DNA from: Candidatus Omnitrophota bacterium | Lineage (GTDB): Bacteria > Omnitrophota > Gorgyraeia > 1-14-0-20-64-10 | DNA length: 44,019 nucleotides | Direction of reading: 5' to 3' | Assembly (NCBI GenBank): GCA_023248095.1 | Contig: JAHFFF010000001.1 | Coordinates: forward strand, 1-44,019 | Shown: positions 1 through 44,019 of the stretch, piece after piece | Numbering within the stretch: the stretch's first letter is position 1 | How the letters are laid out: every line of letters starts with the position of its first letter | Made by a program: the position numbers and the translations under genes | The notes under the pieces: model-generated | Databases searched by the model: none | What the model saw: only the letters and a program-made list of their open reading frames with translations | Told to the model about the DNA's origin: nothing

Positions 1-344
1 TGACTGCCCCACCGCTCATAGGCGCGGAGGACCACCTCCGTATCCGATTGGCTTCGGAAGGAGCAGCCGGCGGAAGAAAGCTCTTTCCTCAGCTCCCGGA
101 AGTTGTATATCTCCCCGTTAAACAGGAGCCAGACATCTCCTGATTCCCCGGCCATCGGTTGGCGGGCCGCGGAGGATAAGTCGATGACCTTCAGACGAGT
201 GTGGCTTAACCCCACCCCATCGCAAGGGATCACGGAATTTTGTTCATCCGGGCCCCGATGACGCAGGAGGTGCGCCATCGCTGAAATCTCTGGAACGGTG
301 ACTGGGCTTTTATCCCAGTGAACGAGTCCGGCTAATCCGCACAT
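1..344 (-). CDS. Asparagine synthetase-type (class II glutamine) amidotransferase, N-terminal fragment; the gene continues past the left edge
   Basis: Not in the ORF track because it is truncated. Reverse translation from the ATG at 344-342 reads MCGLAGLVHWDKSPVTVPEISAMAHLLRHRGPDEQ...FNGEIYNFRELR...SDTEV. The Met-Cys2 Ntn nucleophile and the HRGPD and NGEIYN motifs are typical of the AsnB family. It starts immediately after the stop (345-347) of the upstream gene. Confidence 0.8.
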   Translation of the reverse strand, partial: MCGLAGLVHWDKSPVTVPEISAMAHLLRHRGPDEQNSVIPCDGVGLSHTRLKVIDLSSAARQPMAGESGDVWLLFNGEIYNFRELRKELSSAGCSFRSQSDTEVVLRAYERWGS

Positions 345-1358
345 TTACCAACGTCTCCTGCTAGCCACCCACGCATTCACACCCCATCGGATCCAGGAGG
401 AATTGGACCATTCCCATTCCCCCAAATAGACCACGGTCTTACCACCGAATCCCTGCTTGAAGTGGTTGATCCCCGCCGCCGATGGGGTCCCGGGGAGGAT
501 CCCTCCGAAATCAAAACGCCGGACTCCTCGGGATGAGAGCAGCTTGAACAGCTGTGGGATCATGGCATAGGCCGCGGAGATCTCACGCCCTTTGCGCGCT
601 GTGGCCGCCCTCCAATAGAAAGCACTCTGCCCCTTCAACAAAACCAAACAGGCGGTAACGGCCTCATCCCCCACATAGCCGACCAAGGTCGGGGCGTTCT
701 CTCGGAAGGCACTGGCCAGTCGCTGGAGATCCCCCCGATCTACTGCCAAGGTCCTTTTGGCGTAGGACATCTCAGCGTGAAGACGTCCTAAATCAGAGAT
801 CAACGATTCTGAGGTTCCCCACTCCCATCGGAATCCATTCTCTTCCAGACGGCGTACGAGGTAGCGGTGTTTCTTGTCCATGCCGGTTTGGAGCTGTTCC
901 ATCGAGAGGGAGAGATCCAGCTGCACCGTGGCGCCGCTTCCCAGCCGCCGACGTGGAGGCCGACAGAATCTTGAGAGTCCCTGAATCGCTCTTTCGGAAG
1001 AGGACTGCAGGAGGTAAAAACGGACATAGGCCGCACGATGGGCTTGGCCGATTTCCTTCAATCCCGCCGAGAGGATATCGCCCCAATCCTCATCGGCACT
1101 TTCGGGGAAATTGATCACCGGGCCGCCGGGGGCCCACAGAAGCGAACGTCCGAGGGGAAGCGGCCTCCGCAGGAGTTGGACGGCGCAGAGGATTCTGTTC
1201 CCATTGCCCTCGGCGATCCATCGTTGCGGTTGCCACCCCATCCGCCGTTTATAGTTGGCCCACGCGGAGGACTGAAACGGATTGTCATCGTAGGCGCCGG
1301 CCAGTAGGCTGTCCCACTCGGCCCCGCCCCTCTCAGCGGGAAATGGCTTCCAGTGCAT
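345..1358 (-). CDS. FemAB-family (GNAT-fold) aminoacyl/acyl transferase
   Basis: 337 aa ORF. It has the N-terminal ...NPFQSSAWANYKRRMGWQP... motif and the C-terminal ...AAYAMIPQLFK...FDFGGI...GINHFKQGFGG... pattern typical of FemAB/FemX-like proteins found in EPS loci. ATG at 1358. Confidence 0.7.
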   Translation of the reverse strand: MHWKPFPAERGGAEWDSLLAGAYDDNPFQSSAWANYKRRMGWQPQRWIAEGNGNRILCAVQLLRRPLPLGRSLLWAPGGPVINFPESADEDWGDILSAGLKEIGQAHRAAYVRFYLLQSSSERAIQGLSRFCRPPRRRLGSGATVQLDLSLSMEQLQTGMDKKHRYLVRRLEENGFRWEWGTSESLISDLGRLHAEMSYAKRTLAVDRGDLQRLASAFRENAPTLVGYVGDEAVTACLVLLKGQSAFYWRAATARKGREISAAYAMIPQLFKLLSSRGVRRFDFGGILPGTPSAAGINHFKQGFGGKTVVYLGEWEWSNSSWIRWGVNAWVASRRRW

Positions 1359-2349
1359 TGGATCGGTTCCTGCAGGATCGGTTTTTTAAACGGAGGTACC
1401 CCTGTCGGGCGAATAGGGAGGAGAAGCCGGGTGCGTGCTGGACCAGGAACCGCTCCAACCCCGAAGGATACGGTCGAGGTCTGACCCCGAGCTCCGGGTG
1501 AAAGAACAATTCGGAGTAGCCCGAGGAAGCCTCAAGGCGGCCTTCTCGGAAAGAAGCCCACCTTTGGAGCCATTCCGCCAGGAGAAGGCGGTTCGTCTCA
1601 AAGGGCCCATGCCGTCCACGTCGGTGCAGAGTCCTTCCCCGGAGGCGGCAGAGGAACCGGTACAGCAGTGCCGGATGCAGATGATGGAGCTCCATCATGA
1701 AATCCTTTCTTAAAACCCGGTCCAACTCCCTCTGCACCTGTTGGAATATCGGTTCGGGAAAGAGTTGAAATGCTTGCACGGACCAGGCTCCTGCCAGCGA
1801 TCCATTGGCCAGCGGCAGGCGTGACGCATCGGCACAGATCAGAAGTACGCAGCGGGGTTGATCGGCCAGAAGCCGCTGGGCCAGGAGGAGGTTCCCCAGT
1901 GATAGGTCAATCCCGATTACCCGAGGTCCCGGCTCGGCGTTCTTCCAATGCCACGAATAGCCTGTTCCAATATCCAGCAGCCAATCGCCTGCAGAGAAAT
2001 GACTTCGGAAATGGTGGGCATACCTTCCCATCAGAGGAACGGAATGGTGCTTCCCTGCGACACTCAAAAGATCCGCGGTGTCGTTACGCAACTGCTCTGA
2101 TGCTGCCTGGTTGCGGAAGGCCATCTCCTCTGCCTGAAGGCCCTCGGGGCCAGGACCGGAAGAGGCAAAGACGGGGATTCCTTCAACCAAAGGGGTTGTG
2201 GACCCACAACTGCCGCAGCGCAGGGATTTCCCCGCCGCCTCCAGAACCAATCTTGCCTGGCAATCTGGACAGGCCAAGACCTCTGTTAAGGCGGCTTCGA
2301 GCAGATCGGACTGGGAAACGGTTGCCACTAAATCCATCCTCGGATCCAA
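1333..2349 (-). CDS. Class I SAM-dependent methyltransferase with N-terminal Trm112-like zinc ribbon
   Basis: CPDC...(14 aa)...CGSCG Cys4 ribbon at the N-terminus. SAM motif I-like WLLDIGTGYSWHW and a downstream ADASRLPLANGSLAG acidic-loop region. Overlaps both neighbouring genes. Confidence 0.7.
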   Translation of the reverse strand: MDPRMDLVATVSQSDLLEAALTEVLACPDCQARLVLEAAGKSLRCGSCGSTTPLVEGIPVFASSGPGPEGLQAEEMAFRNQAASEQLRNDTADLLSVAGKHHSVPLMGRYAHHFRSHFSAGDWLLDIGTGYSWHWKNAEPGPRVIGIDLSLGNLLLAQRLLADQPRCVLLICADASRLPLANGSLAGAWSVQAFQLFPEPIFQQVQRELDRVLRKDFMMELHHLHPALLYRFLCRLRGRTLHRRGRHGPFETNRLLLAEWLQRWASFREGRLEASSGYSELFFHPELGVRPRPYPSGLERFLVQHAPGFSSLFARQGYLRLKNRSCRNRSNALEAISR

Positions 2350-5315
2350 TAGATCAGGATTCCCAAGTACTCCTGAAGGATCCCTATCACCTGACGGATC
2401 CGGACGGTTTCTTCCCGTGCGTAAAATCCGCTGTTCCTCAGGGGGAGGTAGCTGACCTTCAGGCTCGGCGCGTTTTTCGCGAAGGTGAAGGCGGCTCTAC
2501 GCGTATGATACGGACTGGTGACCACGAGGATTGAACTCCATCCCTGCTTAGCGGCCCTCTCCTTGACCCGAAGGACATAGTCATAGGTGTGGTGGACCCG
2601 GGTTTCGGTAAGGATGGCGGAGGAGGGTACGTTCAGGGATTCGGCCAGTGCCTGCATGATGTCGGCTTCATGAAAGGTCCTCGTATAGCCGGACACGAAA
2701 AGCAAGACCGGTGCCATCTGCTTCTTGTACCAGCCGACTCCCTCTAAGACCCGTTCCTGATACCCCTCCCCGGTTTGCCCGGACTCCCCCACCCCACCGG
2801 CGAAGACTACCACCGCGTCGGTATGGTGCGGGGTATCCTGAACGACCAGCGGTTTACCGATGAACCACAGCAGGGGGCTATGCAGGAAAATGGTCGCCGC
2901 CAGTAAAAACCCGATTCCCCAGCCCAGTAGCCGGCGATAGGTGCGAAGGGAGGCTCCGAAACGGACCGACCAATCGTTGGTCGAGACCATCTCCTTCGCC
3001 TCGATCGCCTCTTGGATGAGTTCCTGCATCTTTTGGATTCTCTGGCCCCAGCTGTTTTCCTCTGCTGCTTCCATGCGTAGGGCCTGTCGTCTTGGGGAGT
3101 CTTCCTTTAATACCTGCTCGATCTCCTCTCGGAACTGGAGGGCCCCCCCCGCAATTCGCACCAATCCCCTGGTGCGCTCATTGATGGCCAGTACCTCCGG
3201 CAGAGGGGTTGAAACGACCGGTTTTCCCATGACATGGTACTCGTTGAGTTTGGTAGGGTAAACATTCTTGGTGTATTCAGTCAACCGGTAAGGAATGATG
3301 CCGACGTCAAAATGCCGGATGTAGCGCGGCAGTTCCTCATGCGGCTTCTGACCGATGAGGAAGATGTTGGGTTCTGCCCGGAGGCGATCGGCGTTCGTCT
3401 GGATCGGCCCCACCAGCAAAAAGGAGTAATCTGGACAAGCTCGAGCTGTTTGCACCAAAAGATCCTGATCGATCCACTGATGAATGCCGCCGATGTAGCC
3501 CACCACTGGCCTGCGCAGCGAGAGCAGCTCCGCAGGTACCCCGTCTCTCCCGGAGTCTGAACTCCTTTTAAAATTCTCCAGGTTAACGCCAAAAGGAAAT
3601 AGGTGAACGCGTGAACTCCATCGGGAAGCCATCTCAAAGAGCTTGCGGGAGGTCACGAACACCAAATCTGCCTGCTGCAGGAGCGCCTTCTCGCTGGCGA
3701 GGATCCGGTGGGCGGCAGGTGTGGAATCCGCGAAGCTGTCGATGCAATAGTAAATGAGCGCCCTGGGTGAAGACCTCTGAATCAGTTCGAGCGTCAAGGG
3801 GGTAGGTAGAAATGTCCAGCAGATGGGCTGCCGGAACTCCATGATGTTCACCCATCGCTTAAGGGCAAAGGCCATCCAGGCGGCGTTGATCCGTCGTGCA
3901 AGACGCGAGTAAGGGAAAGGCAGAACCAGGGGAGAGAAGACGTAGAGGTTATCCGCCACCTCCCAGAATCCCTGAAGGGAGCGGCGCCATTTGCCCAGGC
4001 GGAGTTTCATCCGGGGAAAATCGCTGAACTGGGGATTGCGGACACCGGTGTTCTCGACAAAGAGCACTCGGTGCCCTTGCCGCGCCAGCGTGGACATGAT
4101 CTCCTGATGACCCTGCCAAACAAAGTCCCAATCGATGGAGGAGATACAGAGCACGTCCTGGAGAGTCTCCGTGGATGCAGGTTTCGGTGTGAGCGGTTCC
4201 CTGTGCGGTGGTGAGCGCCTCTTCCGTGAGGGAAGGGTCTCCTCCAAGGTTCCAAGGAATCTTGGTGTTAGGTGGGTGAGCGAGTACTGTTCTTCAACGG
4301 ACTGGCGTCCAGCCTCGCCCAATTGACGTCGCAGCTTGGGGTTATCTAGGAGCTCGGAGAGTGATTCAACCCATTGCTCAGCAGACTGGACCAATAATCC
4401 ATTGGTTCGATGGCGGAGGATTTCCGTGTTCATGCCGATTGCGGAGGCGACCACCGGTACGCCGGAGGCCATAAACTGCAACGCCTTGTAGCCGCATTTC
4501 CCTCTCGACCATTGGTCATCCCACAACGGATAGAGCCCGATGTCGCAGGTCCGGAATTCCTCCGCCTCTGTTCCAAGACCCCAGGTCCGGCAATCCACGT
4601 CGACGTTGGGGATCTGGATTTGCTCACCTGCCCCGATAACTCTCAGCCGGAATCGGTGGGTCCGAGCGAGCTGTCTAAATACGGGTGCTAGGCTGAGCAG
4701 GTACTTTGCCGTGCTGGGGCTACCGATCCACCCAAGGATCGGATTTGCATCGTGCCGATTGTTTGCTGAGGGAAAGTACCGACTCGTATCGACCGGTGTG
4801 GGGATACAGTGGACACGTGGGTTCAGGCGCCCCGCGTACTCGGCCAAGAAGGTGTTTCCAGCAATCACCTGCTGGCTCATGCCGATGAGGTTTTGAACGG
4901 AACCTGGATTTTCGAGTTTACCGGCGAGACCCCGGTTCTGCCGATGAGGCAGAAAGATCGCGTCGTCGAAATCGTAAATAATAGGGCACCCGGTTCTTCG
5001 CAATTCTCCATCGAGCAGGGCCATGCCCGCGGATACCCCCAAGGGAAACAGTTCCCGATGAATGAAGAGCAAGTCGTAGCGCTCGCAACGGAGGATCTTC
5101 CGCCTCGTTCCGGTCCCTCTCAGGAGCCAATGGGCCTTGTCTCCCCACCGCCGGGGCGCATAAAGTGACTCCAAGGCCTCGGAAGGGAAAAATGGATGGA
5201 AGGTCGTTTCGTAGCCTTCCCGTCGTAGCGATGAATCATAGGCCAGTACGCGGTAACGGGTCGAGGCGACCTCCTTCGGGTGGGTTGCTAGAAAGAGGAT
5301 CCGTGCCTTAGCCAT
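2328..5315 (-). CDS. Tri-domain fusion: GT4 glycosyltransferase + second GT-B (GT4/TuaH-like) glycosyltransferase + TM segment + DUF218 (YdcF/ElyC-like) domain
   Basis: The ORF track gives 2328..5462. I prefer the ATG at 5315 (MAKARILFLATHP...) because it lies 5 nt after the upstream stop (5320-5322). Domain 1 reads ...GWIGSPSTAKYL...KALQFMASGVPVVAS...NGLLV. Domain 2 reads VLCISSIDWDFVWQGHQEIM...VVGYIGG...YPTKLNEYHVMGKPVVST. A TM helix (LLGWGIGFLLAATIFL) follows, then DUF218-like VVVFAGG...SGYTRTFHEADIM...TSPYHTRRA. Confidence 0.75.
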   Translation of the reverse strand: MAKARILFLATHPKEVASTRYRVLAYDSSLRREGYETTFHPFFPSEALESLYAPRRWGDKAHWLLRGTGTRRKILRCERYDLLFIHRELFPLGVSAGMALLDGELRRTGCPIIYDFDDAIFLPHRQNRGLAGKLENPGSVQNLIGMSQQVIAGNTFLAEYAGRLNPRVHCIPTPVDTSRYFPSANNRHDANPILGWIGSPSTAKYLLSLAPVFRQLARTHRFRLRVIGAGEQIQIPNVDVDCRTWGLGTEAEEFRTCDIGLYPLWDDQWSRGKCGYKALQFMASGVPVVASAIGMNTEILRHRTNGLLVQSAEQWVESLSELLDNPKLRRQLGEAGRQSVEEQYSLTHLTPRFLGTLEETLPSRKRRSPPHREPLTPKPASTETLQDVLCISSIDWDFVWQGHQEIMSTLARQGHRVLFVENTGVRNPQFSDFPRMKLRLGKWRRSLQGFWEVADNLYVFSPLVLPFPYSRLARRINAAWMAFALKRWVNIMEFRQPICWTFLPTPLTLELIQRSSPRALIYYCIDSFADSTPAAHRILASEKALLQQADLVFVTSRKLFEMASRWSSRVHLFPFGVNLENFKRSSDSGRDGVPAELLSLRRPVVGYIGGIHQWIDQDLLVQTARACPDYSFLLVGPIQTNADRLRAEPNIFLIGQKPHEELPRYIRHFDVGIIPYRLTEYTKNVYPTKLNEYHVMGKPVVSTPLPEVLAINERTRGLVRIAGGALQFREEIEQVLKEDSPRRQALRMEAAEENSWGQRIQKMQELIQEAIEAKEMVSTNDWSVRFGASLRTYRRLLGWGIGFLLAATIFLHSPLLWFIGKPLVVQDTPHHTDAVVVFAGGVGESGQTGEGYQERVLEGVGWYKKQMAPVLLFVSGYTRTFHEADIMQALAESLNVPSSAILTETRVHHTYDYVLRVKERAAKQGWSSILVVTSPYHTRRAAFTFAKNAPSLKVSYLPLRNSGFYAREETVRIRQVIGILQEYLGILIYWIRGWI

Positions 5316-5319
5316 TTGC

Positions 5320-6054
5320 TCAACGCCCTCTGCAGAGCCTTCTCCCTGCCTCCCGGAACTCAAAAAAGACCCTTGGGATAGGCATCTGCTTCTCCGCCCG
5401 AAGGGTTTCCGGTACCGTGAAATGAGCCAGGGCTTCCCGGATGAGCGGCAGGTATTGCCCATCTAGCGACGGGAGACTTCCCAGGGTAAATTGCAGCATC
5501 TCGGGATTGCTGGCGAGTTGCTCAACGCTCGGCAGCTTCCCGGCGGGGTCACGGAAGGGGACCCCGCCCGCAACGTGCCATGCGGTCCATCGTCCACGGA
5601 TTTTCGCGAACGAGAGGATCGCCACCCAGTCCGCACCCGGCAGGGCACTGCTGCGGATCGGTCTCCAGAATGAGGGAATGCCTGAGTAAGTCGCCAATGT
5701 GGTGAAGACATCCGCCATTTGGTCTTCTTCGCCGTAGCCCCGGATGATGATGTGGCTGATATGGTCATCCACTACCGGCCACTCGGGTGGAGCGGGCCGG
5801 ATATGATCGTGGGTCCACAAGAGCAACGCGTTGGCCTTCATTTCCTCGGTGGTGAGGCCGCGGGTCAGCCGATTGGCGAGATCCCGGTATTCATAATCCC
5901 TCAGCAGAAACTCTGTCCACTTGACGACCCAAGGGATGCGTCTGGTCGTGACCTGAAAATTGGTGGCCTGCCTCGTGGCCACCGGTACTACCAACAAGCC
6001 GAGGAGGCCCCCCAGGATCAAACAGGCGAACAATACCTTCTTGGAGAAACGCAT
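5320..6054 (-). CDS. Signal-anchored protein with degenerate transglutaminase-like core (catalytic Cys not conserved)
   Basis: Start moved to the ATG at 6054 (MRFSKKVLFACLILGGLLGLLVV, an N-terminal hydrophobic anchor). The longer track ORF (to 6288) overlaps the upstream gene. RGYGEEDQMADVFTTLATYSGIPS resembles the TGase-core G-x-G-x-C-x-D-F-A motif, but with Glu where the Cys nucleophile is expected. Confidence 0.4.
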   Translation of the reverse strand: MRFSKKVLFACLILGGLLGLLVVPVATRQATNFQVTTRRIPWVVKWTEFLLRDYEYRDLANRLTRGLTTEEMKANALLLWTHDHIRPAPPEWPVVDDHISHIIIRGYGEEDQMADVFTTLATYSGIPSFWRPIRSSALPGADWVAILSFAKIRGRWTAWHVAGGVPFRDPAGKLPSVEQLASNPEMLQFTLGSLPSLDGQYLPLIREALAHFTVPETLRAEKQMPIPRVFFEFREAGRRLCRGR

Positions 6055-6068
6055 GAGGAGGGACCCCT

Positions 6069-7385
6069 TTAGTGTTGGTTGGAAGGGGCCGTCGCTGCCC
6101 GGCCCTGCATCCGGTGATGCAACAGCAGAATGCAAACACCCAACAGAAGGATTCCGTAAAAAGGCAGGGACCACCAGAGGTACATCCAGGAGTACATATG
6201 CTCCCATACGGGATGGGGGGGGAGCCGATTCAGCAGCCCTCCTGGGATGAGCATCCCGGTGAAGGTGTAGGCCAGCCCGAACAGGCACTTCTCACGCAGC
6301 GGGAAGGTCCGGCCCTGTTGAACCAGGAGCAGCCCCACGAAGACGAACGCTGGGAGTACCAAGATGGCATAATGGACCCGAGAGGCCTGTGAAATGACAA
6401 AGATCATCACCAGGGTGAGAGAGATCTCCAGCAAATGTGACTGCCACTTTCCCTCCCTGGTCTGCACCCCCCATTTTCGTCGGATAAAGAAGAGCCACCC
6501 GAGCCCGGCCAAGATTTTGAGAACCCCCGCCGTACCAAATGCCAGCGCCGGATTTGGGACCGGCATGTAGCTGCCCACCCGAATGTAGTGCATAAAGGGG
6601 GTTGGGGGAACAGGCCGGGCAAACCAGCGATTCACGGTGCCGCTCAAGGTCTGCATCTCCACGCTGGCTCCCGGCGCATTGCCCTCATGCTTGTGGTCGA
6701 TAAAAAGGCCAACCGCTTGCCGAAAGAACCCGGAGGAAAGGCTCTGCGGTCCGAAGGAGGCGTAGAGCGTTGCACAGACAAGCGCAACACCGATCAAAGA
6801 GCCCAGGAGGACCTTCCATTGCCTCTTAACGCAGAAGTGGGCCAGTAGGAGGGCTGGCATGTATTTGAGATTGGCGGCCAGCATCACAAGCCCACCGCAC
6901 AGCATATCCCTCTTCCTTCGAAAGGCAAGGATTCCAAGGCAGATCAGAAAAAACTCAACTCCTTCCACCTTATGCTGAGCAAGGGTTTCTAGAAAGGGTT
7001 GGAAATTGACCACCAGCACCGTTGCGACTCCATACGCCATAAGGGGAGGGGAGCCCTGCCCGAGCCAGGCCGCCTGGGCCAAGCAAACGACAGCCAGCGG
7101 GAAGAGAAGGAATTGGAGGAAGTAGAAGAAGTAGGTGAGATTTTGTCGTCCACCCAAAATGGTATCCAGGATCAGGAGAATGGTGTAGTAGAAAGGGGGA
7201 TGCGGGTGGCCGAGGCTCTCTTTCTTTAGGTCCGGGATGAGGGTCAATCGCCATTCCTTGGCCTCTTGGTATACCCGGTTAAAATCACCGCTCGATGTCC
7301 CCTGGAAAACGCTGTACCGCATGACAGAGTAACCCAAATGGAATGCCGTGTAACTGAGCAAGAGGACCCAGAAGAGCTTCTTCAT
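6069..7385 (-). CDS. Polytopic membrane glycosyltransferase, GT87/DUF2029-like (GT-C fold)
   Basis: The ATG at 7385 forms an ATGA overlap with the upstream stop (7382-7384). At least 9 hydrophobic segments. N-terminal ...SSGDFNRVYQEAKEW...HPHPPFYY... resembles the first-loop signature of DUF2029/GT87 polyprenyl-P-sugar dependent transferases. Confidence 0.55.
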   Translation of the reverse strand: MKKLFWVLLLSYTAFHLGYSVMRYSVFQGTSSGDFNRVYQEAKEWRLTLIPDLKKESLGHPHPPFYYTILLILDTILGGRQNLTYFFYFLQFLLFPLAVVCLAQAAWLGQGSPPLMAYGVATVLVVNFQPFLETLAQHKVEGVEFFLICLGILAFRRKRDMLCGGLVMLAANLKYMPALLLAHFCVKRQWKVLLGSLIGVALVCATLYASFGPQSLSSGFFRQAVGLFIDHKHEGNAPGASVEMQTLSGTVNRWFARPVPPTPFMHYIRVGSYMPVPNPALAFGTAGVLKILAGLGWLFFIRRKWGVQTREGKWQSHLLEISLTLVMIFVISQASRVHYAILVLPAFVFVGLLLVQQGRTFPLREKCLFGLAYTFTGMLIPGGLLNRLPPHPVWEHMYSWMYLWWSLPFYGILLLGVCILLLHHRMQGRAATAPSNQH

Positions 7386-8104
7386 GAGCGGTTTCCCGCC
7401 ATCCGCCCGAGGCATAGCCGGCAGACCGTTTTCAACGCACGCAGGATCTCGGTGCGGGAGATCTTAGACTCCCCCAGGCGCCTGGAGTTGATCACAATGG
7501 GGATCTGGGAAATCGAGAAACCTCGGCGCGAGATTTGGAAGATGAGCTCAATCAGGAAGGCATTCCCCTCCGATTGGACCCCATCGAAATGGATCTGTCT
7601 GAGCAGGGAGGTTCGGTAGTGCCGAAAGCCCCCGGTGCAGTCGTAGGGGATTCCCAGCAGGTGCACCGTCAGTCGGTGCGCCGCGTAGGTGAGGAGACGG
7701 CGGGGGAGACTCCACCCCGGCAACCCCCCCCCTTTGAGATAGCGTGAGCCGACCACGACATCGCTGGTGCTGCCCTTGCTCAGCATCTCCCTCAGATACT
7801 CTGGGGAGTGGGCAAAATCGGCATCCATGGTCATCACGGCTGCGTAGTTGTTTTGAATCGCGTAACGGAAGCCCTCCTTGTGGGCCGAGCCTACACCCAG
7901 TTTGCCGCTGCGGCGGATGACCTTCAGCGGGAATTCATTCGAAAAGGTCTCAGCCAGCTGGGCCGTCCCATCAGGCGAGTTGTCGTCAATGATGAGGAGA
8001 TCCAGCGGAAGCGCCTGGGTTCCGATCTGACGGAGCAGCTGCGGAATGTTGGCCGCCTCGTTGTAGGTCGGGATCACCAGCAACGTGTCGAACCGTTTGG
8101 CCAT
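7382..8104 (-). CDS. GT2 polyprenyl-phosphate hexose synthase (Dpm1/Ppm1/GtrB-like)
   Basis: Start at ATG 8104 (MAKRFDTLLVIPTYNEAANI...); the track ORF extends to 8257. LLIIDDNSPDGT, KLGVGSAHKEGF and TMDADFAHSPEYL are classic dolichyl/polyprenyl-phosphate mannose synthase motifs. Confidence 0.8.
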   Translation of the reverse strand: MAKRFDTLLVIPTYNEAANIPQLLRQIGTQALPLDLLIIDDNSPDGTAQLAETFSNEFPLKVIRRSGKLGVGSAHKEGFRYAIQNNYAAVMTMDADFAHSPEYLREMLSKGSTSDVVVGSRYLKGGGLPGWSLPRRLLTYAAHRLTVHLLGIPYDCTGGFRHYRTSLLRQIHFDGVQSEGNAFLIELIFQISRRGFSISQIPIVINSRRLGESKISRTEILRALKTVCRLCLGRMAGNRS

Positions 8105-8502
8105 CAGACGGCATCCCTGCGCCTGAGGGCCCGCTTGCCGATGAATCGAGACAAATGCCGGAGGAGGCTGTTCTCCCTCAGCGAGTTCCAATCGCCCCGA
8201 TAGAGCAACCCCGGGCAGACCACCAGCAGGCCAATGAGGCGGAGCGCCACCCCCCACAGCCCGATTTCCTTCCGGGTCAGATAAATCGTGATCCCGTTCG
8301 CAAGGATCGCCGATGCAAGGAGGGCGCAGAGTGCCTTAAATCGGTCCGCGCCTCGAAGCGCTTCCGGCAGCCCAGTCCAAGCCATCAGCTTCTGCGATTC
8401 CCGTGCAATGCCCTGAGCAAATCCCTCCACGCACCGCGAGGCCATGGAAACCAGGAGGCTTCCTGCAAGATAATCCCGACGGAACCCACCCGGATCACCC
8501 AT
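8104..8502 (-). CDS. Small hypothetical membrane protein (about 2 TM)
   Basis: 132 aa. Its ATG at 8502 lies 2 nt after the upstream TAG (8505-8507), and its stop overlaps the next start (TGATG at 8102-8106). This tight coupling supports a real gene. No recognisable motif. Confidence 0.45.
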   Translation of the reverse strand: MGDPGGFRRDYLAGSLLVSMASRCVEGFAQGIARESQKLMAWTGLPEALRGADRFKALCALLASAILANGITIYLTRKEIGLWGVALRLIGLLVVCPGLLYRGDWNSLRENSLLRHLSRFIGKRALRRRDAV

Positions 8503-8504
8503 CC

Positions 8505-9812
8505 CTACGGTTCCTTGGCCTTGAGGGTATCATCCGCAAGGAGCGCGAACGGCCTCGCCGCAACCGTGCCCGAAACCTTACGACCGTCGACAAGGACCCG
8601 GATGAATTCGCCGACACGCAGCTGTTGGCCTCCGTACTCATACCGGTAGACCCCATGTCCGCCTTGCAGTAGCGCAGGGACCACGACTTCGACAACAGGG
8701 GAGCTGTTGAAATTGCGGCGCGCGAGGGGAAGATCCAGATTCCGCAGCAGTCGTTTCACCCGCCATTCCGGACGCTGCCGAAGGGATTCCAATGCGGCCC
8801 TGCCCTTCTCGTCCAGAAGGATGTCCACCACCACGAGTACAGGACTTGAGCTTCGAATCTTCATCGCTCGTTCCATCATCTCGGTCTTCGGACCGTTTGG
8901 AAGCTGGAGGATCAGGCTTTCCATTGAAATCGTCGGTGTTCCCGTCACTTCGATTCGCAGGCACTCCGGACTGACGTGCCTCGCCTCCCCCATCAGATGC
9001 TCCCCCAGCCAGACGAGGGTGCCTTCGCGAAGGTTATGGCCGTGAAGGAACAGATCCACGGTTTCGCCGAGCCGAAGGGTATCCGGTTCGATGGAGTGGA
9101 CTTCCGGCGCTGGGAGCACGGTCACGGCTCGTTCCCAAGTGACCGACTGTCCTCCCAGGTTGGTTACCGTCACATCCTGCTCTCCCAGCGGCAAGGGAGC
9201 CTCCCCCTTCTTGAGTTTCCCCTGGATCCGTTTGTGGGCCGTGGCGTCCACCACCTCCAACTCCCGGTCCCCGACACGAAGTGTGCAGTGCGAAGTGAAA
9301 AACTCACCGAGCACTTCGAGTGAAGCCCCGGCGCCTTGGCTGTAGATGATCTTGGGGTTCACCCCTGAGATCTTGGGCTGCCAAATCACCTCCACCGCGT
9401 CCGGCAAGGCCGCGTAGCGGCCCCGCCCATCGTGCACGATGGCCCGGTAGACGCCCGGTTCATATTGCTCCGTGATCTCGAGCCAGATCGTCGACTCGTC
9501 GAAGTAGACACCCCCCTGGTCATTGTAATCCCCGAGCCGGATCGTGCTCTCCCGATCAAACCCGGTTCCCTTCATCACCACACGCTTGCCGGGCCCGGCC
9601 ACAATCCGCTTCGGCTCTGCGCTGAAGATCTCTAGCGTTTTGTGGTGGGAAGCTCGAACCGCGTACCATACGGTGCTGCCCAACGTCAAAAGGAAAAAAA
9701 GGACCAGCAGGTCCAGCGGATTGAGAAGGCCGAGGAGGCGCCCCTGGCGATTCAGGATCACGGCTTCACGGGCCTCCGACAGAAATCCTCCTTGCCCCGG
9801 GCCACAACCCAT
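8505..9812 (-). CDS. N-terminally anchored DUF4330-like protein with about 3 IPT/TIG-like beta-sandwich repeats
   Basis: ILNRQGRLLGLLNPLDLLVLFFLL matches the characteristic DUF4330 N-terminus. Three repeats have the form P(K/E)x(I/V)...G..(V/L)...G..F......(L/V)GD. An alternative GTG start at 9761 would give a GTGA overlap with the upstream stop (9758-9760). Confidence 0.6.
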   Translation of the reverse strand: MGCGPGQGGFLSEAREAVILNRQGRLLGLLNPLDLLVLFFLLTLGSTVWYAVRASHHKTLEIFSAEPKRIVAGPGKRVVMKGTGFDRESTIRLGDYNDQGGVYFDESTIWLEITEQYEPGVYRAIVHDGRGRYAALPDAVEVIWQPKISGVNPKIIYSQGAGASLEVLGEFFTSHCTLRVGDRELEVVDATAHKRIQGKLKKGEAPLPLGEQDVTVTNLGGQSVTWERAVTVLPAPEVHSIEPDTLRLGETVDLFLHGHNLREGTLVWLGEHLMGEARHVSPECLRIEVTGTPTISMESLILQLPNGPKTEMMERAMKIRSSSPVLVVVDILLDEKGRAALESLRQRPEWRVKRLLRNLDLPLARRNFNSSPVVEVVVPALLQGGHGVYRYEYGGQQLRVGEFIRVLVDGRKVSGTVAARPFALLADDTLKAKEP

Positions 9813-11131
9813 AGCCCTGCGGCGGCAAAGAGCAAAACGATGGGTGTCACCATGTCCCGCAGTCGGATGAGAGTCCCGATGTTAGCGTTGGACAAGGCCC
9901 CCATCAGGGTCCACACAACGAAGGCCGCCACAAGGAATGCGCAGTTCCAGGTATTCCAGCTAAGCCCCGCAACAGCACCGATCAGGGCTAGGGGCAACAG
10001 GAAGTACCAGAGGATCATTTGGGGAACCAGGAGAGCGACGAACCAGTCGCCCGCCCGCGATGGGAAGGGTTCGAGTAGATAGTGCATGATGGCGTTTGGA
10101 ATTCGCTGCACCAGGACCTGGGTAGGGGCGGGAGTTGTGTAGGGATAGAATCGGTCGGGAAGATAGCGGTAGACCATCCCGGTTCCACCCACGTATCCGA
10201 TGTGCCGGTAGACGGCCAGCCGGAGGCCGCTCGAGATCACAGGGGGAGCGAAGTGAACCATGCCTACCGCCATCAGGACCAGGGGGACGTACCACCTTTT
10301 CCGAAGGCACCACTCCAGGCAGCAAACCAAGGTCAACCCCGCGGCTAGACCGACAAGAAATTCCTGCCGGCCAAAGGCAAGGAGCGCGCGAAACAGCAAC
10401 AGGAGCAACAACGGGTAGGCCACCCAGCGTCGAAATCCATGCCCCACCCGGATGGCCTGAAAAAGCAGGAACAAGAAACCCAGGAAAAGGAAGAAAAGGG
10501 GTTCCTTCAAATTCGTGGTGGACCAAAAGATCAGCGTGGGAAACAGGGCCACCAGCCCAGCGGTCCAGCGGGCGATCGTCGACTGGAAACAGGACTTGGC
10601 CAATAAGAAGAGTGGCAGGATCAGCAACGCTCCGATCCATCCGTTCACCCACTTGACGGAAACGGGACTGAATCCAAACAGGTAATAAAACCAGCCGATC
10701 ACGAAGACATACCCGTGATGACCATAGTCCTGGATTCGGCGCAGGATCGCAGGTTCCGACACGCCGTTGACGTATTGGGCCATGCAGTAGCCACGCTCAG
10801 AGTAGTAGTCGCTGTCCCCCATCCGCATGTAGTTCCGGGTTTTGTCAATGATACCCAAATTCCAATACTCCACGGGTGCCCTCTTCATGGGAGGATACCC
10901 CTCGACGATGCACGAGCCCAGGTCGAGACCCAGCGAAAGGACCGCCCGAACGGAGAAACCAATCAGGAACCAGCGAATAAGGAAGGCGCGGTCTTCCTGC
11001 GCGGCCAAACGGCGGAGCGCAGCGCACGTCCCTGCGACCAGGAGCAGAACAAAGACGCTGCCCGGCGACAGGGCAGCAATGATTCCCAACAGTGATCCAA
11101 ACACCCACAGCTTCATCGAGGTCTGCTTCAC
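9758..11131 (-). CDS. Polytopic membrane protein, GT-C/PMT_2-like glycosyltransferase candidate
   Basis: 457 aa with more than 10 hydrophobic segments. It has a large first loop with an acidic cluster (MGDSDYYSERGY). Start is either GTG 11131 (GTGA overlap) or ATG 11116 (MKLWVFG...). Confidence 0.5.
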   Translation of the reverse strand: MKQTSMKLWVFGSLLGIIAALSPGSVFVLLLVAGTCAALRRLAAQEDRAFLIRWFLIGFSVRAVLSLGLDLGSCIVEGYPPMKRAPVEYWNLGIIDKTRNYMRMGDSDYYSERGYCMAQYVNGVSEPAILRRIQDYGHHGYVFVIGWFYYLFGFSPVSVKWVNGWIGALLILPLFLLAKSCFQSTIARWTAGLVALFPTLIFWSTTNLKEPLFFLFLGFLFLLFQAIRVGHGFRRWVAYPLLLLLLFRALLAFGRQEFLVGLAAGLTLVCCLEWCLRKRWYVPLVLMAVGMVHFAPPVISSGLRLAVYRHIGYVGGTGMVYRYLPDRFYPYTTPAPTQVLVQRIPNAIMHYLLEPFPSRAGDWFVALLVPQMILWYFLLPLALIGAVAGLSWNTWNCAFLVAAFVVWTLMGALSNANIGTLIRLRDMVTPIVLLFAAAGLWVVARGKEDFCRRPVKP

Positions 11132-12078
11132 GAGCGGCAGGCCTCACCCAGGGATAGCCCCGGCGCCGACACTCGGTGCCGCCGGGCATTCCCAACCCAG
11201 CGCCGTACGAGGCGAAGCGGCAGACCCGTCACGTAGGGCATTACCCGGGGCGAAGTCCGGATGGCCTTCCAGGTCCAGGCCACCGCCCGTCCCCATTCCC
11301 GGTTGCGCAGATACCCCCCTGCCAGCATGGCGTAGAAACGAGCCCAGATCTGCGGGGCCCGCGAGCGGATGCCTGGCTCCAGGGAAGGATCGGAGAAAAA
11401 TCGTGTTAAGGAACGGACCCCTGGTTCAATATGAATCCCGACGTCTCGGCTCTGATTGTTGGGATACTGCCGGTAGTACACCAGGATCTCCGGTACAGAT
11501 CGCAGGGTTCCTGCTCGGGCCAACCGGCAGGCCATATCCCAATCCGACAGGATCACCAGGTCTGTGCCAAATCCCCCGATGGACTGGAGGACCCCTCTTC
11601 GGATGACCACGGCCGAGGAAAAGGCCGGTAGATTCCGGAAAAGAAGGAAGTCCATCAGCGTATCCTGTGAGGGAGCGCAACGCCGCTCCTCAAGCACCTC
11701 CTTGAGTTGGGCGTCAACGCAGTAGGCGCTGCACTGAACCGCGAGGATCTCCGGCTCCTGGCGGAATGCCGCCATCTGGATCTCTAGCTTTCGGGGAAGC
11801 CAGAGGTCATCGCCATCCAGAAATGCCACAAAGTCTCCTTGAGCCTCTGCGATCCCGAGATTCCGCGCGGATCCCGTGCCCCCGTTCGGCTTGGGGAGAT
11901 AACGGATGCGGTCGAGGTAGGGGCGAACTCGGGCTGCCGTTTCATCTGTGGATCCATCGTCGATGACCAGAATCTCGAAGTCACGATACGACTGCTGGAG
12001 GACAGATTCGATGGCTCCCACGATGGTGTCGGCCTTGTTGTAGGTCACGATCACAACGGAAACGGTAGGAGGGGTCAT
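11128..12078 (-). CDS. GT2 family glycosyltransferase
   Basis: VSVVIVTYNKADTIVGAIESVLQQSYRDFEILVIDDGSTDET...FLDGDDLW: canonical GT-A/GT2 N-terminal motifs with DxD. ATGA overlap at 12075-12078. Confidence 0.85.
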   Translation of the reverse strand: MTPPTVSVVIVTYNKADTIVGAIESVLQQSYRDFEILVIDDGSTDETAARVRPYLDRIRYLPKPNGGTGSARNLGIAEAQGDFVAFLDGDDLWLPRKLEIQMAAFRQEPEILAVQCSAYCVDAQLKEVLEERRCAPSQDTLMDFLLFRNLPAFSSAVVIRRGVLQSIGGFGTDLVILSDWDMACRLARAGTLRSVPEILVYYRQYPNNQSRDVGIHIEPGVRSLTRFFSDPSLEPGIRSRAPQIWARFYAMLAGGYLRNREWGRAVAWTWKAIRTSPRVMPYVTGLPLRLVRRWVGNARRHRVSAPGLSLGEACRS

Positions 12079-12839
12079 ATCGTCATGGCGGTGAATCCGC
12101 CATCCACGGTGATGAGGGAACCGGTAACGAAGCTTGCGGCATCTGAGCAGAGCCAGAGCACTGCCCCGATGAGTTCGTTGGGCTCACCGAATCGCCTCAT
12201 CGGCGTGTGACCGAGGATCTTCTGTTTTCGCTGGCGGTCAATGAAATGCTTCATGCTCCACTGCGTCGGGAAGAAGCCTGGCCGGAGGGCATTCACCCGC
12301 ACCCCGTGAGGTGCCCATTCCCGTGCGAGATTCTGGGTCAGATTGGCTACACCCGCCTTGGCTACCGAATAGACAAAGGCCTTCGACAGGGGTGGGCCGG
12401 CCGAGACCGAGGTGAAGTTAATGATGCTCCCAGATTGTTGCCGGATCATCGTCTCCCCAAAGACCTGGCAGCTGTAGAGCGTGCCCAGCAGGTTCACCCC
12501 GAGGATTCGCCGGATTTCACTCGCAGAGACCCTGAGAAAGGGTGTCGGGGCGTTTGCCCCTGCCCCATTGAGGAGGATGTCCACTCGCCCATGCCTGCGC
12601 AGGATGGCGTTCCTACAACGGGTCAGCTCCCTCTTGGAGGTGACGTCACACGCCAACCAGTACACCGACTGGGCAAGGTCTGCCGGGAGGTTCCGTTTTT
12701 GCTTTGGCAGATCCAGAATGGCAACCTCGACACCTGACTCCAGAAGGGCACGACATAAAGTGGAACAAAGGTAACCGGCTCCACCGATGATAGCGGCTAC
12801 CTTTCCAGAGAGGTTGAATCGTTTCTCGAGTGTTCCCAT
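12075..12839 (-). CDS. Short-chain dehydrogenase/reductase (classical SDR)
   Basis: GKVAAIIGGAGYLCSTL Rossmann motif, NGAG, catalytic YSVAKAG (YxxxK). Confidence 0.8.
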   Translation of the reverse strand: MGTLEKRFNLSGKVAAIIGGAGYLCSTLCRALLESGVEVAILDLPKQKRNLPADLAQSVYWLACDVTSKRELTRCRNAILRRHGRVDILLNGAGANAPTPFLRVSASEIRRILGVNLLGTLYSCQVFGETMIRQQSGSIINFTSVSAGPPLSKAFVYSVAKAGVANLTQNLAREWAPHGVRVNALRPGFFPTQWSMKHFIDRQRKQKILGHTPMRRFGEPNELIGAVLWLCSDAASFVTGSLITVDGGFTAMTI

Positions 12840-14341
12840 TACAGCTGGGTACGTAGCGTGCTGGCGGCAAACCTCTTTCCATGATGGAAACCATGGGAAT
12901 AGACCGTCGCATAATCAATTAAGGTGCTTCCCTTTCGGGAAACCTTTTCCGGCTCAAACCGATAATACGTTGTATTGTACACCTGAAAGGTAAGCATTTC
13001 CCCTTCCGTCTGCAGGGGGGACCGCAGGATATAAACAGGAATGGACTTTCCGACAATCCCTGGGACGAGGCGCTGGAACGCAGATCCTACGAGTCCATCC
13101 ACCCCCCAATAGAGATCCAGTTGATTGAGGGGATCCTTTATCCAGGTGTAGGGTATCCTCTGGGCAAAACTGTACTGGTCAATGAGAATCCGATCCCCTT
13201 GCAGGATGGAGCCCTTCTTCTCTTGGAGGGTCTCCAGGACCGCATTGTTCATCCGACATGATACGACCTGGTTCCAGGCAATTCCCTGATTTACCACCAA
13301 CCCCACACCCATCAAAAAGGTCATGAGGATCGGCCGAGCGCCGAAGAGGAAGCGGAGTACGGCAATGACGAAGATGGAAAAGCCGAGAGAGGCTAAGGCC
13401 GTATGCCGGCTCAGAGGCCCATAGGGCACTAAGGCTGCGGGGATCAGGAAGAGGATCGACATGGCCATCGAAAGAAGGATCGCCCGGAGGGGGATTTGAG
13501 GGATCGGGCTCTTCCGTAACCGCAGGAGGAATCCCCCAAGGGCCAGCCCGTTGCCCACCAGCAGAACAAAAATCCAGGGGGGTTCTATGAAGGGGAAGCG
13601 GGCCAGACCGTAGAGGGTCCACTTGATCATCTGGCGCCCGAAATAGAGATTCGGTACCGTTACGGACAGATTGGACCACAAATAATTGAGTGGGACGGGA
13701 TCGAGACCGGATCTCAATAACAGGTAGAACAATGCGGGGAGAAAGAACAGCAGGGATGCCCCAAGTTTTTTTCTGCCGTAGAGGGCTGCGGCGGCGACCA
13801 AGACAAAAGGAAGAAAGAAGCCCAGTTCGTACCAAAAAATGGAGATGGTATAGCAGATCAGCGAAGCCAAGAGAGAGAGCGGATTGGATTTTCTTAAATA
13901 GGCCAGAAAGAGGGCGAGGCCTGCTACCGTGATGGCATAGACGGCGTTCAAATGGGCATCCGCAAGGTGGTGGTAAAGCTGCTCCTTATTCGGGAGAAGG
14001 ATGAAGAAGGCGCTGCAGATTAAGCTCAGTAGGCGATCGCCGACAAGCTCCGTCATCAAGAAATAAACCGATACGGCCAGAAGGCTGCTGGCCAAGAAGA
14101 GCAGGGTGACCCAGAGCAGCTTATTCTCTCCGGCGAACCAGTGTAGGAGAATGTAGGAGATCTCCAAGGGACGACGCGCAGTGGTCAGCTGAGCACGGAC
14201 ATACTCCGCCCGTGCTTGTCCCGGAGAAATCTGAAGGATCTGCAGATCGTCTGAAGCCAGGGAGACCCGCTCAAAAGGCAGAAAATGGGCCAACAGATTG
14301 AGGCCGACTATGGCTGCGATGGGAAGAAGGGCCCTCTTCAT
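12839..14341 (-). CDS. Polytopic membrane protein with C-terminal soluble domain; GT-C-like glycosyltransferase or polymerase candidate
   Basis: 500 aa with about 11 hydrophobic segments. The first loop carries SLASDDLQIL (an acidic pair as in GT-C enzymes). The C-terminal ~150 aa are soluble. ATGA overlap at 14338-14341. Confidence 0.45.
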   Translation of the reverse strand: MKRALLPIAAIVGLNLLAHFLPFERVSLASDDLQILQISPGQARAEYVRAQLTTARRPLEISYILLHWFAGENKLLWVTLLFLASSLLAVSVYFLMTELVGDRLLSLICSAFFILLPNKEQLYHHLADAHLNAVYAITVAGLALFLAYLRKSNPLSLLASLICYTISIFWYELGFFLPFVLVAAAALYGRKKLGASLLFFLPALFYLLLRSGLDPVPLNYLWSNLSVTVPNLYFGRQMIKWTLYGLARFPFIEPPWIFVLLVGNGLALGGFLLRLRKSPIPQIPLRAILLSMAMSILFLIPAALVPYGPLSRHTALASLGFSIFVIAVLRFLFGARPILMTFLMGVGLVVNQGIAWNQVVSCRMNNAVLETLQEKKGSILQGDRILIDQYSFAQRIPYTWIKDPLNQLDLYWGVDGLVGSAFQRLVPGIVGKSIPVYILRSPLQTEGEMLTFQVYNTTYYRFEPEKVSRKGSTLIDYATVYSHGFHHGKRFAASTLRTQL

Positions 14342-15621
14342 CCGGGCAGGAGATGGACCTCGGGAAGCGGCACGATAAAGCGTGTGCCTTGAGTGACCAG
14401 CTGCGATTCTCGTTGTATGAAGTGGTTCACAAAGCTGTACGGCAGCACCAATAAATAATCCGGCTTGGCTAGACGCAGGGCGGCCTCGTCCCGAATGGGG
14501 ATGTCGGTACCGATCAGGTACTTCCCGTGCTTGAAGGGATTGGCATCGGCAGCCGCGTCAATCTCCTCCTTACCGATTCCACAGTATTGCAGGATCACGT
14601 TCCCCTTGGTTGAGGCACCGTAGACCCAGATGCTCTTTCCTTGGGCCCGTACGGATCGGCAGAGACGGACGAGATCTTCCCGGGTCTTTTCAATGCGTCC
14701 CATAAATGCCTGATACGTCGCTGGATCGGCGAGGCCCTCGGCCTCTTCCTCCTGCAGGAGACGGCGATAGCGATTCGATTCCGGATGCCTCGTGCACCCC
14801 TGGTGCTTCACGAAGACCCGGAAGCTGCCACCATAAACATCATTCAGGGTCACATCAAAAATGGCCAGGCCTACTTGCTCCATAATCCACTGCAACTGAC
14901 GGATGGCATAGTACCCGCAATGCTCATGGACGATGTTGTCATACATGTTCGTCCTTAACATGGAGGGCAGGTAGGCCATCTGGATGATCCAGGCTCCCTC
15001 GGCATCCAGGCACGCCGCCACCTCCCGTGAGAACCGAACGGGGTCGTTGAGGTGGTAGAACATCGCGATGCTGGTGATGAGCTTTGCCTTCCGGTGGGCC
15101 GCCGTCCTGTACACGGCTTGGCTGAACAGCTGACGAACGTGCGTGTAGTGGGGATCCTGGAAGATGGGCTGAACGTTCTGCGCAGGGTCGATACCGAGGA
15201 GTTTAAATCCCTGGCCACGGAAGCACGAAAGGAGTGTTCCATCGTTGGCGCCGATGTCTAGGATTACATCTCCCTTCTGAAGATGTCCGAGGGCAAGGCC
15301 GTCGTCTGCCACCTCCTTCAACATGAGCGGCATGGAGGAGTTGGTCGAGCTCGTGTAGGGGTATTCCTGGTACATGGCGTTCAAGTCAACGTGATGGGCC
15401 AACTGCACCAGACCACAGCTGGGGGGTGACTCCCGATGCGCGCACAAGACGAGCTCGAGGGGCCACTGCGCTGTGCTGGTGCGGTAATTGAGATGGGTTG
15501 GGAAGATGGAGGACAAGTGTTGCTTGCCAAGAGGGATGCAGGAAACCAGAGAGGTATTGCCGCAGACGCGACACTGCGTGATGGGGGCAGCCTCAACCGC
15601 CATTGATGGGGTGGTACCCAA
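14338..15621 (-). CDS. NDP-hexose C-methyltransferase-type SAM methyltransferase (TylCIII-like architecture)
   Basis: N-terminal Zn-ribbon CRVCGN...(about 40 aa)...C..., SAM motif VILDIGANDGTLL, and a C-terminal C-methyltransferase-type domain (...VYGASTKGNVILQY...YLLVLPYSF...). Confidence 0.7.
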   Translation of the reverse strand: MGTTPSMAVEAAPITQCRVCGNTSLVSCIPLGKQHLSSIFPTHLNYRTSTAQWPLELVLCAHRESPPSCGLVQLAHHVDLNAMYQEYPYTSSTNSSMPLMLKEVADDGLALGHLQKGDVILDIGANDGTLLSCFRGQGFKLLGIDPAQNVQPIFQDPHYTHVRQLFSQAVYRTAAHRKAKLITSIAMFYHLNDPVRFSREVAACLDAEGAWIIQMAYLPSMLRTNMYDNIVHEHCGYYAIRQLQWIMEQVGLAIFDVTLNDVYGGSFRVFVKHQGCTRHPESNRYRRLLQEEEAEGLADPATYQAFMGRIEKTREDLVRLCRSVRAQGKSIWVYGASTKGNVILQYCGIGKEEIDAAADANPFKHGKYLIGTDIPIRDEAALRLAKPDYLLVLPYSFVNHFIQRESQLVTQGTRFIVPLPEVHLLPG

Positions 15622-15626
15622 TGGGG

Positions 15627-16343
15627 TTAGCCCGTCCTGCTGGATTGAGGCCGATGCCCGAGGGGTTGCAGGACCCGGAGGACGTCGCGGGCATCGGGAA
15701 AATTGGGCTCAGGATTTTCGATCTCCTGATGATCGATAGCCCCTTCAAATTCCACACGGCAGCCCAGGTGGTCGGCCACCTCCCGTAACTCCACGGCGTT
15801 TCGCGCCCCGACCTCAACGGTGCCCGTCCGGTCCAGATGGGTGGCGATCCAGGTGCTGACAAACTCGAGGGGAGCGAAACAGTACCGGCTTTCTGCCGCC
15901 ACATAGACCTTTCGTCCCTGAAGCATATCCACCAGCACGCCCTTGTCCAATTCGGGGCTGTACATGGGGCCTAAGCGGATGATCAGATGTTCTGCGAACC
16001 CGCAGAGATTCTCCGCCGCCGCCTTGTGGCGTCCGTACACCGTGTCGAGTTGGCATCTCGCTGACACGGTGCTGATCTGCACGAATTTCCGGTGCCGCCA
16101 GCGATAAAGGAGGTCGGCGGTCTTCTGTACTGTTTCAACGAAGTCCCGGCCGGGGTCCGTCTTTGCGAGAAAGCGCTTCGACGGCATCGCCGCGTTGATA
16201 AGGATGTCGAAGGTGTTCTCCTGCATCTGGGTGTAGTTGGCGCGGGTTACTGCCGTCACAACCATGCGAGGGTTCCGCCCAATGGCCTGTGCCAGCGCCC
16301 CCCCCACGTACCCCGACGCGCCAACGACAGCAACCTTAGTCAT
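15627..16343 (-). CDS. NAD(P)-dependent epimerase/reductase (short extended-SDR)
   Basis: VAVVGASGYVGGAL Rossmann motif and catalytic YGRHK (YxxxK). 238 aa. Confidence 0.65.
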   Translation of the reverse strand: MTKVAVVGASGYVGGALAQAIGRNPRMVVTAVTRANYTQMQENTFDILINAAMPSKRFLAKTDPGRDFVETVQKTADLLYRWRHRKFVQISTVSARCQLDTVYGRHKAAAENLCGFAEHLIIRLGPMYSPELDKGVLVDMLQGRKVYVAAESRYCFAPLEFVSTWIATHLDRTGTVEVGARNAVELREVADHLGCRVEFEGAIDHQEIENPEPNFPDARDVLRVLQPLGHRPQSSRTG

Positions 16344-16737
16344 GAACCGGCGGCGGCGCCATCACATGCATGTGAATAATGGGTTTCTCACAATCGTCCC
16401 ACGGCTTTGACAACATCGAGATGGCCGTGACCGGAGTAATGGCATAGAAGGTGTGCACCACGCCCATCGGATTGTGAGAACACATCCCCTTCCCCATATG
16501 GATGACCTCTTCTGGAGCGTTCTCAGAATCCTTAGTAATCATCACTCCTTCGCCTTCGACGATGAGAAAGTATTCATGGAATTCCGGATGGTAATGGTTC
16601 CCCCTCGTCCTCCCCGGCTTGAAGTAGAGCATGTTGAACTCCATAATCTTATGCTCCGGAACCCACGTGAAGATTCCCCCCCGTCCGTCACGCACGGTAT
16701 CAAGATTACACGAGGGAGTTAATATCCTAATTTTCAT
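16336..16737 (-). CDS. Cupin-fold sugar epimerase/isomerase (CapF C-terminal-domain-like/WxcM-like)
   Basis: Start set to ATG 16737 (MKIRIL...), preceded by AGGAGG 9 nt upstream; the track ORF extends to 16812. RGNHYHPEFHEYFLIVEGEG is a cupin motif 1 with His ligands. Confidence 0.6.
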   Translation of the reverse strand: MKIRILTPSCNLDTVRDGRGGIFTWVPEHKIMEFNMLYFKPGRTRGNHYHPEFHEYFLIVEGEGVMITKDSENAPEEVIHMGKGMCSHNPMGVVHTFYAITPVTAISMLSKPWDDCEKPIIHMHVMAPPPVHD

Positions 16738-16746
16738 GGATGCTGA

Positions 16747-16752
16747 CCTCCT
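16747..16752 (-). promoter_or_regulatory. Shine-Dalgarno AGGAGG for the cupin gene
   Basis: Plus-strand CCTCCT at 16747-16752, 9 nt upstream of ATG 16737. Confidence 0.6.
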
Positions 16753-16851
16753 GATGATGGCATTACCATTGGCTTCAGTCTGCTGCATCTGGTACGGAAC
16801 CTGCTGTTGCACAGGTGGATCGAGGGGTTCGTCCGACGAAGATGATGTAGC

Positions 16852-17826
16852 CTAACATGCAGCGGGTGGTTTGTCAACGAGACGCGAGGGATCATCGGTT
16901 TTCCCATTAAAGAACCGAAGGACGTTCCTTGCGCAAGAGAACTCCATGGCAGAACGGGAAGCGCGCGTCAGGGTGGATACGTGTGGCGTGCACAAAACCT
17001 GAGGCAAATCGCGCAGCCTTCCTTGATACGGTTCCTCTTCAAAGACATCCAGTGCTGCCGCAGAGAGCCGCCCTGAGGAGAGGGCCTCTTCCAACCCCCG
17101 CTCATCCACCAGGTAACCTCGGGCCGTGTTGACCAACCGACTGCCCGGTTTCATGGAAAATAACTCCGCGTGTCCTAAGAGGGGTCCCTCCTCTTTCGAG
17201 CGGCTGGCATGAAGGGAAACCAGATCGGACTCAGCCAGAAGTTTCCCCAGATCGCAGAGGGTGATTCCCGCGGGAACCTCCTCGGGGTGCAGCCTCGGAT
17301 CCGCTGCCAGGATTTTGGGGCCGAAGATCTGAAGGTAGCGCCCCACTGCCTGCCCGATTCGACCAAAACCCACCAGCCCAATGGTCCATTCTGAAAGAAG
17401 GAACCCGGTCTGCTTGCGCCATTTCCCCTGCCCCATGTCCCGCAGGTGTTGAGGAAAGTGGCGTGCCAGCGCCAAGATCATTCCTACCGTCATCTGGGCC
17501 ACCGGCTCCACCACTTCCTCGGCGGTGGTAAAAACGGCGACCTTGAGCTTCTGTGCAGTCTCCAGATCGATGGAATCGGTGCCCACGCCGCAGCGGCTGA
17601 TCACCTTCAATCGGGAAAGCGAGCGGAGGAGTTGCGCGTCGTATGGCTCCACGCCGGCCAAAATCGCGTCTGCCTCCTGCAGCAGTGGAAGCATCTCCTC
17701 CCGTTTCAGGCGTCTGCCTAACTCATTTCGGCGGACGTCAAATCCGGCCTCCTGCAGGAGGCGCAGTGGCCGATCGTCTGATTCACAGAACTGTTGAAGC
17801 GCTACAAAGACCGTGGGGCGATTCAT
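16852..17826 (-). CDS. D-isomer-specific 2-hydroxyacid dehydrogenase (phosphoglycerate dehydrogenase-like)
   Basis: IGLVGFGRIGQAVG NAD motif; NTARG; EEPY...CTPHVS catalytic His region. Confidence 0.85.
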   Translation of the reverse strand: MNRPTVFVALQQFCESDDRPLRLLQEAGFDVRRNELGRRLKREEMLPLLQEADAILAGVEPYDAQLLRSLSRLKVISRCGVGTDSIDLETAQKLKVAVFTTAEEVVEPVAQMTVGMILALARHFPQHLRDMGQGKWRKQTGFLLSEWTIGLVGFGRIGQAVGRYLQIFGPKILAADPRLHPEEVPAGITLCDLGKLLAESDLVSLHASRSKEEGPLLGHAELFSMKPGSRLVNTARGYLVDERGLEEALSSGRLSAAALDVFEEEPYQGRLRDLPQVLCTPHVSTLTRASRSAMEFSCARNVLRFFNGKTDDPSRLVDKPPAAC

Positions 17827-18599
17827 CTCAACAGCTGTTGAAGCACTTCCCGCTGAAGGGAATCTCTCTCCAGGAGGGACTCCACTTGCTTCACCTCGTG
17901 GGGCAGATTGATCCCCGGATAGCCTCGAGTAAAGAGCACGCCTTGAAGGATGAAATCGTGCTCCAGGATACGGGACTGATCGACCGATTCACGAACCTCC
18001 ATCGGGGTTCGAGGCAACCTCGAGTATCGCTGGAGGAATTCTTTTTGGTAACCCAGGATTCCGAGCACCTTGCGGACCGGTTCCATGCTGTTGCGGATGC
18101 CATTGGAGAAACAGGAGATATTCCGGGAACAGAACAGGATGCGCCCGGAAACAGAAACAACGCATTTGACGACAGAGTCGTCGGCCAGTTCATCCGGGCC
18201 ATCGAGTGCGGCTACGGCGTTCCAGGCCGGCAGGGAGGGCCTTTCCTTGATGGCGCGCACCATCTTCTCCAAGTCGGCGGGTAGGGCCAGGATCTCATCT
18301 CCCTGAACGTTTACGATGTGAGTGCACTCTAGGGATTCGGCTGCTTCCGCGACGCGGTCGGTCGCAGCCGGGTGAGTCGGCGAAGTCATGATGACCTTAC
18401 CCCCCGCGTCACGGATGACTTGGGCAATCTCCGGATCGCACGTTGCCACCACGACGTCATGAAATCCTTCGCACAACAGGGCCCTGCGGCGGACGTGTTC
18501 CACCATGGGAAGCCCCCGGATCTTGAGCAGCGGTTTGCCCGGGAATCGGCTGGAGGCCATGCGCACGGGAATCACCGCAACGATTCGGACCGCGTCCAT
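17823..18599 (-). CDS. KdsB/NeuA-family cytidylyltransferase (CMP-ulosonic acid synthetase-like)
   Basis: VAVIPVRMASSRFPGKPL, ATDRV (GTDR-like) and VNVQGDEI (VNVQGDEP-like) are KdsB-family signatures. ATGA overlap at 17823-17826. Confidence 0.75.
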   Translation of the reverse strand: MDAVRIVAVIPVRMASSRFPGKPLLKIRGLPMVEHVRRRALLCEGFHDVVVATCDPEIAQVIRDAGGKVIMTSPTHPAATDRVAEAAESLECTHIVNVQGDEILALPADLEKMVRAIKERPSLPAWNAVAALDGPDELADDSVVKCVVSVSGRILFCSRNISCFSNGIRNSMEPVRKVLGILGYQKEFLQRYSRLPRTPMEVRESVDQSRILEHDFILQGVLFTRGYPGINLPHEVKQVESLLERDSLQREVLQQLLR

Positions 18600-18605
18600 G
18601 GGGCG

Positions 18606-19370
18606 TTACTGGGGCAATGTGCCGCAGTCCACGTTGATGCACTGCCCTGTTACCGCGGAAGAGGCGGGTGATGCCAGGAAGTACACCACCTCAGCGACCT
18701 CTTGGGCCGTTGGCAATCGACCCAGAGCGGTCTGAGCCGCCGCAAAGGTGGCCAAATACGTTTCCACCGTTTGTCCATGCGCCGGTGCGGCAGGCTCGGA
18801 GAGAGAGGCCAGGATCTGCTCCGTCTCCACGTAGACTGGGCAAACCGCGTTCACTCGAATTCCGCGAGGCCCCAATTCCTTGGCCAGCGCCTGTGTGATG
18901 CCGTTGACCGCGAACTTCGCGGCGCAGTAGGCGCTGTTATTCGCCGATCCCCGTTTCCCGGCCAGGGAGGAGATGTTGACGATGCTCCCGCCGGGTTTCA
19001 TCACGGCCGCCATAGCGGCGCATCCCCACAGGGTTCCCAACACAGGGGTCTCGATGACCTCTGATACGAACGACTCATCAATGGCATCAATCGGACGCCA
19101 CCGGGACACCCCCGCGCAGTTGACGAAGAGATCGGGGGTCCCGAACTGCTTCAGAACCTCCTCCACGAAATGTCGCACCTGGGTTCGGACCCGGACATCG
19201 ACGGTAAAGTGCACGATCCCCTCCGGCAACGAAGGGTCCCTGGGCGAACGGGAGCAGATCACTACCCGGTCGCCTCTCGCGTGGAAGAGCTCGGCGATGG
19301 AGCGACCGATCCCACGCGTCGCCCCGGTTAGGGCAACCACCCGCTGGGCCGGAGGGGATGGGAGGCTCAT
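18606..19370 (-). CDS. Short-chain dehydrogenase/reductase (FabG-like)
   Basis: VVALTGATRGIGRSIA, NCAG, catalytic YCAAKFAV. Confidence 0.8.
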   Translation of the reverse strand: MSLPSPPAQRVVALTGATRGIGRSIAELFHARGDRVVICSRSPRDPSLPEGIVHFTVDVRVRTQVRHFVEEVLKQFGTPDLFVNCAGVSRWRPIDAIDESFVSEVIETPVLGTLWGCAAMAAVMKPGGSIVNISSLAGKRGSANNSAYCAAKFAVNGITQALAKELGPRGIRVNAVCPVYVETEQILASLSEPAAPAHGQTVETYLATFAAAQTALGRLPTAQEVAEVVYFLASPASSAVTGQCINVDCGTLPQ

Positions 19371-20998
19371 CGAACCTTTCGAAAGGAGCCGTCAGGATCC
19401 TCCAATCGGTAATGCAACACCCCTACCCCCTCCGAGGTGAGGAGGAAATCAAGAGGGTGCTCGGTGAGGGTGAATGTCGCTTGGGGATCGGTCACCGGCG
19501 TCCCTTCGAACCGGTACGGTTTCGGATCGATCCCCAGATGTTTCAGAAGGGTTGGCAGGACATCGATCTGACGGAGAACAGGACGGAACACCCTGCCCTC
19601 TTTCTGTCCCGGCCGTTTGAGCGCGAAGAAAACGCTCACCAAATCCGGGGGGGCCGGGATCGCCTCTTCCCCCTTGACATTTCGCGCACCGGCGTCGTAT
19701 CCGGTGTCCGATGTCACCACGATGAGAGCGCGGTCGTAGATCCCTTCCTGCTTTAGGAATTCCAGGAAAGAACCCAGCTCTCGATCAAAGATGGCTAGGT
19801 TCTTCCGAGCGCCTTCTAGCTCCTTCGAATACTTCTCGGCGGAAAACTGCTTGAAACCGGAATACTTCACATCGGGACCATCGCTGATCCAGTTGTGCAT
19901 GATGTATAAATTGGGCGCCGTGCCTTCCTTTTTCAAGACCTCCTTGAGGGCCTCGAACTGCTTCCTACCGGAAACGTGTTGAAGCTGCTCTCCAGGTTTC
20001 AGGGACGCCGACTCCCGGGCCCACAGGTCGAACCACGGGTTGAAATGCCAGCCCAGCAGGGTGAGCCTGACTTCCAGCGGGTCGGGGATGATCGGCAAGA
20101 GATAGGTCTTGTACCAGCCGACAATGATGTCCAAGCCCCGGTGGGTCTTGCCAACGGCGCGTAGGCAGATGTTACGCCTCGGATTGCAATAGTCGGTCAG
20201 GATGTCCAGGACTAGGAAGACCCGACGCTTGGCCCCCACGATGTCCCTGAGATTCGGGTATCGTGTCCAGTTCCGTTCACTGGAGAGGAGCCGTCCGGAG
20301 TACAGCGTTTTGAGCGAGTAGACCGTCGCCGTGCAGTTCGCGTAGGTCCGGGGATAATAATCGGCTCCCGACACAAAGCGGGTCAGGTTCGGGAATCGAT
20401 CCAGGATTTTCCCCTGCCCATCCGTCAGGTAGGAGTTGCACAACTTCTCAAAGGTGAAGAAGAAGACGGGGGCTGTCCCCTCAGAGCTGGTCGGAAGGAA
20501 GGTCGGTTGATAGGAACCCCCTTGCCCGGAGGGGGCCGCCTGGAAGGCGAAGGTGAGAAAGACCGCCAGGCTGAGGACGGCACAGCTCTTCAGGATGCGA
20601 TCGATGCCCTTCCGGAAGCGATACAGGGAGACCGCCAGCAGCAGGAAGATGCCCAGGAGGGCGAACTTCCGCCACTCGGCTTTCAGAAAATAGAACTGCA
20701 GGATATGAAAGTTGAGCTGCATGGAAAAGAGGAAGCTGACAACCACAGAAAAAAAGAGGGAACTCAGCCGTTCGGAGATGGCAGCGAACGCCCAAAAGAA
20801 AAGGCCCACCAACAGGGGGATCCCCACAAAGGTCAGGACACAGAAGAGGCAGAACGTCGGCCAATCCCAGCTTCCCAGGCTCAAGGACTGCGGATCCTCG
20901 AGAATCATCGTTGCCAATGGAATTTGGAACAGCAAAGTGACGGCTCCCCACGCCGAAAAGAAGAGACCCCACTCAGTAGATTTTTTGAAGGATATCAC
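19367..20998 (-). CDS. Membrane-anchored alkaline-phosphatase/sulfatase-fold transferase (LtaS/EptA/OpgB-like architecture)
   Basis: About 5 N-terminal TM helices, then a soluble domain with VFFFTFEKL..., ANCTATVYSLKTLYSGR at the position of the sulfatase signature, and ALIVVTSDTGY (SDHG-like). GTG start at 20998; ATGA overlap at its 3' end (19367-19370). Confidence 0.65.
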   Translation of the reverse strand: MISFKKSTEWGLFFSAWGAVTLLFQIPLATMILEDPQSLSLGSWDWPTFCLFCVLTFVGIPLLVGLFFWAFAAISERLSSLFFSVVVSFLFSMQLNFHILQFYFLKAEWRKFALLGIFLLLAVSLYRFRKGIDRILKSCAVLSLAVFLTFAFQAAPSGQGGSYQPTFLPTSSEGTAPVFFFTFEKLCNSYLTDGQGKILDRFPNLTRFVSGADYYPRTYANCTATVYSLKTLYSGRLLSSERNWTRYPNLRDIVGAKRRVFLVLDILTDYCNPRRNICLRAVGKTHRGLDIIVGWYKTYLLPIIPDPLEVRLTLLGWHFNPWFDLWARESASLKPGEQLQHVSGRKQFEALKEVLKKEGTAPNLYIMHNWISDGPDVKYSGFKQFSAEKYSKELEGARKNLAIFDRELGSFLEFLKQEGIYDRALIVVTSDTGYDAGARNVKGEEAIPAPPDLVSVFFALKRPGQKEGRVFRPVLRQIDVLPTLLKHLGIDPKPYRFEGTPVTDPQATFTLTEHPLDFLLTSEGVGVLHYRLEDPDGSFRKVR

Positions 20999-22100
20999 GT
21001 AACACCTCCTGTGTGACTTCCCGAGGGTTGTTCACTACCCGGTCCGACCGGAACCCGTTTTCGATGACGTTATTGATCCCCTGCTGGTCAAGGCCAAGTT
21101 TCCGAAGGGACCGTTCCAAACCGGCTTCATCCATCAACCCCTCTACCCGGCGAGCGGCCTCCTCCCAGGAGGAGATACCGAGGGTCTTCAGGAGGTGGGC
21201 CCCTCGCTCGGGTTCTAAGACAGGGCCGTTGTACCGTATAAAGGAAGGCAGCGTGAGGGCGCAGGCATGCCCATGGGGGATCTCGTAGAAGGTGGTGAGC
21301 GGATAGGAAACCGCATGGACTGCCGTGGTGCGGGTCTGCGTGATCGCCAGCCCCGCTTCAGTACTGGCCAGGGACATCGCAAACCGGGCCTCCCGTTGCG
21401 AGGGTTCTCTCAGAACCGTGGGAAGATTTTCAAGAATGAGTGCGATGGCGCGTAGGGAGTGGGTTTCAGAAAACGGTGTATGGTGAACAGACCAAAAGGA
21501 TTCAATGGCCTGGGAAAGGGCATCCAATCCACTGCAAGCGGTCACGTATTTTGGCATGGAGTAGGTCAGCAAGGGATCGATTAAGGCGATCTCTGGAAAA
21601 AGCCAGGGATGGGTCAGGCTAATCTTCTGGTGGGACCGAGTCTGAAGCGAGGCGTAGGGGGTGACTTCACTTCCAGTTCCCGCCGTTGTGGGAACGGCGA
21701 TCAAGGGCAAACCTCGGTGTTGGAACTCCCTGCGTTTCTCCACGTAATCTTCCAAGGCGACGTCCTCTTGCGTCAGCAGGATCCGAATGGCCTTTGCACA
21801 GTCCAGTACGCTTCCGCCTCCAATGCCCACCACCAAGTCGAATTTCCTTCCCCGCAGAGTCCGCCACATCTCTTGAATGAAGGTCACACTGGGGTTGTGC
21901 TCCACAGGATCCGATTCCTCCAGGCAGAACCCGCCCAGCCCTTCTTTGAGACGCCGATGTCCCACGGAACTCCGGAAGGAGGACTTGCCTAGAAGGAGGA
22001 GGACCTTCTTGGGCCGGAAAGAGGCGACCATCTCGGGCAGCCGATCTAGCGCGCCGTCGGCGATGATTCGCTGGGTAGGATTCCAGTACCCCCAATTCAT
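20973..22100 (-). CDS. Group III iron-containing alcohol dehydrogenase; by context a phosphonoacetaldehyde reductase candidate (PhpC/FomC/Pdh-like)
   Basis: VVGIGGGSVLDCAKAI and PTTAGTGSEVT are Fe-ADH family motifs. ATG 22100 lies 5 nt after the PepM stop. Confidence 0.75.
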   Translation of the reverse strand: MNWGYWNPTQRIIADGALDRLPEMVASFRPKKVLLLLGKSSFRSSVGHRRLKEGLGGFCLEESDPVEHNPSVTFIQEMWRTLRGRKFDLVVGIGGGSVLDCAKAIRILLTQEDVALEDYVEKRREFQHRGLPLIAVPTTAGTGSEVTPYASLQTRSHQKISLTHPWLFPEIALIDPLLTYSMPKYVTACSGLDALSQAIESFWSVHHTPFSETHSLRAIALILENLPTVLREPSQREARFAMSLASTEAGLAITQTRTTAVHAVSYPLTTFYEIPHGHACALTLPSFIRYNGPVLEPERGAHLLKTLGISSWEEAARRVEGLMDEAGLERSLRKLGLDQQGINNVIENGFRSDRVVNNPREVTQEVLRDILQKIY

Positions 22101-22105
22101 CTGAT

Positions 22106-23818
22106 CTAGGCCGCTGAAGGAGCTTGGACTCCAGCTAGGGTCGAGGCCGACCTTCGGAAATGGGCCTCGGCGCGTTCGACATCGGAACGGGAATGAACCT
22201 CAGACCAACCGTGCTCAATCTCCATACCGAACACTTGAAAATTACGATCCAACAGGTACCGGAGCAAATCGGTGAAGTCAGCTTCCGCTACACTCGAGGC
22301 CTCATAGAAGGGTTTGCCTTGATACTCACCCTGAGCTTGCTCCCAGGCACGCTTTAAGACATCCAACCCCTTTTCTCTGAGGAAGGCCATCCCGATAAAT
22401 TCATGGGTCGGTTGGGCTCCCAACAGGCGTTTTCCAATGTGCCGAATGGGTTTGTAGAGGTCGAGTTCCAAACGCCGCGGGGAACCTGGCGGTAACGCCG
22501 GATCATCGACGGCGACCAAATCAAGCGCCTTCTTACGCGTGGGGAGGGTCTGGTAAGCCCGGTCGATCACCAGCGTGATGGGGTGCGGGCTTCCCAGGAG
22601 CCGGGCCAGGATTTGCCGGTCGAAGAGTATGTCGGAGTAGAGGATAACGGTCTTCCCTTTGAGTTGCTCGCCGGCAAACAGGATGGAATGGGCGCAGTGC
22701 GTCTTGCGGTAATCTGGGTTGTACAAGACACGGGCCCCCTCCGCTCGGAGCTTCTCATGCAGATGCCCTCCCACCACAACAACATCGGTGATCCCCACCG
22801 AGTGAAGGGCGGTCAATTGCCGTTCCAGGAGAGTTTGCCCGCCCACCTCCAGCATGCACAAGGGTTTGTCCTTTAACAGTTCCTTCAAATCCGGTTGGAA
22901 CTGATGATCCCGTGCGGCAGGGATCACCGCTTGCACGTTGGCCCCATCGGAGAATCTCCTCTCATCCTCCCGCATAGCACTCATCCCTTGCAACTCGAAC
23001 ACCTCCCGGAGAGAGGCGACCTTCTCCTCAATATCCGCCGTCGTTCCCATCCTTTGAATGGTTTCCAGCGTCGTCTCGATGGCGCGAATGGAGGCCCGGA
23101 GCCCATGGTTGGCGTAGATCACCATCTTAAAGCCCCCTCTCTCCAGCTCGGCTGCCGTGACCCGATAGTAGGTCGTGGGGATGGCGACCAAGGGAATGTT
23201 CCGATCCCACCGCCTTGCAAAGGAAAATACCTCTTCGGGCTCGGACGCCTTCGAGTGAATGACAATCCCATCCGCTCCTGCCTCCGCATAGGCGGCGGCG
23301 CGCCTCAACGCCTCCTCCATTCCCCATCCCGCGATCAGGGCCTCCACTCGGGCGAATACCATCAGATGAGGATTGCGCTGAGCCTCCTTGGCGGCCCGGA
23401 TCCTCCCTACGAATTCCTCCACCGAGGCCAACGCCTGCCGTCCCGGGATGAAGCTGTTCACCTTCGGGAACTGTTTGTCTTCAATCACAATGGCCGCCAG
23501 CCCCGCGGCCTCGTATTTCTTGACCATGTGCTTGACGTTGGAAGCGTTCCCGTATCCCGTATCACAGTCGCAGATGACTGGCAATGCAGTCGCCTCGTTG
23601 ATGGCCCGCGCCGCTTCCAGGTTCTCCGTCATGGTCAGGATGTTGGCATCGGGTAGGCCGTAGGCGGTGGAGATCTCCAGGCCACTGGCCCAAACCCCAT
23701 CGAAGCCGGAACGCTCAATGAGCTTTGCCCCCAGCCCATTGTGGGCCCCCACCACCTTCAGGATCCCCTTGGACCGGAAGGCCTCCCGCATCCGTGCGGC
23801 CTTGTCGCTCAAGGGCAA
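22106..23818 (-). CDS. pepM: Phosphoenolpyruvate mutase (N-terminal ~290 aa) fused to a divergent LicC/PntC-like nucleotidyltransferase domain (C-terminal ~275 aa)
   Basis: GAHNGLGAKL, CDCDTGYG and the PepM-diagnostic EDKQFPKVNS (nt 23453-23482) are present. The C-terminal domain is paralogous to the NTase domain of 24497..25708 (EFIGM, GKPF, GW.E blocks). Start is TTG 23818 with GGAGGAGG just upstream; an alternative ATG lies at 23791. Confidence 0.9.
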   Translation of the reverse strand: MPLSDKAARMREAFRSKGILKVVGAHNGLGAKLIERSGFDGVWASGLEISTAYGLPDANILTMTENLEAARAINEATALPVICDCDTGYGNASNVKHMVKKYEAAGLAAIVIEDKQFPKVNSFIPGRQALASVEEFVGRIRAAKEAQRNPHLMVFARVEALIAGWGMEEALRRAAAYAEAGADGIVIHSKASEPEEVFSFARRWDRNIPLVAIPTTYYRVTAAELERGGFKMVIYANHGLRASIRAIETTLETIQRMGTTADIEEKVASLREVFELQGMSAMREDERRFSDGANVQAVIPAARDHQFQPDLKELLKDKPLCMLEVGGQTLLERQLTALHSVGITDVVVVGGHLHEKLRAEGARVLYNPDYRKTHCAHSILFAGEQLKGKTVILYSDILFDRQILARLLGSPHPITLVIDRAYQTLPTRKKALDLVAVDDPALPPGSPRRLELDLYKPIRHIGKRLLGAQPTHEFIGMAFLREKGLDVLKRAWEQAQGEYQGKPFYEASSVAEADFTDLLRYLLDRNFQVFGMEIEHGWSEVHSRSDVERAEAHFRRSASTLAGVQAPSAA

Positions 23819-24537
23819 GCCTCCTCCGATGATTTTGGATAGTAATCCTGCTCGTCCGAGACAATGCGGCTAAGGTTTCTCCCGCCCAGTAGGGCCAACT
23901 CCTGACGCGCATCACCCGTCAGGTGCTGCGCGAACGTAATGGCCAGGATCCTGCCTGGGTTCTTTGCATCCGGGGAATAAAATCCGTGTGGGACAAAACC
24001 TGGGATAAGCCAGGAGTCTCCCTTCTCAAAGACCTCCTCCCAAACCTTCCCCTCCCACTCCCAAAGGTAGGCTACAGGGCCCCCATCCAGGACCTGGGTG
24101 TACTGATGGAAGAAATGGCCCCGATTGAGCACCACCTCTTCTCTTCGATGAAGATGAAGGAGCAATTCCACCGGCTTGATGTTGGGTAAAACCGGTGTCA
24201 TCACCCTTTCCCAGTAGGTGTACTGCAGCCGACCTGCCCTTTCCTGGTCAAACCGCCGGGCGGAGCGGCCGCGGAGGAATTTCATCCCCCGATCCAAGTC
24301 ATTCTCCAGAGGCAGCAGGTCCCGGACGCTCACGGAAAATTGCCTGGCCAGCAGCTCCAATTCCCCCCAGGTCGGTTGACCCTCTCCCCGTTCCAAGAAA
24401 CTCAGGCGTTCACTGGAGATCCCCGTATCGCGGGAGACGGTTTCTAAGGAATGTTTGACCTCGTTGCGCCAGGCATGGATGAGGCTACCGTAGTTTTTAA
24501 ACGCGGCGGTTGGAACGGACGTTTGAAGTTGCGACAT
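23809..24537 (-). CDS. HTH(XRE-like)+cupin protein, HppE/HEPD/MPnS-superfamily-like non-haem iron enzyme candidate
   Basis: 242 aa. N-terminal XRE-type HTH (HSLETVSRDTGISSERLSFLERGE). Cupin motif 1 NRGHFFHQ (N138, H141, Q145) and cupin motif 2 GDSWLIPGFVPHGF (H184). ATG 24537 is preceded by AAGGGAG 8 nt upstream. Confidence 0.65.
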   Translation of the reverse strand: MSQLQTSVPTAAFKNYGSLIHAWRNEVKHSLETVSRDTGISSERLSFLERGEGQPTWGELELLARQFSVSVRDLLPLENDLDRGMKFLRGRSARRFDQERAGRLQYTYWERVMTPVLPNIKPVELLLHLHRREEVVLNRGHFFHQYTQVLDGGPVAYLWEWEGKVWEEVFEKGDSWLIPGFVPHGFYSPDAKNPGRILAITFAQHLTGDARQELALLGGRNLSRIVSDEQDYYPKSSEEACP

Positions 24538-25708
24538 GCAGAGGACTCCCTTTTTGTTGGAACACCGTGACAGCCTTCTTGAAGTCTTCGATGGTGTCGA
24601 TCTCTTTCCAGCCGGACCCGATGATCTCGCAATGGATGGGGACTCCCAGATCCGCCATTTCCTGGAAGAGATCGGTGAGATACGCCTTTTGAAACTGGTC
24701 GGCCCTCTGGAAGGGCCCGCCGTCGTAAAGAGCCTTGGCCCGATGGTAATGTCGCCGCAGGATCTCGCAACCCCTACGGGTCAGCTTGCACATCCCAATG
24801 AATTCCCCGTGCACCTCTTCCTTCTCGGCGGCAATCTTTCCGATCTTGATCACCTCGTTGTTGCTGTTAAAGATGACGTTCTCCGCCTCTTCAATCGGGT
24901 GGTCCTTCCGGCCAAGATAATAGTCCTTCCAGTCGATATCCACCCCGATCGCGATGTCCTTCTCGCATCGAAGAAGCCTCTTGACCACCGCCTCTTCATA
25001 CCAGATGTCCGTATAGGAGATGATAACCTCCCCATCCAGCTCTTCCTCTGCGCAGAAGAGGGAGGCCAGCATGTTGGTGGTCTGGGGGGTTGGGTTCTCA
25101 TAGTATCTTACCCCGGGGTTGTTGATCTTCTCCGCCTTATATCCCCGAACTACGGAGATCTCGCCGATTCTGCAGGAGCGAAGGGTTTCGAGCTGGGTCT
25201 GTAAGAGGGTCTTCCCGTTGAGAACGATGGCCATGCACTTCGGAAAATCCTCTGTCAGGGGCCTTAAGCGTGAACCTAGCCCAGCTGCCAGCAGAACAGC
25301 CTTCACCTCAACGGAGCCAATCCTCTTGGTCAAGTCTCGAATGCGCTGGGCTGAGGCCTGGTGCTGTTGGAGGGCCCTGAGAAGATTCACCGATTCGGGA
25401 TGGGCCTTCACGATGCCGGGCACATCCGGCGGGATTCGGTCAGGTTCTAGGCCGGCAAGATCAAACAGGTCCTCCTCCGCCGCGCCCAAGGCAGCGGCCA
25501 GCTTCTGAATGACTCCCTTCGAGGGTGGTTTGCGGTGCAGGCTTTCAATATCGCTCAAATAGGAGCTTGTAACGCCCACCCGTTGGGCTAGCCCTCTTAA
25601 GGAAAGGCCCGTCTTCTGGCGGAGGGTTTTGATCTCCACCCCAAAGGGCTTCCTAGAGGAGTTTCGAGTCTTTGATCCGTTGGTGTTTCGGGGGGTATCC
25701 CTGCGCAA
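24497..25708 (-). CDS. XRE-type HTH domain fused to a LicC/PntC-like nucleotidyltransferase (canonical G-loop)
   Basis: HTH: IKTLRQKTGLSLRGLAQRVGVTSSYLSDIE. NTase: KAVLLAAGLGSRLRPLTEDFPKCM (nt 25259-25294). The track start at 25708 is TTG. GTG 25639 (VEIKTLRQ...), with AGGAAG upstream, is an equally plausible start. Confidence 0.75.
   Translation of the reverse strand: MRRDTPRNTNGSKTRNSSRKPFGVEIKTLRQKTGLSLRGLAQRVGVTSSYLSDIESLHRKPPSKGVIQKLAAALGAAEEDLFDLAGLEPDRIPPDVPGIVKAHPESVNLLRALQQHQASAQRIRDLTKRIGSVEVKAVLLAAGLGSRLRPLTEDFPKCMAIVLNGKTLLQTQLETLRSCRIGEISVVRGYKAEKINNPGVRYYENPTPQTTNMLASLFCAEEELDGEVIISYTDIWYEEAVVKRLLRCEKDIAIGVDIDWKDYYLGRKDHPIEEAENVIFNSNNEVIKIGKIAAEKEEVHGEFIGMCKLTRRGCEILRRHYHRAKALYDGGPFQRADQFQKAYLTDLFQEMADLGVPIHCEIIGSGWKEIDTIEDFKKAVTVFQQKGSPLHVATSNVRSNRRV
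24546..24550 (-). promoter_or_regulatory. Shine-Dalgarno GGGAG for the HTH-cupin gene, embedded in the 3' end of the upstream NTase gene
   Basis: Plus-strand CTCCC at 24546-24550, 8 nt upstream of ATG 24537. Confidence 0.5.
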
Positions 25709-25715
25709 TGTTCAC

Positions 25716-25729
25716 CTATCAGCTATCAG
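25716..25729. repeat. Tandem direct 7-mer CTATCAG CTATCAG (plus strand) inside the largest non-coding gap of the window
   Basis: Read directly at 25716-25722 and 25723-25729. It lies between the TagF-like stop (25749) and either candidate start of the HTH-NTase gene (25708 or 25639). Confidence 0.5.
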
Positions 25730-25748
25730 TTTACTAGGAGGCAGCTTA

Positions 25749-26873
25749 TCAAACTGTGAGACACAGTTCAAGGAGGAACTGGCCCCCGACCCTTCCCGCC
25801 GCTCCCGGGTGGTAAACCGATTGAGTGCGTTCCTCAAGGATTCGGTCCCGATAGGCGCTTTGATTCTCCAGCAGGTCGCGGACCTCGCTGCCCATTTGAC
25901 CGCTTCTCTCCACAAGGACGGTTTTCCCGATCCGGTCCCGAAGGCGAACCTCCAGGGGGATGATCCCAAGCTCCTCATAGCGAGGGTTGTGGACCTTACG
26001 CGGCACCTCCATAAACAGGACTGGCCTTTCGGTCCCGAAGGCGTATTCCAAGGCGATGCCTGACCAGTCGGTGATCAGGACATCGGATTCGAGAAGGGTT
26101 TGATCCGTCAGCGGTCCGAAATCCCACTTGACCTTGGAATCCTCAGGCCATTTCTGCCTGAGTTGGGCCAACCTCTTGGGATAACGCTTGACCCACTCCG
26201 GGTGGGGCCGAATGACCACGGTAAAATCATCCTTCACCAGGGCGCGGACCACTTCGGAGACACAGGATTCCAGGATGTTGTCCGCCCCCCAGGAGGGGGC
26301 GATGAGAACCCTCCTACCAGCTGGGGCCAAGGAGTCCGATCGCATCTGAAGAAGGCGGTCTAGGGAGGGATAGCCGACCTCCAGGAGCTGCTTGGCAGGG
26401 GTCTGATAGAGCTGCTCGGAACGGCGCAGTTCCGACAGGTGGTGAGGGCCGACGCAGAAGATGACGTCGTAGTGATCGAACGCTCCGAAGCGATAAATCA
26501 TGTGTGTGCTGACCATGGCGTGGAAAATGTAGACGTGCCGGGTACCCCAGACCGATCGGCGGATACTGTAGCGATTCAAATCCGGCAGGGTCATCACGAG
26601 AACCTTCGCATCCAAAAAGAGGATGACGAAGGGGAGCAGGTGTTTGAAGTAGAAACTCCTCAGGCGATCGGGTGCCTGCGAAAGGATGGGGTCGTCCGGC
26701 TCCGAGGTGATGTAGCAAATCGTCAAAGAGGGCTGCCTCAAGAGCTCGCGGATGAATCCCTCGAAATAGGGGAGGTAGCCCCTGCCCTCCGTATAAAAGA
26801 CGATCTGTCTTTCTTCTTTGCGCAGGCCAACGAAGCGTTTCAGATCAACGCATTCGCGAAGAAAGGAGCGCAT
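25749..26873 (-). CDS. TagB/TagF-family CDP-alcohol phosphotransferase (Glyphos_transf-like)
   Basis: Start set to ATG 26873 (MRSFLRE...), 13 nt after the upstream small-ORF stop. VLIAPSWG, VVIRPHP and VLITDWSGIALEYAF correspond to the TagF YAPTWR / HP / LITDYSS blocks. Confidence 0.75.
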   Translation of the reverse strand: MRSFLRECVDLKRFVGLRKEERQIVFYTEGRGYLPYFEGFIRELLRQPSLTICYITSEPDDPILSQAPDRLRSFYFKHLLPFVILFLDAKVLVMTLPDLNRYSIRRSVWGTRHVYIFHAMVSTHMIYRFGAFDHYDVIFCVGPHHLSELRRSEQLYQTPAKQLLEVGYPSLDRLLQMRSDSLAPAGRRVLIAPSWGADNILESCVSEVVRALVKDDFTVVIRPHPEWVKRYPKRLAQLRQKWPEDSKVKWDFGPLTDQTLLESDVLITDWSGIALEYAFGTERPVLFMEVPRKVHNPRYEELGIIPLEVRLRDRIGKTVLVERSGQMGSEVRDLLENQSAYRDRILEERTQSVYHPGAAGRVGGQFLLELCLTV

Positions 26874-26886
26874 CCTCCCGCACTCT

Positions 26887-27030
26887 CTACTTCTTTCGAG
26901 TCCAAAAGGATTTAATCGAGTACAAGATCGATCGGATTCCGATGAAGATCGACCCAATCCCGACAACGATCAGCTGAATGAGAAGACCGCCCGTTCCTGG
27001 GTTCATGTAGGCCAGTGGCATCTGGATCAT
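26887..27030 (-). CDS. Small single-TM peptide (47 aa), function unknown
   Basis: MIQMPLAYMNPGTGGLLIQLIVVGIGSIFIGIRSILYSIKSFWTRKK. GGAGG (27038-27042) lies 7 nt upstream of ATG 27030, and the ORF sits between two tightly packed genes. It has a hydrophobic core and a basic C-terminus. Confidence 0.45.
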   Translation of the reverse strand: MIQMPLAYMNPGTGGLLIQLIVVGIGSIFIGIRSILYSIKSFWTRKK

Positions 27031-27037
27031 GGTTTTT

Positions 27038-27042
27038 CCTCC
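27038..27042 (-). promoter_or_regulatory. Shine-Dalgarno GGAGG for the 47-aa small ORF
   Basis: Plus-strand CCTCC at 27038-27042, 7 nt upstream of ATG 27030. It overlaps the HAD gene stop codon. Confidence 0.5.
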
Positions 27043-27713
27043 TAGGGTTGAATCCAAAAGGCATAATCTGGAATCCAAAACAACGATTTCTTGCCGGAGT
27101 TATTGGCGGCGTCCCCGATGCCGATGAACTGGCAACCGGCTTGCTCCGCAGCCTGGGCATCCTCCTCCTGATCGCCGAAGAAGATCAGCTCCTCCTTTGA
27201 AAGCAGGAATTCGGAGCGAAGGCCCTGCAGCCATTGGGCCTTATGGACGGGGGCCCCTTGGATGAAGCGGAAATAAGCGGCCCATCCCCGCTGGGTTAAG
27301 ATCTGCGTGAGGACCTCCTGGGGAGTGGAGGAAAGCAGCCCGATGCAATGAGTCCGAGAAACGGAACGAAGGAATTCTTCGGCATAGGGGATCCCGGATG
27401 CGGCAACAATCTTCTGCGTCGTAGCAGCCTCGAAACGATTGTGAAGCTCCTGCTCGACCTGCGGGGTCAGGGGGCGTTCGAGGATTCGATCATAGACGTA
27501 CCGAAACTTCTCCCGTCGAGGTGTGTGATGGTTCGCCCAGCAGTAAGCGAGGATTTCCTGTTTGCGCTCCGGGAAGTTGGCGAAACACACCTCGAAGGCC
27601 GCTCGCTTGATGGAGTTGGAATCCACCAGGGTTCCGTCAAAGTCGAAGATCAGTGCGCGGGCAGCTTGAACCAGTTCCCGTACCGTTGTTTGCTCAGCGG
27701 GACCAGATTTCAT
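27042..27713 (-). CDS. HAD-superfamily phosphatase (PGP/beta-PGM-like subfamily)
   Basis: LIFDFDGTLVDSN (motif I, DxDGT), ...GLLSSTP... (motif II), ...FFGDQEEDAQAA (motif IV). Confidence 0.8.
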   Translation of the reverse strand: MKSGPAEQTTVRELVQAARALIFDFDGTLVDSNSIKRAAFEVCFANFPERKQEILAYCWANHHTPRREKFRYVYDRILERPLTPQVEQELHNRFEAATTQKIVAASGIPYAEEFLRSVSRTHCIGLLSSTPQEVLTQILTQRGWAAYFRFIQGAPVHKAQWLQGLRSEFLLSKEELIFFGDQEEDAQAAEQAGCQFIGIGDAANNSGKKSLFWIPDYAFWIQP

Positions 27714-28452
27714 TCGACTTCCTACCCGTGGGATCTGCCCAGACTCGCCGGAGCCCCGCCTGCTCTAACAACAACGCGCATCGCCGCCGGAGCTCGGGTT
27801 GGGATAATTCAAGGATCAAGGAGCGGAGGGTGGCCGACCGCAAGGTTTCCGAAGCCCCTTCCAGAATGGCCGGCTCGGTTCCATCCACATCGATCTTCAA
27901 ACAATTCGGAAGGCGCTGCGTCTCGTGGCAGAACCGGTCCAGCGTGGTGACGGCAATCCCTTCCCGGCCGATGACCGCAGCCTTATGAGCCGTCTGGAGG
28001 AGGGAGGTGGGAGATTCCGTATGCAGAGCCGCTCCCGGAGTCCAATCTTGGATGTGCAGTCGGCTCAAGCCCACCCGGTTCCCGAGGGCCACGGAATAAA
28101 CCTCTACCCGATCCTGGAGGGCGTTGTGCAACAGGTTCTGTCGGAGGAGAAAGAGATTGGAATATTCCGGTTCAAAGGCAATCACCTGAGCCCTCGGGTG
28201 ACGCAGGGCCGCATAGATGGAATAGGAGCCGATGTTGGCGCCGATGTCGAAAAAGAGGTCTTCCGCCTGCACCCAACGGTCGATCCAGTCGAGAGTCTCC
28301 GGCTCCTTTACATTGTAGGTACGCCAACGGTAGTACGTCACGGGATTGTCCGATTGAAGGGTGAAGGTCAGGCCGCGGGCGAAAACCTTCCGCCGGGGAG
28401 CGAAGGCCGACAGGGCGGCCCAGCGTAGGCGCGACAAACGGTTCCTAACCAC
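27694..28452 (-). CDS. FkbM-family methyltransferase
   Basis: FFDIGANIGSYSIYAA is the FkbM signature. The track ORF (to 28881) has a 143-aa N-terminal extension that fully overlaps the upstream aldolase. In-frame GTG 28452 gives a 252-aa protein overlapping the aldolase stop by 8 nt. Confidence 0.65.
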   Translation of the reverse strand: MVRNRLSRLRWAALSAFAPRRKVFARGLTFTLQSDNPVTYYRWRTYNVKEPETLDWIDRWVQAEDLFFDIGANIGSYSIYAALRHPRAQVIAFEPEYSNLFLLRQNLLHNALQDRVEVYSVALGNRVGLSRLHIQDWTPGAALHTESPTSLLQTAHKAAVIGREGIAVTTLDRFCHETQRLPNCLKIDVDGTEPAILEGASETLRSATLRSLILELSQPELRRRCALLLEQAGLRRVWADPTGRKSNEIWSR

Positions 28453-29248
28453 GACGGGGCCCCCGGGTAAATCCCCGCATGCGCTGGGCCCACTTCCAGA
28501 GGGTGAACACGTCCGAACCCAGCACGATAAACGTATAGCCAGCCCGGAAGGCGGCTCGAACCTGGGTGGCCGTTGGGTCAACCAATTGCGTCCCGCATGC
28601 CTTTCCCCGAGCGCGACAGACTCGGCTGACCGCGCGACAGGCACTCTGCACCAAGGGATGGGAAAGTTGTCCGGGGATGCCGAGGCTCCCCGAGAGGTCG
28701 TAGGGGCCGACCATGGCCCCGTCGACCGCCGGGTGGGAAACCAGCGCCTCCACTGCCTCAACGCCCTCTTGGGATTCAATCTGTATAAGGAAGATAGACC
28801 GGCGGTTCCAACCCGACACGTATCGGTCGAAATCAAACCCATAGCCCTGCGCTCGAGCCACCCCATAGGAGCGCTTTCCAACCGGTGGATAAAGGAGGCT
28901 GTTCGCGATCTCTTCTACCTGAGCGATGTGGGTGACATTCGGAACGATGATCCCGTCGGCACCCGAGTCCAGGAGCCGGCGGATGGGGGAACCGTCATGG
29001 GAAGGCAGGCGGGGAAGGCACGGGACGCCGTGGGACTGAGAAGCGGCGATGATCCTCTGTGCCTGCTCCTGGTTGATCGTGCTGTGTTCCAGGTCGATCC
29101 CGATGAAGTCAACCTCCATGCCGGTCAATATCTCCGTGATGGAGGGATGGGCCAAGGAGGTCCATCCGGCAAAGAGCGGCTTTCGTTGCCGAAGCTTCCT
29201 TTTTAGTTGTGCGGCTGCAGTGTCGATGGAAGCAGTGGTTGGGTCCAT
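28445..29248 (-). CDS. HpcH/HpaI-family class II (pyruvate-dependent) aldolase
   Basis: FAGWTSLAHPSITEILTGMEVDFIGIDLEHS...LLDSGADGIIVPNV...IQIESQEGVEAVE...VDGAMVGPYDLS: family-typical TIM-barrel motifs including the metal-binding E/D positions. Confidence 0.75.
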   Translation of the reverse strand: MDPTTASIDTAAAQLKRKLRQRKPLFAGWTSLAHPSITEILTGMEVDFIGIDLEHSTINQEQAQRIIAASQSHGVPCLPRLPSHDGSPIRRLLDSGADGIIVPNVTHIAQVEEIANSLLYPPVGKRSYGVARAQGYGFDFDRYVSGWNRRSIFLIQIESQEGVEAVEALVSHPAVDGAMVGPYDLSGSLGIPGQLSHPLVQSACRAVSRVCRARGKACGTQLVDPTATQVRAAFRAGYTFIVLGSDVFTLWKWAQRMRGFTRGPRRG

Positions 29249-30432
29249 GGATCCTCTTTGGTCTCCTCTGCAGGGAGGCCCTTCAGGAAGGCCTCCAGGC
29301 GATCCGTTGCCTTCTCCCAGGTGTACCGGCGAGCCGTCGCAACCCCGTTGTCGCGCAGCGTGTCTCGCAACCTGACATCGGAGATCAGCCGCCGCACGTT
29401 GTGGACCATCCCATCGATGTCGACCGGGGAGCAGACCATGCAGTTCTGCTCGTGAAGCGCATATTCATCCACCCCAGAAACCAGCGTGGTCGCCACGGCG
29501 CAACCGGACGCCATGGCCTCCAAGGGGATTGCGGGAAATCCCTCGTACTGGCTCGGAAAGACCAGGATGTCGGTTTGCCGGTACATCCGTGGATAATCCT
29601 CCCCCGTCAGGTACCCGTAGTGGAAATCAAAGAGAGCTCGGTGTTCCGGTTTGACCCCGTTTCCCACCGTGCAATAGAGAACCTTCCCGTTCAAGGGAAG
29701 TTCTCGAAGCCGGCGGATCACCGCGCAGCCGAAATCCTGCCCCTTCTGCGGATGGTCCTGAACGAATAGGGTGACCCGCAGCGGCTGAGGGTTACCCCGG
29801 CGTCCACTGTCAGTGAACTCCTCGGTGTTCACCCCATTCGGGATTACGACCCCTACCGGTATTCCCAGGCCGTTTGCGGACTCCTTCGCCCGCCGGCTGA
29901 CGGCGAACAGCGGAACAGGAAACCTTCGATAGAAGGAGACGCAAAACTCCCGCCAGCTTGCGATCTCCTGCGCAGGCTCCGCCGTGCCTGCCTGGTAGTC
30001 TAATCGGATGCTGCTGACAACCTTCCCCTTTCGGGGTGTAAGAAGTGCGAGATGGCCCAGGAGATAGCATTGGAGGGCCACCACCACATCGGCATCGGGC
30101 ATGTTCCCTTCCGTCGGAACCGCCAGGTAACGGTGGATCCGGACGCGGGGATCCAGCTTGTGCCCGGTCTTGGCGAACCAGGGCCGGCAGATCAGGAGCG
30201 CCCTCATGTACGGGATGACCAGCCAGTGCAGGAATCGATTCGTGCGCCGCAGGGCATCCACCCTCTGCTGGGAATCCCTCCGGAGTTTCCAGCAGACAAA
30301 GTCGAAGAAGTCAAACCGGGGGACCGAAACGATGATCGTATGTCCTCTCCGAACGAGCCGATTGGCGTATTCCACGGTGACTCGGGTCTGGCTGCTGGAG
30401 TTGTTGGCTGCCAGGATGAAGTGGATCCTCAT
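29203..30432 (-). CDS. GT4 (group 1) glycosyltransferase
   Basis: ATG 30432 (MRIHFILAANN...) makes an ATGA overlap with the upstream stop; the track start at 30438 is TTG. The C-terminal ...ILVFPSQYEGFPAIPLEAMASGCAVATT... is the GT4 E-x7-E region. Confidence 0.85.
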   Translation of the reverse strand: MRIHFILAANNSSSQTRVTVEYANRLVRRGHTIIVSVPRFDFFDFVCWKLRRDSQQRVDALRRTNRFLHWLVIPYMRALLICRPWFAKTGHKLDPRVRIHRYLAVPTEGNMPDADVVVALQCYLLGHLALLTPRKGKVVSSIRLDYQAGTAEPAQEIASWREFCVSFYRRFPVPLFAVSRRAKESANGLGIPVGVVIPNGVNTEEFTDSGRRGNPQPLRVTLFVQDHPQKGQDFGCAVIRRLRELPLNGKVLYCTVGNGVKPEHRALFDFHYGYLTGEDYPRMYRQTDILVFPSQYEGFPAIPLEAMASGCAVATTLVSGVDEYALHEQNCMVCSPVDIDGMVHNVRRLISDVRLRDTLRDNGVATARRYTWEKATDRLEAFLKGLPAEETKEDPWTQPLLPSTLQPHN

Positions 30433-31298
30433 CGCCAACGGAGCATCCCTAGCAGGCGGTGAAGGATCCGCTCACCGATGGGGTGGTGCGCCGACCTCTC
30501 TTCCCGGTCGATCACTTGAACGCGCTGACGATGGTCCGACTCCAGAAAGACCCCTACGGCGGTCTCGGCGGTACCGGTTTCCGGCAGGTAGCATTCCTTC
30601 GGCAGGAAGCGGTTCCCTACCCCCCCTAACACCATGTGGTTTCGGTAGAGGATCACCTCACAGTCGGGGATCCGCCGCCGGATTTGGTCGATCAATTCCT
30701 CGATGTTAAAGACGATGTACGGCATCCAGCCCCGGTAGTGGTACTGGCAGGAGCTCTCGGGATCTAGAACGGTAGGCCCCCTATCCCGGGTGCGGGTCCG
30801 AAGGACTAGAAGGCGCAGGCTGACCCCTAGCAACTGAGCCAGGAAACTGAAGGGATCCGTCTGATGATGAAGAACGTCCTTCGTGTAGACGATCTCCCAT
30901 CGTGTGGGGAGGCGCTGGCGGCCCAAGTTCTCTTCAAGGCTCATCGCCGGATCCGATGCGAAGAAGTGCCCCGCCGGATATTTTTGGCGAGCCCGCTCCA
31001 GCGCGGCAAGGGAGATGTCGATCCCCGTGTAGCTCGGCCGGGGATGTTTCAATCGCATGTAACGGTAGAACTCGCCGGTGGCACAGCCAACCTCCAGGAG
31101 ATGGGTCGGCCGGCTCCTGACCAGATAGTCATTGAGTAAACGAACGTCGTTGAAGGACTCGTAGTTTCGGACGAGCATGCGATTGAGCAACGAGGAGCGG
31201 CCGTCAAAGTGACTCGCGTGCTCGTCATTCTGCCAGTCGGAATACCACCTTTCTTTCCCGGCCGCAGCCGGATCGGTACCAACCGTGAGGGATCTCAA
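30429..31298 (-). CDS. Class I SAM-dependent methyltransferase
   Basis: HLLEVGCATGEFYRYM motif I; TGIDISLAALERAR. TTG start at 31298 with AGGAG 7 nt upstream, overlapping the previous stop. Confidence 0.75.
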   Translation of the reverse strand: MRSLTVGTDPAAAGKERWYSDWQNDEHASHFDGRSSLLNRMLVRNYESFNDVRLLNDYLVRSRPTHLLEVGCATGEFYRYMRLKHPRPSYTGIDISLAALERARQKYPAGHFFASDPAMSLEENLGRQRLPTRWEIVYTKDVLHHQTDPFSFLAQLLGVSLRLLVLRTRTRDRGPTVLDPESSCQYHYRGWMPYIVFNIEELIDQIRRRIPDCEVILYRNHMVLGGVGNRFLPKECYLPETGTAETAVGVFLESDHRQRVQVIDREERSAHHPIGERILHRLLGMLRWR

Positions 31299-31308
31299 CA
31301 GGGGTCTC

Positions 31309-32028
31309 CTAGGTCTTCATCCGAAGCCTCGGCCCCGACAGCCGCGCGCCGTCACGGAGGAACATCTGGACCGTCTCCTTGCTGTAGGGATGCACCAGCA
31401 TTCCCTCTAATAACTCAGGCAGCGCCGTGACGATATCGGCGCCTGCTTCAAACCATTGGATGATGTTGAGCACCTCGCGGGTCGACCCTACGATGATCTT
31501 CGCCGAGCTTCCGAAGCTGTCCAGAAGCTGACGGAGGCGACGGATCTCACCGACCGAATCATAGCCCATGTTGTTCACCCGGCCACCGAACAGGGAAACG
31601 TACGTGGCTCCGGCCATGGCCGCCAGGAGGCACTGCTGCGCGCTCATCATGGCGGTGACGTTGACGCGGATGTCGTGGCTGGCCTCCAGCTCGTGAACGA
31701 TCCGCAGATTCTCCGTGCCGCCTTCCGGGCCATGAATCGGAATCTTGACGTTCACGTTCTTTCCCCAACCTGCAAACATCTGCGCCTGCTCGATCATCTC
31801 TCGTGGGTCATTGGAAATGACCTCCAAAGAGACTGGCAGCGGATCGATCAGTTGCAGGATCTCCCTGCAGTGCTTCTCGATGCCCGACCAGCCTCCACCC
31901 ACCCCGTCTTTGACCAGGATCGTCGGATTGGTCGTGACCCCCCGAACGATTCCCAGGGTGTGGTACTTCTGAATCTCATCGAGCTTCCCGGTGTCCAGGA
32001 AGATGCCCGTCAGATTTCCAATGTTCAT
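31309..32028 (-). CDS. Transaldolase-family protein, TalC/fructose-6-phosphate-aldolase-like (short form)
   Basis: Start ATG 32028 (MNIGNLTGIFLDTG...), an ATGA overlap. GVTTNPTIL and NVNVKIP (Schiff-base Lys context); about 239 aa, the size of FSA/TalC. Confidence 0.75.
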   Translation of the reverse strand: MNIGNLTGIFLDTGKLDEIQKYHTLGIVRGVTTNPTILVKDGVGGGWSGIEKHCREILQLIDPLPVSLEVISNDPREMIEQAQMFAGWGKNVNVKIPIHGPEGGTENLRIVHELEASHDIRVNVTAMMSAQQCLLAAMAGATYVSLFGGRVNNMGYDSVGEIRRLRQLLDSFGSSAKIIVGSTREVLNIIQWFEAGADIVTALPELLEGMLVHPYSKETVQMFLRDGARLSGPRLRMKT

Positions 32029-32657
32029 CGCTGCGCTCCTTGTGCCTCTGTTGTCATCTCCCACTTGTTGGCCCGCAGCATGAGCCGCGGATCGCATACC
32101 AGGGCATGCCAGACCACTGCCTGAAAGGCTTCTGTGTGGGGCGTCACATGATCGGCATTGGCCGTCGGGATCACCAACACCAGATCCCCCGCCCTCTTGG
32201 TGTAACCTCCGTCTCGACCTACGATCCCCAGCACGTCCGCTCCCCTGCGCTTAGCCTCGTCCACCGCCGCGATGAGATTGACGCTGATATTCTTCTCGCG
32301 ATCCCCGCCCCCCACGGACATGACCAGCACGACGTCCCGCCGGGAAAGCCGGCTGACCTTGAGCCACTCAGCGAAGACCGTCTCCCAACCCTCATCGTTG
32401 ATCCGGGCCGTTAACTCCGCGACGTTGTCCACAGGCGTATAGGCTTCCAAACCGTTGAGTTTCCGGAAATCGTTCACCGCATGACTGCAATTGCCCGCAC
32501 TGCCTCCGACACCCAGCAGGAAGAGTCGCCCCCCCTCCTCCCGAAGGCGGGCCAAGCGCTCGACCATCCGATCGAGTGTTTCCAGATCGATGGAGGCCGC
32601 GATCTGCGCCGCCTCCCGAAAATAGGCACCCAGCAACTCTTTGTAGGATCCTTTCAT
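32025..32657 (-). CDS. SIS-domain sugar-phosphate isomerase (GmhA/phosphoheptose isomerase-like)
   Basis: Start ATG 32657 (MKGSYKELL...), an ATGA overlap. LFLLGVGGSAGNCSHAVNDF..., VVLVMSVGGG and ...GADVLGIVGRDGG are GmhA-type SIS motifs. Confidence 0.75.
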   Translation of the reverse strand: MKGSYKELLGAYFREAAQIAASIDLETLDRMVERLARLREEGGRLFLLGVGGSAGNCSHAVNDFRKLNGLEAYTPVDNVAELTARINDEGWETVFAEWLKVSRLSRRDVVLVMSVGGGDREKNISVNLIAAVDEAKRRGADVLGIVGRDGGYTKRAGDLVLVIPTANADHVTPHTEAFQAVVWHALVCDPRLMLRANKWEMTTEAQGAQR

Positions 32658-33625
32658 TCCAGCTTCCTCGCCACCATCCGGGCAAAGGAACTCAAACCCC
32701 ACTGCTGCAGGAACGACTGAAAGGCAGCCCGTGCCTCCGGATCGGAGGCCATCAGCTGCCTCTCGAAGGGAGAGAGCCCCAGCCCAGGCTCCAAGCGGCA
32801 GTGTTCCTCTACAATTTGCACGTCCAGCACACCGGGAGTACTGACTTCAACCAATGCAAGACCAAAACGTTCTAAGAATAACTTCATCCCCTGCAGGGTG
32901 AAGCAGTTGGCCCGGTCCGGCGGGTATAGATACCGATTGCGCAAACCCAGTAACGCCAGGTCGAAACCAGAGCAGACCAACCCTGTCACAAAAAGGAGCC
33001 CCTCTTTGCACAGCCATCGGGTCACCTCCGCAAGGAGACGTTCCGGGTCATCCACGCGGTCCAGCGATTCCAACATCACCGCCGCCTGCACGCTCCCAGC
33101 TGCATGAGGGTCTCCCCTGCCATGCGCCAATTCCATCTCCTCCACGGTCAGCACCTCCGAGAAGGAGGAACTCTCTCTCAGGAAGGGAGACAATTCGCTT
33201 GGCGGGGTGACCACTTCCAGGAGGCGCGGCCGATTGAGATCCTGCAGCCGGAGCGTCTCTTGAATCCATTCTAGCTTGGGTCGATAGACATTTTCAACCC
33301 GCGAATGCACCAAACCTTGATGGAACGCCTCGGGCGATCGGCGGTACTGTCCCAGCCCCCGCAGGAGCCCCTCCCATTCCTTCGATTCCGGGAGCACGGT
33401 AAGGAAAAGGGATCCCGTTTGACAGCAGCGAGAATATTCCAGCCCATCCACCTGGCCTGCGATCTCCATCTCTGCCCCGGTGATGGGGGAGCGTTCCCGC
33501 CGGTGCGTCTTTCCCTGGCAGAGGCGGCGGGTCGCCTCCAGACACCGCTTCCGGTAGGGGGCGAGCCTCTCCAGCGGCTTGACGGAAGACAGGGGGAATG
33601 TGGTCTGTGTCTGTATCGATCTCAT
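32654..33625 (-). CDS. Methyltransferase-fold protein with degenerate SAM motif I
   Basis: Start ATG 33625 (MRSIQT...), an ATGA overlap. ...AAVMLESLDRVDDPERLLAEVTRWLCKEGLLFVTG matches MT post-II/III motifs. Motif I reads LLEVVTPPSE and lacks the GxGxG glycines. Confidence 0.4.
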   Translation of the reverse strand: MRSIQTQTTFPLSSVKPLERLAPYRKRCLEATRRLCQGKTHRRERSPITGAEMEIAGQVDGLEYSRCCQTGSLFLTVLPESKEWEGLLRGLGQYRRSPEAFHQGLVHSRVENVYRPKLEWIQETLRLQDLNRPRLLEVVTPPSELSPFLRESSSFSEVLTVEEMELAHGRGDPHAAGSVQAAVMLESLDRVDDPERLLAEVTRWLCKEGLLFVTGLVCSGFDLALLGLRNRYLYPPDRANCFTLQGMKLFLERFGLALVEVSTPGVLDVQIVEEHCRLEPGLGLSPFERQLMASDPEARAAFQSFLQQWGLSSFARMVARKLE

Positions 33626-34644
33626 CCGTTTGACTCCCGAGTGACAGGCTGTCTCTCCATGGCGTATACGTCGCGGATGAGTTCCATCACCCGGCCTGCC
33701 TCTTCCAAGGTTCCGTGCGTTCCGGGTCTGCCTTCCTGCGCCGCCTGCAGGAACTCCTGTACCTCCTTGTCCCACGAGTCATCACGGTCGAAGTGGATGA
33801 TCTCCTCCCGCGGATTGCCCAACGCCATCGCCTCATCCTCAAACTGTCTTCGCCCAACCACCAGCTGTTCCCTGCCGTAACTCCCGCTCTGCGAGAGCAG
33901 CCCGGTGGCGATCAGATAACCGTCACGGCAGCCGATCTCCATTCGGAAGGTGTGCTTCCACAGCGTAGCCGATGAGTGAAGGAAGGCGGGCACCCCCCCC
34001 TCTTTGGATCTCAGGAGCACGAAGGCATTATCCTCCACCCCGCAGTTCCAGAAGGAATCGGTCAACAGCGCATCCACCACCTCCAAGGGACCCAGGAAGA
34101 GGCAAAGCAGATCCAGCATGTGGATTCCCTGGTCCAAGAGAATTCCTCCGCCGGAGATTTCCACCTTGTTACGCCAGCTTTGCCGATATTGCAGTCCTCC
34201 CGATTTCCCGTAGGTTCCCTTGACGTAGAGGATCTCTCCTAAGCCACCCCTGCCGAGCATTGCCTTTGCTGCTTGTATGGAGGGATGCAAGCGGTGGTTG
34301 AAACCGAATACCATCAGATGCCTGGGTCGCGCCTGAGCTGCCTCCCGAATCTGGAGGAACTCCTCCCAGTTGCGGCCGGGGGGCTTCTCGCAAAAGACAT
34401 TCCCGCACCTCTCTAGGCCAAGAACCGCCAATTGGGCCGTCACATGGTTCGGGGTGCAGACAAAAACGGCGTTTACCTCGGACCACGGAATCCTGCCCTC
34501 ATCGGGCAACCGCTCTCCCTCAACACCTGCTCCGTCAGGGAGAGCAGGATCGACGATCCAGATCTTCCGGACCTGCGGTTGCTGCCGGAGAACCCGGGCT
34601 CGGATCTTTCCCATGTACCCATAGCCGAAAATCAGGCAGTTCAT
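33622..34644 (-). CDS. Gfo/Idh/MocA-family NAD(P) oxidoreductase (sugar dehydrogenase-like)
   Basis: MNCLIFGYGYMGKIRARVL Rossmann motif and ...NVFCEKP (EKP motif). Confidence 0.8.
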   Translation of the reverse strand: MNCLIFGYGYMGKIRARVLRQQPQVRKIWIVDPALPDGAGVEGERLPDEGRIPWSEVNAVFVCTPNHVTAQLAVLGLERCGNVFCEKPPGRNWEEFLQIREAAQARPRHLMVFGFNHRLHPSIQAAKAMLGRGGLGEILYVKGTYGKSGGLQYRQSWRNKVEISGGGILLDQGIHMLDLLCLFLGPLEVVDALLTDSFWNCGVEDNAFVLLRSKEGGVPAFLHSSATLWKHTFRMEIGCRDGYLIATGLLSQSGSYGREQLVVGRRQFEDEAMALGNPREEIIHFDRDDSWDKEVQEFLQAAQEGRPGTHGTLEEAGRVMELIRDVYAMERQPVTRESNG

Positions 34645-36194
34645 GCGACGGCCTCCACCTGAGAGGGGCGGATCCAGCGGATCAGCCCCTCGATCGAAAG
34701 GTCATCGACAGGGACCGCGTACTCTCTCACGTAACGGGTTGCCTCCTGCCACTGCCGCTCCCCCTCGGCTCCGATCTCTGAAAACCTTTGCAGGGCAGCC
34801 ACGAACTCCTCCGCACCGTCAACCCTCTCCCTCCAATCCTGCAGCTCGAAGAGCGGGTCGATCTCGCCCCACTCGCGATTCTCCAGGTAGATCGGTTTTA
34901 ATCCTGACAAAATCGCGTAAAGGACAGCGGAAGAACCCCGGTACAGGACTACAGAGGAGCAGGCCATATCCTCGGCGATCGAGCGGTTCTTCGAGAGCTC
35001 CACATTGGGAAGTCGCAGGGGGTCGCGGGCCAGGAGGCCCCGCACCTTATCAAAGGGCAGGACCGGATGACAGCGAAGGATGAATCGGTGATTCGGCAAC
35101 CGCTCAGCCGCTGCGGCGGCGGCTTCGAACAAAAGGACCGCCTCCTCCGCATGCCCTTCCGGCAGAACCAATACCTGACGACTTTGGGGTCGCGGGGCCG
35201 ATGAAACTGTCGCGGGATGATAGCGGAAGCTGCCGAAAACCTGCAGATCGCTTCCAAGATGACTCGGTTCCATGAGCCGGCGGGTATGCGGTCCCAAGCA
35301 GAGGACCCCATGCGGGTGTAGGGAGATCCCTCCCTCCGTCCCTTGTCGTGTCAGGGCAAGGTTGTGCGGCTGCAGAACCGTATGCTGGTAACCCAGAATC
35401 GCGCAACGGGCATCTGAGGACTCGATCCCACGCCAAAGGCACTGCTCCCAGCCGTGCCCCTCGTACAAACTGAGGAATGCACGTGGTCGGAACCGGCGGA
35501 CGGCCTCCCGCCCGATCCAATAGTAGATGCCAACCGGAAGGATCCGGTGAGAGAGACACTCACGGGAAGCCTCTCGTGCGACAGCGCGGATCTCCTCATC
35601 CCGACTCTTCCGGGCCAGGCGCCTTAAACGCAGGGCCGAGCGAAGTTGATTCCACCACATCGCCAGAGGGGCATTCAAAGGAGCAAGAATCAACTCAGGC
35701 AGATAGGCGCAATCGCCGGGTTGAGGGAGAGCCCGGAATCTCCAATTTCGTCCACGGGAATCTCCCCAGATCAGCAGGGTGCGCACGCCTCGCTCTCCAA
35801 GCCTTCTCAGCAGATCTCCAAAGTAAAAGTCGTTGAACTGGTGGGACGGTGGCGGATCGAAACACCATGTTTTTCCAATGAGTTCGTATGTGATTCCTTC
35901 CCATGCACGGGTCTGCCTATACCAACGAAGACGCAGCCATCCCAGCCTAGCGGTGAAGAGAAGGGCGTAGAGCCCCGTCGCGATGGCACCGCCAGCCAGA
36001 CCCAGGATGGTCAGAGGGCTGTGCTCCTGCCTACCGACAGTCTGTAACAACCGCTTCTGGGTGGGGTGGGTGGGGTGCTTGAAGTTCATCCAAGGAATGG
36101 CCCAGACCGATGGGGAGGGACAATGGTCCCGTACGGCCGCAGCGGCCTTCGCCAACTGCTCCAGATGAGAGAGAAAATCTCCCTGGCCCCTCAT
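34641..36194 (-). CDS. Uncharacterised membrane-associated protein with GT-B-like C-terminal half (surface-carbohydrate biosynthesis protein candidate)
   Basis: Start ATG 36194, an ATGA overlap. One TM (LTILGLAGGAIATGLYALLF). The C-terminal ...VLVLPEG...RFILRCHP...SSVVLYRGSSAVLYAILSGLKPIYL resembles the nucleotide-sugar-binding half of GT-B/capsule (KpsS-like) enzymes. Confidence 0.35.
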   Translation of the reverse strand: MRGQGDFLSHLEQLAKAAAAVRDHCPSPSVWAIPWMNFKHPTHPTQKRLLQTVGRQEHSPLTILGLAGGAIATGLYALLFTARLGWLRLRWYRQTRAWEGITYELIGKTWCFDPPPSHQFNDFYFGDLLRRLGERGVRTLLIWGDSRGRNWRFRALPQPGDCAYLPELILAPLNAPLAMWWNQLRSALRLRRLARKSRDEEIRAVAREASRECLSHRILPVGIYYWIGREAVRRFRPRAFLSLYEGHGWEQCLWRGIESSDARCAILGYQHTVLQPHNLALTRQGTEGGISLHPHGVLCLGPHTRRLMEPSHLGSDLQVFGSFRYHPATVSSAPRPQSRQVLVLPEGHAEEAVLLFEAAAAAAERLPNHRFILRCHPVLPFDKVRGLLARDPLRLPNVELSKNRSIAEDMACSSVVLYRGSSAVLYAILSGLKPIYLENREWGEIDPLFELQDWRERVDGAEEFVAALQRFSEIGAEGERQWQEATRYVREYAVPVDDLSIEGLIRWIRPSQVEAVA

Positions 36195-37117
36195 TTTCCG
36201 CTGCTCCAAAAATTGCCCCGCAGGTGGGTGACCCATTGCTGAGGTAGGATGGCCCCGACCAGGCTACGGGCGCAGGTCTCGGGAGCAATACCCAACGCCT
36301 GAAGCCGGTCAGCCCATGCCTTTCGGATATGGCCGGCCCGGTCAGAACAACCCGCGCGGAAAAGATGGGAATAGGCTAGGCTGCGGCGCAGGATCGTTCT
36401 CTCCATCGGGGGATATCCCCTGGAGGCTAGGTGGCGCTGAAAGATCTGGATGTACTCATTCGCCGCACCCAACGAAAAGGAATCCTGTTGTTCGTGACGC
36501 CGGATTCCCAAGAGGGGTTCCTGAAGGTTTGTCGCCCGGTAGCGGGGAAAAAGCCGAATGAACAATTCCCGATCCGCTGCGTACCGGTATCGCTCATCGT
36601 ATCCGCCCACAGCCAGAAGGGCCTCCCGACTTACCAGGATAGAACCATGAATCATCCCAGACCCGTGAAGCGCCGCCTGCCAGATCTCCTCGTGCCGTGC
36701 AGGTCGAAACCGGACCGCCTCTCGGCGCTGCGGATCCTCTCGGAATTCCCAGGCTGCTGTCCCGACGCAGCGAACGTCCGGTTGCCGCTTCAAACACTCG
36801 ATCTGCACTTCCAGCCGGCGCGAGTCCGAGAAATCATCGGCATCCATCCGCGCGATCCAAGGGCTGGCGCTCTGCCTGAGGCCGGTGTTGAGGGCGGCCG
36901 TCTGGCCCACGTTCTTATCCAAGCTCACCAGTTCGATTCGCTCGTCTCGATAGGAGCGGATCACGTCGAGGGTTCCGTCCGTGGAGGCGTCATCGATGAT
37001 CCGGAACAGAAAATCGCCGTACGTTTGACTCAGGATGCTCTCGATGGCGGTTCGGATGAACCGATCGCCGTTGTGAACAGCCATCAGAACTGTCACCCAG
37101 GGAACTCGGCCGCTCAT
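36191..37117 (-). CDS. GT2 family glycosyltransferase
   Basis: Start ATG 37117, an ATGA overlap. VTVLMAVHNGDRFIRTAIESILSQTYGDFLFRIIDDASTDGT...RMDADDFS. Confidence 0.85.
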   Translation of the reverse strand: MSGRVPWVTVLMAVHNGDRFIRTAIESILSQTYGDFLFRIIDDASTDGTLDVIRSYRDERIELVSLDKNVGQTAALNTGLRQSASPWIARMDADDFSDSRRLEVQIECLKRQPDVRCVGTAAWEFREDPQRREAVRFRPARHEEIWQAALHGSGMIHGSILVSREALLAVGGYDERYRYAADRELFIRLFPRYRATNLQEPLLGIRRHEQQDSFSLGAANEYIQIFQRHLASRGYPPMERTILRRSLAYSHLFRAGCSDRAGHIRKAWADRLQALGIAPETCARSLVGAILPQQWVTHLRGNFWSSGK

Positions 37118-38034
37118 ACCGAATGCTCCGCACACGCCCGCAGGCGCTCTTGCAACGGCCTTTCCCGGTCATCCAGAAAGCGGCGAAGTCCCTCGGCGCA
37201 TCCGGGCACGCCCCCTCCGGTCAGGGCGCAGAATCGCCTACTGCTCAGAGACATATCCTGCGGACGATCGGCCGGAAGATGTGCCTCCCTCAGCAATCCC
37301 CTGCGAACTTGGCCGGTAGGAAATCCAGCCAGCCGGGCCAGCGTCAGTCCGAAATCGCACTTGGAAACACGTTCCGCCCCGCAGAGATGGTAGATCCCCC
37401 GCCCTCCGGCCTGAATGAGAAGCGCCAGCCGCTCAACAAAATCGGCCACGTACAGGGGGCTGAAATAAAAATCCTCAAACAGCGTCACCGGCTGCTGCTC
37501 CTTGAGGGCCTGATAGAGCCACTCTCCGGCGGTCTTCTTTCGTCCGGAGGACCATCCGTAAAAGTTGGTGCGGACGATCAGGTGGTTCCGCACTGTCGCC
37601 TGAACTTCCCGCTCTCCCCGGAGTTTTGAACTGCCGTAAACGGTTTTCGGACTGGGGGTCTCCGTTTCCTCCACGAGGGGACGATCCCCGCGGAAGAGGC
37701 CGTCCGTGGAGAGGTACACAAAGAGGCCATCGGGGGGAAGCGCTTGCGCGAGCCTCCTTGTGATCTCCCCATTGCAGAAATAAGCCTTCTCCGGATTTTG
37801 CTCGCAGCCGTCCACACTGGCCATCGCGGCGCAATGGAAGAGCAGATCCGGCCGCACCTCTCGAACCAGCTTCTCACCGAAACCGGAATGGCCCAGATCA
37901 CCCAACAGAAAAGGAAGGGCTTGCGGACCCCACCACGGATGGCGATCCGTGCCGATGACCTCATGTTGTCGAGCGAAGAAGGTTGCCAGATGGGCTCCGA
38001 GAAGCCCTGCCGCGCCGGTGACCAGAACCCTCAT
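37114..38034 (-). CDS. RmlD-like NDP-4-dehydro-6-deoxyhexose reductase (extended SDR)
   Basis: MRVLVTGAAGLLGAHL...; STDGLF; catalytic YGSSKLRGE. Confidence 0.7.
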   Translation of the reverse strand: MRVLVTGAAGLLGAHLATFFARQHEVIGTDRHPWWGPQALPFLLGDLGHSGFGEKLVREVRPDLLFHCAAMASVDGCEQNPEKAYFCNGEITRRLAQALPPDGLFVYLSTDGLFRGDRPLVEETETPSPKTVYGSSKLRGEREVQATVRNHLIVRTNFYGWSSGRKKTAGEWLYQALKEQQPVTLFEDFYFSPLYVADFVERLALLIQAGGRGIYHLCGAERVSKCDFGLTLARLAGFPTGQVRRGLLREAHLPADRPQDMSLSSRRFCALTGGGVPGCAEGLRRFLDDRERPLQERLRACAEHSV

Positions 38035-39803
38035 CGAGCGGCCTCCGCCAGTTGGCTGTATCGGCCTCCTGCCTCCAGCAGTTCGCGGGGAGATCCCGCC
38101 TCCACCACCCGTCCCCCCTCCAAAACGATCACCCGATCCGCGTCCTGCACCGTGGAAAGGCGGTGGGCAATCAGGATAACGGTTCTCCCCTTGGAGACCC
38201 TGCGGATCGCATCCCGCACCTGACGCTCAACCTCCGAGTCGAGATGGCTCGTCGCCTCATCCAGAAGCAGCAGATCGGGATTGTGAAGGACCGCGCGCGC
38301 GATTGCGAGGCGTTGCTGCTGTCCGCCGGAGAGCTTCATTCCCCGTTCTCCAATCACCGTGTTGTATCCCTCGGGCAACTCTTGAATGAACTCATGCGCG
38401 TTCGCCAGCCGGGCTGCGGCCTCAACCGCCTCCTGTGGAAAGCCCTCCCTACCGAAAAGGATGTTCTCGCGCACCGAGGCATGAAAGAGGAATTGGTCCT
38501 GGCTGACAAAACCGATGCGCTTTCTCCAGGCGTTCAATTCCAGATCACGCAACGGGATGTCGTCCACCCAGATCTTTCCTTCGACCGGATCCACCAGGCC
38601 GAGCAGCATCAGCGCCAACGTTGTCTTTCCCCCACCGGAGGGCCCCACGAGCGCGGTCACCCGACCGGCCTCGAACTCCAGATCAAGCCCTTTGAAAAGT
38701 TCCGGTCGGCCGGGATAAGAAAAGTCCACCCCCTTCAGGCGAATCCCCTTTTGTACGGTGGTCAGGACACGAGAACCCGTGACAGGGCTGCGTGTGGGGG
38801 CCTCCAGCGCCTTCTCCACTTGTTCCGCATCGGGCAGGAGAGAGGACAGTTCCATCCGCAGTTGCCCCAGGCTGGTCAGGGAGGGGAGCAGGCGAAGCAG
38901 CCCCATGACAAAAACCCCCATCCGCGGAAGCTGTTCCAGGAGGGTTCCCGATGCGCGTGACTGCGCCACCCCGATGAGAACCACCAACACCCCGATGAAG
39001 GAAAGCTCCAAGAGGACCCTCGGCACACTCAGCCAGATTCCATCTCGGATGTACAGGCGCCGGTAGAGCTCGTTGGGTAGAGCAAATCGCCGGCGCCAAC
39101 TTGCCTCTGTCCCAAAGGCCAGGATTTGCCGGATCCCCCCCAAGAATTCGCTGGTGATCGAAAGCTGATCGGCCGCCGCCTTCATCCTGCCCTGTCCTGT
39201 ATGATACGAAATGCGTGTCGAGACCCAGTGGGTCAGGCGATGGTAAATCAATCCAATCCCCAGAAGGGAGATTGTTTCCAAGGGGAGAACCATCAGCAGC
39301 AGGATGAGGAGCACACTCGCCTTGAGGAATTCCGAGGCAAGCTGGGGAAGCTTCTGGGCCAGCACTCCAACCCGGGTGGCAGCCGTTGAGAGCAGATAAA
39401 TCAGCTGGCCCTGCTTTTGGTCCAGGAAGAAGGGGTACGGGGAATCTGCAAAACGATCCATCAGTCGCTGCTTCAGATCACGCTGAAGGGTCCCGGAGGC
39501 ATACGCGACGCTTCCATCCCTTAGGAGCGTGGCCAGGCAACGAAGAAGGTTGATCCCAAACAAGAGCACCAGCGCGGAAAGCAGGGGACCTCCCCACAAT
39601 CCGGTCGGTACCCATCTGAAGAGAGCCGATAGCGGTCCGCCGAACGAGTTGCCCCCGCCCACGAGGGCATGCAAAAGTGGAAGGAAGGCCGCCACTCCCA
39701 GTCCTTCTAACAAGGAGGCGATCAGCATGGCCGCCAGGATTGCCGCGGCCAGCCAGCGGTAGGGGGTCAGGAGTCGCAGGAGCACCGCCGAATGGGTTCT
39801 CAT
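38031..39803 (-). CDS. ABC exporter, fused permease + ATPase (MsbA/type IV exporter-like)
   Basis: Six-TM N-terminal half; Walker A GPSGGGKTT, signature LSGGQQQRLAIARA, Walker B LLLLDEATSHLD. Confidence 0.9.
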   Translation of the reverse strand: MRTHSAVLLRLLTPYRWLAAAILAAMLIASLLEGLGVAAFLPLLHALVGGGNSFGGPLSALFRWVPTGLWGGPLLSALVLLFGINLLRCLATLLRDGSVAYASGTLQRDLKQRLMDRFADSPYPFFLDQKQGQLIYLLSTAATRVGVLAQKLPQLASEFLKASVLLILLLMVLPLETISLLGIGLIYHRLTHWVSTRISYHTGQGRMKAAADQLSITSEFLGGIRQILAFGTEASWRRRFALPNELYRRLYIRDGIWLSVPRVLLELSFIGVLVVLIGVAQSRASGTLLEQLPRMGVFVMGLLRLLPSLTSLGQLRMELSSLLPDAEQVEKALEAPTRSPVTGSRVLTTVQKGIRLKGVDFSYPGRPELFKGLDLEFEAGRVTALVGPSGGGKTTLALMLLGLVDPVEGKIWVDDIPLRDLELNAWRKRIGFVSQDQFLFHASVRENILFGREGFPQEAVEAAARLANAHEFIQELPEGYNTVIGERGMKLSGGQQQRLAIARAVLHNPDLLLLDEATSHLDSEVERQVRDAIRRVSKGRTVILIAHRLSTVQDADRVIVLEGGRVVEAGSPRELLEAGGRYSQLAEAAR

Positions 39804-39805
39804 AG

Positions 39806-41092
39806 CTACAGCCGAAGGAATGACATGAGGTAATAGGCCTCTTGAACGTAAAGGTTCGGTACCCGGAAGAAGGTGATCCGATGCCCGGAATCCAACATGT
39901 TGAAATCCTCAAAACCCAACAGCCATTCCAGCAGCGTATCCTGATCGAGCGTCATTCTCAGATACGGTTCCACCAGATGCGCTGACCTCGGCTGTTCCAG
40001 AACCTCATCCTTTTGAAGATCCAGTTCGAACAAGGAGGACTGCCCCTCCACATCCAGGACAATCCGATACGCGGGAAAAAGCTTGGATTGCTCCTGCCGT
40101 CTCCAAAGCTGGCTGCGGGCATTGCGCACCAACCGGTTCAGCGTAAGGTGCCTACGGTGCGTGGTCAACGATTTCACCGCCGGGGTAGCCGAGAGCTGCT
40201 GGAAATGCCTTTGGAGCTCCTCCCGGTTCCAGACCCGGTACTTTCCTTTGATGATCTCTCCCCGGTCTGCATCCAGCTCCATACCAGGCTGCATTAGGGA
40301 AATCAGGCCTTGGTACTGGCCCCTTTCCCTGTGGTACTCAACGATCTCTTCGAGATTCAACCGGCGGATCTGCTGCCAGTTCACCTGAATGGGGTGAAGG
40401 CCGCGAATGGCATAGCCCCCTGCCACCGGAACAGTGATCTTCGGCCGGAGCAGATCGATTGCTCGTGTGAAGACCGCCGCCTTTCTCTCGAGTACCTTGG
40501 CGATAATCATCTCCTTCTCCGCATCGGAAAAATTCCCGTACATGGCCGGGTAACTCCCCCCTCCCGCGCAGGGGAGAAAGGCCAGATCGATCTTGGGATA
40601 GCGCCCGGCGAACTGCTGGCAGAACGGTTCCTCCGGGGAGTTGTCGTTGCAGTTGATTGCCACGTAGCCATCAAGATCGAAAATGACCGAGCTATCGATC
40701 ACCTCCGCCACCACGTGGTTGAACGTCGCAGCGAACGTTTCCACCCGCAGGCCCGGAGCGATCTCTGTCGGTTGCCCTTCGGGAACCAAGAGAAGTTTTT
40801 GAAAGCCGTGCAGGCGAAGCATCCGTTCCAGGAAGGCGGGTTGTCGAGCCAGCCCGATCACGGGGGTGCTCTTATCGAGGCTTGCCAATGTCTCCGGCTC
40901 ACAGTGGTCGCTGTGGATGTGGGAGATGTAGATGTAGTCCGGCTTCGGAATATCCTTGATCCGAATATCGGTCGGCGGGAATTTCTCCCATCCTCCCGCT
41001 ACAGCCGGAGCCTCCAGCCATGGATCACAGAGGATGTGGATCCCTCCGTGGAAGAGGGAGAAGCAGGCGTTTCCGTAATGCGCGACCCTCAT
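39806..41092 (-). CDS. Metallo-beta-lactamase-fold protein with ~200-aa C-terminal domain of unknown function
   Basis: Start ATG 41092 (MRVAHYGNACF...), an ATGA overlap. ISHIHSDHCE is the HxHxDH motif. Confidence 0.6.
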   Translation of the reverse strand: MRVAHYGNACFSLFHGGIHILCDPWLEAPAVAGGWEKFPPTDIRIKDIPKPDYIYISHIHSDHCEPETLASLDKSTPVIGLARQPAFLERMLRLHGFQKLLLVPEGQPTEIAPGLRVETFAATFNHVVAEVIDSSVIFDLDGYVAINCNDNSPEEPFCQQFAGRYPKIDLAFLPCAGGGSYPAMYGNFSDAEKEMIIAKVLERKAAVFTRAIDLLRPKITVPVAGGYAIRGLHPIQVNWQQIRRLNLEEIVEYHRERGQYQGLISLMQPGMELDADRGEIIKGKYRVWNREELQRHFQQLSATPAVKSLTTHRRHLTLNRLVRNARSQLWRRQEQSKLFPAYRIVLDVEGQSSLFELDLQKDEVLEQPRSAHLVEPYLRMTLDQDTLLEWLLGFEDFNMLDSGHRITFFRVPNLYVQEAYYLMSFLRL

Positions 41093-42033
41093 GCCCTCCT
41101 CCCCTTCCGGCCGAACAGAAGACAATTTCTGCCCATCCCCATTTCCGCAAGAGAGACGTAGAGTCGGCGCCGGAGATCCTGGGGGATCAAGGTCTCGAAC
41201 CGGATCCGTCCCTCATGACAGCGGCGGCCGATCTCCGGCCGGCCCACATAGTTAAATTCCTTGCCTAAGAGCAAGAAGAGCTCCATCGGGAAATCCCCCT
41301 GCGCGTGTAGCGGCTGGAGCCCGATCTTCCGGAAGAGCTTCCGGAGCGATGAAAAACTGAAATAGTTGATGTGATCCGGAGAGACGACCCACCAAGGCCT
41401 CCTTCGGGAGCCGTTCACGACCGAGAGCTGGAGTGGATTAAAATCGTTGGGAACCTGCACCATCAGGATCCCTTCGGGGGCCAGAAGATGGGTGGCCATC
41501 CTGAGAACCTCCACAGGCCTCGGCAGATGCTCCAGGACGTGGAACAGCGTGATGGCCTGATAGGAACCCCGCCGGCCGCGCCGATGCTCAAGGAATTGCT
41601 TCAGGGGTTGCTCGCTGACTTCGATTCCCTTACGGCGTGCGACGCGGACCGCCTCCGAGGAGATCTCCAGCCCGCAGGCCCTCCAGCCATACCCCCGCAT
41701 GAATTCCAGGAAATCCCCCGTCCCGCAGCCGATGTCGAGAATCCTTCGAGGGGATCCGTTCGAGGGGATGGATTCCTCAAGAACGGAGCGCACATCGGCA
41801 TAGAGTGTCCTTTGAAACCAGATCCGCTCTCTGCGGGCGGCTGGACCGCCCCGCAGAAGCCTCTGCAGATCTTGTCCCCGCGTCCCCGACCGGATGATCT
41901 CATAGTATTTGCTCTCATAAAATCCTCGGAGCCAGCGCTCATCCGGGACCGGCTTCAACCGGAGGAAACCGTAGCGGGGGTCCTTCGTCACGCGGACCGA
42001 TCCCCAGCGTTGCTCCCTCATTGCCCCCCTCAT
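41089..42033 (-). CDS. Class I SAM-dependent methyltransferase
   Basis: Start ATG 42033, an ATGA overlap; the track ORF extends to 42240. RILDIGCGTGDFLEFM motif I; ...ITLFHVLEHLPRPVEVL... Confidence 0.75.
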   Translation of the reverse strand: MRGAMREQRWGSVRVTKDPRYGFLRLKPVPDERWLRGFYESKYYEIIRSGTRGQDLQRLLRGGPAARRERIWFQRTLYADVRSVLEESIPSNGSPRRILDIGCGTGDFLEFMRGYGWRACGLEISSEAVRVARRKGIEVSEQPLKQFLEHRRGRRGSYQAITLFHVLEHLPRPVEVLRMATHLLAPEGILMVQVPNDFNPLQLSVVNGSRRRPWWVVSPDHINYFSFSSLRKLFRKIGLQPLHAQGDFPMELFLLLGKEFNYVGRPEIGRRCHEGRIRFETLIPQDLRRRLYVSLAEMGMGRNCLLFGRKGRRA

Positions 42034-44019
42034 GAGGCCATCTCGGGGTGAGGGGTTTGAATCGATTGGACCCATTCCTTGCCCCAAGCCTGCGCATACT
42101 GGTCGCCAGCGTACTCGATTGCCTCTTCCCGGGTCATCCCCCGCCGGAACGCCTCCTGCAGCCAGGCGATGTATTGCCCCATCCTCCGGGCGGATTGTCC
42201 ATCGCGGAAGGAGACCAGGTTCCCAAGGATGGGCTCCCAATTCCCCACGGTGGAATCCTGCGGATTCGCGCGGAGCCGGTCAACAGCGCTCCAGATCTGT
42301 TCCCAGCCGTTGCATACCACGCTTCCCTCGGGAAGCGTTGAAAACGGTCCCGTACTCCAACCGCGGTTAAGAAGCAACGTCCGCGTGCCACTCAGGTAGC
42401 TTTCCAAACCGGCGGTCCCGCCGTTGAGGATATTCACAGCGACATCCGCCGCCGCTGCCGCTGCACAAGGGAGGTAGCGCAGATCCGGTGGTTTTCCGCC
42501 CAGCAGGATACATCGCCCCTCTTGAATCAGATCCTCCAGCCGCTTCCAGACCGGCCCCAAGCGGGTCGATAGAGTTTCCACCCGCTTCGGCTTGAGAAGG
42601 AGCCCCAGCGTCTTGTCCTCTTCCAGCCGCTGGCAGAGGAAATTGTAATCGGCCCGAGTGGCGTGCGTTCCCCCGAGGGTTTTTGGATTCACTCCTTCGT
42701 TCTCATCGAGGAAACAGAGAGCGAAGGTAACCCCCCTCTTGCGTAGGCCCTCCCGTAAGCCCTGCGCAAACCGATGGGCCGCCGGGAAGACATCGTCGAA
42801 CAGATAGCCCGCAACGACAAATTGGCGGATTCGGGATCCCGATTGCTGTTCGGAAAGGACGTGGGAACGGGAGAAACCAAAATGGACGTCCAATACCGTC
42901 CTGCGGCTGATGCGGGCATCCCATTCGATGGAACGCTGGATGCTGACGGAGAGTCCCCCGGAATCCTCGAGGGCAGCGTGTAAGGCCTCGCTCTCCGGGA
43001 AGTGGTCCGAGGTCGAGACATGGATCTTTGTACCGGTGGCTGCAAAGAAACGACTCCATCGTATATATTCCCGGTAGAAATCGGCACCGTAGGACCGAAG
43101 AGGAGACTTCACCACTCTGAGATCGGAACGGCGAGAGCCAATCTGTGCAGCCTCCACATAGGGATGGCCGCCACCTGCCATGGCTCGGAGGACCTGTCCC
43201 CCATCCATCCAGCCCACTTCCGCGGATCGGAGGATCTCTGCCCGCTCCGCGTTGGGCTGGTCCGATGCATGCCGGAAATAGGCGAATACGGAGTGTGGAG
43301 GAAGGGGGCCATGTCCAAGCCAGAAAAGATCGGTGTTGTAGACCGTGCACCGCCGGATGCCGTGGCGATACATTTCAACCGCGATCCGTGGGAGAGCGGC
43401 ATGGGAGGAGGTAGGGCCGCGTTCCCGGTAATGGGTGTAGAGGAAGCGGGCACACAGATATCGCAGGGCAGCCATCCGAGGAGCGATCCAGCGAAGGGGG
43501 GAGGGTCCTTGAGAAAGAAGCCGCACCCCGAAGGAGTCTGCATAGCCCTGCAGGAACCCGTTGAGCCAACTGCGTTCGCGAACGAGGAGGATCTCATAGG
43601 GCCTCATCTCTTTGGAGAGGGTGCGTGCCTGCCATTGCGCGATCAAGACGCTTCGAACCCCGGCAAACAGCTCCCACAAAAATCGTTTGGAAAGGTATGC
43701 CCGCAGGTAGTCACGATGACTGGGTCGCCGGGCTATGGCGTTGATGGTCGCTTCATAATCCGCTTGTTCCTCGATCTTCTGCAGGAGGGCCGGGCAGGCA
43801 TGAAAGTACACCTCTTGAAGAGGGGACCGTTCGTTCGGGACCACGACGTCATCGAAGAAATCAAAGCTCATTTCCTCCGCGCGTGGAAGCAACCCCAGCT
43901 GATGAAAAAGAGCCGCTATCCACTTGCCTGCCCAGCTAGCGCGGTAGAGGACAAGGATCCGGCCTGGGCGGCACCCGAGCAATCGCAGCAAGGCGGGACC
44001 TGTGAGGTTTTCGAGAAAA
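42030..44019 (-). CDS. Large uncharacterised protein (>=653 aa) with GT-B-like C-terminal region; 5' end possibly beyond the right edge
   Basis: The frame is open to the window edge, and the track start at 43991 is a TTG. The C-terminal ...CILLGGKPPDL...VAVNILNGGTAGLESYLSGTRTLLL... resembles the GT-B donor-binding half. No other motif recognised. Confidence 0.35.
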   Translation of the reverse strand, partial: FLENLTGPALLRLLGCRPGRILVLYRASWAGKWIAALFHQLGLLPRAEEMSFDFFDDVVVPNERSPLQEVYFHACPALLQKIEEQADYEATINAIARRPSHRDYLRAYLSKRFLWELFAGVRSVLIAQWQARTLSKEMRPYEILLVRERSWLNGFLQGYADSFGVRLLSQGPSPLRWIAPRMAALRYLCARFLYTHYRERGPTSSHAALPRIAVEMYRHGIRRCTVYNTDLFWLGHGPLPPHSVFAYFRHASDQPNAERAEILRSAEVGWMDGGQVLRAMAGGGHPYVEAAQIGSRRSDLRVVKSPLRSYGADFYREYIRWSRFFAATGTKIHVSTSDHFPESEALHAALEDSGGLSVSIQRSIEWDARISRRTVLDVHFGFSRSHVLSEQQSGSRIRQFVVAGYLFDDVFPAAHRFAQGLREGLRKRGVTFALCFLDENEGVNPKTLGGTHATRADYNFLCQRLEEDKTLGLLLKPKRVETLSTRLGPVWKRLEDLIQEGRCILLGGKPPDLRYLPCAAAAAADVAVNILNGGTAGLESYLSGTRTLLLNRGWSTGPFSTLPEGSVVCNGWEQIWSAVDRLRANPQDSTVGNWEPILGNLVSFRDGQSARRMGQYIAWLQEAFRRGMTREEAIEYAGDQYAQAWGKEWVQSIQTPHPEMAS

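Follow-up and report, generated by a model that had tools for sequence, protein, structure and literature searches.

The equilibrium of PepM needs a coupled driving step, as the standard thermodynamic argument goes, and the locus described here raises the question of what drives the reaction when pepM stands without a gene for phosphonopyruvate decarboxylase (Ppd). About 40 co-directional minus-strand genes tiled the window, the whole stretch of 44,019 nucleotides that was analyzed. A phosphonate block of six genes (19367-26873), common to the window and loci L006, L007, and L008, was inserted inside a sugar-acid cassette. The block and the micro-ORF next to it were as follows.

19367..20998, minus strand: LtaS-like membrane protein, N-terminal TM segments and an alkaline-phosphatase-superfamily domain (PF00884, C-terminal part)
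20973..22100, minus strand: Fe-dependent alcohol dehydrogenase, Fe-ADH (PF00465 and PF25137)
22106..23812, minus strand: PepM with a C-terminal MobA/LicC-type nucleotidyltransferase fusion, 568 aa (PF13714 and PF12804)
23809..24537, minus strand: MpnS/HepD homologue, single-repeat HTH and cupin, 242 aa (PDB matches, motif alignment)
24497..25639, minus strand: stand-alone HTH and NTP_transf_3 nucleotidyltransferase, a second PntC-like protein (PF13560/PF01381 and PF12804/PF00483)
25749..26873, minus strand: TagF-like protein of the CDP-glycerol glycerophosphotransferase family (PF04464 at 6.2e-10)
26887..27030, minus strand: conserved micro-ORF, 47 aa, single TM, between the HAD and TagF-like genes (called in L001)

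PepM and the search for a decarboxylase

The Pfam scan matched the PepM protein to PF13714 at 1.1e-57 and also to PF12804. The protein carried VIEDKQFPKVNSF, which is the EDKxxxxxNS motif (EDKQFPKVNS), and passed the TIGR02320 model (323.8 bits; cut-off 319.55). By motif and models the PepM of the window is genuine, as the first-pass annotation had proposed, and it is predicted to convert PEP to phosphonopyruvate. The nucleotidyltransferase domain fused to it presumably makes a CMP-phosphonate.

The same annotation had reported that the window holds no ThDP enzyme or GDG motif and no aminotransferase, homocitrate-synthase-like, or radical SAM gene, and our searches agreed on every count. Pfam scans of all of the approximately 40 window genes gave no match to TPP_enzyme_N/M/C, nor to aminotransferase, HMGL-like/homocitrate synthase, or radical SAM families. 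When 11 Ppd seeds from related loci were compared by tblastn with the window and the flanks of its parent contig, the best E value was 0.027, and no GDG-x(24-27)-NN motif was present in the six frames. The parent contig (ENA ERZ27276474 k141_5624430) was 65,045 bp long, and no ThDP gene was found in the approximately 60 kb inspected (record positions 4783 to 64241). The stop codon of pepM was followed after 5 nt by the ATG of the Fe-ADH gene, so this spacer leaves no room for a ppd remnant.

No decarboxylase-like protein was found among the remaining window proteins, and those without a Pfam match either were membrane proteins or belonged to the cassette and were also present where PepM is absent. 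The Ppd step could still be performed by a decarboxylase that went unrecognized, being non-ThDP or highly divergent and encoded inside or outside the cluster, and the soluble proteins at 34641-36236, 42030-43991, 15627-16343, and 39806-41125, with no or weak family assignment, would be the places to look. We regard this as improbable: the 531-aa protein is a cassette member that is also present in PepM-free loci, and none of the four genes lies inside the block shared with L006, L007, and L008. We are aware of no precedent for an alpha-keto phosphonate being decarboxylated without ThDP.

Absence of a cis ppd in the IPAAR clade

The lack of a nearby ppd is shared by a whole clade. In the monophyletic PepM-nucleotidyltransferase clade that includes the window, cis ppd was missing from the retrieved flanks of 13/13 loci, in several gene contexts, whereas ppd lay directly downstream of PepM in 11 of the 12 loci of the sister clade. 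The hallmark of the ppd-less clade was Arg in place of Gly in the signature loop of the nucleotidyltransferase domain, which reads IPAAR and not IPAAG. The PepM-nucleotidyltransferase gene was the only recognizable phosphonate gene in nine of the 13 IPAAR loci, and these nine solo genes occupied differing positions in glycan or LPS-type clusters.

Capture of phosphonopyruvate independently of Ppd is a possible alternative, and these solo genes suggest one form of it, in which the IPAAR domain cytidylylates phosphonopyruvate (PEP + CTP -> CMP-phosphonopyruvate + PPi). Pyrophosphate release, not decarboxylation, would then pull the PepM equilibrium, and the solo fusion would be a self-sufficient glycan-decorating module. 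The Gly-to-Arg change fits this idea, being the only residue that separates the clade from its Ppd-linked sisters, lying in the nucleotide-binding loop, and recurring in about 40 of the 120 nearest homologue clusters. However, the fused domain was otherwise indistinguishable from those of the sisters, the Arg position could not be mapped reliably onto LicC, and the ppd-less fusions of L025, L029, L030, L062, and L064 kept the canonical Gly. The Fe-ADH and the 2-HEP-type oxygenase of the window would also go unexplained, as they would still need a decarboxylated substrate. We know of no description of CMP-phosphonopyruvate, and we consider this route unlikely.

The best reading, which we put forward tentatively, is that a decarboxylase encoded elsewhere in the genome acts in trans. 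Of the options raised by the first-pass annotation, a distant ppd is the most economical, and a bypass of the decarboxylase step by chemistry not yet described is less likely. Phosphonate genes lie scattered in genomes of these phyla. Pairs of PepM-nucleotidyltransferase and Ppd stood alone beside LeuRS and ComEC, without a phosphonoacetaldehyde-using enzyme (L011, L012, L014, L016, L021-L023, and L028), L076 had an AEP transaminase and no Ppd, and the Ppd of L050 and L068 was 6-7 kb away from PepM. On the other side, PepM-Ppd adjacency was near-universal in the sister clade, even where all other pathway genes were absent, so if Ppd is required, the two genes should have stayed together. No Ppd was located in the examined DNA of this organism or in the retrieved flanks of any relative in the IPAAR clade. 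The long IPAAR-clade contigs carried none of the 120 best Ppd relatives, a low-power test, and no second PepM locus from the seven IPAAR-clade MAGs appeared among the best 80 genome hits.

The oxygenase and the Fe-ADH

The two enzymes expected to act after decarboxylation point to a conventional pathway. The oxygenase was closest in the PDB to MpnS (6b9s, 1.9e-37) and HepD (6b9r, 6.9e-34), and far from HppE (7.9e-9 or weaker). Its GHFFHQ...VPHGF motifs aligned with H148, Q152, and H190 of MpnS, which form a His/Gln/His iron site, and equivalents of the residues K28, R102, Y110, and N145 that bind 2-hydroxyethylphosphonate (2-HEP) were retained in the alignment. The protein is thus predicted to be an oxygenase that uses Fe(II) and O2, with 2-HEP as its substrate. 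It had earlier been labeled HppE-like, and it does resemble the fosfomycin epoxidase in its single HTH and cupin and its similar size, but the metal site of HppE is His/Glu/His, and the gap in similarity rules the label out. The suggested role of phosphonolactate as substrate for an HppE-like enzyme goes back to this misassigned family.

The top NCBIfam match of the Fe-ADH was TIGR03405 (Phn_Fe-ADH) at 257.5 bits, under the cut-off of 423.7. The ADHs encoded after Ppd in L019, L020, and L026 scored 236-246 bits on this model and were 50-52% identical to the window protein, and a homologous Fe-ADH accompanied Ppd in 12 other loci of the 80-locus set. From these relationships the Fe-ADH is predicted to be a phosphonoacetaldehyde reductase that yields 2-HEP. 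A related cluster in the Candidatus Omnitrophota MAG GCA_023247055.1 (L019/L087) carried the genes in the order nucleotidyltransferase, single-repeat oxygenase, PepM-nucleotidyltransferase, Ppd, Fe-ADH, and the window had the same order minus Ppd. The identities were 46% for the nucleotidyltransferase, 66% for the oxygenase, with identical active-site motifs, 57% for PepM-nucleotidyltransferase, and 50% for the Fe-ADH, which gave the same NCBIfam profile as its L019 counterpart. The Ppd between PepM and ADH in L019 was bona fide (TIGR03297, 363.8 bits, cut-off 312.5). Because the oxygenase and Fe-ADH of the window are orthologous to genes of this cluster, the pathway most likely runs via phosphonoacetaldehyde and 2-HEP. 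In the ppd-less subclade, ADH and oxygenase (70-78% identity) were as conserved as PepM itself (66-82%), a level that indicates selection on both enzymes and a continuing need for their substrate.

The sugar-acid cassette

Two further enzymes of the window had been proposed as replacements for Ppd, at coordinates that proved correct: a D-2-hydroxyacid dehydrogenase, and an HpcH/HpaI aldolase that would capture phosphonopyruvate or phosphonoacetaldehyde. Both belong to a conserved cassette of nine genes (GFO-MT-SIS-TAL-HpcH-HAD-SDR-KdsB-2Hacid).

16852..17826, minus strand: D-2-hydroxyacid dehydrogenase, last cassette gene, directly after the KdsB-like gene (PF02826 and PF00389)
17823..18599, minus strand: KdsB-type CMP-ulosonic-acid synthetase (PF02348 at 2e-35; NF003952 at 205.8 bits, cut-off 193)
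27042..33625, minus strand: cassette remainder upstream of the phosphonate block (Pfam, gene calls), with the next six lines
27042-27713, minus strand: HAD phosphatase (Pfam)
between HAD and TAL/FSA, minus strand: FkbM methyltransferase, HpcH, GT1, and methyltransferase genes (Pfam)
28445..29248, minus strand: HpcH/HpaI class II aldolase, core cassette gene (PF03328 at 1.4e-27)
31309-32028, minus strand: TAL/FSA (Pfam)
32025-32657, minus strand: SIS_2 (Pfam)
32654-33625, minus strand: methyltransferase (Pfam)
33622-34644, just upstream of this part: GFO/IDH/MocA (Pfam)

The gene order was the same in L086, L170, and the metagenomic loci. The dehydrogenase scored under all NCBIfam cut-offs, and the aldolase under those of the HpaI and GarL models. 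Syntenic orthologues of the dehydrogenase followed KdsB in 17 HpcH-anchored metagenomic loci, and at least 11 distant metagenomic copies of the cassette (dehydrogenase 38-46% identity) had no PepM in the retrieved flanks, the shorter of which measured 7.5-10.7 kb in nine of these loci. Among 37 metagenomic loci of at least 8 kb, the aldolase had SDR as a neighbor in 36 and KdsB in 34, and PepM within the retrieved flanks in only two. Since both enzymes are fixed members of a cassette that is found without PepM, both proposals are weakened. The best explanation is that the dehydrogenase and aldolase serve the CMP-activated sugar-acid pathway of the host operon, not the phosphonate pathway.

Reduction of phosphonopyruvate to phosphonolactate, by the dehydrogenase or the Fe-ADH, would provide a driving step, with phosphonolactate then serving as the oxygenase substrate or being itself activated and transferred. 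VlpB-type 2-Hacid_dh_C enzymes are an accepted PepM driver (PMC8942020, PMC12871164), and a dehydrogenase of the same fold lies 4.3 kb from pepM. It was also near PepM in L013, L017, L090, and L168, directly upstream in L090, and clade PepM was mostly embedded in cassette-bearing clusters. Besides the PepM-free cassettes, however, no dehydrogenase homologue was found within 10 kb of PepM in L007, L009, L010, and L172, or on the shorter contigs L006, L008, and L174, with L008 reaching only about 4 kb past PepM. The window also had no vlpCDE-like genes, and its oxygenase and ADH match a Ppd-containing cluster with active-site motifs unchanged. We judge reductive capture to be rather unlikely.

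An aldol reaction is more doubtful still. Phosphonopyruvate, as a pyruvate substitute or as the electrophile, would be built by the aldolase into a phosphono-ulosonic acid for activation by the KdsB-like enzyme. HpcH, HAD, and KdsB did occur with clade PepM in the window, L007, L008, L013, L090, L165/L168, and L170, and ring closure of the sugar could help to pull the reaction. Nevertheless, the aldolase sequence did not separate PepM-linked from PepM-free copies, neither aldolase nor dehydrogenase was near PepM in the clade members L009, L010, L172, and L174, and the ADH and oxygenase would be left unaccounted for.

The proposed pathway

Under the favored reading of a decarboxylase in trans, the setting would be a very long surface-glycan operon of an uncultured Omnitrophota/Planctomycetota-like bacterium into which the phosphonate block was inserted. 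PepM would form phosphonopyruvate, and Ppd or another ThDP decarboxylase encoded outside the approximately 60 kb examined would convert it to phosphonoacetaldehyde. The Fe-ADH, judging by orthology, would reduce this to 2-HEP, and the oxygenase, judging by its iron and substrate ligands, would use O2 to cleave the C-C bond of 2-HEP, giving methylphosphonate or hydroxymethylphosphonate. The fused nucleotidyltransferase, the stand-alone one, or both would then provide activation with CMP; the stand-alone enzyme was kept in L006-L008, and its L019 orthologue had no HTH. Finally, the TagF-like and LtaS-like enzymes would act in transfer onto the glycan. The TagF-like gene, which also immediately precedes the block in L006, L007, and L008, encodes a candidate transferase of the phosphonyl group from CMP-phosphonate to the glycan. 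The LtaS-like protein, with a hydrophobic N-terminus, PDB matches to LtaS (2w5q, 4.3e-7) and a phosphonate monoester hydrolase (4.9e-5), and a homologue of 48% identity in the solo-PepM locus L170, is a candidate extracytoplasmic phospho(no)transferase. Micro-ORF homologues of 46 and 50 aa occupied the same position in L002 and L170.

Comparison with known systems

Beyond Ppd, L019/L087 differs from the window in its IPAAG loop and in having no TagF-like or LtaS-like gene and lying outside the sugar-acid cassette. The N. maritimus cluster of Metcalf et al. 2012 reportedly comprises PepM, Ppd, Pdh, and MpnS with nucleotidyltransferase and sulfatase-like genes. The window resembles it in PepM, Fe-ADH, an MpnS/HepD-family oxygenase, nucleotidyltransferase(s), an alkaline-phosphatase-superfamily ("sulfatase") protein, and the glycan context. 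It differs in having no cis Ppd, in the fusion of PepM to a nucleotidyltransferase, in the TagF-like transferase, and in an oxygenase of one HTH-cupin repeat (242 aa) instead of two (about 450 aa). The methylphosphonate/2-HEP phosphonoglycan pathway of Nitrosopumilus maritimus is summarized in PMC8931226 and PMC12619172.

In valinophos biosynthesis, VlpB reduces phosphonopyruvate to phosphonolactate (PMC8942020, PMC12871164). The window likewise combines a PF02826 dehydrogenase and a ppd-less pepM in one neighborhood, but it has no vlpCDE-like set, unrelated genes separate the two, and the dehydrogenase comes from a cassette that exists without PepM. A rule-based classifier would assign the window to the valinophos/VlpB type.

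Among Ppm enzymes about 33% carry a PF12804 fusion, the commonest type for PepM (Rice et al. 2019, PMC6697681). The window shares with the Ppm-nucleotidyltransferase fusions, PntC, and the fosfomycin-pathway enzyme Fom1 this fusion and a second nucleotidyltransferase nearby. The characterized members of this group use AEP or HEP generated via Ppd, whereas the window and the whole IPAAR clade have no Ppd alongside and carry Arg in place of the signature Gly.

A genuine PepM and no Ppd in the window

About 40 genes, all on the minus strand, tiled the window, including the following:

2328-5462, minus strand, GT1-GT1-DUF218 fusion
16852-17826, minus strand, 2-hydroxyacid dehydrogenase
17823-18599, minus strand, KdsB-like gene, which passes the KdsB model
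20973-22100, minus strand, Fe-ADH
22106-23812, minus strand, PepM-NTP (PEP mutase fused to a nucleotidyltransferase)
23809-24537, minus strand, oxygenase
24497-25639, minus strand, HTH-NTP
25749-26873, minus strand, TagF-like gene
within 19367-26873, minus strand, LtaS-like "sulfatase" of 543 aa with a hydrophobic N-terminus
28445-29248, minus strand, HpcH aldolase
34641-36236, minus strand, 531-aa protein

The PepM sequence matched PF13714 (the PEP_mutase/ICL TIM-barrel fold) at 1.1e-57 over residues 16-254 and carried the EDKxxxxxNS catalytic motif (VIEDKQFPKVNSF, core EDKQFPKVNS), the criterion that separates PepM from other ICL-family enzymes (PMC6697681, PMC8931226). The TIGR02320 equivalog scored 323.8 bits, above its cut-off of 319.55, and the phosphonopyruvate hydrolase model TIGR02321 scored lower, at 274.8 bits against a cut-off of 374.4. 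By its fold, its motif and its equivalog score, the window protein is a genuine PepM. PepM by itself cannot build up product, and each phosphonate pathway therefore needs a coupled trapping step; to our knowledge, only about four such steps have been described.

The first-pass annotation had reported that the thiamine-dependent phosphonopyruvate decarboxylase (Ppd) was missing from the window, and our searches agreed. Pfam scans of all ~40 genes revealed no ThDP-enzyme domain (PF02775/PF02776), tblastn of 11 Ppd queries (full-length and beta-subunit sequences from related loci) against the window and the fetched contig flanks gave a best E of 0.027, and six-frame translation of the window and flanks gave no GDG-x(24-27)-NN ThDP-binding motif. 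On the parent contig (ENA ERZ27276474 k141_5624430, 65,045 bp, of which record position 14439 is window position 1), the TPP family was absent from the gene calls between record positions 4783 and 64241. The PepM stop codon TAG was followed by ATCAG and then by the Fe-ADH ATG, so that nothing was hidden at the usual ppd site. The reported absence of an aminotransferase, an HMGL-like/homocitrate synthase and a radical SAM enzyme was also borne out by the Pfam scans of the ~40 window genes.

Two window proteins were rejected as substitutes. The 531-aa protein had a size fitting a hidden ThDP enzyme but showed neither the GDG..NN motif nor a PDB match, and it also occurred in loci without PepM in the fetched flanks. 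The LtaS-like "sulfatase" was a membrane-anchored alkaline-phosphatase-superfamily transferase.

A PepM-NTP clade without an adjacent Ppd

Relatives of the fusion were compared in 80 genome loci (L-numbers); clusters of the ORFs from these loci were matched to the window proteins and to Ppd seeds. Ppd was present in ~50 of the 80 loci, usually starting 1.4-2.2 kb past the PepM start, that is, directly downstream. The closest relatives of the window PepM, in L006 (82% identity), L007 (69%) and L008 (66%), were all without Ppd, and these loci shared the block of the window, consisting of TagF-like, HTH-NTP, oxygenase (not in L006), PepM-NTP, Fe-ADH and LtaS-like genes. In a neighbour-joining tree of the fusions, the window, L006-L010, L013, L015 and L017 formed one clade, in which L015, on a short contig, was left unscored for ppd. 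A single alignment position split this clade from its sisters: the signature loop of the nucleotidyltransferase has Arg in the clade (IPAAR) and Gly in the sisters (IPAAG). The canonical (L/P)AAG loop was not kept but read IPAAR(D/H) in the window (~22900-22920, PepM-NTP residue ~301) and 12 relatives, and of the 120 closest clusters of homologues (at 90% identity), ~40 had an Arg-type loop. The mapping of the substitution on LicC was ambiguous, as the LicC alignment begins past the loop.

Further members of the clade were inspected (L090/91, L168/169, L170/171, L172 and L174). The flanks lacked ppd in 13 of 13 IPAAR loci, whereas it lay directly downstream in 11 of 12 sister IPAAG loci (Fisher p = 2.7e-6, for a contrast that is phylogenetically one event). 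PepM-NTP was the sole recognisable phosphonate gene in 9 of the 13 IPAAR loci, at varied sites in glycan/LPS-type clusters. A second contig of metagenome ERZ27276474 (L174) carried a 78%-identical IPAAR-type PepM-NTP, with no ADH or Ppd in the 8 kb downstream and with upstream sequence of 0.55 kb only. GT87, GT1-DUF218 and ABC transporter genes followed directly downstream of it and resembled the left part of the window; the GT1-GT1-DUF218 fusion of the window (~1,000 aa) was kept in L168 and L174.

The downstream enzymes were compared with those of L019/L087, a related cluster (57% identity) containing NTP, oxygenase, PepM-NTP, Ppd and Fe-ADH, in which the L019 Ppd scored 363.8 bits with TIGR03297 (cut-off 312.5). 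The window and L019 oxygenases were 66% identical, with identical active-site stretches. The top family of the window Fe-ADH was TIGR03405 (phosphonate-associated Fe-ADH) at 257.5 bits, below the cut-off of 423.7, and the ADHs of Ppd-containing sister clusters likewise stayed below it at 236-246 bits. The Fe-ADH was 50-52% identical to the ADHs directly after Ppd in L019, L020 and L026, with an NCBIfam profile identical in kind. The downstream enzymes of the window are thus orthologous to enzymes working after Ppd, and, since they were conserved like PepM within the ppd-less subclade, they are not decaying.

The oxygenase and the other enzymes of the block

The oxygenase (242 aa) had been labelled HppE-like, which did not hold. 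It matched the solved structures of MpnS (6b9s) at 1.9e-37 and HepD (6b9r) at 6.9e-34, whereas matches to HppE were weaker (7.9e-9 to 1.6e-6), and the His/Glu/His triad had Gln in place of Glu. The GHFFHQ ... VPHGF stretches aligned with H148, Q152 and H190 of MpnS (His/Gln/His), and equivalents of MpnS K28, R102, Y110 and N145 were kept in the alignment; all of these are reportedly iron- and 2-HEP-binding residues (Born et al. 2017). At the product-determinant position Ile184 (Phe162/Ile184 in MpnS, Tyr/Gly in HepD), the window oxygenase had Ile, as in MpnS. The second determinant (Phe162/Tyr163) read Ala in the alignment with MpnS ("GPVAY") and Tyr in that with HepD ("GPVNY"), and with this ambiguity the predicted product is either methylphosphonate or hydroxymethylphosphonate.

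The window enzyme consisted of one HTH-cupin unit, which aligned to both repeats of MpnS and of HepD, and lacked the tandem repeat of these ~450-aa chains. The superfamily was represented by 232 relatives among the 1.84 billion cluster representatives searched; the nearest two-repeat relative was 41% identical, and few other ~240-aa forms were present among the 232. With its single repeat, the window oxygenase is a rare form within the family of methylphosphonate-making enzymes, methylphosphonate being an aerobic methane precursor. Single-repeat homologues of ~240 aa, half as long as the characterised enzymes, were also seen in L007, L008, L019, L024 and L056.

PF12804 matched the fused nucleotidyltransferase domain at 5.4e-11 and the stand-alone enzyme at 3.9e-14, and LicC (1jyk) matched the PntC/LicC-type domain at 4.1e-5. 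In the stand-alone enzyme, HTH-NTP, an XRE-type HTH was fused to the N-terminus of the nucleotidyltransferase; the adjoining oxygenase also began HTH-like, and the L019 orthologue of HTH-NTP had no HTH. A conserved hydrophobic micro-ORF of 46-50 aa (consensus ..LAYMNPGTGSLLLQL..) was found in three divergent loci (window 26887-27030, L002 6797-6937 and L170 17581-17733), flanked by the HAD gene on one side and by the TagF-like/unknown and LtaS-like genes on the other. B12-binding radical SAM enzymes were located 3.8 kb downstream of a ppd-less PepM-NTP in L007/L002 (L002 15518-17059), just beyond the block, and directly downstream of ppd-less PepM-NTP in two Scalindua loci (L029 11669-13315 and 3753-5216). 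The enzymes of L002 and L029 might be methyltransferases of the Fom3/PhpK-like kind, with CMP-phosphonates as substrates.

Proposed route and the possible location of Ppd

In the best-supported route, which combines the observed family assignments with chemical steps predicted from them, PepM would convert PEP to phosphonopyruvate, a decarboxylase supplied in trans would yield phosphonoacetaldehyde, and the Fe-ADH would reduce this to 2-HEP. The single-repeat oxygenase would then produce methyl- or hydroxymethyl-phosphonate, which may be activated with CMP by the fused and/or the stand-alone nucleotidyltransferase; the TagF-like and LtaS-like enzymes would then transfer it to the glycan. Alternatively, the fused Arg-bearing domain might cytidylylate phosphonopyruvate directly. 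This would account for the loci in which PepM-NTP stands alone but leaves the ADH and oxygenase of the window unexplained.

A search with a profile built from 13 Ppd sequences of Omnitrophota/Planctomycetota gave 7,722 relatives. Among the best 120 of these, none was assigned to a long IPAAR-clade contig, in what was a low-power test; of the 39 located on contigs of 10 kb or longer, 27 were assigned to contigs with an IPAAG-type PepM. One Ppd contig without such an assignment (L176) contained an ordinary PepM-NTP and Ppd pair at 8337-11104, which adjoined LeuRS and ComEC and was accompanied by neither an ADH nor a transaminase. The pair-only pattern was also found in L011, L012, L014, L016, L021-L023 and L028. 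In these pair-only sister loci, no transaminase, ADH or other phosphonoacetaldehyde user was present within 10 kb, and in L050 and L068 Ppd was 6-7 kb away from PepM. These lineages thus often have their phosphonate genes dispersed, and it is accordingly plausible that the Ppd of the window organism is encoded in trans. A Woesearchaeota MAG (L076) offered an independent example of a post-Ppd enzyme that lacks a Ppd in cis: an AEP-type transaminase was located 1.8 kb downstream of PepM-NTP, and Ppd was absent over a range of 10 kb. Against a trans-encoded Ppd, the sisters keep PepM and Ppd adjacent even where all other genes are dispersed, and the IPAAR clade never shows this adjacency. A decarboxylase of an unrecognised type would be a rival source of the same activity.

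A putative sugar-acid cassette and the proposed phosphonopyruvate users

Two further outlets for phosphonopyruvate had been proposed in the first-pass annotation, namely reduction to phosphonolactate by the 2-hydroxyacid dehydrogenase and aldol capture by the HpcH aldolase. L086 (= L013) and L170 carried the host operon of the window with PepM-NTP inserted elsewhere. This operon ran from ABC transporter, RmlD-like, GT2, 531-aa protein, GFO, methyltransferase, SIS and TAL genes to methyltransferase, GT1, HpcH, HAD, SDR, KdsB and 2-hydroxyacid dehydrogenase genes. The window had its six-gene phosphonate block inserted between HAD and SDR.

An aldolase-anchored metagenome scan gave 80 loci, 37 of them of at least 8 kb. 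Among these 37, the aldolase was accompanied by SDR in 36, KdsB in 34, HAD in 19, TAL in 18, and the 2-hydroxyacid dehydrogenase and SIS in 17 each, whereas PepM was in the fetched flanks of 2. One locus (L165) overlapped L168 at 100% identity, where PepM was 13.5 kb from the aldolase; "PepM-free" calls are therefore unreliable among the closest relatives, and evidence for PepM-free cassettes was taken from distant loci only. At least 11 such loci had a compact cassette with the dehydrogenase directly after KdsB, and their fetched flanks (shorter side 7.5-10.7 kb in 9) contained neither PepM nor Ppd. Identity with the window was 54-60% for the aldolase and 38-46% for the dehydrogenase, and PepM-linked and PepM-free copies were intermixed in the trees of both. 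Conversely, no dehydrogenase homologue was found within 10 kb of PepM in L007, L009, L010 and L172, or anywhere on the contigs of L006, L008 and L174, which were shorter. The PepM-free cassettes, together with PepM loci lacking the dehydrogenase, argue that the two enzymes have conserved, phosphonate-independent roles.

The window dehydrogenase did have the D-2-hydroxyacid dehydrogenase fold of a VlpB-type phosphonopyruvate reductase (PF02826, 8.4e-48). Its orthologues were not confined to pepM neighbourhoods, and Pfam scans of the window revealed no kinase or GAPDH-like gene of a vlpCDE-like set leading to DHPPA. The proposal for the aldolase was weakened by the company it keeps and by its tree. 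Nothing supports the recruitment of either enzyme for phosphonopyruvate, which is improbable; most simply, they would help to make a CMP-activated 3-deoxy-ulosonic-type sugar acid.

The cassette itself spanned 16852-19370 and 27042-34644 of the window and contained genes for GFO/MocA, methyltransferase, SIS_2, TAL/FSA, HpcH aldolase, HAD phosphatase, SDR, KdsB-type cytidylyltransferase and D-2-hydroxyacid dehydrogenase. L086, L170, L090 and many of L088-L167 also had the cassette, and its distribution among metagenomes from groundwater and the sea was wide. It may represent an undescribed route to a CMP-activated ulosonic-type sugar acid, in which a class II pyruvate aldolase replaces the KdsA/NeuB-type synthase; our literature search found no description of an HpcH-KdsB cassette. 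The layout suggests that the window and flanks form one very long glycan operon: ~60 kb consisted of unbroken same-strand genes with many overlapping stop/start junctions, and promoter and terminator scans gave no signal beyond shuffled controls.

Phosphonolactate might also be formed by the Fe-ADH. More generally, the IPAAR clade might make C-P compounds without any Ppd, trapping phosphonopyruvate directly and using the oxygenase on the product; CMP-phosphonopyruvate from the fused domain, or phosphonolactate from the Fe-ADH or dehydrogenase, would be examples. We consider this improbable compared with a Ppd in trans. If true, it would be a new early branch point of phosphonate synthesis, widespread in the surface glycans of Omnitrophota and Planctomycetota.

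Comparison with known systems

In uncultured bacteria of groundwater and sediment, the IPAAR fusions form a coherent clade that is maintained by selection. The trapping enzyme is never beside pepM in this clade, whereas in the sisters it almost always is. One possibility is that pathway genes can be dispersed, which would call for caution with genome-mining rules that assign clusters to classes from the adjoining genes; alternatively, a new trapping chemistry may exist. Neighbourhoods of ppm without Ppd have already been recorded as "pre-Ppd other" by Li and Horsman (PMC8942020), who classed any PF02826 neighbour as VlpB-like. The window illustrates how this rule can mislead, since the presence of a 2-hydroxyacid dehydrogenase close to pepM may lead to a false "VlpB" call. 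The PepM fusion of the window is of the common Ppm-PF12804 type (Rice et al., PMC6697681), and the working scheme of the window resembles the Nitrosopumilus-type methylphosphonate/HEP phosphonoglycan pathway. The window differs from this known system in having no cis Ppd, which is a trait of the clade, a single-repeat oxygenase, the IPAAR loop and the TagF-like/LtaS-like pair.

What the first reader, a model, noticed from the sequence alone, without database searches (positions are those of the whole stretch)
19367..26873. Phosphonate (C-P) module embedded in a surface-glycan super-operon, with a gene set unlike characterised pathways
Seen in sequence: six consecutive, nearly gapless, co-directional genes. 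In transcription order they are a TagF-like phosphotransferase, an HTH-nucleotidyltransferase, the HppE-like cupin, a PepM-nucleotidyltransferase fusion, an Fe-ADH and an LtaS/sulfatase-fold membrane transferase. The PepM call rests on EDKQFPKVNS (23453-23482), the EDK-x5-NS motif that distinguishes true PEP mutases from other isocitrate-lyase-superfamily members, together with CDCDTGYG. Established knowledge: PepM is the entry step to almost all phosphonates. Cytidylyl activation of phosphonates is widespread (Fom1, PntC, FrbH, PhpF). As I recall, the Nitrosopumilus methylphosphonate cluster also pairs its phosphonate genes with nucleotidyltransferase and sulfatase homologues, which was interpreted as attachment to exopolysaccharide. 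Inference: this locus makes a small phosphonate, activates it as a CMP conjugate and installs it on the glycan built by the surrounding ~35 genes. If the cupin is MPnS-like, the organism could be a source of methylphosphonate, a precursor of aerobic methane.
Basis: partly seen in the sequence, partly recalled or inferred. Interest (0 to 1): 0.8.

Follow-up and report, generated by a model that had tools for sequence, protein, structure and literature searches.

The report
Phosphonate glycan module with half-size MPnS-like oxygenase
A bacterial sugar-coat gene cluster carries genes for making a carbon-phosphorus compound, including an unannotated half-length relative of the enzyme that makes methylphosphonate (a precursor of methane in oxygenated water), but it lacks one normally essential pathway gene.

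Summary
The PEP mutase call holds: it passes the curated TIGR02320 cut-off, matches PDB 5unc at 1e-113, and EDKQFPKVNS lies at 23453-23482.

The "HppE-like cupin" is closer to methylphosphonate synthase (MPnS) and 2-hydroxyethylphosphonate (HEP) dioxygenase (HEPD), at E 1e-37 and 1e-34, than to HppE (1e-6 to 1e-8). It is a 242-aa, single-repeat version of those about 450-aa two-repeat enzymes. The family has more than 160 members, named only "XRE regulator" or "hypothetical".

The 2-His-1-Gln iron site, the four phosphonate-binding residues and the MPnS marker Ile184 are invariant. The second marker, Phe162, is Tyr here and Phe in 8 of 56 aligned members and 12 of 44 locus sequences.

A LicC/PntC-type nucleotidyltransferase precedes the cupin in every related locus with upstream sequence. 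Most loci read cupin, PepM::NTase, Ppd, Fe-ADH.

This window and two Planctomycetia relatives have cleanly lost Ppd (phosphonopyruvate decarboxylase). Their genes are still under purifying selection, so Ppd is probably supplied in trans.

A TagF-fold transferase and an LtaS/EptA-like membrane enzyme are the likely installers.

Verdict: a phosphonoglycan module that is a new variant of a known kind. The product is probably methylphosphonate, with hydroxymethylphosphonate as the main alternative.

The parts
25749..26873 (-). TagF-fold phosphotransferase (374 aa from the ATG at 26873; the ORF could extend to 26966). Candidate enzyme that transfers the phosphonyl group from a CMP-phosphonate to a glycan or lipid-linked acceptor.
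   Evidence: Pfam Glyphos_transf scores 39 bits against a cut-off of 22.1. The AF2 model has pLDDT 92.9 and its best PDB fold match is TagF 3l7k/3l7l at E 6e-12. There are 1962 homologues, and the named ones are called 'CDP-glycerol glycerophosphotransferase family'. A 49%-identical homologue sits directly upstream of PepM::NTase-Ppd-NTase-FeADH in L023.
26887..27030 (-). Conserved 47-aa single-transmembrane peptide immediately upstream of the TagF-like gene.
   Evidence: It translates to MIQMPLAYMNPGTGGLLIQLIVVGIGSIFIGIRSILYSIKSFWTRKK. Orthologues are present in L017 and L026, and it is called as a gene in L001, L002, L017 and L026.
24497..25708 (-). XRE-type HTH fused to a LicC/PntC-type nucleotidyltransferase (start uncertain: 25708 TTG or 25639 GTG). 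Candidate phosphonate cytidylyltransferase paired with the oxygenase.
   Evidence: Pfam finds HTH_31 plus NTP_transf_3. The best PDB match is LicC 1jyk at 8e-14. A homologous NTase lies immediately upstream of the cupin in every related locus that has upstream sequence. It is 44% identical (2e-66) to the NTase domain of P0141, a natural NTase::two-repeat MPnS-signature fusion. Its stop overlaps the cupin start by 41 nt.
23809..24537 (-). Single-repeat (HTH plus cupin, 242 aa) member of the MPnS/HEPD Fe(II) oxygenase family. Predicted to cleave 2-hydroxyethylphosphonate to a C1 phosphonate.
   Evidence: PDB sequence matches: MPnS 6b9s 1.9e-37, S. albus HEPD (SaHEPD) 6b9r 6.9e-34, HppE 1e-6 to 8e-9. 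The protein aligns to each half of the two-repeat enzymes. Across 56 homologues K28, R100, Y106, Y108, N138, H141, Q145, I178 and H184 are invariant. The top Foldseek hit is MPnS. No NCBIfam model hits it.
22106..23818 (-). PEP mutase (about residues 1-295) fused to an NTP_transf_3 nucleotidyltransferase (about residues 300-570).
   Evidence: TIGR02320 PEP_mutase scores 323.8 bits against a cut-off of 319.55, whereas phosphonopyruvate hydrolase scores 274.8 against 374.4. PDB 5unc PepM matches at 1e-113. EDKQFPKVNS lies at 23453-23482. The NTase half is 29% identical to the stand-alone NTase.
20973..22100 (-). PhpC-type iron alcohol dehydrogenase (phosphonoacetaldehyde to 2-hydroxyethylphosphonate).
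   Evidence: Pfam finds Fe-ADH plus ADH_Fe_C. The best NCBIfam hit is TIGR03405 Phn_Fe-ADH at 257 bits, below its cut-off of 423.7. Orthologues (48-76% identity) follow Ppd in sister loci.
22101..22105 (.). Five-base junction where sister loci carry a roughly 370-aa thiamine-diphosphate (TPP) phosphonopyruvate decarboxylase gene. A clean Ppd deletion.
   Evidence: L025 is syntenic with the window over about 20 kb and has a TPP_enzyme_N/C gene between PepM::NTase and Fe-ADH. 13 loci have Ppd at this position, and 3 lack it (window, L006, L017). No TPP enzyme lies in the window or on contig positions 4783-64241.
19367..20998 (-). Membrane-anchored alkaline-phosphatase-superfamily enzyme (LtaS/EptA-like). 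Candidate transferase or remodelling esterase acting outside the cytoplasm on the phosphonate decoration.
   Evidence: At least three hydrophobic segments lie in residues 45-154. Pfam Sulfatase scores 33 bits. The best PDB matches are LtaS at 4e-7 and phosphonate monoester hydrolase at 5e-5. Orthologues in L006, L017 and L025 conserve FLTFEK, T.YSLKTLY.GR (a Thr-nucleophile-type motif), MHN and DTG.D.

Best explanation
This is a module that decorates a cell-surface glycan with a phosphonate. Each step is marked as shown or inferred.

1. The PepM domain converts PEP to phosphonopyruvate. The enzyme identity is shown; the activity is inferred.
2. A phosphonopyruvate decarboxylase (Ppd) encoded elsewhere in the genome makes phosphonoacetaldehyde. 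This is inferred: Ppd sits at this exact position in most sister loci but has been cleanly deleted here.
3. The PhpC-type Fe-ADH reduces phosphonoacetaldehyde to 2-hydroxyethylphosphonate (HEP). This is inferred from family and context.
4. The 242-aa single-repeat MPnS/HEPD-family Fe(II) oxygenase probably works as a homo-oligomer that mimics the two-repeat enzymes. It binds free HEP through the conserved Lys/Arg/Tyr/Asn and the His-Gln-His iron site and cleaves C1-C2 with O2. The product is most likely methylphosphonate plus CO2, and less likely hydroxymethylphosphonate plus formate. The residues are shown; the product is inferred.
5. The LicC/PntC-type NTase that always precedes the oxygenase, and/or the PepM-fused NTase, makes the CMP-phosphonate. 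This is inferred.
6. The TagF-fold enzyme transfers the phosphonyl group to a hydroxyl of the glycan or its lipid-linked precursor and releases CMP. The LtaS/EptA-like membrane enzyme then relocates or trims it outside the cytoplasm. This is inferred.
For: - PepM identity.
- Cupin identity: matches to MPnS 1.9e-37 and SaHEPD 6.9e-34, to each repeat.
- Conserved residues: the equivalents of MPnS K28, R102, Y110, N145, H148, Q152, I184 and H190 are invariant in 56 of 56 homologues.
- Published markers (PMC9381506 Suppl. Table S2; PMC11978286): MPnS is H148, Q152, F162, I/V184, H190. HEPD is A/Q152, I/Y162, E/G184.
- Marker covariation: in two-repeat relatives F pairs with I and Y pairs with G. 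This family always has I, with Y in 32 and F in 12 locus sequences. The F-bearing members include Nitrospinia and TARA Oceans marine contigs and meet every published marker.
- Context: NTase-cupin-PepM::NTase-Ppd-FeADH occurs in 13 loci, and an NTase sits upstream in every locus with upstream sequence.
- Gene-fusion link: P0141 is an NTase fused to a two-repeat protein carrying the MPnS markers.
- CMP logic: NUDIX and cytidylate kinase follow Fe-ADH in L018 and L022.
- TagF fold and TagF-like genes next to PepM clusters.
- LtaS-like motifs.
- Selection: dN/dS is 0.09-0.40 with saturated dS against the two other Ppd-less loci.
Against: - No Ppd lies in the window or on about 59 kb of its contig, so the pathway as encoded here is incomplete. 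Supply in trans is an assumption.
- The window protein has Tyr, not Phe, at the MPnS F162 position. That is the class II HEPD residue, so hydroxymethylphosphonate cannot be excluded.
- The protein has only one repeat, and no single-repeat member has been characterised. Its nearest characterised single-repeat relative, HppE, does different chemistry.
- The roles of the two NTases cannot be told apart from sequence.
- The invariant NTase-cupin pairing could mean the oxygenase acts on CMP-HEP rather than free HEP.
- The Fe-ADH is below the TIGR03405 cut-off.
- There is no biochemical evidence for any step.
Confidence: 0.6

Rival explanations
1. The pathway is the same, but the oxygenase works as an HEPD. 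HEP is cleaved to hydroxymethylphosphonate (HMP) plus formate, and HMP (or a derivative) is what is cytidylylated and attached.
For: The window protein and 48 of 56 aligned homologues have Tyr at the position of SaHEPD Y163 / MPnS F162. Tyr is the class II HEPD residue in the published marker table. SaHEPD scores almost as well as MPnS (6.9e-34 against 1.9e-37). The family branches outside both characterised clades in the neighbour-joining tree.
Against: Position 184 is Ile in every member (56 of 56 proteins; 44 of 44 locus sequences), never the Gly or Glu of HEPDs. In two-repeat relatives Ile184 goes with the MPnS markers. Tyr and Phe interchange within this one orthologous family in the same gene context, which argues that the hydroxyl is not decisive here.
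Confidence: 0.2
2. The oxygenase acts on the CMP ester rather than the free acid. One NTase makes CMP-HEP (as Fom1 does), the single-repeat enzyme converts it to CMP-methylphosphonate (or another CMP-phosphonate), and that is the direct donor for the TagF-like enzyme. Alternatively it performs a different oxidation of HEP, such as 1-hydroxylation.
For: The NTase-cupin pair is the most invariant part of the cassette, often with overlapping stop and start codons. NTase::MPnS-type fusions exist. Fom1 cytidylylates HEP before further tailoring (PMC6697681). The family is a separate deep branch and has lost the second repeat, which could open the active site.
Against: All four residues that bind the free phosphonate dianion in MPnS/HEPD are invariant. 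That fits a free phosphonate better than a bulky CMP ester. No structural evidence for a nucleotide pocket was obtained.
Confidence: 0.12
3. The module is a decaying or rewired remnant. With Ppd lost it no longer makes a phosphonate, and the remaining genes do something else or nothing. The HTH-cupin protein would then be an XRE-type regulator, as it is annotated.
For: Ppd is absent from the window and about 59 kb of the contig. Public annotation calls the family 'XRE family transcriptional regulator'. Pfam sees only HTH domains above threshold.
Against: All six genes are intact in three diverged Ppd-less loci, with dN/dS 0.09-0.40 and saturated dS. PepM keeps every catalytic motif. The iron ligands and substrate-binding residues of the cupin are invariant. 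Other genomes also split the pathway: L016, L022, L036 and L043 have NTase-cupin-FeADH with no PepM or Ppd nearby. Dispersed genes are therefore normal for this system.
Confidence: 0.08

Closest known systems
Methylphosphonate synthase MPnS (Nitrosopumilus maritimus; PDB 6B9S/6B9T) and its gene cluster
   Same: It is the best sequence and fold match. It shares the 2-His-1-Gln iron triad, Ile184 and the Lys/Arg/Tyr/Asn phosphonate-binding residues. The context is also shared: PepM, Fe-ADH, a nucleotidyltransferase and a sulfatase-fold gene, read as decoration of an exopolysaccharide (PMC9381506).
   Different: It has one HTH-cupin repeat (242 aa) instead of two (about 450 aa). It has Tyr instead of Phe162 in this window, though Phe occurs in part of the family. 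It is only 26-27% identical in the Foldseek structural alignments and branches outside the MPnS/HEPD-II clade. Ppd is missing from this locus. The hosts are bacterial (Planctomycetia, Omnitrophota, Nitrospinia), many from groundwater.
Class II 2-hydroxyethylphosphonate dioxygenase (Streptomyces albus HEPD, PDB 6B9R)
   Same: It has a His-Gln-His site, Tyr at the 162/163 position, the same predicted substrate, and nearly the same similarity score.
   Different: HEPD has Gly184 where this family invariably has Ile. HEPD has two repeats. Known HEPDs serve small-molecule antibiotic pathways, not glycan decoration.
HppE / Psf4, (S)-2-hydroxypropylphosphonate epoxidase (PDB 1ZZ6, 5U55)
   Same: It has the same single HTH-plus-cupin architecture and size class, is a phosphonate-specific Fe(II) enzyme, and gives Foldseek hits of similar strength.
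   Different: Sequence similarity is much weaker (1e-6 to 8e-9). HppE uses Glu as the third ligand where this protein has Gln. No Fom3-type methyltransferase is conserved in these loci to supply 2-hydroxypropylphosphonate (HPP).
Phosphonyl-tailoring (Pnt) pathway: Ppm::PntC fusions and LicC-like cytidylyltransferases (Rice et al. 2019, PMC6697681); Fom1
   Same: It has PepM fused to a PF12804 NTase plus a second stand-alone NTase. LicC is the best PDB match. It sits in a cell-surface glycan context.
   Different: Characterised PntCs activate 2-aminoethylphosphonate (AEP), and no AEP transaminase is present here. The transferase is TagF-fold rather than LicD-like. Many stand-alone NTases in this family carry an XRE-type HTH.
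TagF/TagB CDP-glycerol glycerophosphotransferases, and LtaS/EptA alkaline-phosphatase-superfamily transferases
   Same: The transferase has the TagF fold and a Pfam match. The membrane enzyme has an N-terminal membrane anchor plus a Thr-type AP-superfamily domain.
   Different: The donor is predicted to be a CMP-phosphonate, not CDP-glycerol. The second metal-ligand pair reads D-T rather than LtaS D-H. Neither activity has been tested.

Membership tests
PEP mutase (PepM/Ppm) | EDK-x5-NS active-site motif that separates PepM from other isocitrate-lyase-superfamily enzymes | tested here: met
   EDKQFPKVNS lies at residues 113-122, window 23453-23482. The motif definition comes from PMC6697681 and 10.1101/2020.11.04.368217.
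PEP mutase (PepM/Ppm) | Scores above the curated equivalog cut-off of TIGR02320, and better than the hydrolase, lyase and carboxy-PEP mutase models | tested here: met
   TIGR02320 scores 323.8 against 319.55. Phosphonopyruvate hydrolase scores 274.8 against 374.4, methylisocitrate lyase (PrpB) 189, and carboxy-PEP mutase 114. The top PDB hit is PepM 5unc at 1e-113.
PEP mutase (PepM/Ppm) | Coupled to an enzyme that pulls the unfavourable equilibrium (usually Ppd) in the same neighbourhood | tested here: not met
   No TPP enzyme lies in the window or on contig positions 4783-64241. One is present in 13 sister loci.
Methylphosphonate synthase (MPnS) | 2-His-1-Gln iron triad (H148, Q152, H190) | tested here: met
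   H141, Q145 and H184 align to it and are invariant in 56 of 56. The marker list comes from PMC9381506 Suppl. Table S2.
Methylphosphonate synthase (MPnS) | Ile/Val at position 184 next to the Gln ligand | tested here: met
   I178 has the same spacing from GDS and from the second His as MPnS I184. It is invariant in 56 of 56 proteins and 44 of 44 locus sequences.
Methylphosphonate synthase (MPnS) | Phe at position 162 | tested here: not met
   The window protein has Y157. The family has Y in 48 and F in 8 of 56 aligned members, and Y in 32 and F in 12 locus sequences. The HMMER alignment to MPnS instead puts Ala156 at this position.
Methylphosphonate synthase (MPnS) | Two tandem HTH-cupin repeats in one chain of about 450 aa | tested here: not met
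   The protein is 242 aa with one repeat that matches each half of 6b9s. All close homologues are 226-250 aa, apart from one 214-aa entry that covers 87% of the query.
Methylphosphonate synthase (MPnS) | Converts 2-HEP to methylphosphonate plus CO2 | not testable with these tools
   This needs an enzyme assay.
HEPD class II | Q152, Y162 and G184 | tested here: not met
   Gln and Tyr are present, but position 184 is Ile, never Gly.
HppE epoxidase | 2-His-1-Glu triad (H138, E142, H180) and a supply of 2-HPP | tested here: not met
   Gln aligns with E142. E-values are only 1e-6 to 8e-9. No conserved Fom3-like B12 radical-SAM gene is present, and the window has none.
PntC/LicC-type phosphonate cytidylyltransferase | PF12804 fold, LicC-like, encoded next to or fused to PepM | tested here: met
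   frequency data from PMC6697681. Substrate and nucleotide specificity were not tested.
TagF-type phosphotransferase | PF04464 above the gathering score and a TagF-like GT-B fold | tested here: met
   Pfam scores 39 bits against 22.1. The AF2 model has pLDDT 92.9 and its top PDB fold hit is TagF at 6e-12. Two invariant His residues (H118, H224 in alignment A2) were not mapped onto the TagF catalytic His residues.
LtaS/EptA-type alkaline-phosphatase-superfamily transferase | N-terminal membrane domain plus an extracytoplasmic domain with a Thr nucleophile and metal ligands | tested here: inconclusive
   Transmembrane segments and the Sulfatase domain are present. A conserved T.YSLKTLY.GR motif and E and D ligands are present in four orthologues, but the residue after the Asp ligand is Thr rather than the LtaS His. 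The N-terminal half of the catalytic domain is not matched by Pfam.

The most novel reading that the evidence does not exclude
The 242-aa protein is a genuine minimal methylphosphonate synthase: a single-repeat, homo-oligomeric form of MPnS. The family is currently annotated as XRE regulators and has no curated model. It would make Planctomycetota, Omnitrophota, Nitrospinota and others unrecognised producers of methylphosphonate-decorated glycans in groundwater, freshwater and the ocean. MPnS surveys that require the Phe/Ile marker pair, as two published surveys do, would reject the Tyr-bearing majority of this family.
Probability: 0.45. Interest if true: 0.85.

Novelty: new variant of a known kind. 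Interest (0 to 1): 0.68.

Why it matters
Methylphosphonate is the accepted precursor of methane made in oxygenated water. Its known source enzyme, MPnS, is rare and is counted only in its two-repeat form with the Phe/Ile markers.

A 2025 groundwater study found widespread C-P lyase expression but detected MPnS in only three samples, and it left the source of methylphosphonate open (PMC11978286).

The family found here is conserved at 60-87% identity. It always sits in HEP-forming phosphonate cassettes inside glycan clusters. It occurs in groundwater Omnitrophota, Planctomycetia, marine Nitrospinia and TARA Oceans contigs, and part of it carries every published MPnS marker.

If it makes methylphosphonate, inventories of methane-precursor producers need revising, and a half-size enzyme becomes available for studying how the product is chosen. 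If it makes hydroxymethylphosphonate instead, it would be a single-repeat HEPD-type enzyme devoted to glycan decoration, unlike the characterised HEPDs of antibiotic pathways.

The clean loss of Ppd while the rest stays under selection also shows that phosphonate pathways can be split across a genome. This matters for genome-mining rules that require pepM and ppd to be adjacent.

Tried and rejected
1. HppE identity for the cupin. Rejected: Gln replaces the Glu ligand, the match is much weaker than to MPnS/HEPD, and no conserved HPP-forming methyltransferase is present.
2. A hidden Ppd. Pfam on all roughly 39 window ORFs, plus gene calls over contig positions 4783-64241, found no TPP enzyme.
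3. The HpcH/HpaI aldolase plus HAD hydrolase as a substitute for Ppd. They co-occur with the Ppd-less loci. Rejected because L025 has HpcH and the same synteny and still has Ppd. They belong to the sugar-building part of the cluster.
4. The PGDH-like D-2-hydroxyacid dehydrogenase (16852-17826) as a VlpB-like phosphonopyruvate reductase that bypasses Ppd. It is also present in the Ppd-containing L025 and absent within 10 kb in the Ppd-less L017, so it is not a replacement. A side branch remains untested.
5. Rejected.
6. The HTH-cupin as a transcription factor. Rejected on the invariant catalytic residues.
7. Homology between the NTase's HTH and the cupin's HTH, as a possible pseudo-second repeat. 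BLASTP found nothing.
8. The C-x-P-x-R motif in the sulfatase-like protein as a formylglycine site. It lies about 45 residues downstream of the nucleophile-position motif and is probably structural.
9. Literature searches for a described single-repeat MPnS/HEPD found none in the held library. Born et al. 2017 could not be read, and a search for the SaHEPD mutant names found nothing relevant. The statement that Gln-adjacent residues switch the product rests on its abstract as I recall it and on the secondary sources.
10. The neighbour-joining tree has no bootstrap support. The placement of the single-repeat clades is indicative only.

Full report
**Observation**

The six genes exist as described, all on the minus strand:
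- 25749-26873, TagF-like
- 24497-25708, HTH-NTase (nucleotidyltransferase)
- 23809-24537, HTH-cupin
- 22106-23818, PepM::NTase
- 20973-22100, Fe-ADH
- 19367-20998, membrane sulfatase-fold protein

Their junctions are +40, -41, -10, +5 and -26 nt. Pfam confirms every domain call.

The whole 44-kb window, and positions 4783-64241 of its 65-kb source contig (ENA ERZ27276474 k141_5624430), are transcribed in one direction. They are dominated by glycosyltransferases, methyltransferases and sugar-modifying enzymes. The nearest relatives are Planctomycetia metagenome-assembled genomes.

**PEP mutase**

The N-terminal domain passes the curated equivalog cut-off of TIGR02320 (323.8 against 319.55 bits). 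It fails those of phosphonopyruvate hydrolase, methylisocitrate lyase and carboxy-PEP mutase. Its best solved relative is a PEP mutase (5unc, 1e-113), and the catalytic motifs align.

The fusion to a PF12804 nucleotidyltransferase is not unusual. Rice et al. report it for 33% of Ppm enzymes, and they also describe clusters with an additional stand-alone NTase (PMC6697681).

**The cupin is the main result**

Against solved structures it matches MPnS (6b9s, 1.9e-37) and S. albus HEPD (SaHEPD, 6b9r, 6.9e-34) far better than HppE (1e-6 to 8e-9). It aligns separately to each half of those two-repeat proteins. So it is a single HTH-plus-cupin repeat of the MPnS/HEPD family.

An AF2 model (pLDDT 79) finds MPnS, HppE and HEPD as top fold matches. 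No NCBIfam model hits it, and Pfam sees only the HTH above threshold.

More than 160 proteins at 60-87% identity exist. All but one of the 120 listed are 226-250 aa; the exception is a 214-aa entry that covers 87% of the query. They are named only 'XRE family transcriptional regulator' or 'hypothetical'. In a library clustered at 50% identity the family collapses to a single representative. The next hit is a 447-aa two-repeat protein whose two halves are 44% and 36% identical to it. Other single-repeat clades also exist (P0123, P0133, P0169).

**Catalytic residues**

In 56 aligned members the equivalents of MPnS K28, R102, Y110, N145, H148, Q152, I184 and H190 are invariant. Published markers are as follows (PMC9381506 Suppl. 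Table S2; used the same way in PMC11978286):

| Enzyme | 148 | 152 | 162 | 184 | 190 |
|---|---|---|---|---|---|
| MPnS | H | Q | F | I/V | H |
| HEPD | H | A/Q | I/Y | E/G | H |

Among two-repeat relatives F goes with I and Y goes with G. This family always has Ile at 184. At 162 it has Tyr in 48 of 56 aligned members (this window included) and Phe in 8 of 56. Counted over loci, that is Y in 32 and F in 12 sequences. The Phe forms include a Nitrospinia genome and TARA Oceans contigs.

Part of the family therefore meets every published MPnS marker. The window protein meets all but one. Tyr and Phe interchange inside one orthologous family in one gene context, and Ile is the bulky residue that (from my recollection of Born et al. 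2017) holds the Gln ligand in place. I therefore favour methylphosphonate as the product (about 0.45-0.55), with hydroxymethylphosphonate as the main alternative.

A neighbour-joining tree puts the single-repeat clades with the catalytic N-repeats but outside the characterised MPnS/HEPD-II clade (no bootstrap support).

**Context elsewhere**

I examined 38 non-redundant loci that encode a family member.
- A LicC/PntC-type NTase lies immediately upstream of the cupin in every locus that has upstream sequence.
- 13 loci read cupin, PepM::NTase, Ppd, usually followed by Fe-ADH where sequence continues.
- 4 loci read NTase-cupin-FeADH with no PepM or Ppd adjacent; in the two with 10-kb flanks (L016, L022) none lies within 10 kb.
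- Only the window and its two closest relatives (L006, L017; 76-78% identical cupins) read cupin, PepM::NTase, Fe-ADH with no Ppd.

L025 is syntenic with the window over about 20 kb. Its order is SIS, transaldolase, methyltransferase, GT, HpcH ... TagF-like, NTase, cupin, PepM::NTase, Ppd, Fe-ADH, sulfatase-like, SDRs, KdsB-like, 2-hydroxyacid dehydrogenase. It carries Ppd exactly where the window has a 5-bp junction. So Ppd was cleanly lost in the window's lineage.

Against the two other Ppd-less loci, the genes that could be scored have dN/dS of 0.09-0.40 with saturated dS. For the cupin, dS was too saturated to give a ratio. The module is therefore still in use. The simplest reading is a Ppd encoded elsewhere, as the split loci show is possible. 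This could not be checked, because whole-genome scans were exhausted.

**Activation and transfer**

- The NTases are LicC-like (1jyk, 8e-14).
- A natural fusion (P0141, 702 aa) joins an NTase 44% identical to the window's stand-alone NTase to a two-repeat protein with the MPnS markers. This gene-fusion evidence ties the NTase to the oxygenase step.
- NUDIX and cytidylate kinase follow Fe-ADH in L018 and L022, which fits CMP release and recycling.
- The TagF-like protein gives a high-confidence GT-B model whose best PDB match is TagF with CDP-glycerol.
- A 49%-identical homologue heads a PepM::NTase-Ppd-NTase-FeADH cluster that lacks the cupin (L023). The subfamily therefore appears to handle CMP-phosphonates in general.
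- The sulfatase-fold protein has N-terminal membrane segments. Its best PDB matches are LtaS and phosphonate monoester hydrolase. It carries a conserved Thr-type nucleophile motif rather than a positioned formylglycine motif.
- The exact donor, the acceptor and the division of labour between the two NTases and the two transferases are inference.

**Comparison and novelty**

In logic, this is the Nitrosopumilus-type methylphosphonate exopolysaccharide pathway combined with the bacterial Pnt (nucleotidyl activation) scheme. As a member, it fails two defining MPnS features (two repeats; Phe162 in this window). It fails the HEPD feature Gly/Glu184, and it fails the HppE Glu ligand. It is best filed as a new single-repeat branch of the MPnS/HEPD family, in a phosphonoglycan module that has lost its cis Ppd.

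I found no description of such single-repeat enzymes in the held literature. That library is incomplete.

**Verdict**

It is a new variant of a known kind. Interest is moderately high because of the link to sources of methane precursors in groundwater and the ocean, and because a simple enzyme assay would settle the question.

Noticed in passing
window 26887-27030 (-); L017 7521-7661; L026 7465-7608: A conserved 46-47-aa single-transmembrane peptide (YMNPGxGxLxxQL...RKK) is encoded directly upstream of the TagF-like gene. It may anchor the TagF-like enzyme to the membrane. JGI labels some TagF-like homologues 'YidC/Oxa1 family insertase', for no evident reason.
   Followed up: partly
window 16852-19370 (-): An SDR, a KdsB-like CMP-ulosonate cytidylyltransferase (passes the NF003952 cut-off) and a PGDH-like D-2-hydroxyacid dehydrogenase follow the sulfatase-like gene. 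The same trio follows it in L025. The dehydrogenase is of the VlpB type and could reduce phosphonopyruvate to phosphonolactate as a side branch. This was not tested.
   Followed up: partly
window 20174-20188 (-), residues 271-275 of the sulfatase-like protein: A YC.P.R..C motif (CNPRR here) is conserved in all four orthologues. It resembles the sulfatase formylglycine signature, but it lies about 45 residues downstream of the conserved Thr motif that occupies the nucleophile position.
   Followed up: partly
P0141 (702 aa); P0180 and P0231 (about 708-710 aa): P0141 is a natural fusion of a LicC-like NTase to a two-repeat MPnS-signature oxygenase. P0180 and P0231 are probably the same kind, judged only from where they match. 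P0121 (447 aa) is a two-repeat protein with both halves close to the single-repeat family and a C-repeat that lacks the second His. It could be an independent duplication or an evolutionary intermediate.
   Followed up: partly
L018 14730-16012; L022 11861-13088: NUDIX hydrolase, cytidylate kinase and a conserved roughly 290-aa protein with no Pfam match follow Fe-ADH in two loci from different contigs. This suggests CMP recycling and possibly proofreading of CMP-phosphonates.
   Followed up: no
L024 8001-10440 (Acidobacteriota): A TagF-like gene and an HTH-NTase form an isolated pair with no PepM nearby. They sit next to an MFS transporter, a phosphate-selective porin and a metallophosphatase. 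The pair may be a general activate-and-transfer unit that is used with other head groups.
   Followed up: no
window 27694-28881 (-) versus 28445-29248 (-): The longest ORF of the FkbM methyltransferase (395 aa) overlaps the HpcH aldolase gene by more than 400 nt. The public gene call uses a downstream start (247 aa), which removes the overlap.
   Followed up: yes
window 28445-29248, 27042-27713, 31309-32702 (-): An HpcH/HpaI aldolase, a HAD phosphatase, a transaldolase/FSA and a SIS-domain isomerase recur with the cluster. All four families appear on the window's contig, L025 lacks the HAD, and L017 and L026 show only the aldolase and HAD within the sequence fetched. Together with the KdsB-like enzyme they suggest synthesis of an unusual 3-deoxy-ulosonic acid for the same glycan.
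   Followed up: no
P0122, P0124, P0127, P0148 (about 450 aa): A separate two-repeat clade has Gly, Ser or Ala at position 152 and Ala at position 184 (GHFQH/GHFQD ... GDSYFARG). That fits neither the MPnS nor the HEPD markers, so its function is unknown.
   Followed up: no

Follow-up and report, generated by a model that had tools for sequence, protein, structure and literature searches.

The closest described relatives of the protein considered here are the HEPD/MPnS/HppE oxygenases. To our knowledge, methylphosphonate synthase (MPnS) provides the one biological route to methylphosphonate (MPn) that has been described, MPn being the substrate behind aerobic methane production. MPnS (Nitrosopumilus maritimus; PDB 6B9S/6B9T), whose gene keeps company with pepM, ppd and pdh of the pathway to 2-hydroxyethylphosphonate (2-HEP), is built of two tandem HTH+cupin modules in 457 amino acids (aa) and carries a 2-His-1-Gln metal triad, H148/Q152/H190, as well as K28', R102, Y110 and N145, which we take to be its phosphonate-binding residues. 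Class-II 2-hydroxyethylphosphonate dioxygenase (HEPD; SaHEPD, Streptomyces albus; PDB 6B9R) also has two modules and a 2-His-1-Gln triad, and in enzymes of this type Tyr163 and Gly184 let the Gln move. HppE, the (S)-2-hydroxypropylphosphonate (2-HPP) epoxidase (Fom4, PDB 1ZZ6; Psf4, PDB 5U55), is a homo-oligomer whose subunits of about 190-200 aa each consist of a single alpha domain plus cupin with a 2-His-1-Glu triad (H138/E142/H180), and class-I HEPD (PhpD, Streptomyces viridochromogenes; PDB 3G7D), whose substrate is 2-HEP, holds its metal with His129/Glu176/His182, the Glu lying six residues ahead of the distal His.

Here we describe a half-length relative of these enzymes, so far annotated as a regulator, encoded in a 44,019-nt stretch of DNA from a Candidatus Omnitrophota bacterium (hereafter the window). 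We propose, with a probability of roughly 0.6, that the protein is an oxygenase of the HEPD/MPnS/HppE type with a single module, dependent on Fe(II) and O2, whose substrate would be 2-HEP.

A half-length relative of MPnS and class-II HEPD

The gene (23809..24537, minus strand; its ATG start codon preceded at 8 nt by a GGGAG Shine-Dalgarno sequence) specifies a protein of 242 aa containing an HTH-like domain and a single cupin, in all details as a first-pass annotation of the sequence had described it, and its reading frame, homology, Foldseek matches and family conservation mark it as a candidate HEPD/MPnS-type non-heme-iron oxygenase. The N-terminal XRE/HTH-like alpha domain (24310..24504, minus strand; residues ~12-76, including K28) was recognized by Pfam HTH_3 at residues 20-74 and folds in an AF2 model into helices at residues 14-27, 31-38, 42-49, 57-67 and 71-74. 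The cupin beta domain (23932..24255, minus strand; residues ~95-202) is supported by AF2 pLDDT and by alignment to MPnS and SaHEPD; the whole model was moderate (pLDDT 76.8, pTM 0.59), with most barrel strands at pLDDT ~85-95. According to the alignment, this domain contains the phosphonate-binding residues R100, Y106, Y108 and N138 (codon 24124-24126), the metal ligands H141 (24115-24117), Q145 (24103-24105) and H184 (23986..23988, minus strand) together with Y157 and I178 of the second sphere. The residues singled out in the first-pass annotation (K28 within NEVKHS, Y106, Y108, N138, H141, Q145 and H184) were each found at the codon given for them. Pfam returned nothing for the protein beyond the HTH and a sub-threshold Cupin_2 match, and NCBIfam has no model for it.

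When the PDB was searched with phmmer, the best matches were MPnS (E = 1.9e-37, ~32% identity to its N module) and S. albus HEPD (6.9e-34), both modules of each enzyme aligning with the whole query, whereas the two HppE proteins were far weaker (8e-9 and 1.5e-6; Fom4 being ~24% identical and Psf4 31% across 124 aligned residues) and PhpD gave no match even at E <= 10. The query motif NRGHFFHQ aligned with NNGHFMHQ, and FVPH with FTPH. H141/Q145/H184, the predicted 2-His-1-Gln metal triad, pair residue for residue with MPnS H148/Q152/H190 at identical H-x3-Q...H spacing; the HFFHQ codons (24103..24117, minus strand) are the counterpart of the H-x3-Q half of the MPnS triad (H148/Q152), and H184, the distal His ligand, that of MPnS H190 and HppE H180. 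Likewise, K28, R100, Y108, N138 and Ile178 correspond to MPnS K28, R102, Y110, N145 and Ile184. The proposed collinearity with HppE K23, Y103/Y105, N135, H138, E142 and H180 was borne out by the same search, and the HppE and MPnS numbering of the first-pass annotation proved correct, since the alignment also pairs MPnS K28, R102, Y108/Y110, N145, H148, Q152 and H190 with the query.

By fold, the top Foldseek matches were HppE, MPnS and SaHEPD (3e-15 to 2e-14), HppE coming first at 3.3e-15. The protein shares the one-module architecture of HppE, but its sequence is much closer to MPnS and class-II HEPD, so that 'half an MPnS/HEPD' fits it better than the earlier label 'HppE-like'; HppE moreover has Glu142 in place of Gln145. 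With SaHEPD the protein shares, besides the triad, a Tyr at position 157/163, the GPV hairpin motif and the phosphonate-binding residues, but SaHEPD has a second module and Gly184 where the single-module proteins have an invariant Ile178. From MPnS it differs in its single module, in carrying Tyr157 instead of Phe162, in the absence of the 'NDPxN' insertion ahead of the N-x-x-H motif and in falling outside the MPnS-signature clade. It belongs to the same fold family as PhpD (Foldseek 8e-11 to 1e-10) and is proposed to share its substrate, but at the position of the PhpD Glu, six residues ahead of H184, the query has Ile178, so the 2-His-1-Glu pattern of PhpD does not apply. The view that the protein matches none of the characterized members therefore held.

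A C-terminal tail of ~40 aa (23812..23931, minus strand; residues 203-242) had been regarded as an addition to the HppE plan. The tail is real, as HppE lacks it and the HppE alignments stop at residue 202, but it is not an extra: residues 203-237 match MPnS 205-224 and 420-455 in the phmmer alignment, which makes the tail a homologue of the linker between the MPnS/HEPD modules and of their C-terminal end, and its residues D209, E213, R224 and Y232 are invariant in the family alignment.

A conserved single-module family with a mixed second sphere

The 242-aa protein is not a singleton but belongs to a family that is conserved among uncultured bacteria of groundwater and fresh water. We collected at least 120 single-module homologues (the counts below refer to 120 of these), which are 61-87% identical, measure 226-250 aa with one exception of 214 aa, and originate throughout from metagenomes and MAGs (Planctomycetia, Omnitrophota, Nitrospinia), several of them from groundwater and a glacier-fed stream. 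R100, Y106, Y108, N138, H141, Q145, I178 and H184 are each kept in all 120 and K28 in 119. Public annotations name these proteins regulators ('XRE family transcriptional regulator') or hypothetical proteins in every source, and our literature search found no paper on the single-module family.

Module relationships were judged by profile scores and not by neighbor-joining (NJ) bootstrap: when 204 modules were joined into an NJ tree, the family fell now on the N-module side, now on the C-module side, and a reduced 57-taxon bootstrap gave low and partly implausible supports (e.g., 0.755 for the obvious pair of the query and P0070). Overall, neither the MPnS-signature clade nor the class-II HEPD clade contains the family (profile scores of 95.5 and 113 bits, respectively), which scored higher, at 135 bits, against an uncharacterized group without the Gln. 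The single-module proteins matched N-module profiles about as well as C-module profiles and hence look like an unspecialized module, one from which the two-module enzymes may have arisen. The closest two-module group (P0122 and relatives) was also tested for likeness to PhpD and is not PhpD-like.

MPn formation is described as requiring, in addition to the 2-His-1-Gln triad, the Gln-adjacent pair Phe162/Ile184 (Born 2017, as quoted in PMC11978286). The query carries half of this pair, with Ile178 present and a Tyr at the Phe162 position. This Tyr157 aligns with SaHEPD Tyr163 through the common GPV motif, but the class-II HEPD pair of Tyr163 and Gly184 is not reproduced either, since the Gly position is Ile178 in all 120 members; the corresponding signature HQYGH occurs in 23 class-II HEPD modules, and none of that class has Ile there. 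The second sphere is thus mixed, HEPD-like at Tyr157 and MPnS-like at Ile178, and the product is not readable from sequence, as the first-pass annotation had anticipated. Within the family, position 157 is Tyr in 102 members, Phe in 17 and Cys in one, so that 17 of the 120 carry the full H-Q-F-I-H signature. The full MPnS signature is also present in other single-module lineages, among them P0133 (HQFIH), which lies within a pepM-ppd-Fe-ADH cluster.

The mixed signature leaves room for an HEPD-type outcome, which would differ only after C-C cleavage and in which Tyr157, like SaHEPD Tyr163, would let the Gln leave the iron and 2-HEP would be converted to hydroxymethylphosphonate (HMP) and formate. 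Both the predominance of Tyr at this position and the higher score of the class-II HEPD profile over the MPnS-signature profile point this way, but the Gly of class-II HEPD is replaced throughout the family by Ile178, and the combination H-Q-Y-I-H recurs in a two-module protein (P0231) named 'methylphosphonate synthase' at JGI, a name given by automatic annotation only. Furthermore, Tyr and Phe are exchanged inside one tightly conserved family, which argues that position 157 does not decide function here. We consider an HEPD-type outcome rather unlikely and, on the strength of Ile178, favor MPn over HMP as the likelier product.

A phosphonate and cell-surface-sugar operon

The cupin gene lies in a phosphonate and cell-surface-sugar operon, whose genes described here are all on the minus strand. 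Adjoining it is pepM (22106..23818, TTG start codon), whose product combines a PEP mutase (residues 1 to ~290; Pfam PEP_mutase, 1e-57) with a C-terminal LicC-like nucleotidyltransferase (NTP_transf_3); it exceeds the TIGR02320 cut-off (323.8 against 319.55 bits), matches PDB 5unc at 1e-113 as well as 1jyk, and contains the EDKQFPKVNS motif that serves as a criterion for PEP mutases (PMC8931226). The two genes had been placed 10 nt apart; they do adjoin, but there is no gap, pepM overlapping the cupin stop codon by 10 nt. One gene away, as had been noted, follows a group-III Fe alcohol dehydrogenase (Fe-ADH; 20973..22100, Pfam Fe-ADH), a candidate phosphonoacetaldehyde reductase that would make 2-HEP; its best NCBIfam match, TIGR03405 Phn_Fe-ADH (1.5e-76), is under the cut-off of that model, and its identity with the Fe-ADH of related loci amounts to 50-76%. 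The core of the earlier reading, namely a one-module scaffold with a 2-His-1-Gln set and phosphonate-binding residues in a pepM/Fe-ADH operon, is thereby supported.

On the other side, a gene for an XRE-HTH plus LicC-like nucleotidyltransferase (24497..25708), a candidate phosphonate-activating cytidylyltransferase by its match to the CTP:phosphocholine cytidylyltransferase 1jyk (7.9e-14), overlaps the cupin start by 41 nt. A docking domain shared between the HTH of this neighbor and the cupin alpha domain was considered and dropped, as the two have no specific similarity. Next to it lies a gene for a TagF-like protein of the CDP-glycerol glycerophosphotransferase family (25749..26966; Pfam Glyphos_transf, 6e-10), a candidate transferase of activated phosphonate to glycan that is kept in the closest loci, L008/L014 and L013. 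Beyond the Fe-ADH, a membrane protein with a sulfatase/LtaS-like domain (19367..20998; Pfam Sulfatase, 4.6e-8, and a weak LtaS match) is a candidate phosph(on)otransferase with 52-56% identical orthologues in L008 and L013. The neighborhood of MPnS also features pepM, Fe-ADH, nucleotidyltransferase and sulfatase-like genes, and nucleotidyltransferases, sulfatases and glycosyltransferases have been reported beside MPnS in other organisms (PMC9381506).

In related loci a LicC-like nucleotidyltransferase gene nearly always stands immediately upstream of the cupin gene, with pepM downstream, and independent MAGs and metagenomes repeat a gene order of [HTH-]NTP_transf, cupin and PepM-NTP_transf followed by Ppd and Fe-ADH. 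Many relatives carry both ppd and Fe-ADH, the 2-HEP pathway (ppd is present in L002, L005, L009, L018 and L022), and the complete pepM-ppd-Fe-ADH operons hold proteins 61-70% identical to the query. Pfam and tblastn searches found no Ppd in the 44-kb window, so the supply of 2-HEP in this organism is only putative, and there is none in the closest Planctomycetia loci.

The lack of Ppd in these loci suits a second alternative, that the enzyme acts on another 2-hydroxyalkylphosphonate or performs other chemistry: the substrate could be phosphonolactate, made from phosphonopyruvate by a PGDH-like dehydrogenase (2-Hacid_dh, at 16852-17826) of the same strand cluster, which is of the VlpB type (PMC8942020), or 2-HEP joined to CMP, or 2-HPP, which would be dehydrogenated or epoxidized in the manner of HppE. 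The dehydrogenase is, however, not kept beside the cupin gene in L008. A CMP conjugate may be the true substrate given the tight pairing with the cytidylyltransferase gene, which nearly always lies directly beside that of the cupin, and related loci contain genes for NUDIX proteins and cytidylate kinase; against this, all MPnS residues that bind free phosphonate are kept. As for 2-HPP, the single-module architecture is HppE-like and L008 carries a B12-radical SAM gene, but among the three relatives HppE stands farthest from the query and has Glu instead of Gln, and the methylation step that its substrate needs has no gene in the window, where Pfam and tblastn detected no radical SAM/B12-binding protein and hence no HppE-type supply of 2-HPP, which comes from a Fom3-type B12 radical SAM enzyme or by the Psf route. 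With proteins this similar in complete 2-HEP operons, we regard a different substrate or chemistry as improbable.

The public annotation would make the protein an XRE-family HTH-cupin regulator that senses phosphonate or metal and controls the operon, and both the Pfam HTH_3 match (27.5 bits against a gathering threshold of 23) and the presence in the fold search of an XRE regulator (best, the HTH_3 regulator 1y9q at 1.8e-9) agree with the name of its relatives. Yet all top sequence and fold neighbors are enzymes, ahead of regulators by ~30 orders of magnitude in sequence E-value and ~6 by fold, and a reading as an ordinary XRE-cupin regulator is not supported. In HppE, HEPD and MPnS this HTH-like alpha domain serves both structure and catalysis, the residues for catalysis and substrate binding are invariant as a full set, and the gene sits tightly between two biosynthetic genes, overlapping at both ends, all of which makes a regulator highly improbable. 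Finally, although characterized relatives measure ~450 aa, a truncated or pseudogenized two-module gene or a gene-calling artefact is effectively refuted by 120 homologues of like length that end in the same conserved tail with pepM starting right after, the 10-nt overlap leaving no room for a remnant of a second module.

Proposed reaction and wider setting

To the observed homology, residue conservation and operon context we add a proposed substrate, oligomeric state, product and product fate for the 2-HEP oxygenase. By homology to its relatives, H141, Q145 and H184 would hold Fe(II), which 2-HEP would chelate through its hydroxyl and one phosphonate oxygen, the phosphonate being clamped by R100, Y108, N138 and by K28 from the alpha domain of a partner subunit. 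Since each protein has only one module, an oligomer would be needed, and we suggest that a homodimer or larger assembly rebuilds the pseudo-dimeric body of two fused MPnS/HEPD modules, a minimal scaffold in which every subunit is expected to be catalytic. Activation of O2 would lead to hydrogen abstraction at C2 and C1-C2 cleavage, giving formate and a methylphosphonate radical. Packing of Ile178 against Gln145 would then favor the MPnS outcome (MPn and CO2) over the HEPD outcome (HMP and formate), a preference made less certain by Tyr157. The product may be cytidylylated by the adjacent LicC-like nucleotidyltransferases and moved to a cell-surface glycan that the 44-kb locus would make.

Studies of groundwater and fresh water have observed MPn-driven aerobic methane production while finding mpnS rarely or never (PMC10734540, PMC11978286), and consumers with C-P lyase were found in such habitats alongside little or no mpnS (PMC11978286). 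Surveys using mpnS markers (KEGG K18049, or similarity to known MPnS) would miss the present family, since its members are labelled XRE regulators. We put forward, as a tentative idea that is possible but not the likelier case, that the family represents a homo-oligomeric methylphosphonate synthase of half size and ancestral type, overlooked by these surveys; if so, it would be a hidden biological source of MPn in groundwater and fresh water and would link, as an intermediate still living, the one-module HppE with the two-module HEPD/MPnS. That MAGs of Omnitrophota, Planctomycetia and Nitrospinia carry it inside complete 2-HEP operons makes it a testable candidate for the missing MPn producer, and its natural Tyr/Ile and Phe/Ile combinations offer a test of the second-sphere rule for MPn versus HMP formation.

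The cupin protein and its solved relatives

The cupin ORF (23809-24537, (-)) begins with an ATG preceded, at a distance of 8 nt, by a GGGAG Shine-Dalgarno sequence, and encodes a 242-aa protein in which K28, Y106, Y108, N138, H141, Q145 and H184 were all found at the codons that the first-pass annotation had assigned to them. The ORF shares its last 10 nt, stop codon included, with pepM, which starts at TTG, and the upstream nucleotidyltransferase gene overlaps the start of the ORF by 41 nt, so that the gene is tightly embedded in the operon. Pfam recognised an XRE-type HTH_3 domain (residues 20-74, 27.5 bits) and matched Cupin_2 below threshold only, and no NCBIfam model covers the protein.

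When the protein was compared with all PDB sequences using phmmer, the best match was methylphosphonate synthase (MPnS, 6B9S; E = 1.9e-37), followed by the 2-hydroxyethylphosphonate dioxygenase (HEPD) of S. albus (SaHEPD, 6B9R; 6.9e-34) and the (S)-2-hydroxypropylphosphonate epoxidases (HppE) of Pseudomonas (5U55; 8e-9) and Streptomyces (1ZZ6; 1.5e-6), with XRE regulators appearing only at 4e-3 or worse. The whole protein aligned to each half of MPnS (residues 23-224 and 259-455), and likewise to both halves of SaHEPD, indicating that it corresponds to one module of these two-module enzymes. In the same alignments K28 was paired with MPnS K28 and HppE K23, R100 with MPnS R102, Y106/Y108 with MPnS Y108/Y110 and HppE Y103/Y105, N138 with MPnS N145 and HppE N135, H141 with MPnS H148 and HppE H138, and H184 with MPnS H190 and HppE H180; Q145 was paired with MPnS Q152 but with E142 of HppE. 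The residue numbering that the first-pass annotation had given for MPnS and HppE is therefore correct, and its picture of a one-module scaffold carrying an MPnS-like ligand set is borne out by phmmer and the family alignment, the H-Q...H ligands being those of MPnS and the two-module enzymes differing in architecture. The C-terminal tail of ~40 aa is indeed absent from HppE, whose alignments end at residue 202 of the cupin protein, but is no oddity, since residues 203-237 match the inter-module linker (205-224) and the C-terminal end (420-455) of MPnS.

With a family alignment of 28 sequences as input, AlphaFold2 gave a model of mean pLDDT 76.8, with about 85-95 for most barrel strands. The model's top Foldseek matches in the PDB were HppE (3.3e-15), MPnS (7.7e-15) and SaHEPD (2e-14), then the class-I HEPD PhpD (7.6e-11), and the first regulator, 1y9q, followed only at 1.8e-9; TM-scores stayed near 0.48, a low value that probably reflects a different orientation of the two domains in the monomer model. 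An ordinary XRE regulator is thus not the nearest relative by either search, and sequence homology places the protein with Fe(II)/O2 enzymes acting on 2-hydroxyalkylphosphonates. By alignment, H141, Q145 and H184 are predicted to adopt the triad geometry of the crystallised homologues.

A single-module family and its likely product

Relatives in the protein database at E <= 1e-5 numbered 163. The top 120 of these, which share 61-87% identity with the cupin protein, measure 226-250 aa except for one of 214 aa, come from metagenomes or MAGs in every case, and are named, if at all, 'XRE family transcriptional regulator' or 'hypothetical protein'. R100, Y106, Y108, N138, H141, Q145, D174, S175, W176, I178 and H184 are invariant among them and K28 is kept in 119, so that the ligand and phosphonate-binding residues are conserved throughout. 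GTDB species representatives with the gene are MAGs labelled Planctomycetia (the closest, at 76-78% identity), Omnitrophota and Nitrospinia; the gene also occurs in single bins labelled Gammaproteobacteria or Actinomycetota, and no cultured organism was found among the carriers. Several of the GTDB MAGs derive from groundwater or a glacier-fed stream, and other loci with the gene from groundwater metagenomes. When 1.84 billion representatives clustered at 50% identity were searched exhaustively with a profile, a single representative stood for the entire family, and the other relatives were nearly all two-module proteins about 450 aa long.

PMC11978286 quotes Born et al. 2017 to the effect that synthesis of methylphosphonate (MPn) requires a 2-His-1-Gln triad together with a Phe and an Ile adjacent to the Gln. 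We sorted 197 modules by what they carry at five positions, the counterparts of residues 141, 145, 157, 178 and 184 of the cupin protein. The MPnS signature, H-Q-F-I-H, was present in 79, including N. maritimus MPnS, and the class-II HEPD signature, H-Q-Y-G-H, in 23, including SaHEPD; outside the present family, H-Q-Y-I-H occurred only in a single two-module cluster, P0231, labelled methylphosphonate synthase by JGI. Position 157 in the best 120 of the 163 relatives is Tyr in 102, Phe in 17 and Cys in one, with Ile178 constant. Y157 appears to be the counterpart of MPnS F162 and SaHEPD Y163, as argued by a G-P-V motif common to these proteins, by the HMMER alignment to SaHEPD and by the hairpin register in the model, in which strands 144-151 and 155-161 would place 157 on the same side as 145, though a one-residue shift in the HMMER alignment to MPnS leaves this equivalence not beyond doubt. 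We favour MPn as the product, because the invariant residue, Ile178, is the one that would sterically lock the Gln, and because Tyr and Phe swap freely in an otherwise tightly conserved family.

The chemistry and fold are familiar, and what is new is the minimal architecture and the second-sphere combination. No description of single-module MPnS/HEPD homologues was found in the full-text literature, coverage of which leaves out most subscription journals, so that this negative does not show that none exists. Studies of fresh water and groundwater have detected mpnS rarely or not at all, yet C-P-lyase-driven methane from MPn is evident there (PMC10734540; PMC11978286), and the family offers a specific candidate, amenable to testing, for the MPn producer that is lacking.

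Operon, glycan locus and proposed pathway

In independent loci the same order recurs: a LicC-like nucleotidyltransferase, with or without an HTH, then the cupin gene, then PepM with a LicC-like nucleotidyltransferase fused C-terminally. In L002, L005, L009, L018 and L022, loci from other metagenomic assemblies, phosphonopyruvate decarboxylase (Ppd) and Fe-ADH come after the fusion, completing the canonical route PEP -> PnPy -> PnAA -> 2-hydroxyethylphosphonate (2-HEP), plus CMP handling; the operons thus link the cupin gene both with the 2-HEP pathway and with cytidylyltransferases. In many of the related operons (L005 14730-16012, L009 12633-13885, L016, L018 and L020) the genes right behind Fe-ADH encode a NUDIX hydrolase and a cytidylate kinase, suggesting turnover of CMP-linked intermediates.

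In the window, the PEP mutase with its C-terminal LicC-like NTP_transf_3 domain (22106-23818, (-)) reverses the domain arrangement of Fom1. At 323.8 bits it exceeds the NCBIfam equivalog cut-off of 319.55, and its EDKQFPKVNS corresponds to the EDK(X)5NS motif used as a PepM criterion (PMC8931226). The NTP_transf_3 domain is a paralogue of the upstream nucleotidyltransferase (28-32% identity), and the closest solved relative of both is LicC, a CTP:phosphocholine cytidylyltransferase. The upstream gene (24497-25708, (-)), which lies directly 5' of the cupin gene in nearly all related loci, carries an N-terminal XRE HTH with no specific similarity to the cupin protein's own alpha domain; its L002 counterpart is without HTH.

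Ppd was absent from the 44-kb window by Pfam and by tblastn with the Ppd sequences of three related loci, and pepM and Fe-ADH are separated by 5 nt (junction within 20973-23818). This Ppd-less order is common to the closest Planctomycetia loci (L008/L014 and L013), and more distant relatives have pepM-ppd-Fe-ADH. Either ppd is encoded at another site of the genomes that show the Ppd-less order, or another path consumes PnPy. Genes for a PGDH-like D-2-hydroxyacid dehydrogenase, a KdsB-like cytidylyltransferase (which exceeds the cut-off of one NCBIfam subfamily) and an SDR stand in a row (16852-19370, (-)); their products could synthesise a sugar acid and activate it, or could convert phosphonopyruvate to phosphonolactate by reduction. 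The dehydrogenase, 3 kb downstream, belongs to the VlpB-type Pfam family (PMC8942020) and is not conserved in L008. The latter, the closest long relative locus, has a B12-binding radical SAM protein three genes past Fe-ADH (14242-15783), which may be of the Fom3/PhpK-like class and has no counterpart in the window.

The window as a whole is a one-strand glycan-biosynthesis locus, with every sizeable gene on (-): GT2, GT4 and GT87 glycosyltransferases, FkbM and other methyltransferases, sugar-modifying enzymes, an ABC exporter, a TagF-like transferase and a sulfatase/LtaS-like membrane protein. In marine organisms the surroundings of mpnS are similar, and the nucleotidyltransferases, sulfatases and glycosyltransferases there point to polysaccharide methylphosphonate esters (PMC9381506). 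At 14338-16812 (-) an FdtA-like small cupin of 158 aa is grouped with an epimerase-like protein and a three-domain sugar C-methyltransferase, a set that probably supplies the same glycan with a branched or modified deoxysugar. HpcH aldolase, transaldolase/FSA, GmhA-like SIS and RmlD-like genes are also present, and several ORFs of 450-650 aa had no family match.

We propose that Fe(II) would be held by H141, Q145 and H184 and would bind 2-HEP in bidentate fashion, with R100, Y108 and N138, together with K28 of a partner subunit, holding the phosphonate, in a homo-oligomer imitating the pseudo-dimer of one MPnS chain. O2-dependent C1-C2 cleavage would then yield MPn (favoured) or hydroxymethylphosphonate, which may be made into a CMP conjugate and moved onto a surface glycan. 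Rival readings that were considered are an HEPD-type outcome, a different substrate or reaction, a regulator and an artefact.

Evolutionary position and further single-module lineages

From two-module proteins, one profile was built of the canonical N modules and another of the canonical C modules. Canonical N modules score about 300 bits with the N-profile and 75-84 with the C-profile, and canonical C modules 21-57 and 181-239, respectively. The single-module proteins are intermediate: 136.5 and 120.5 bits for the cupin protein, 145.5 and 128.7 for P0070, 169.7 and 158.4 for P0123, and 143.8 and 106.5 for P0133. They look like an unspecialised module in which N-module catalytic and C-module structural features are kept.

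The family scored 95.5 bits against the profile of the MPnS-signature group, 113 against that of class-II HEPD and, highest of all, 135 against that of a small, uncharacterised two-module group without the ligand Gln (P0122, P0124, P0131 and P0149), and nesting of the family within either of the first two was rejected on these scores. The members of the small group have GHFQ[HD][GSA], with neither Gln nor Glu as a third ligand, and Ala in place of Ile178, and their closest PDB matches are SaHEPD and MPnS, not PhpD.

The nearest relative of the family is P0121, a two-module protein of 447 aa (L011 1244-2587; L026 10001-11344) adjoining Ppd, Fe-ADH, sulfatase and nucleotidyltransferase (NTP_transf) genes. 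Both its modules have the single-module family as best BLAST match (N module 44-47% identity; C module, with ligands lost, 34%), and it may be an independent duplication, for which NJ analyses gave no clear placement. P0123 (238 aa) is not close to pepM. At least one further genuine single-module lineage exists, namely P0133 from Omnitrophota (242 aa), whose cluster has one length in all 13 members and the full H-Q-F-I-H signature. In L024 a cupin gene of this lineage (8001-8729) sits in a cluster of PepM-NTP, Ppd, NTP_transf, cupin, radical SAM and Fe-ADH genes, which also includes a phosphonate-binding ABC transporter.
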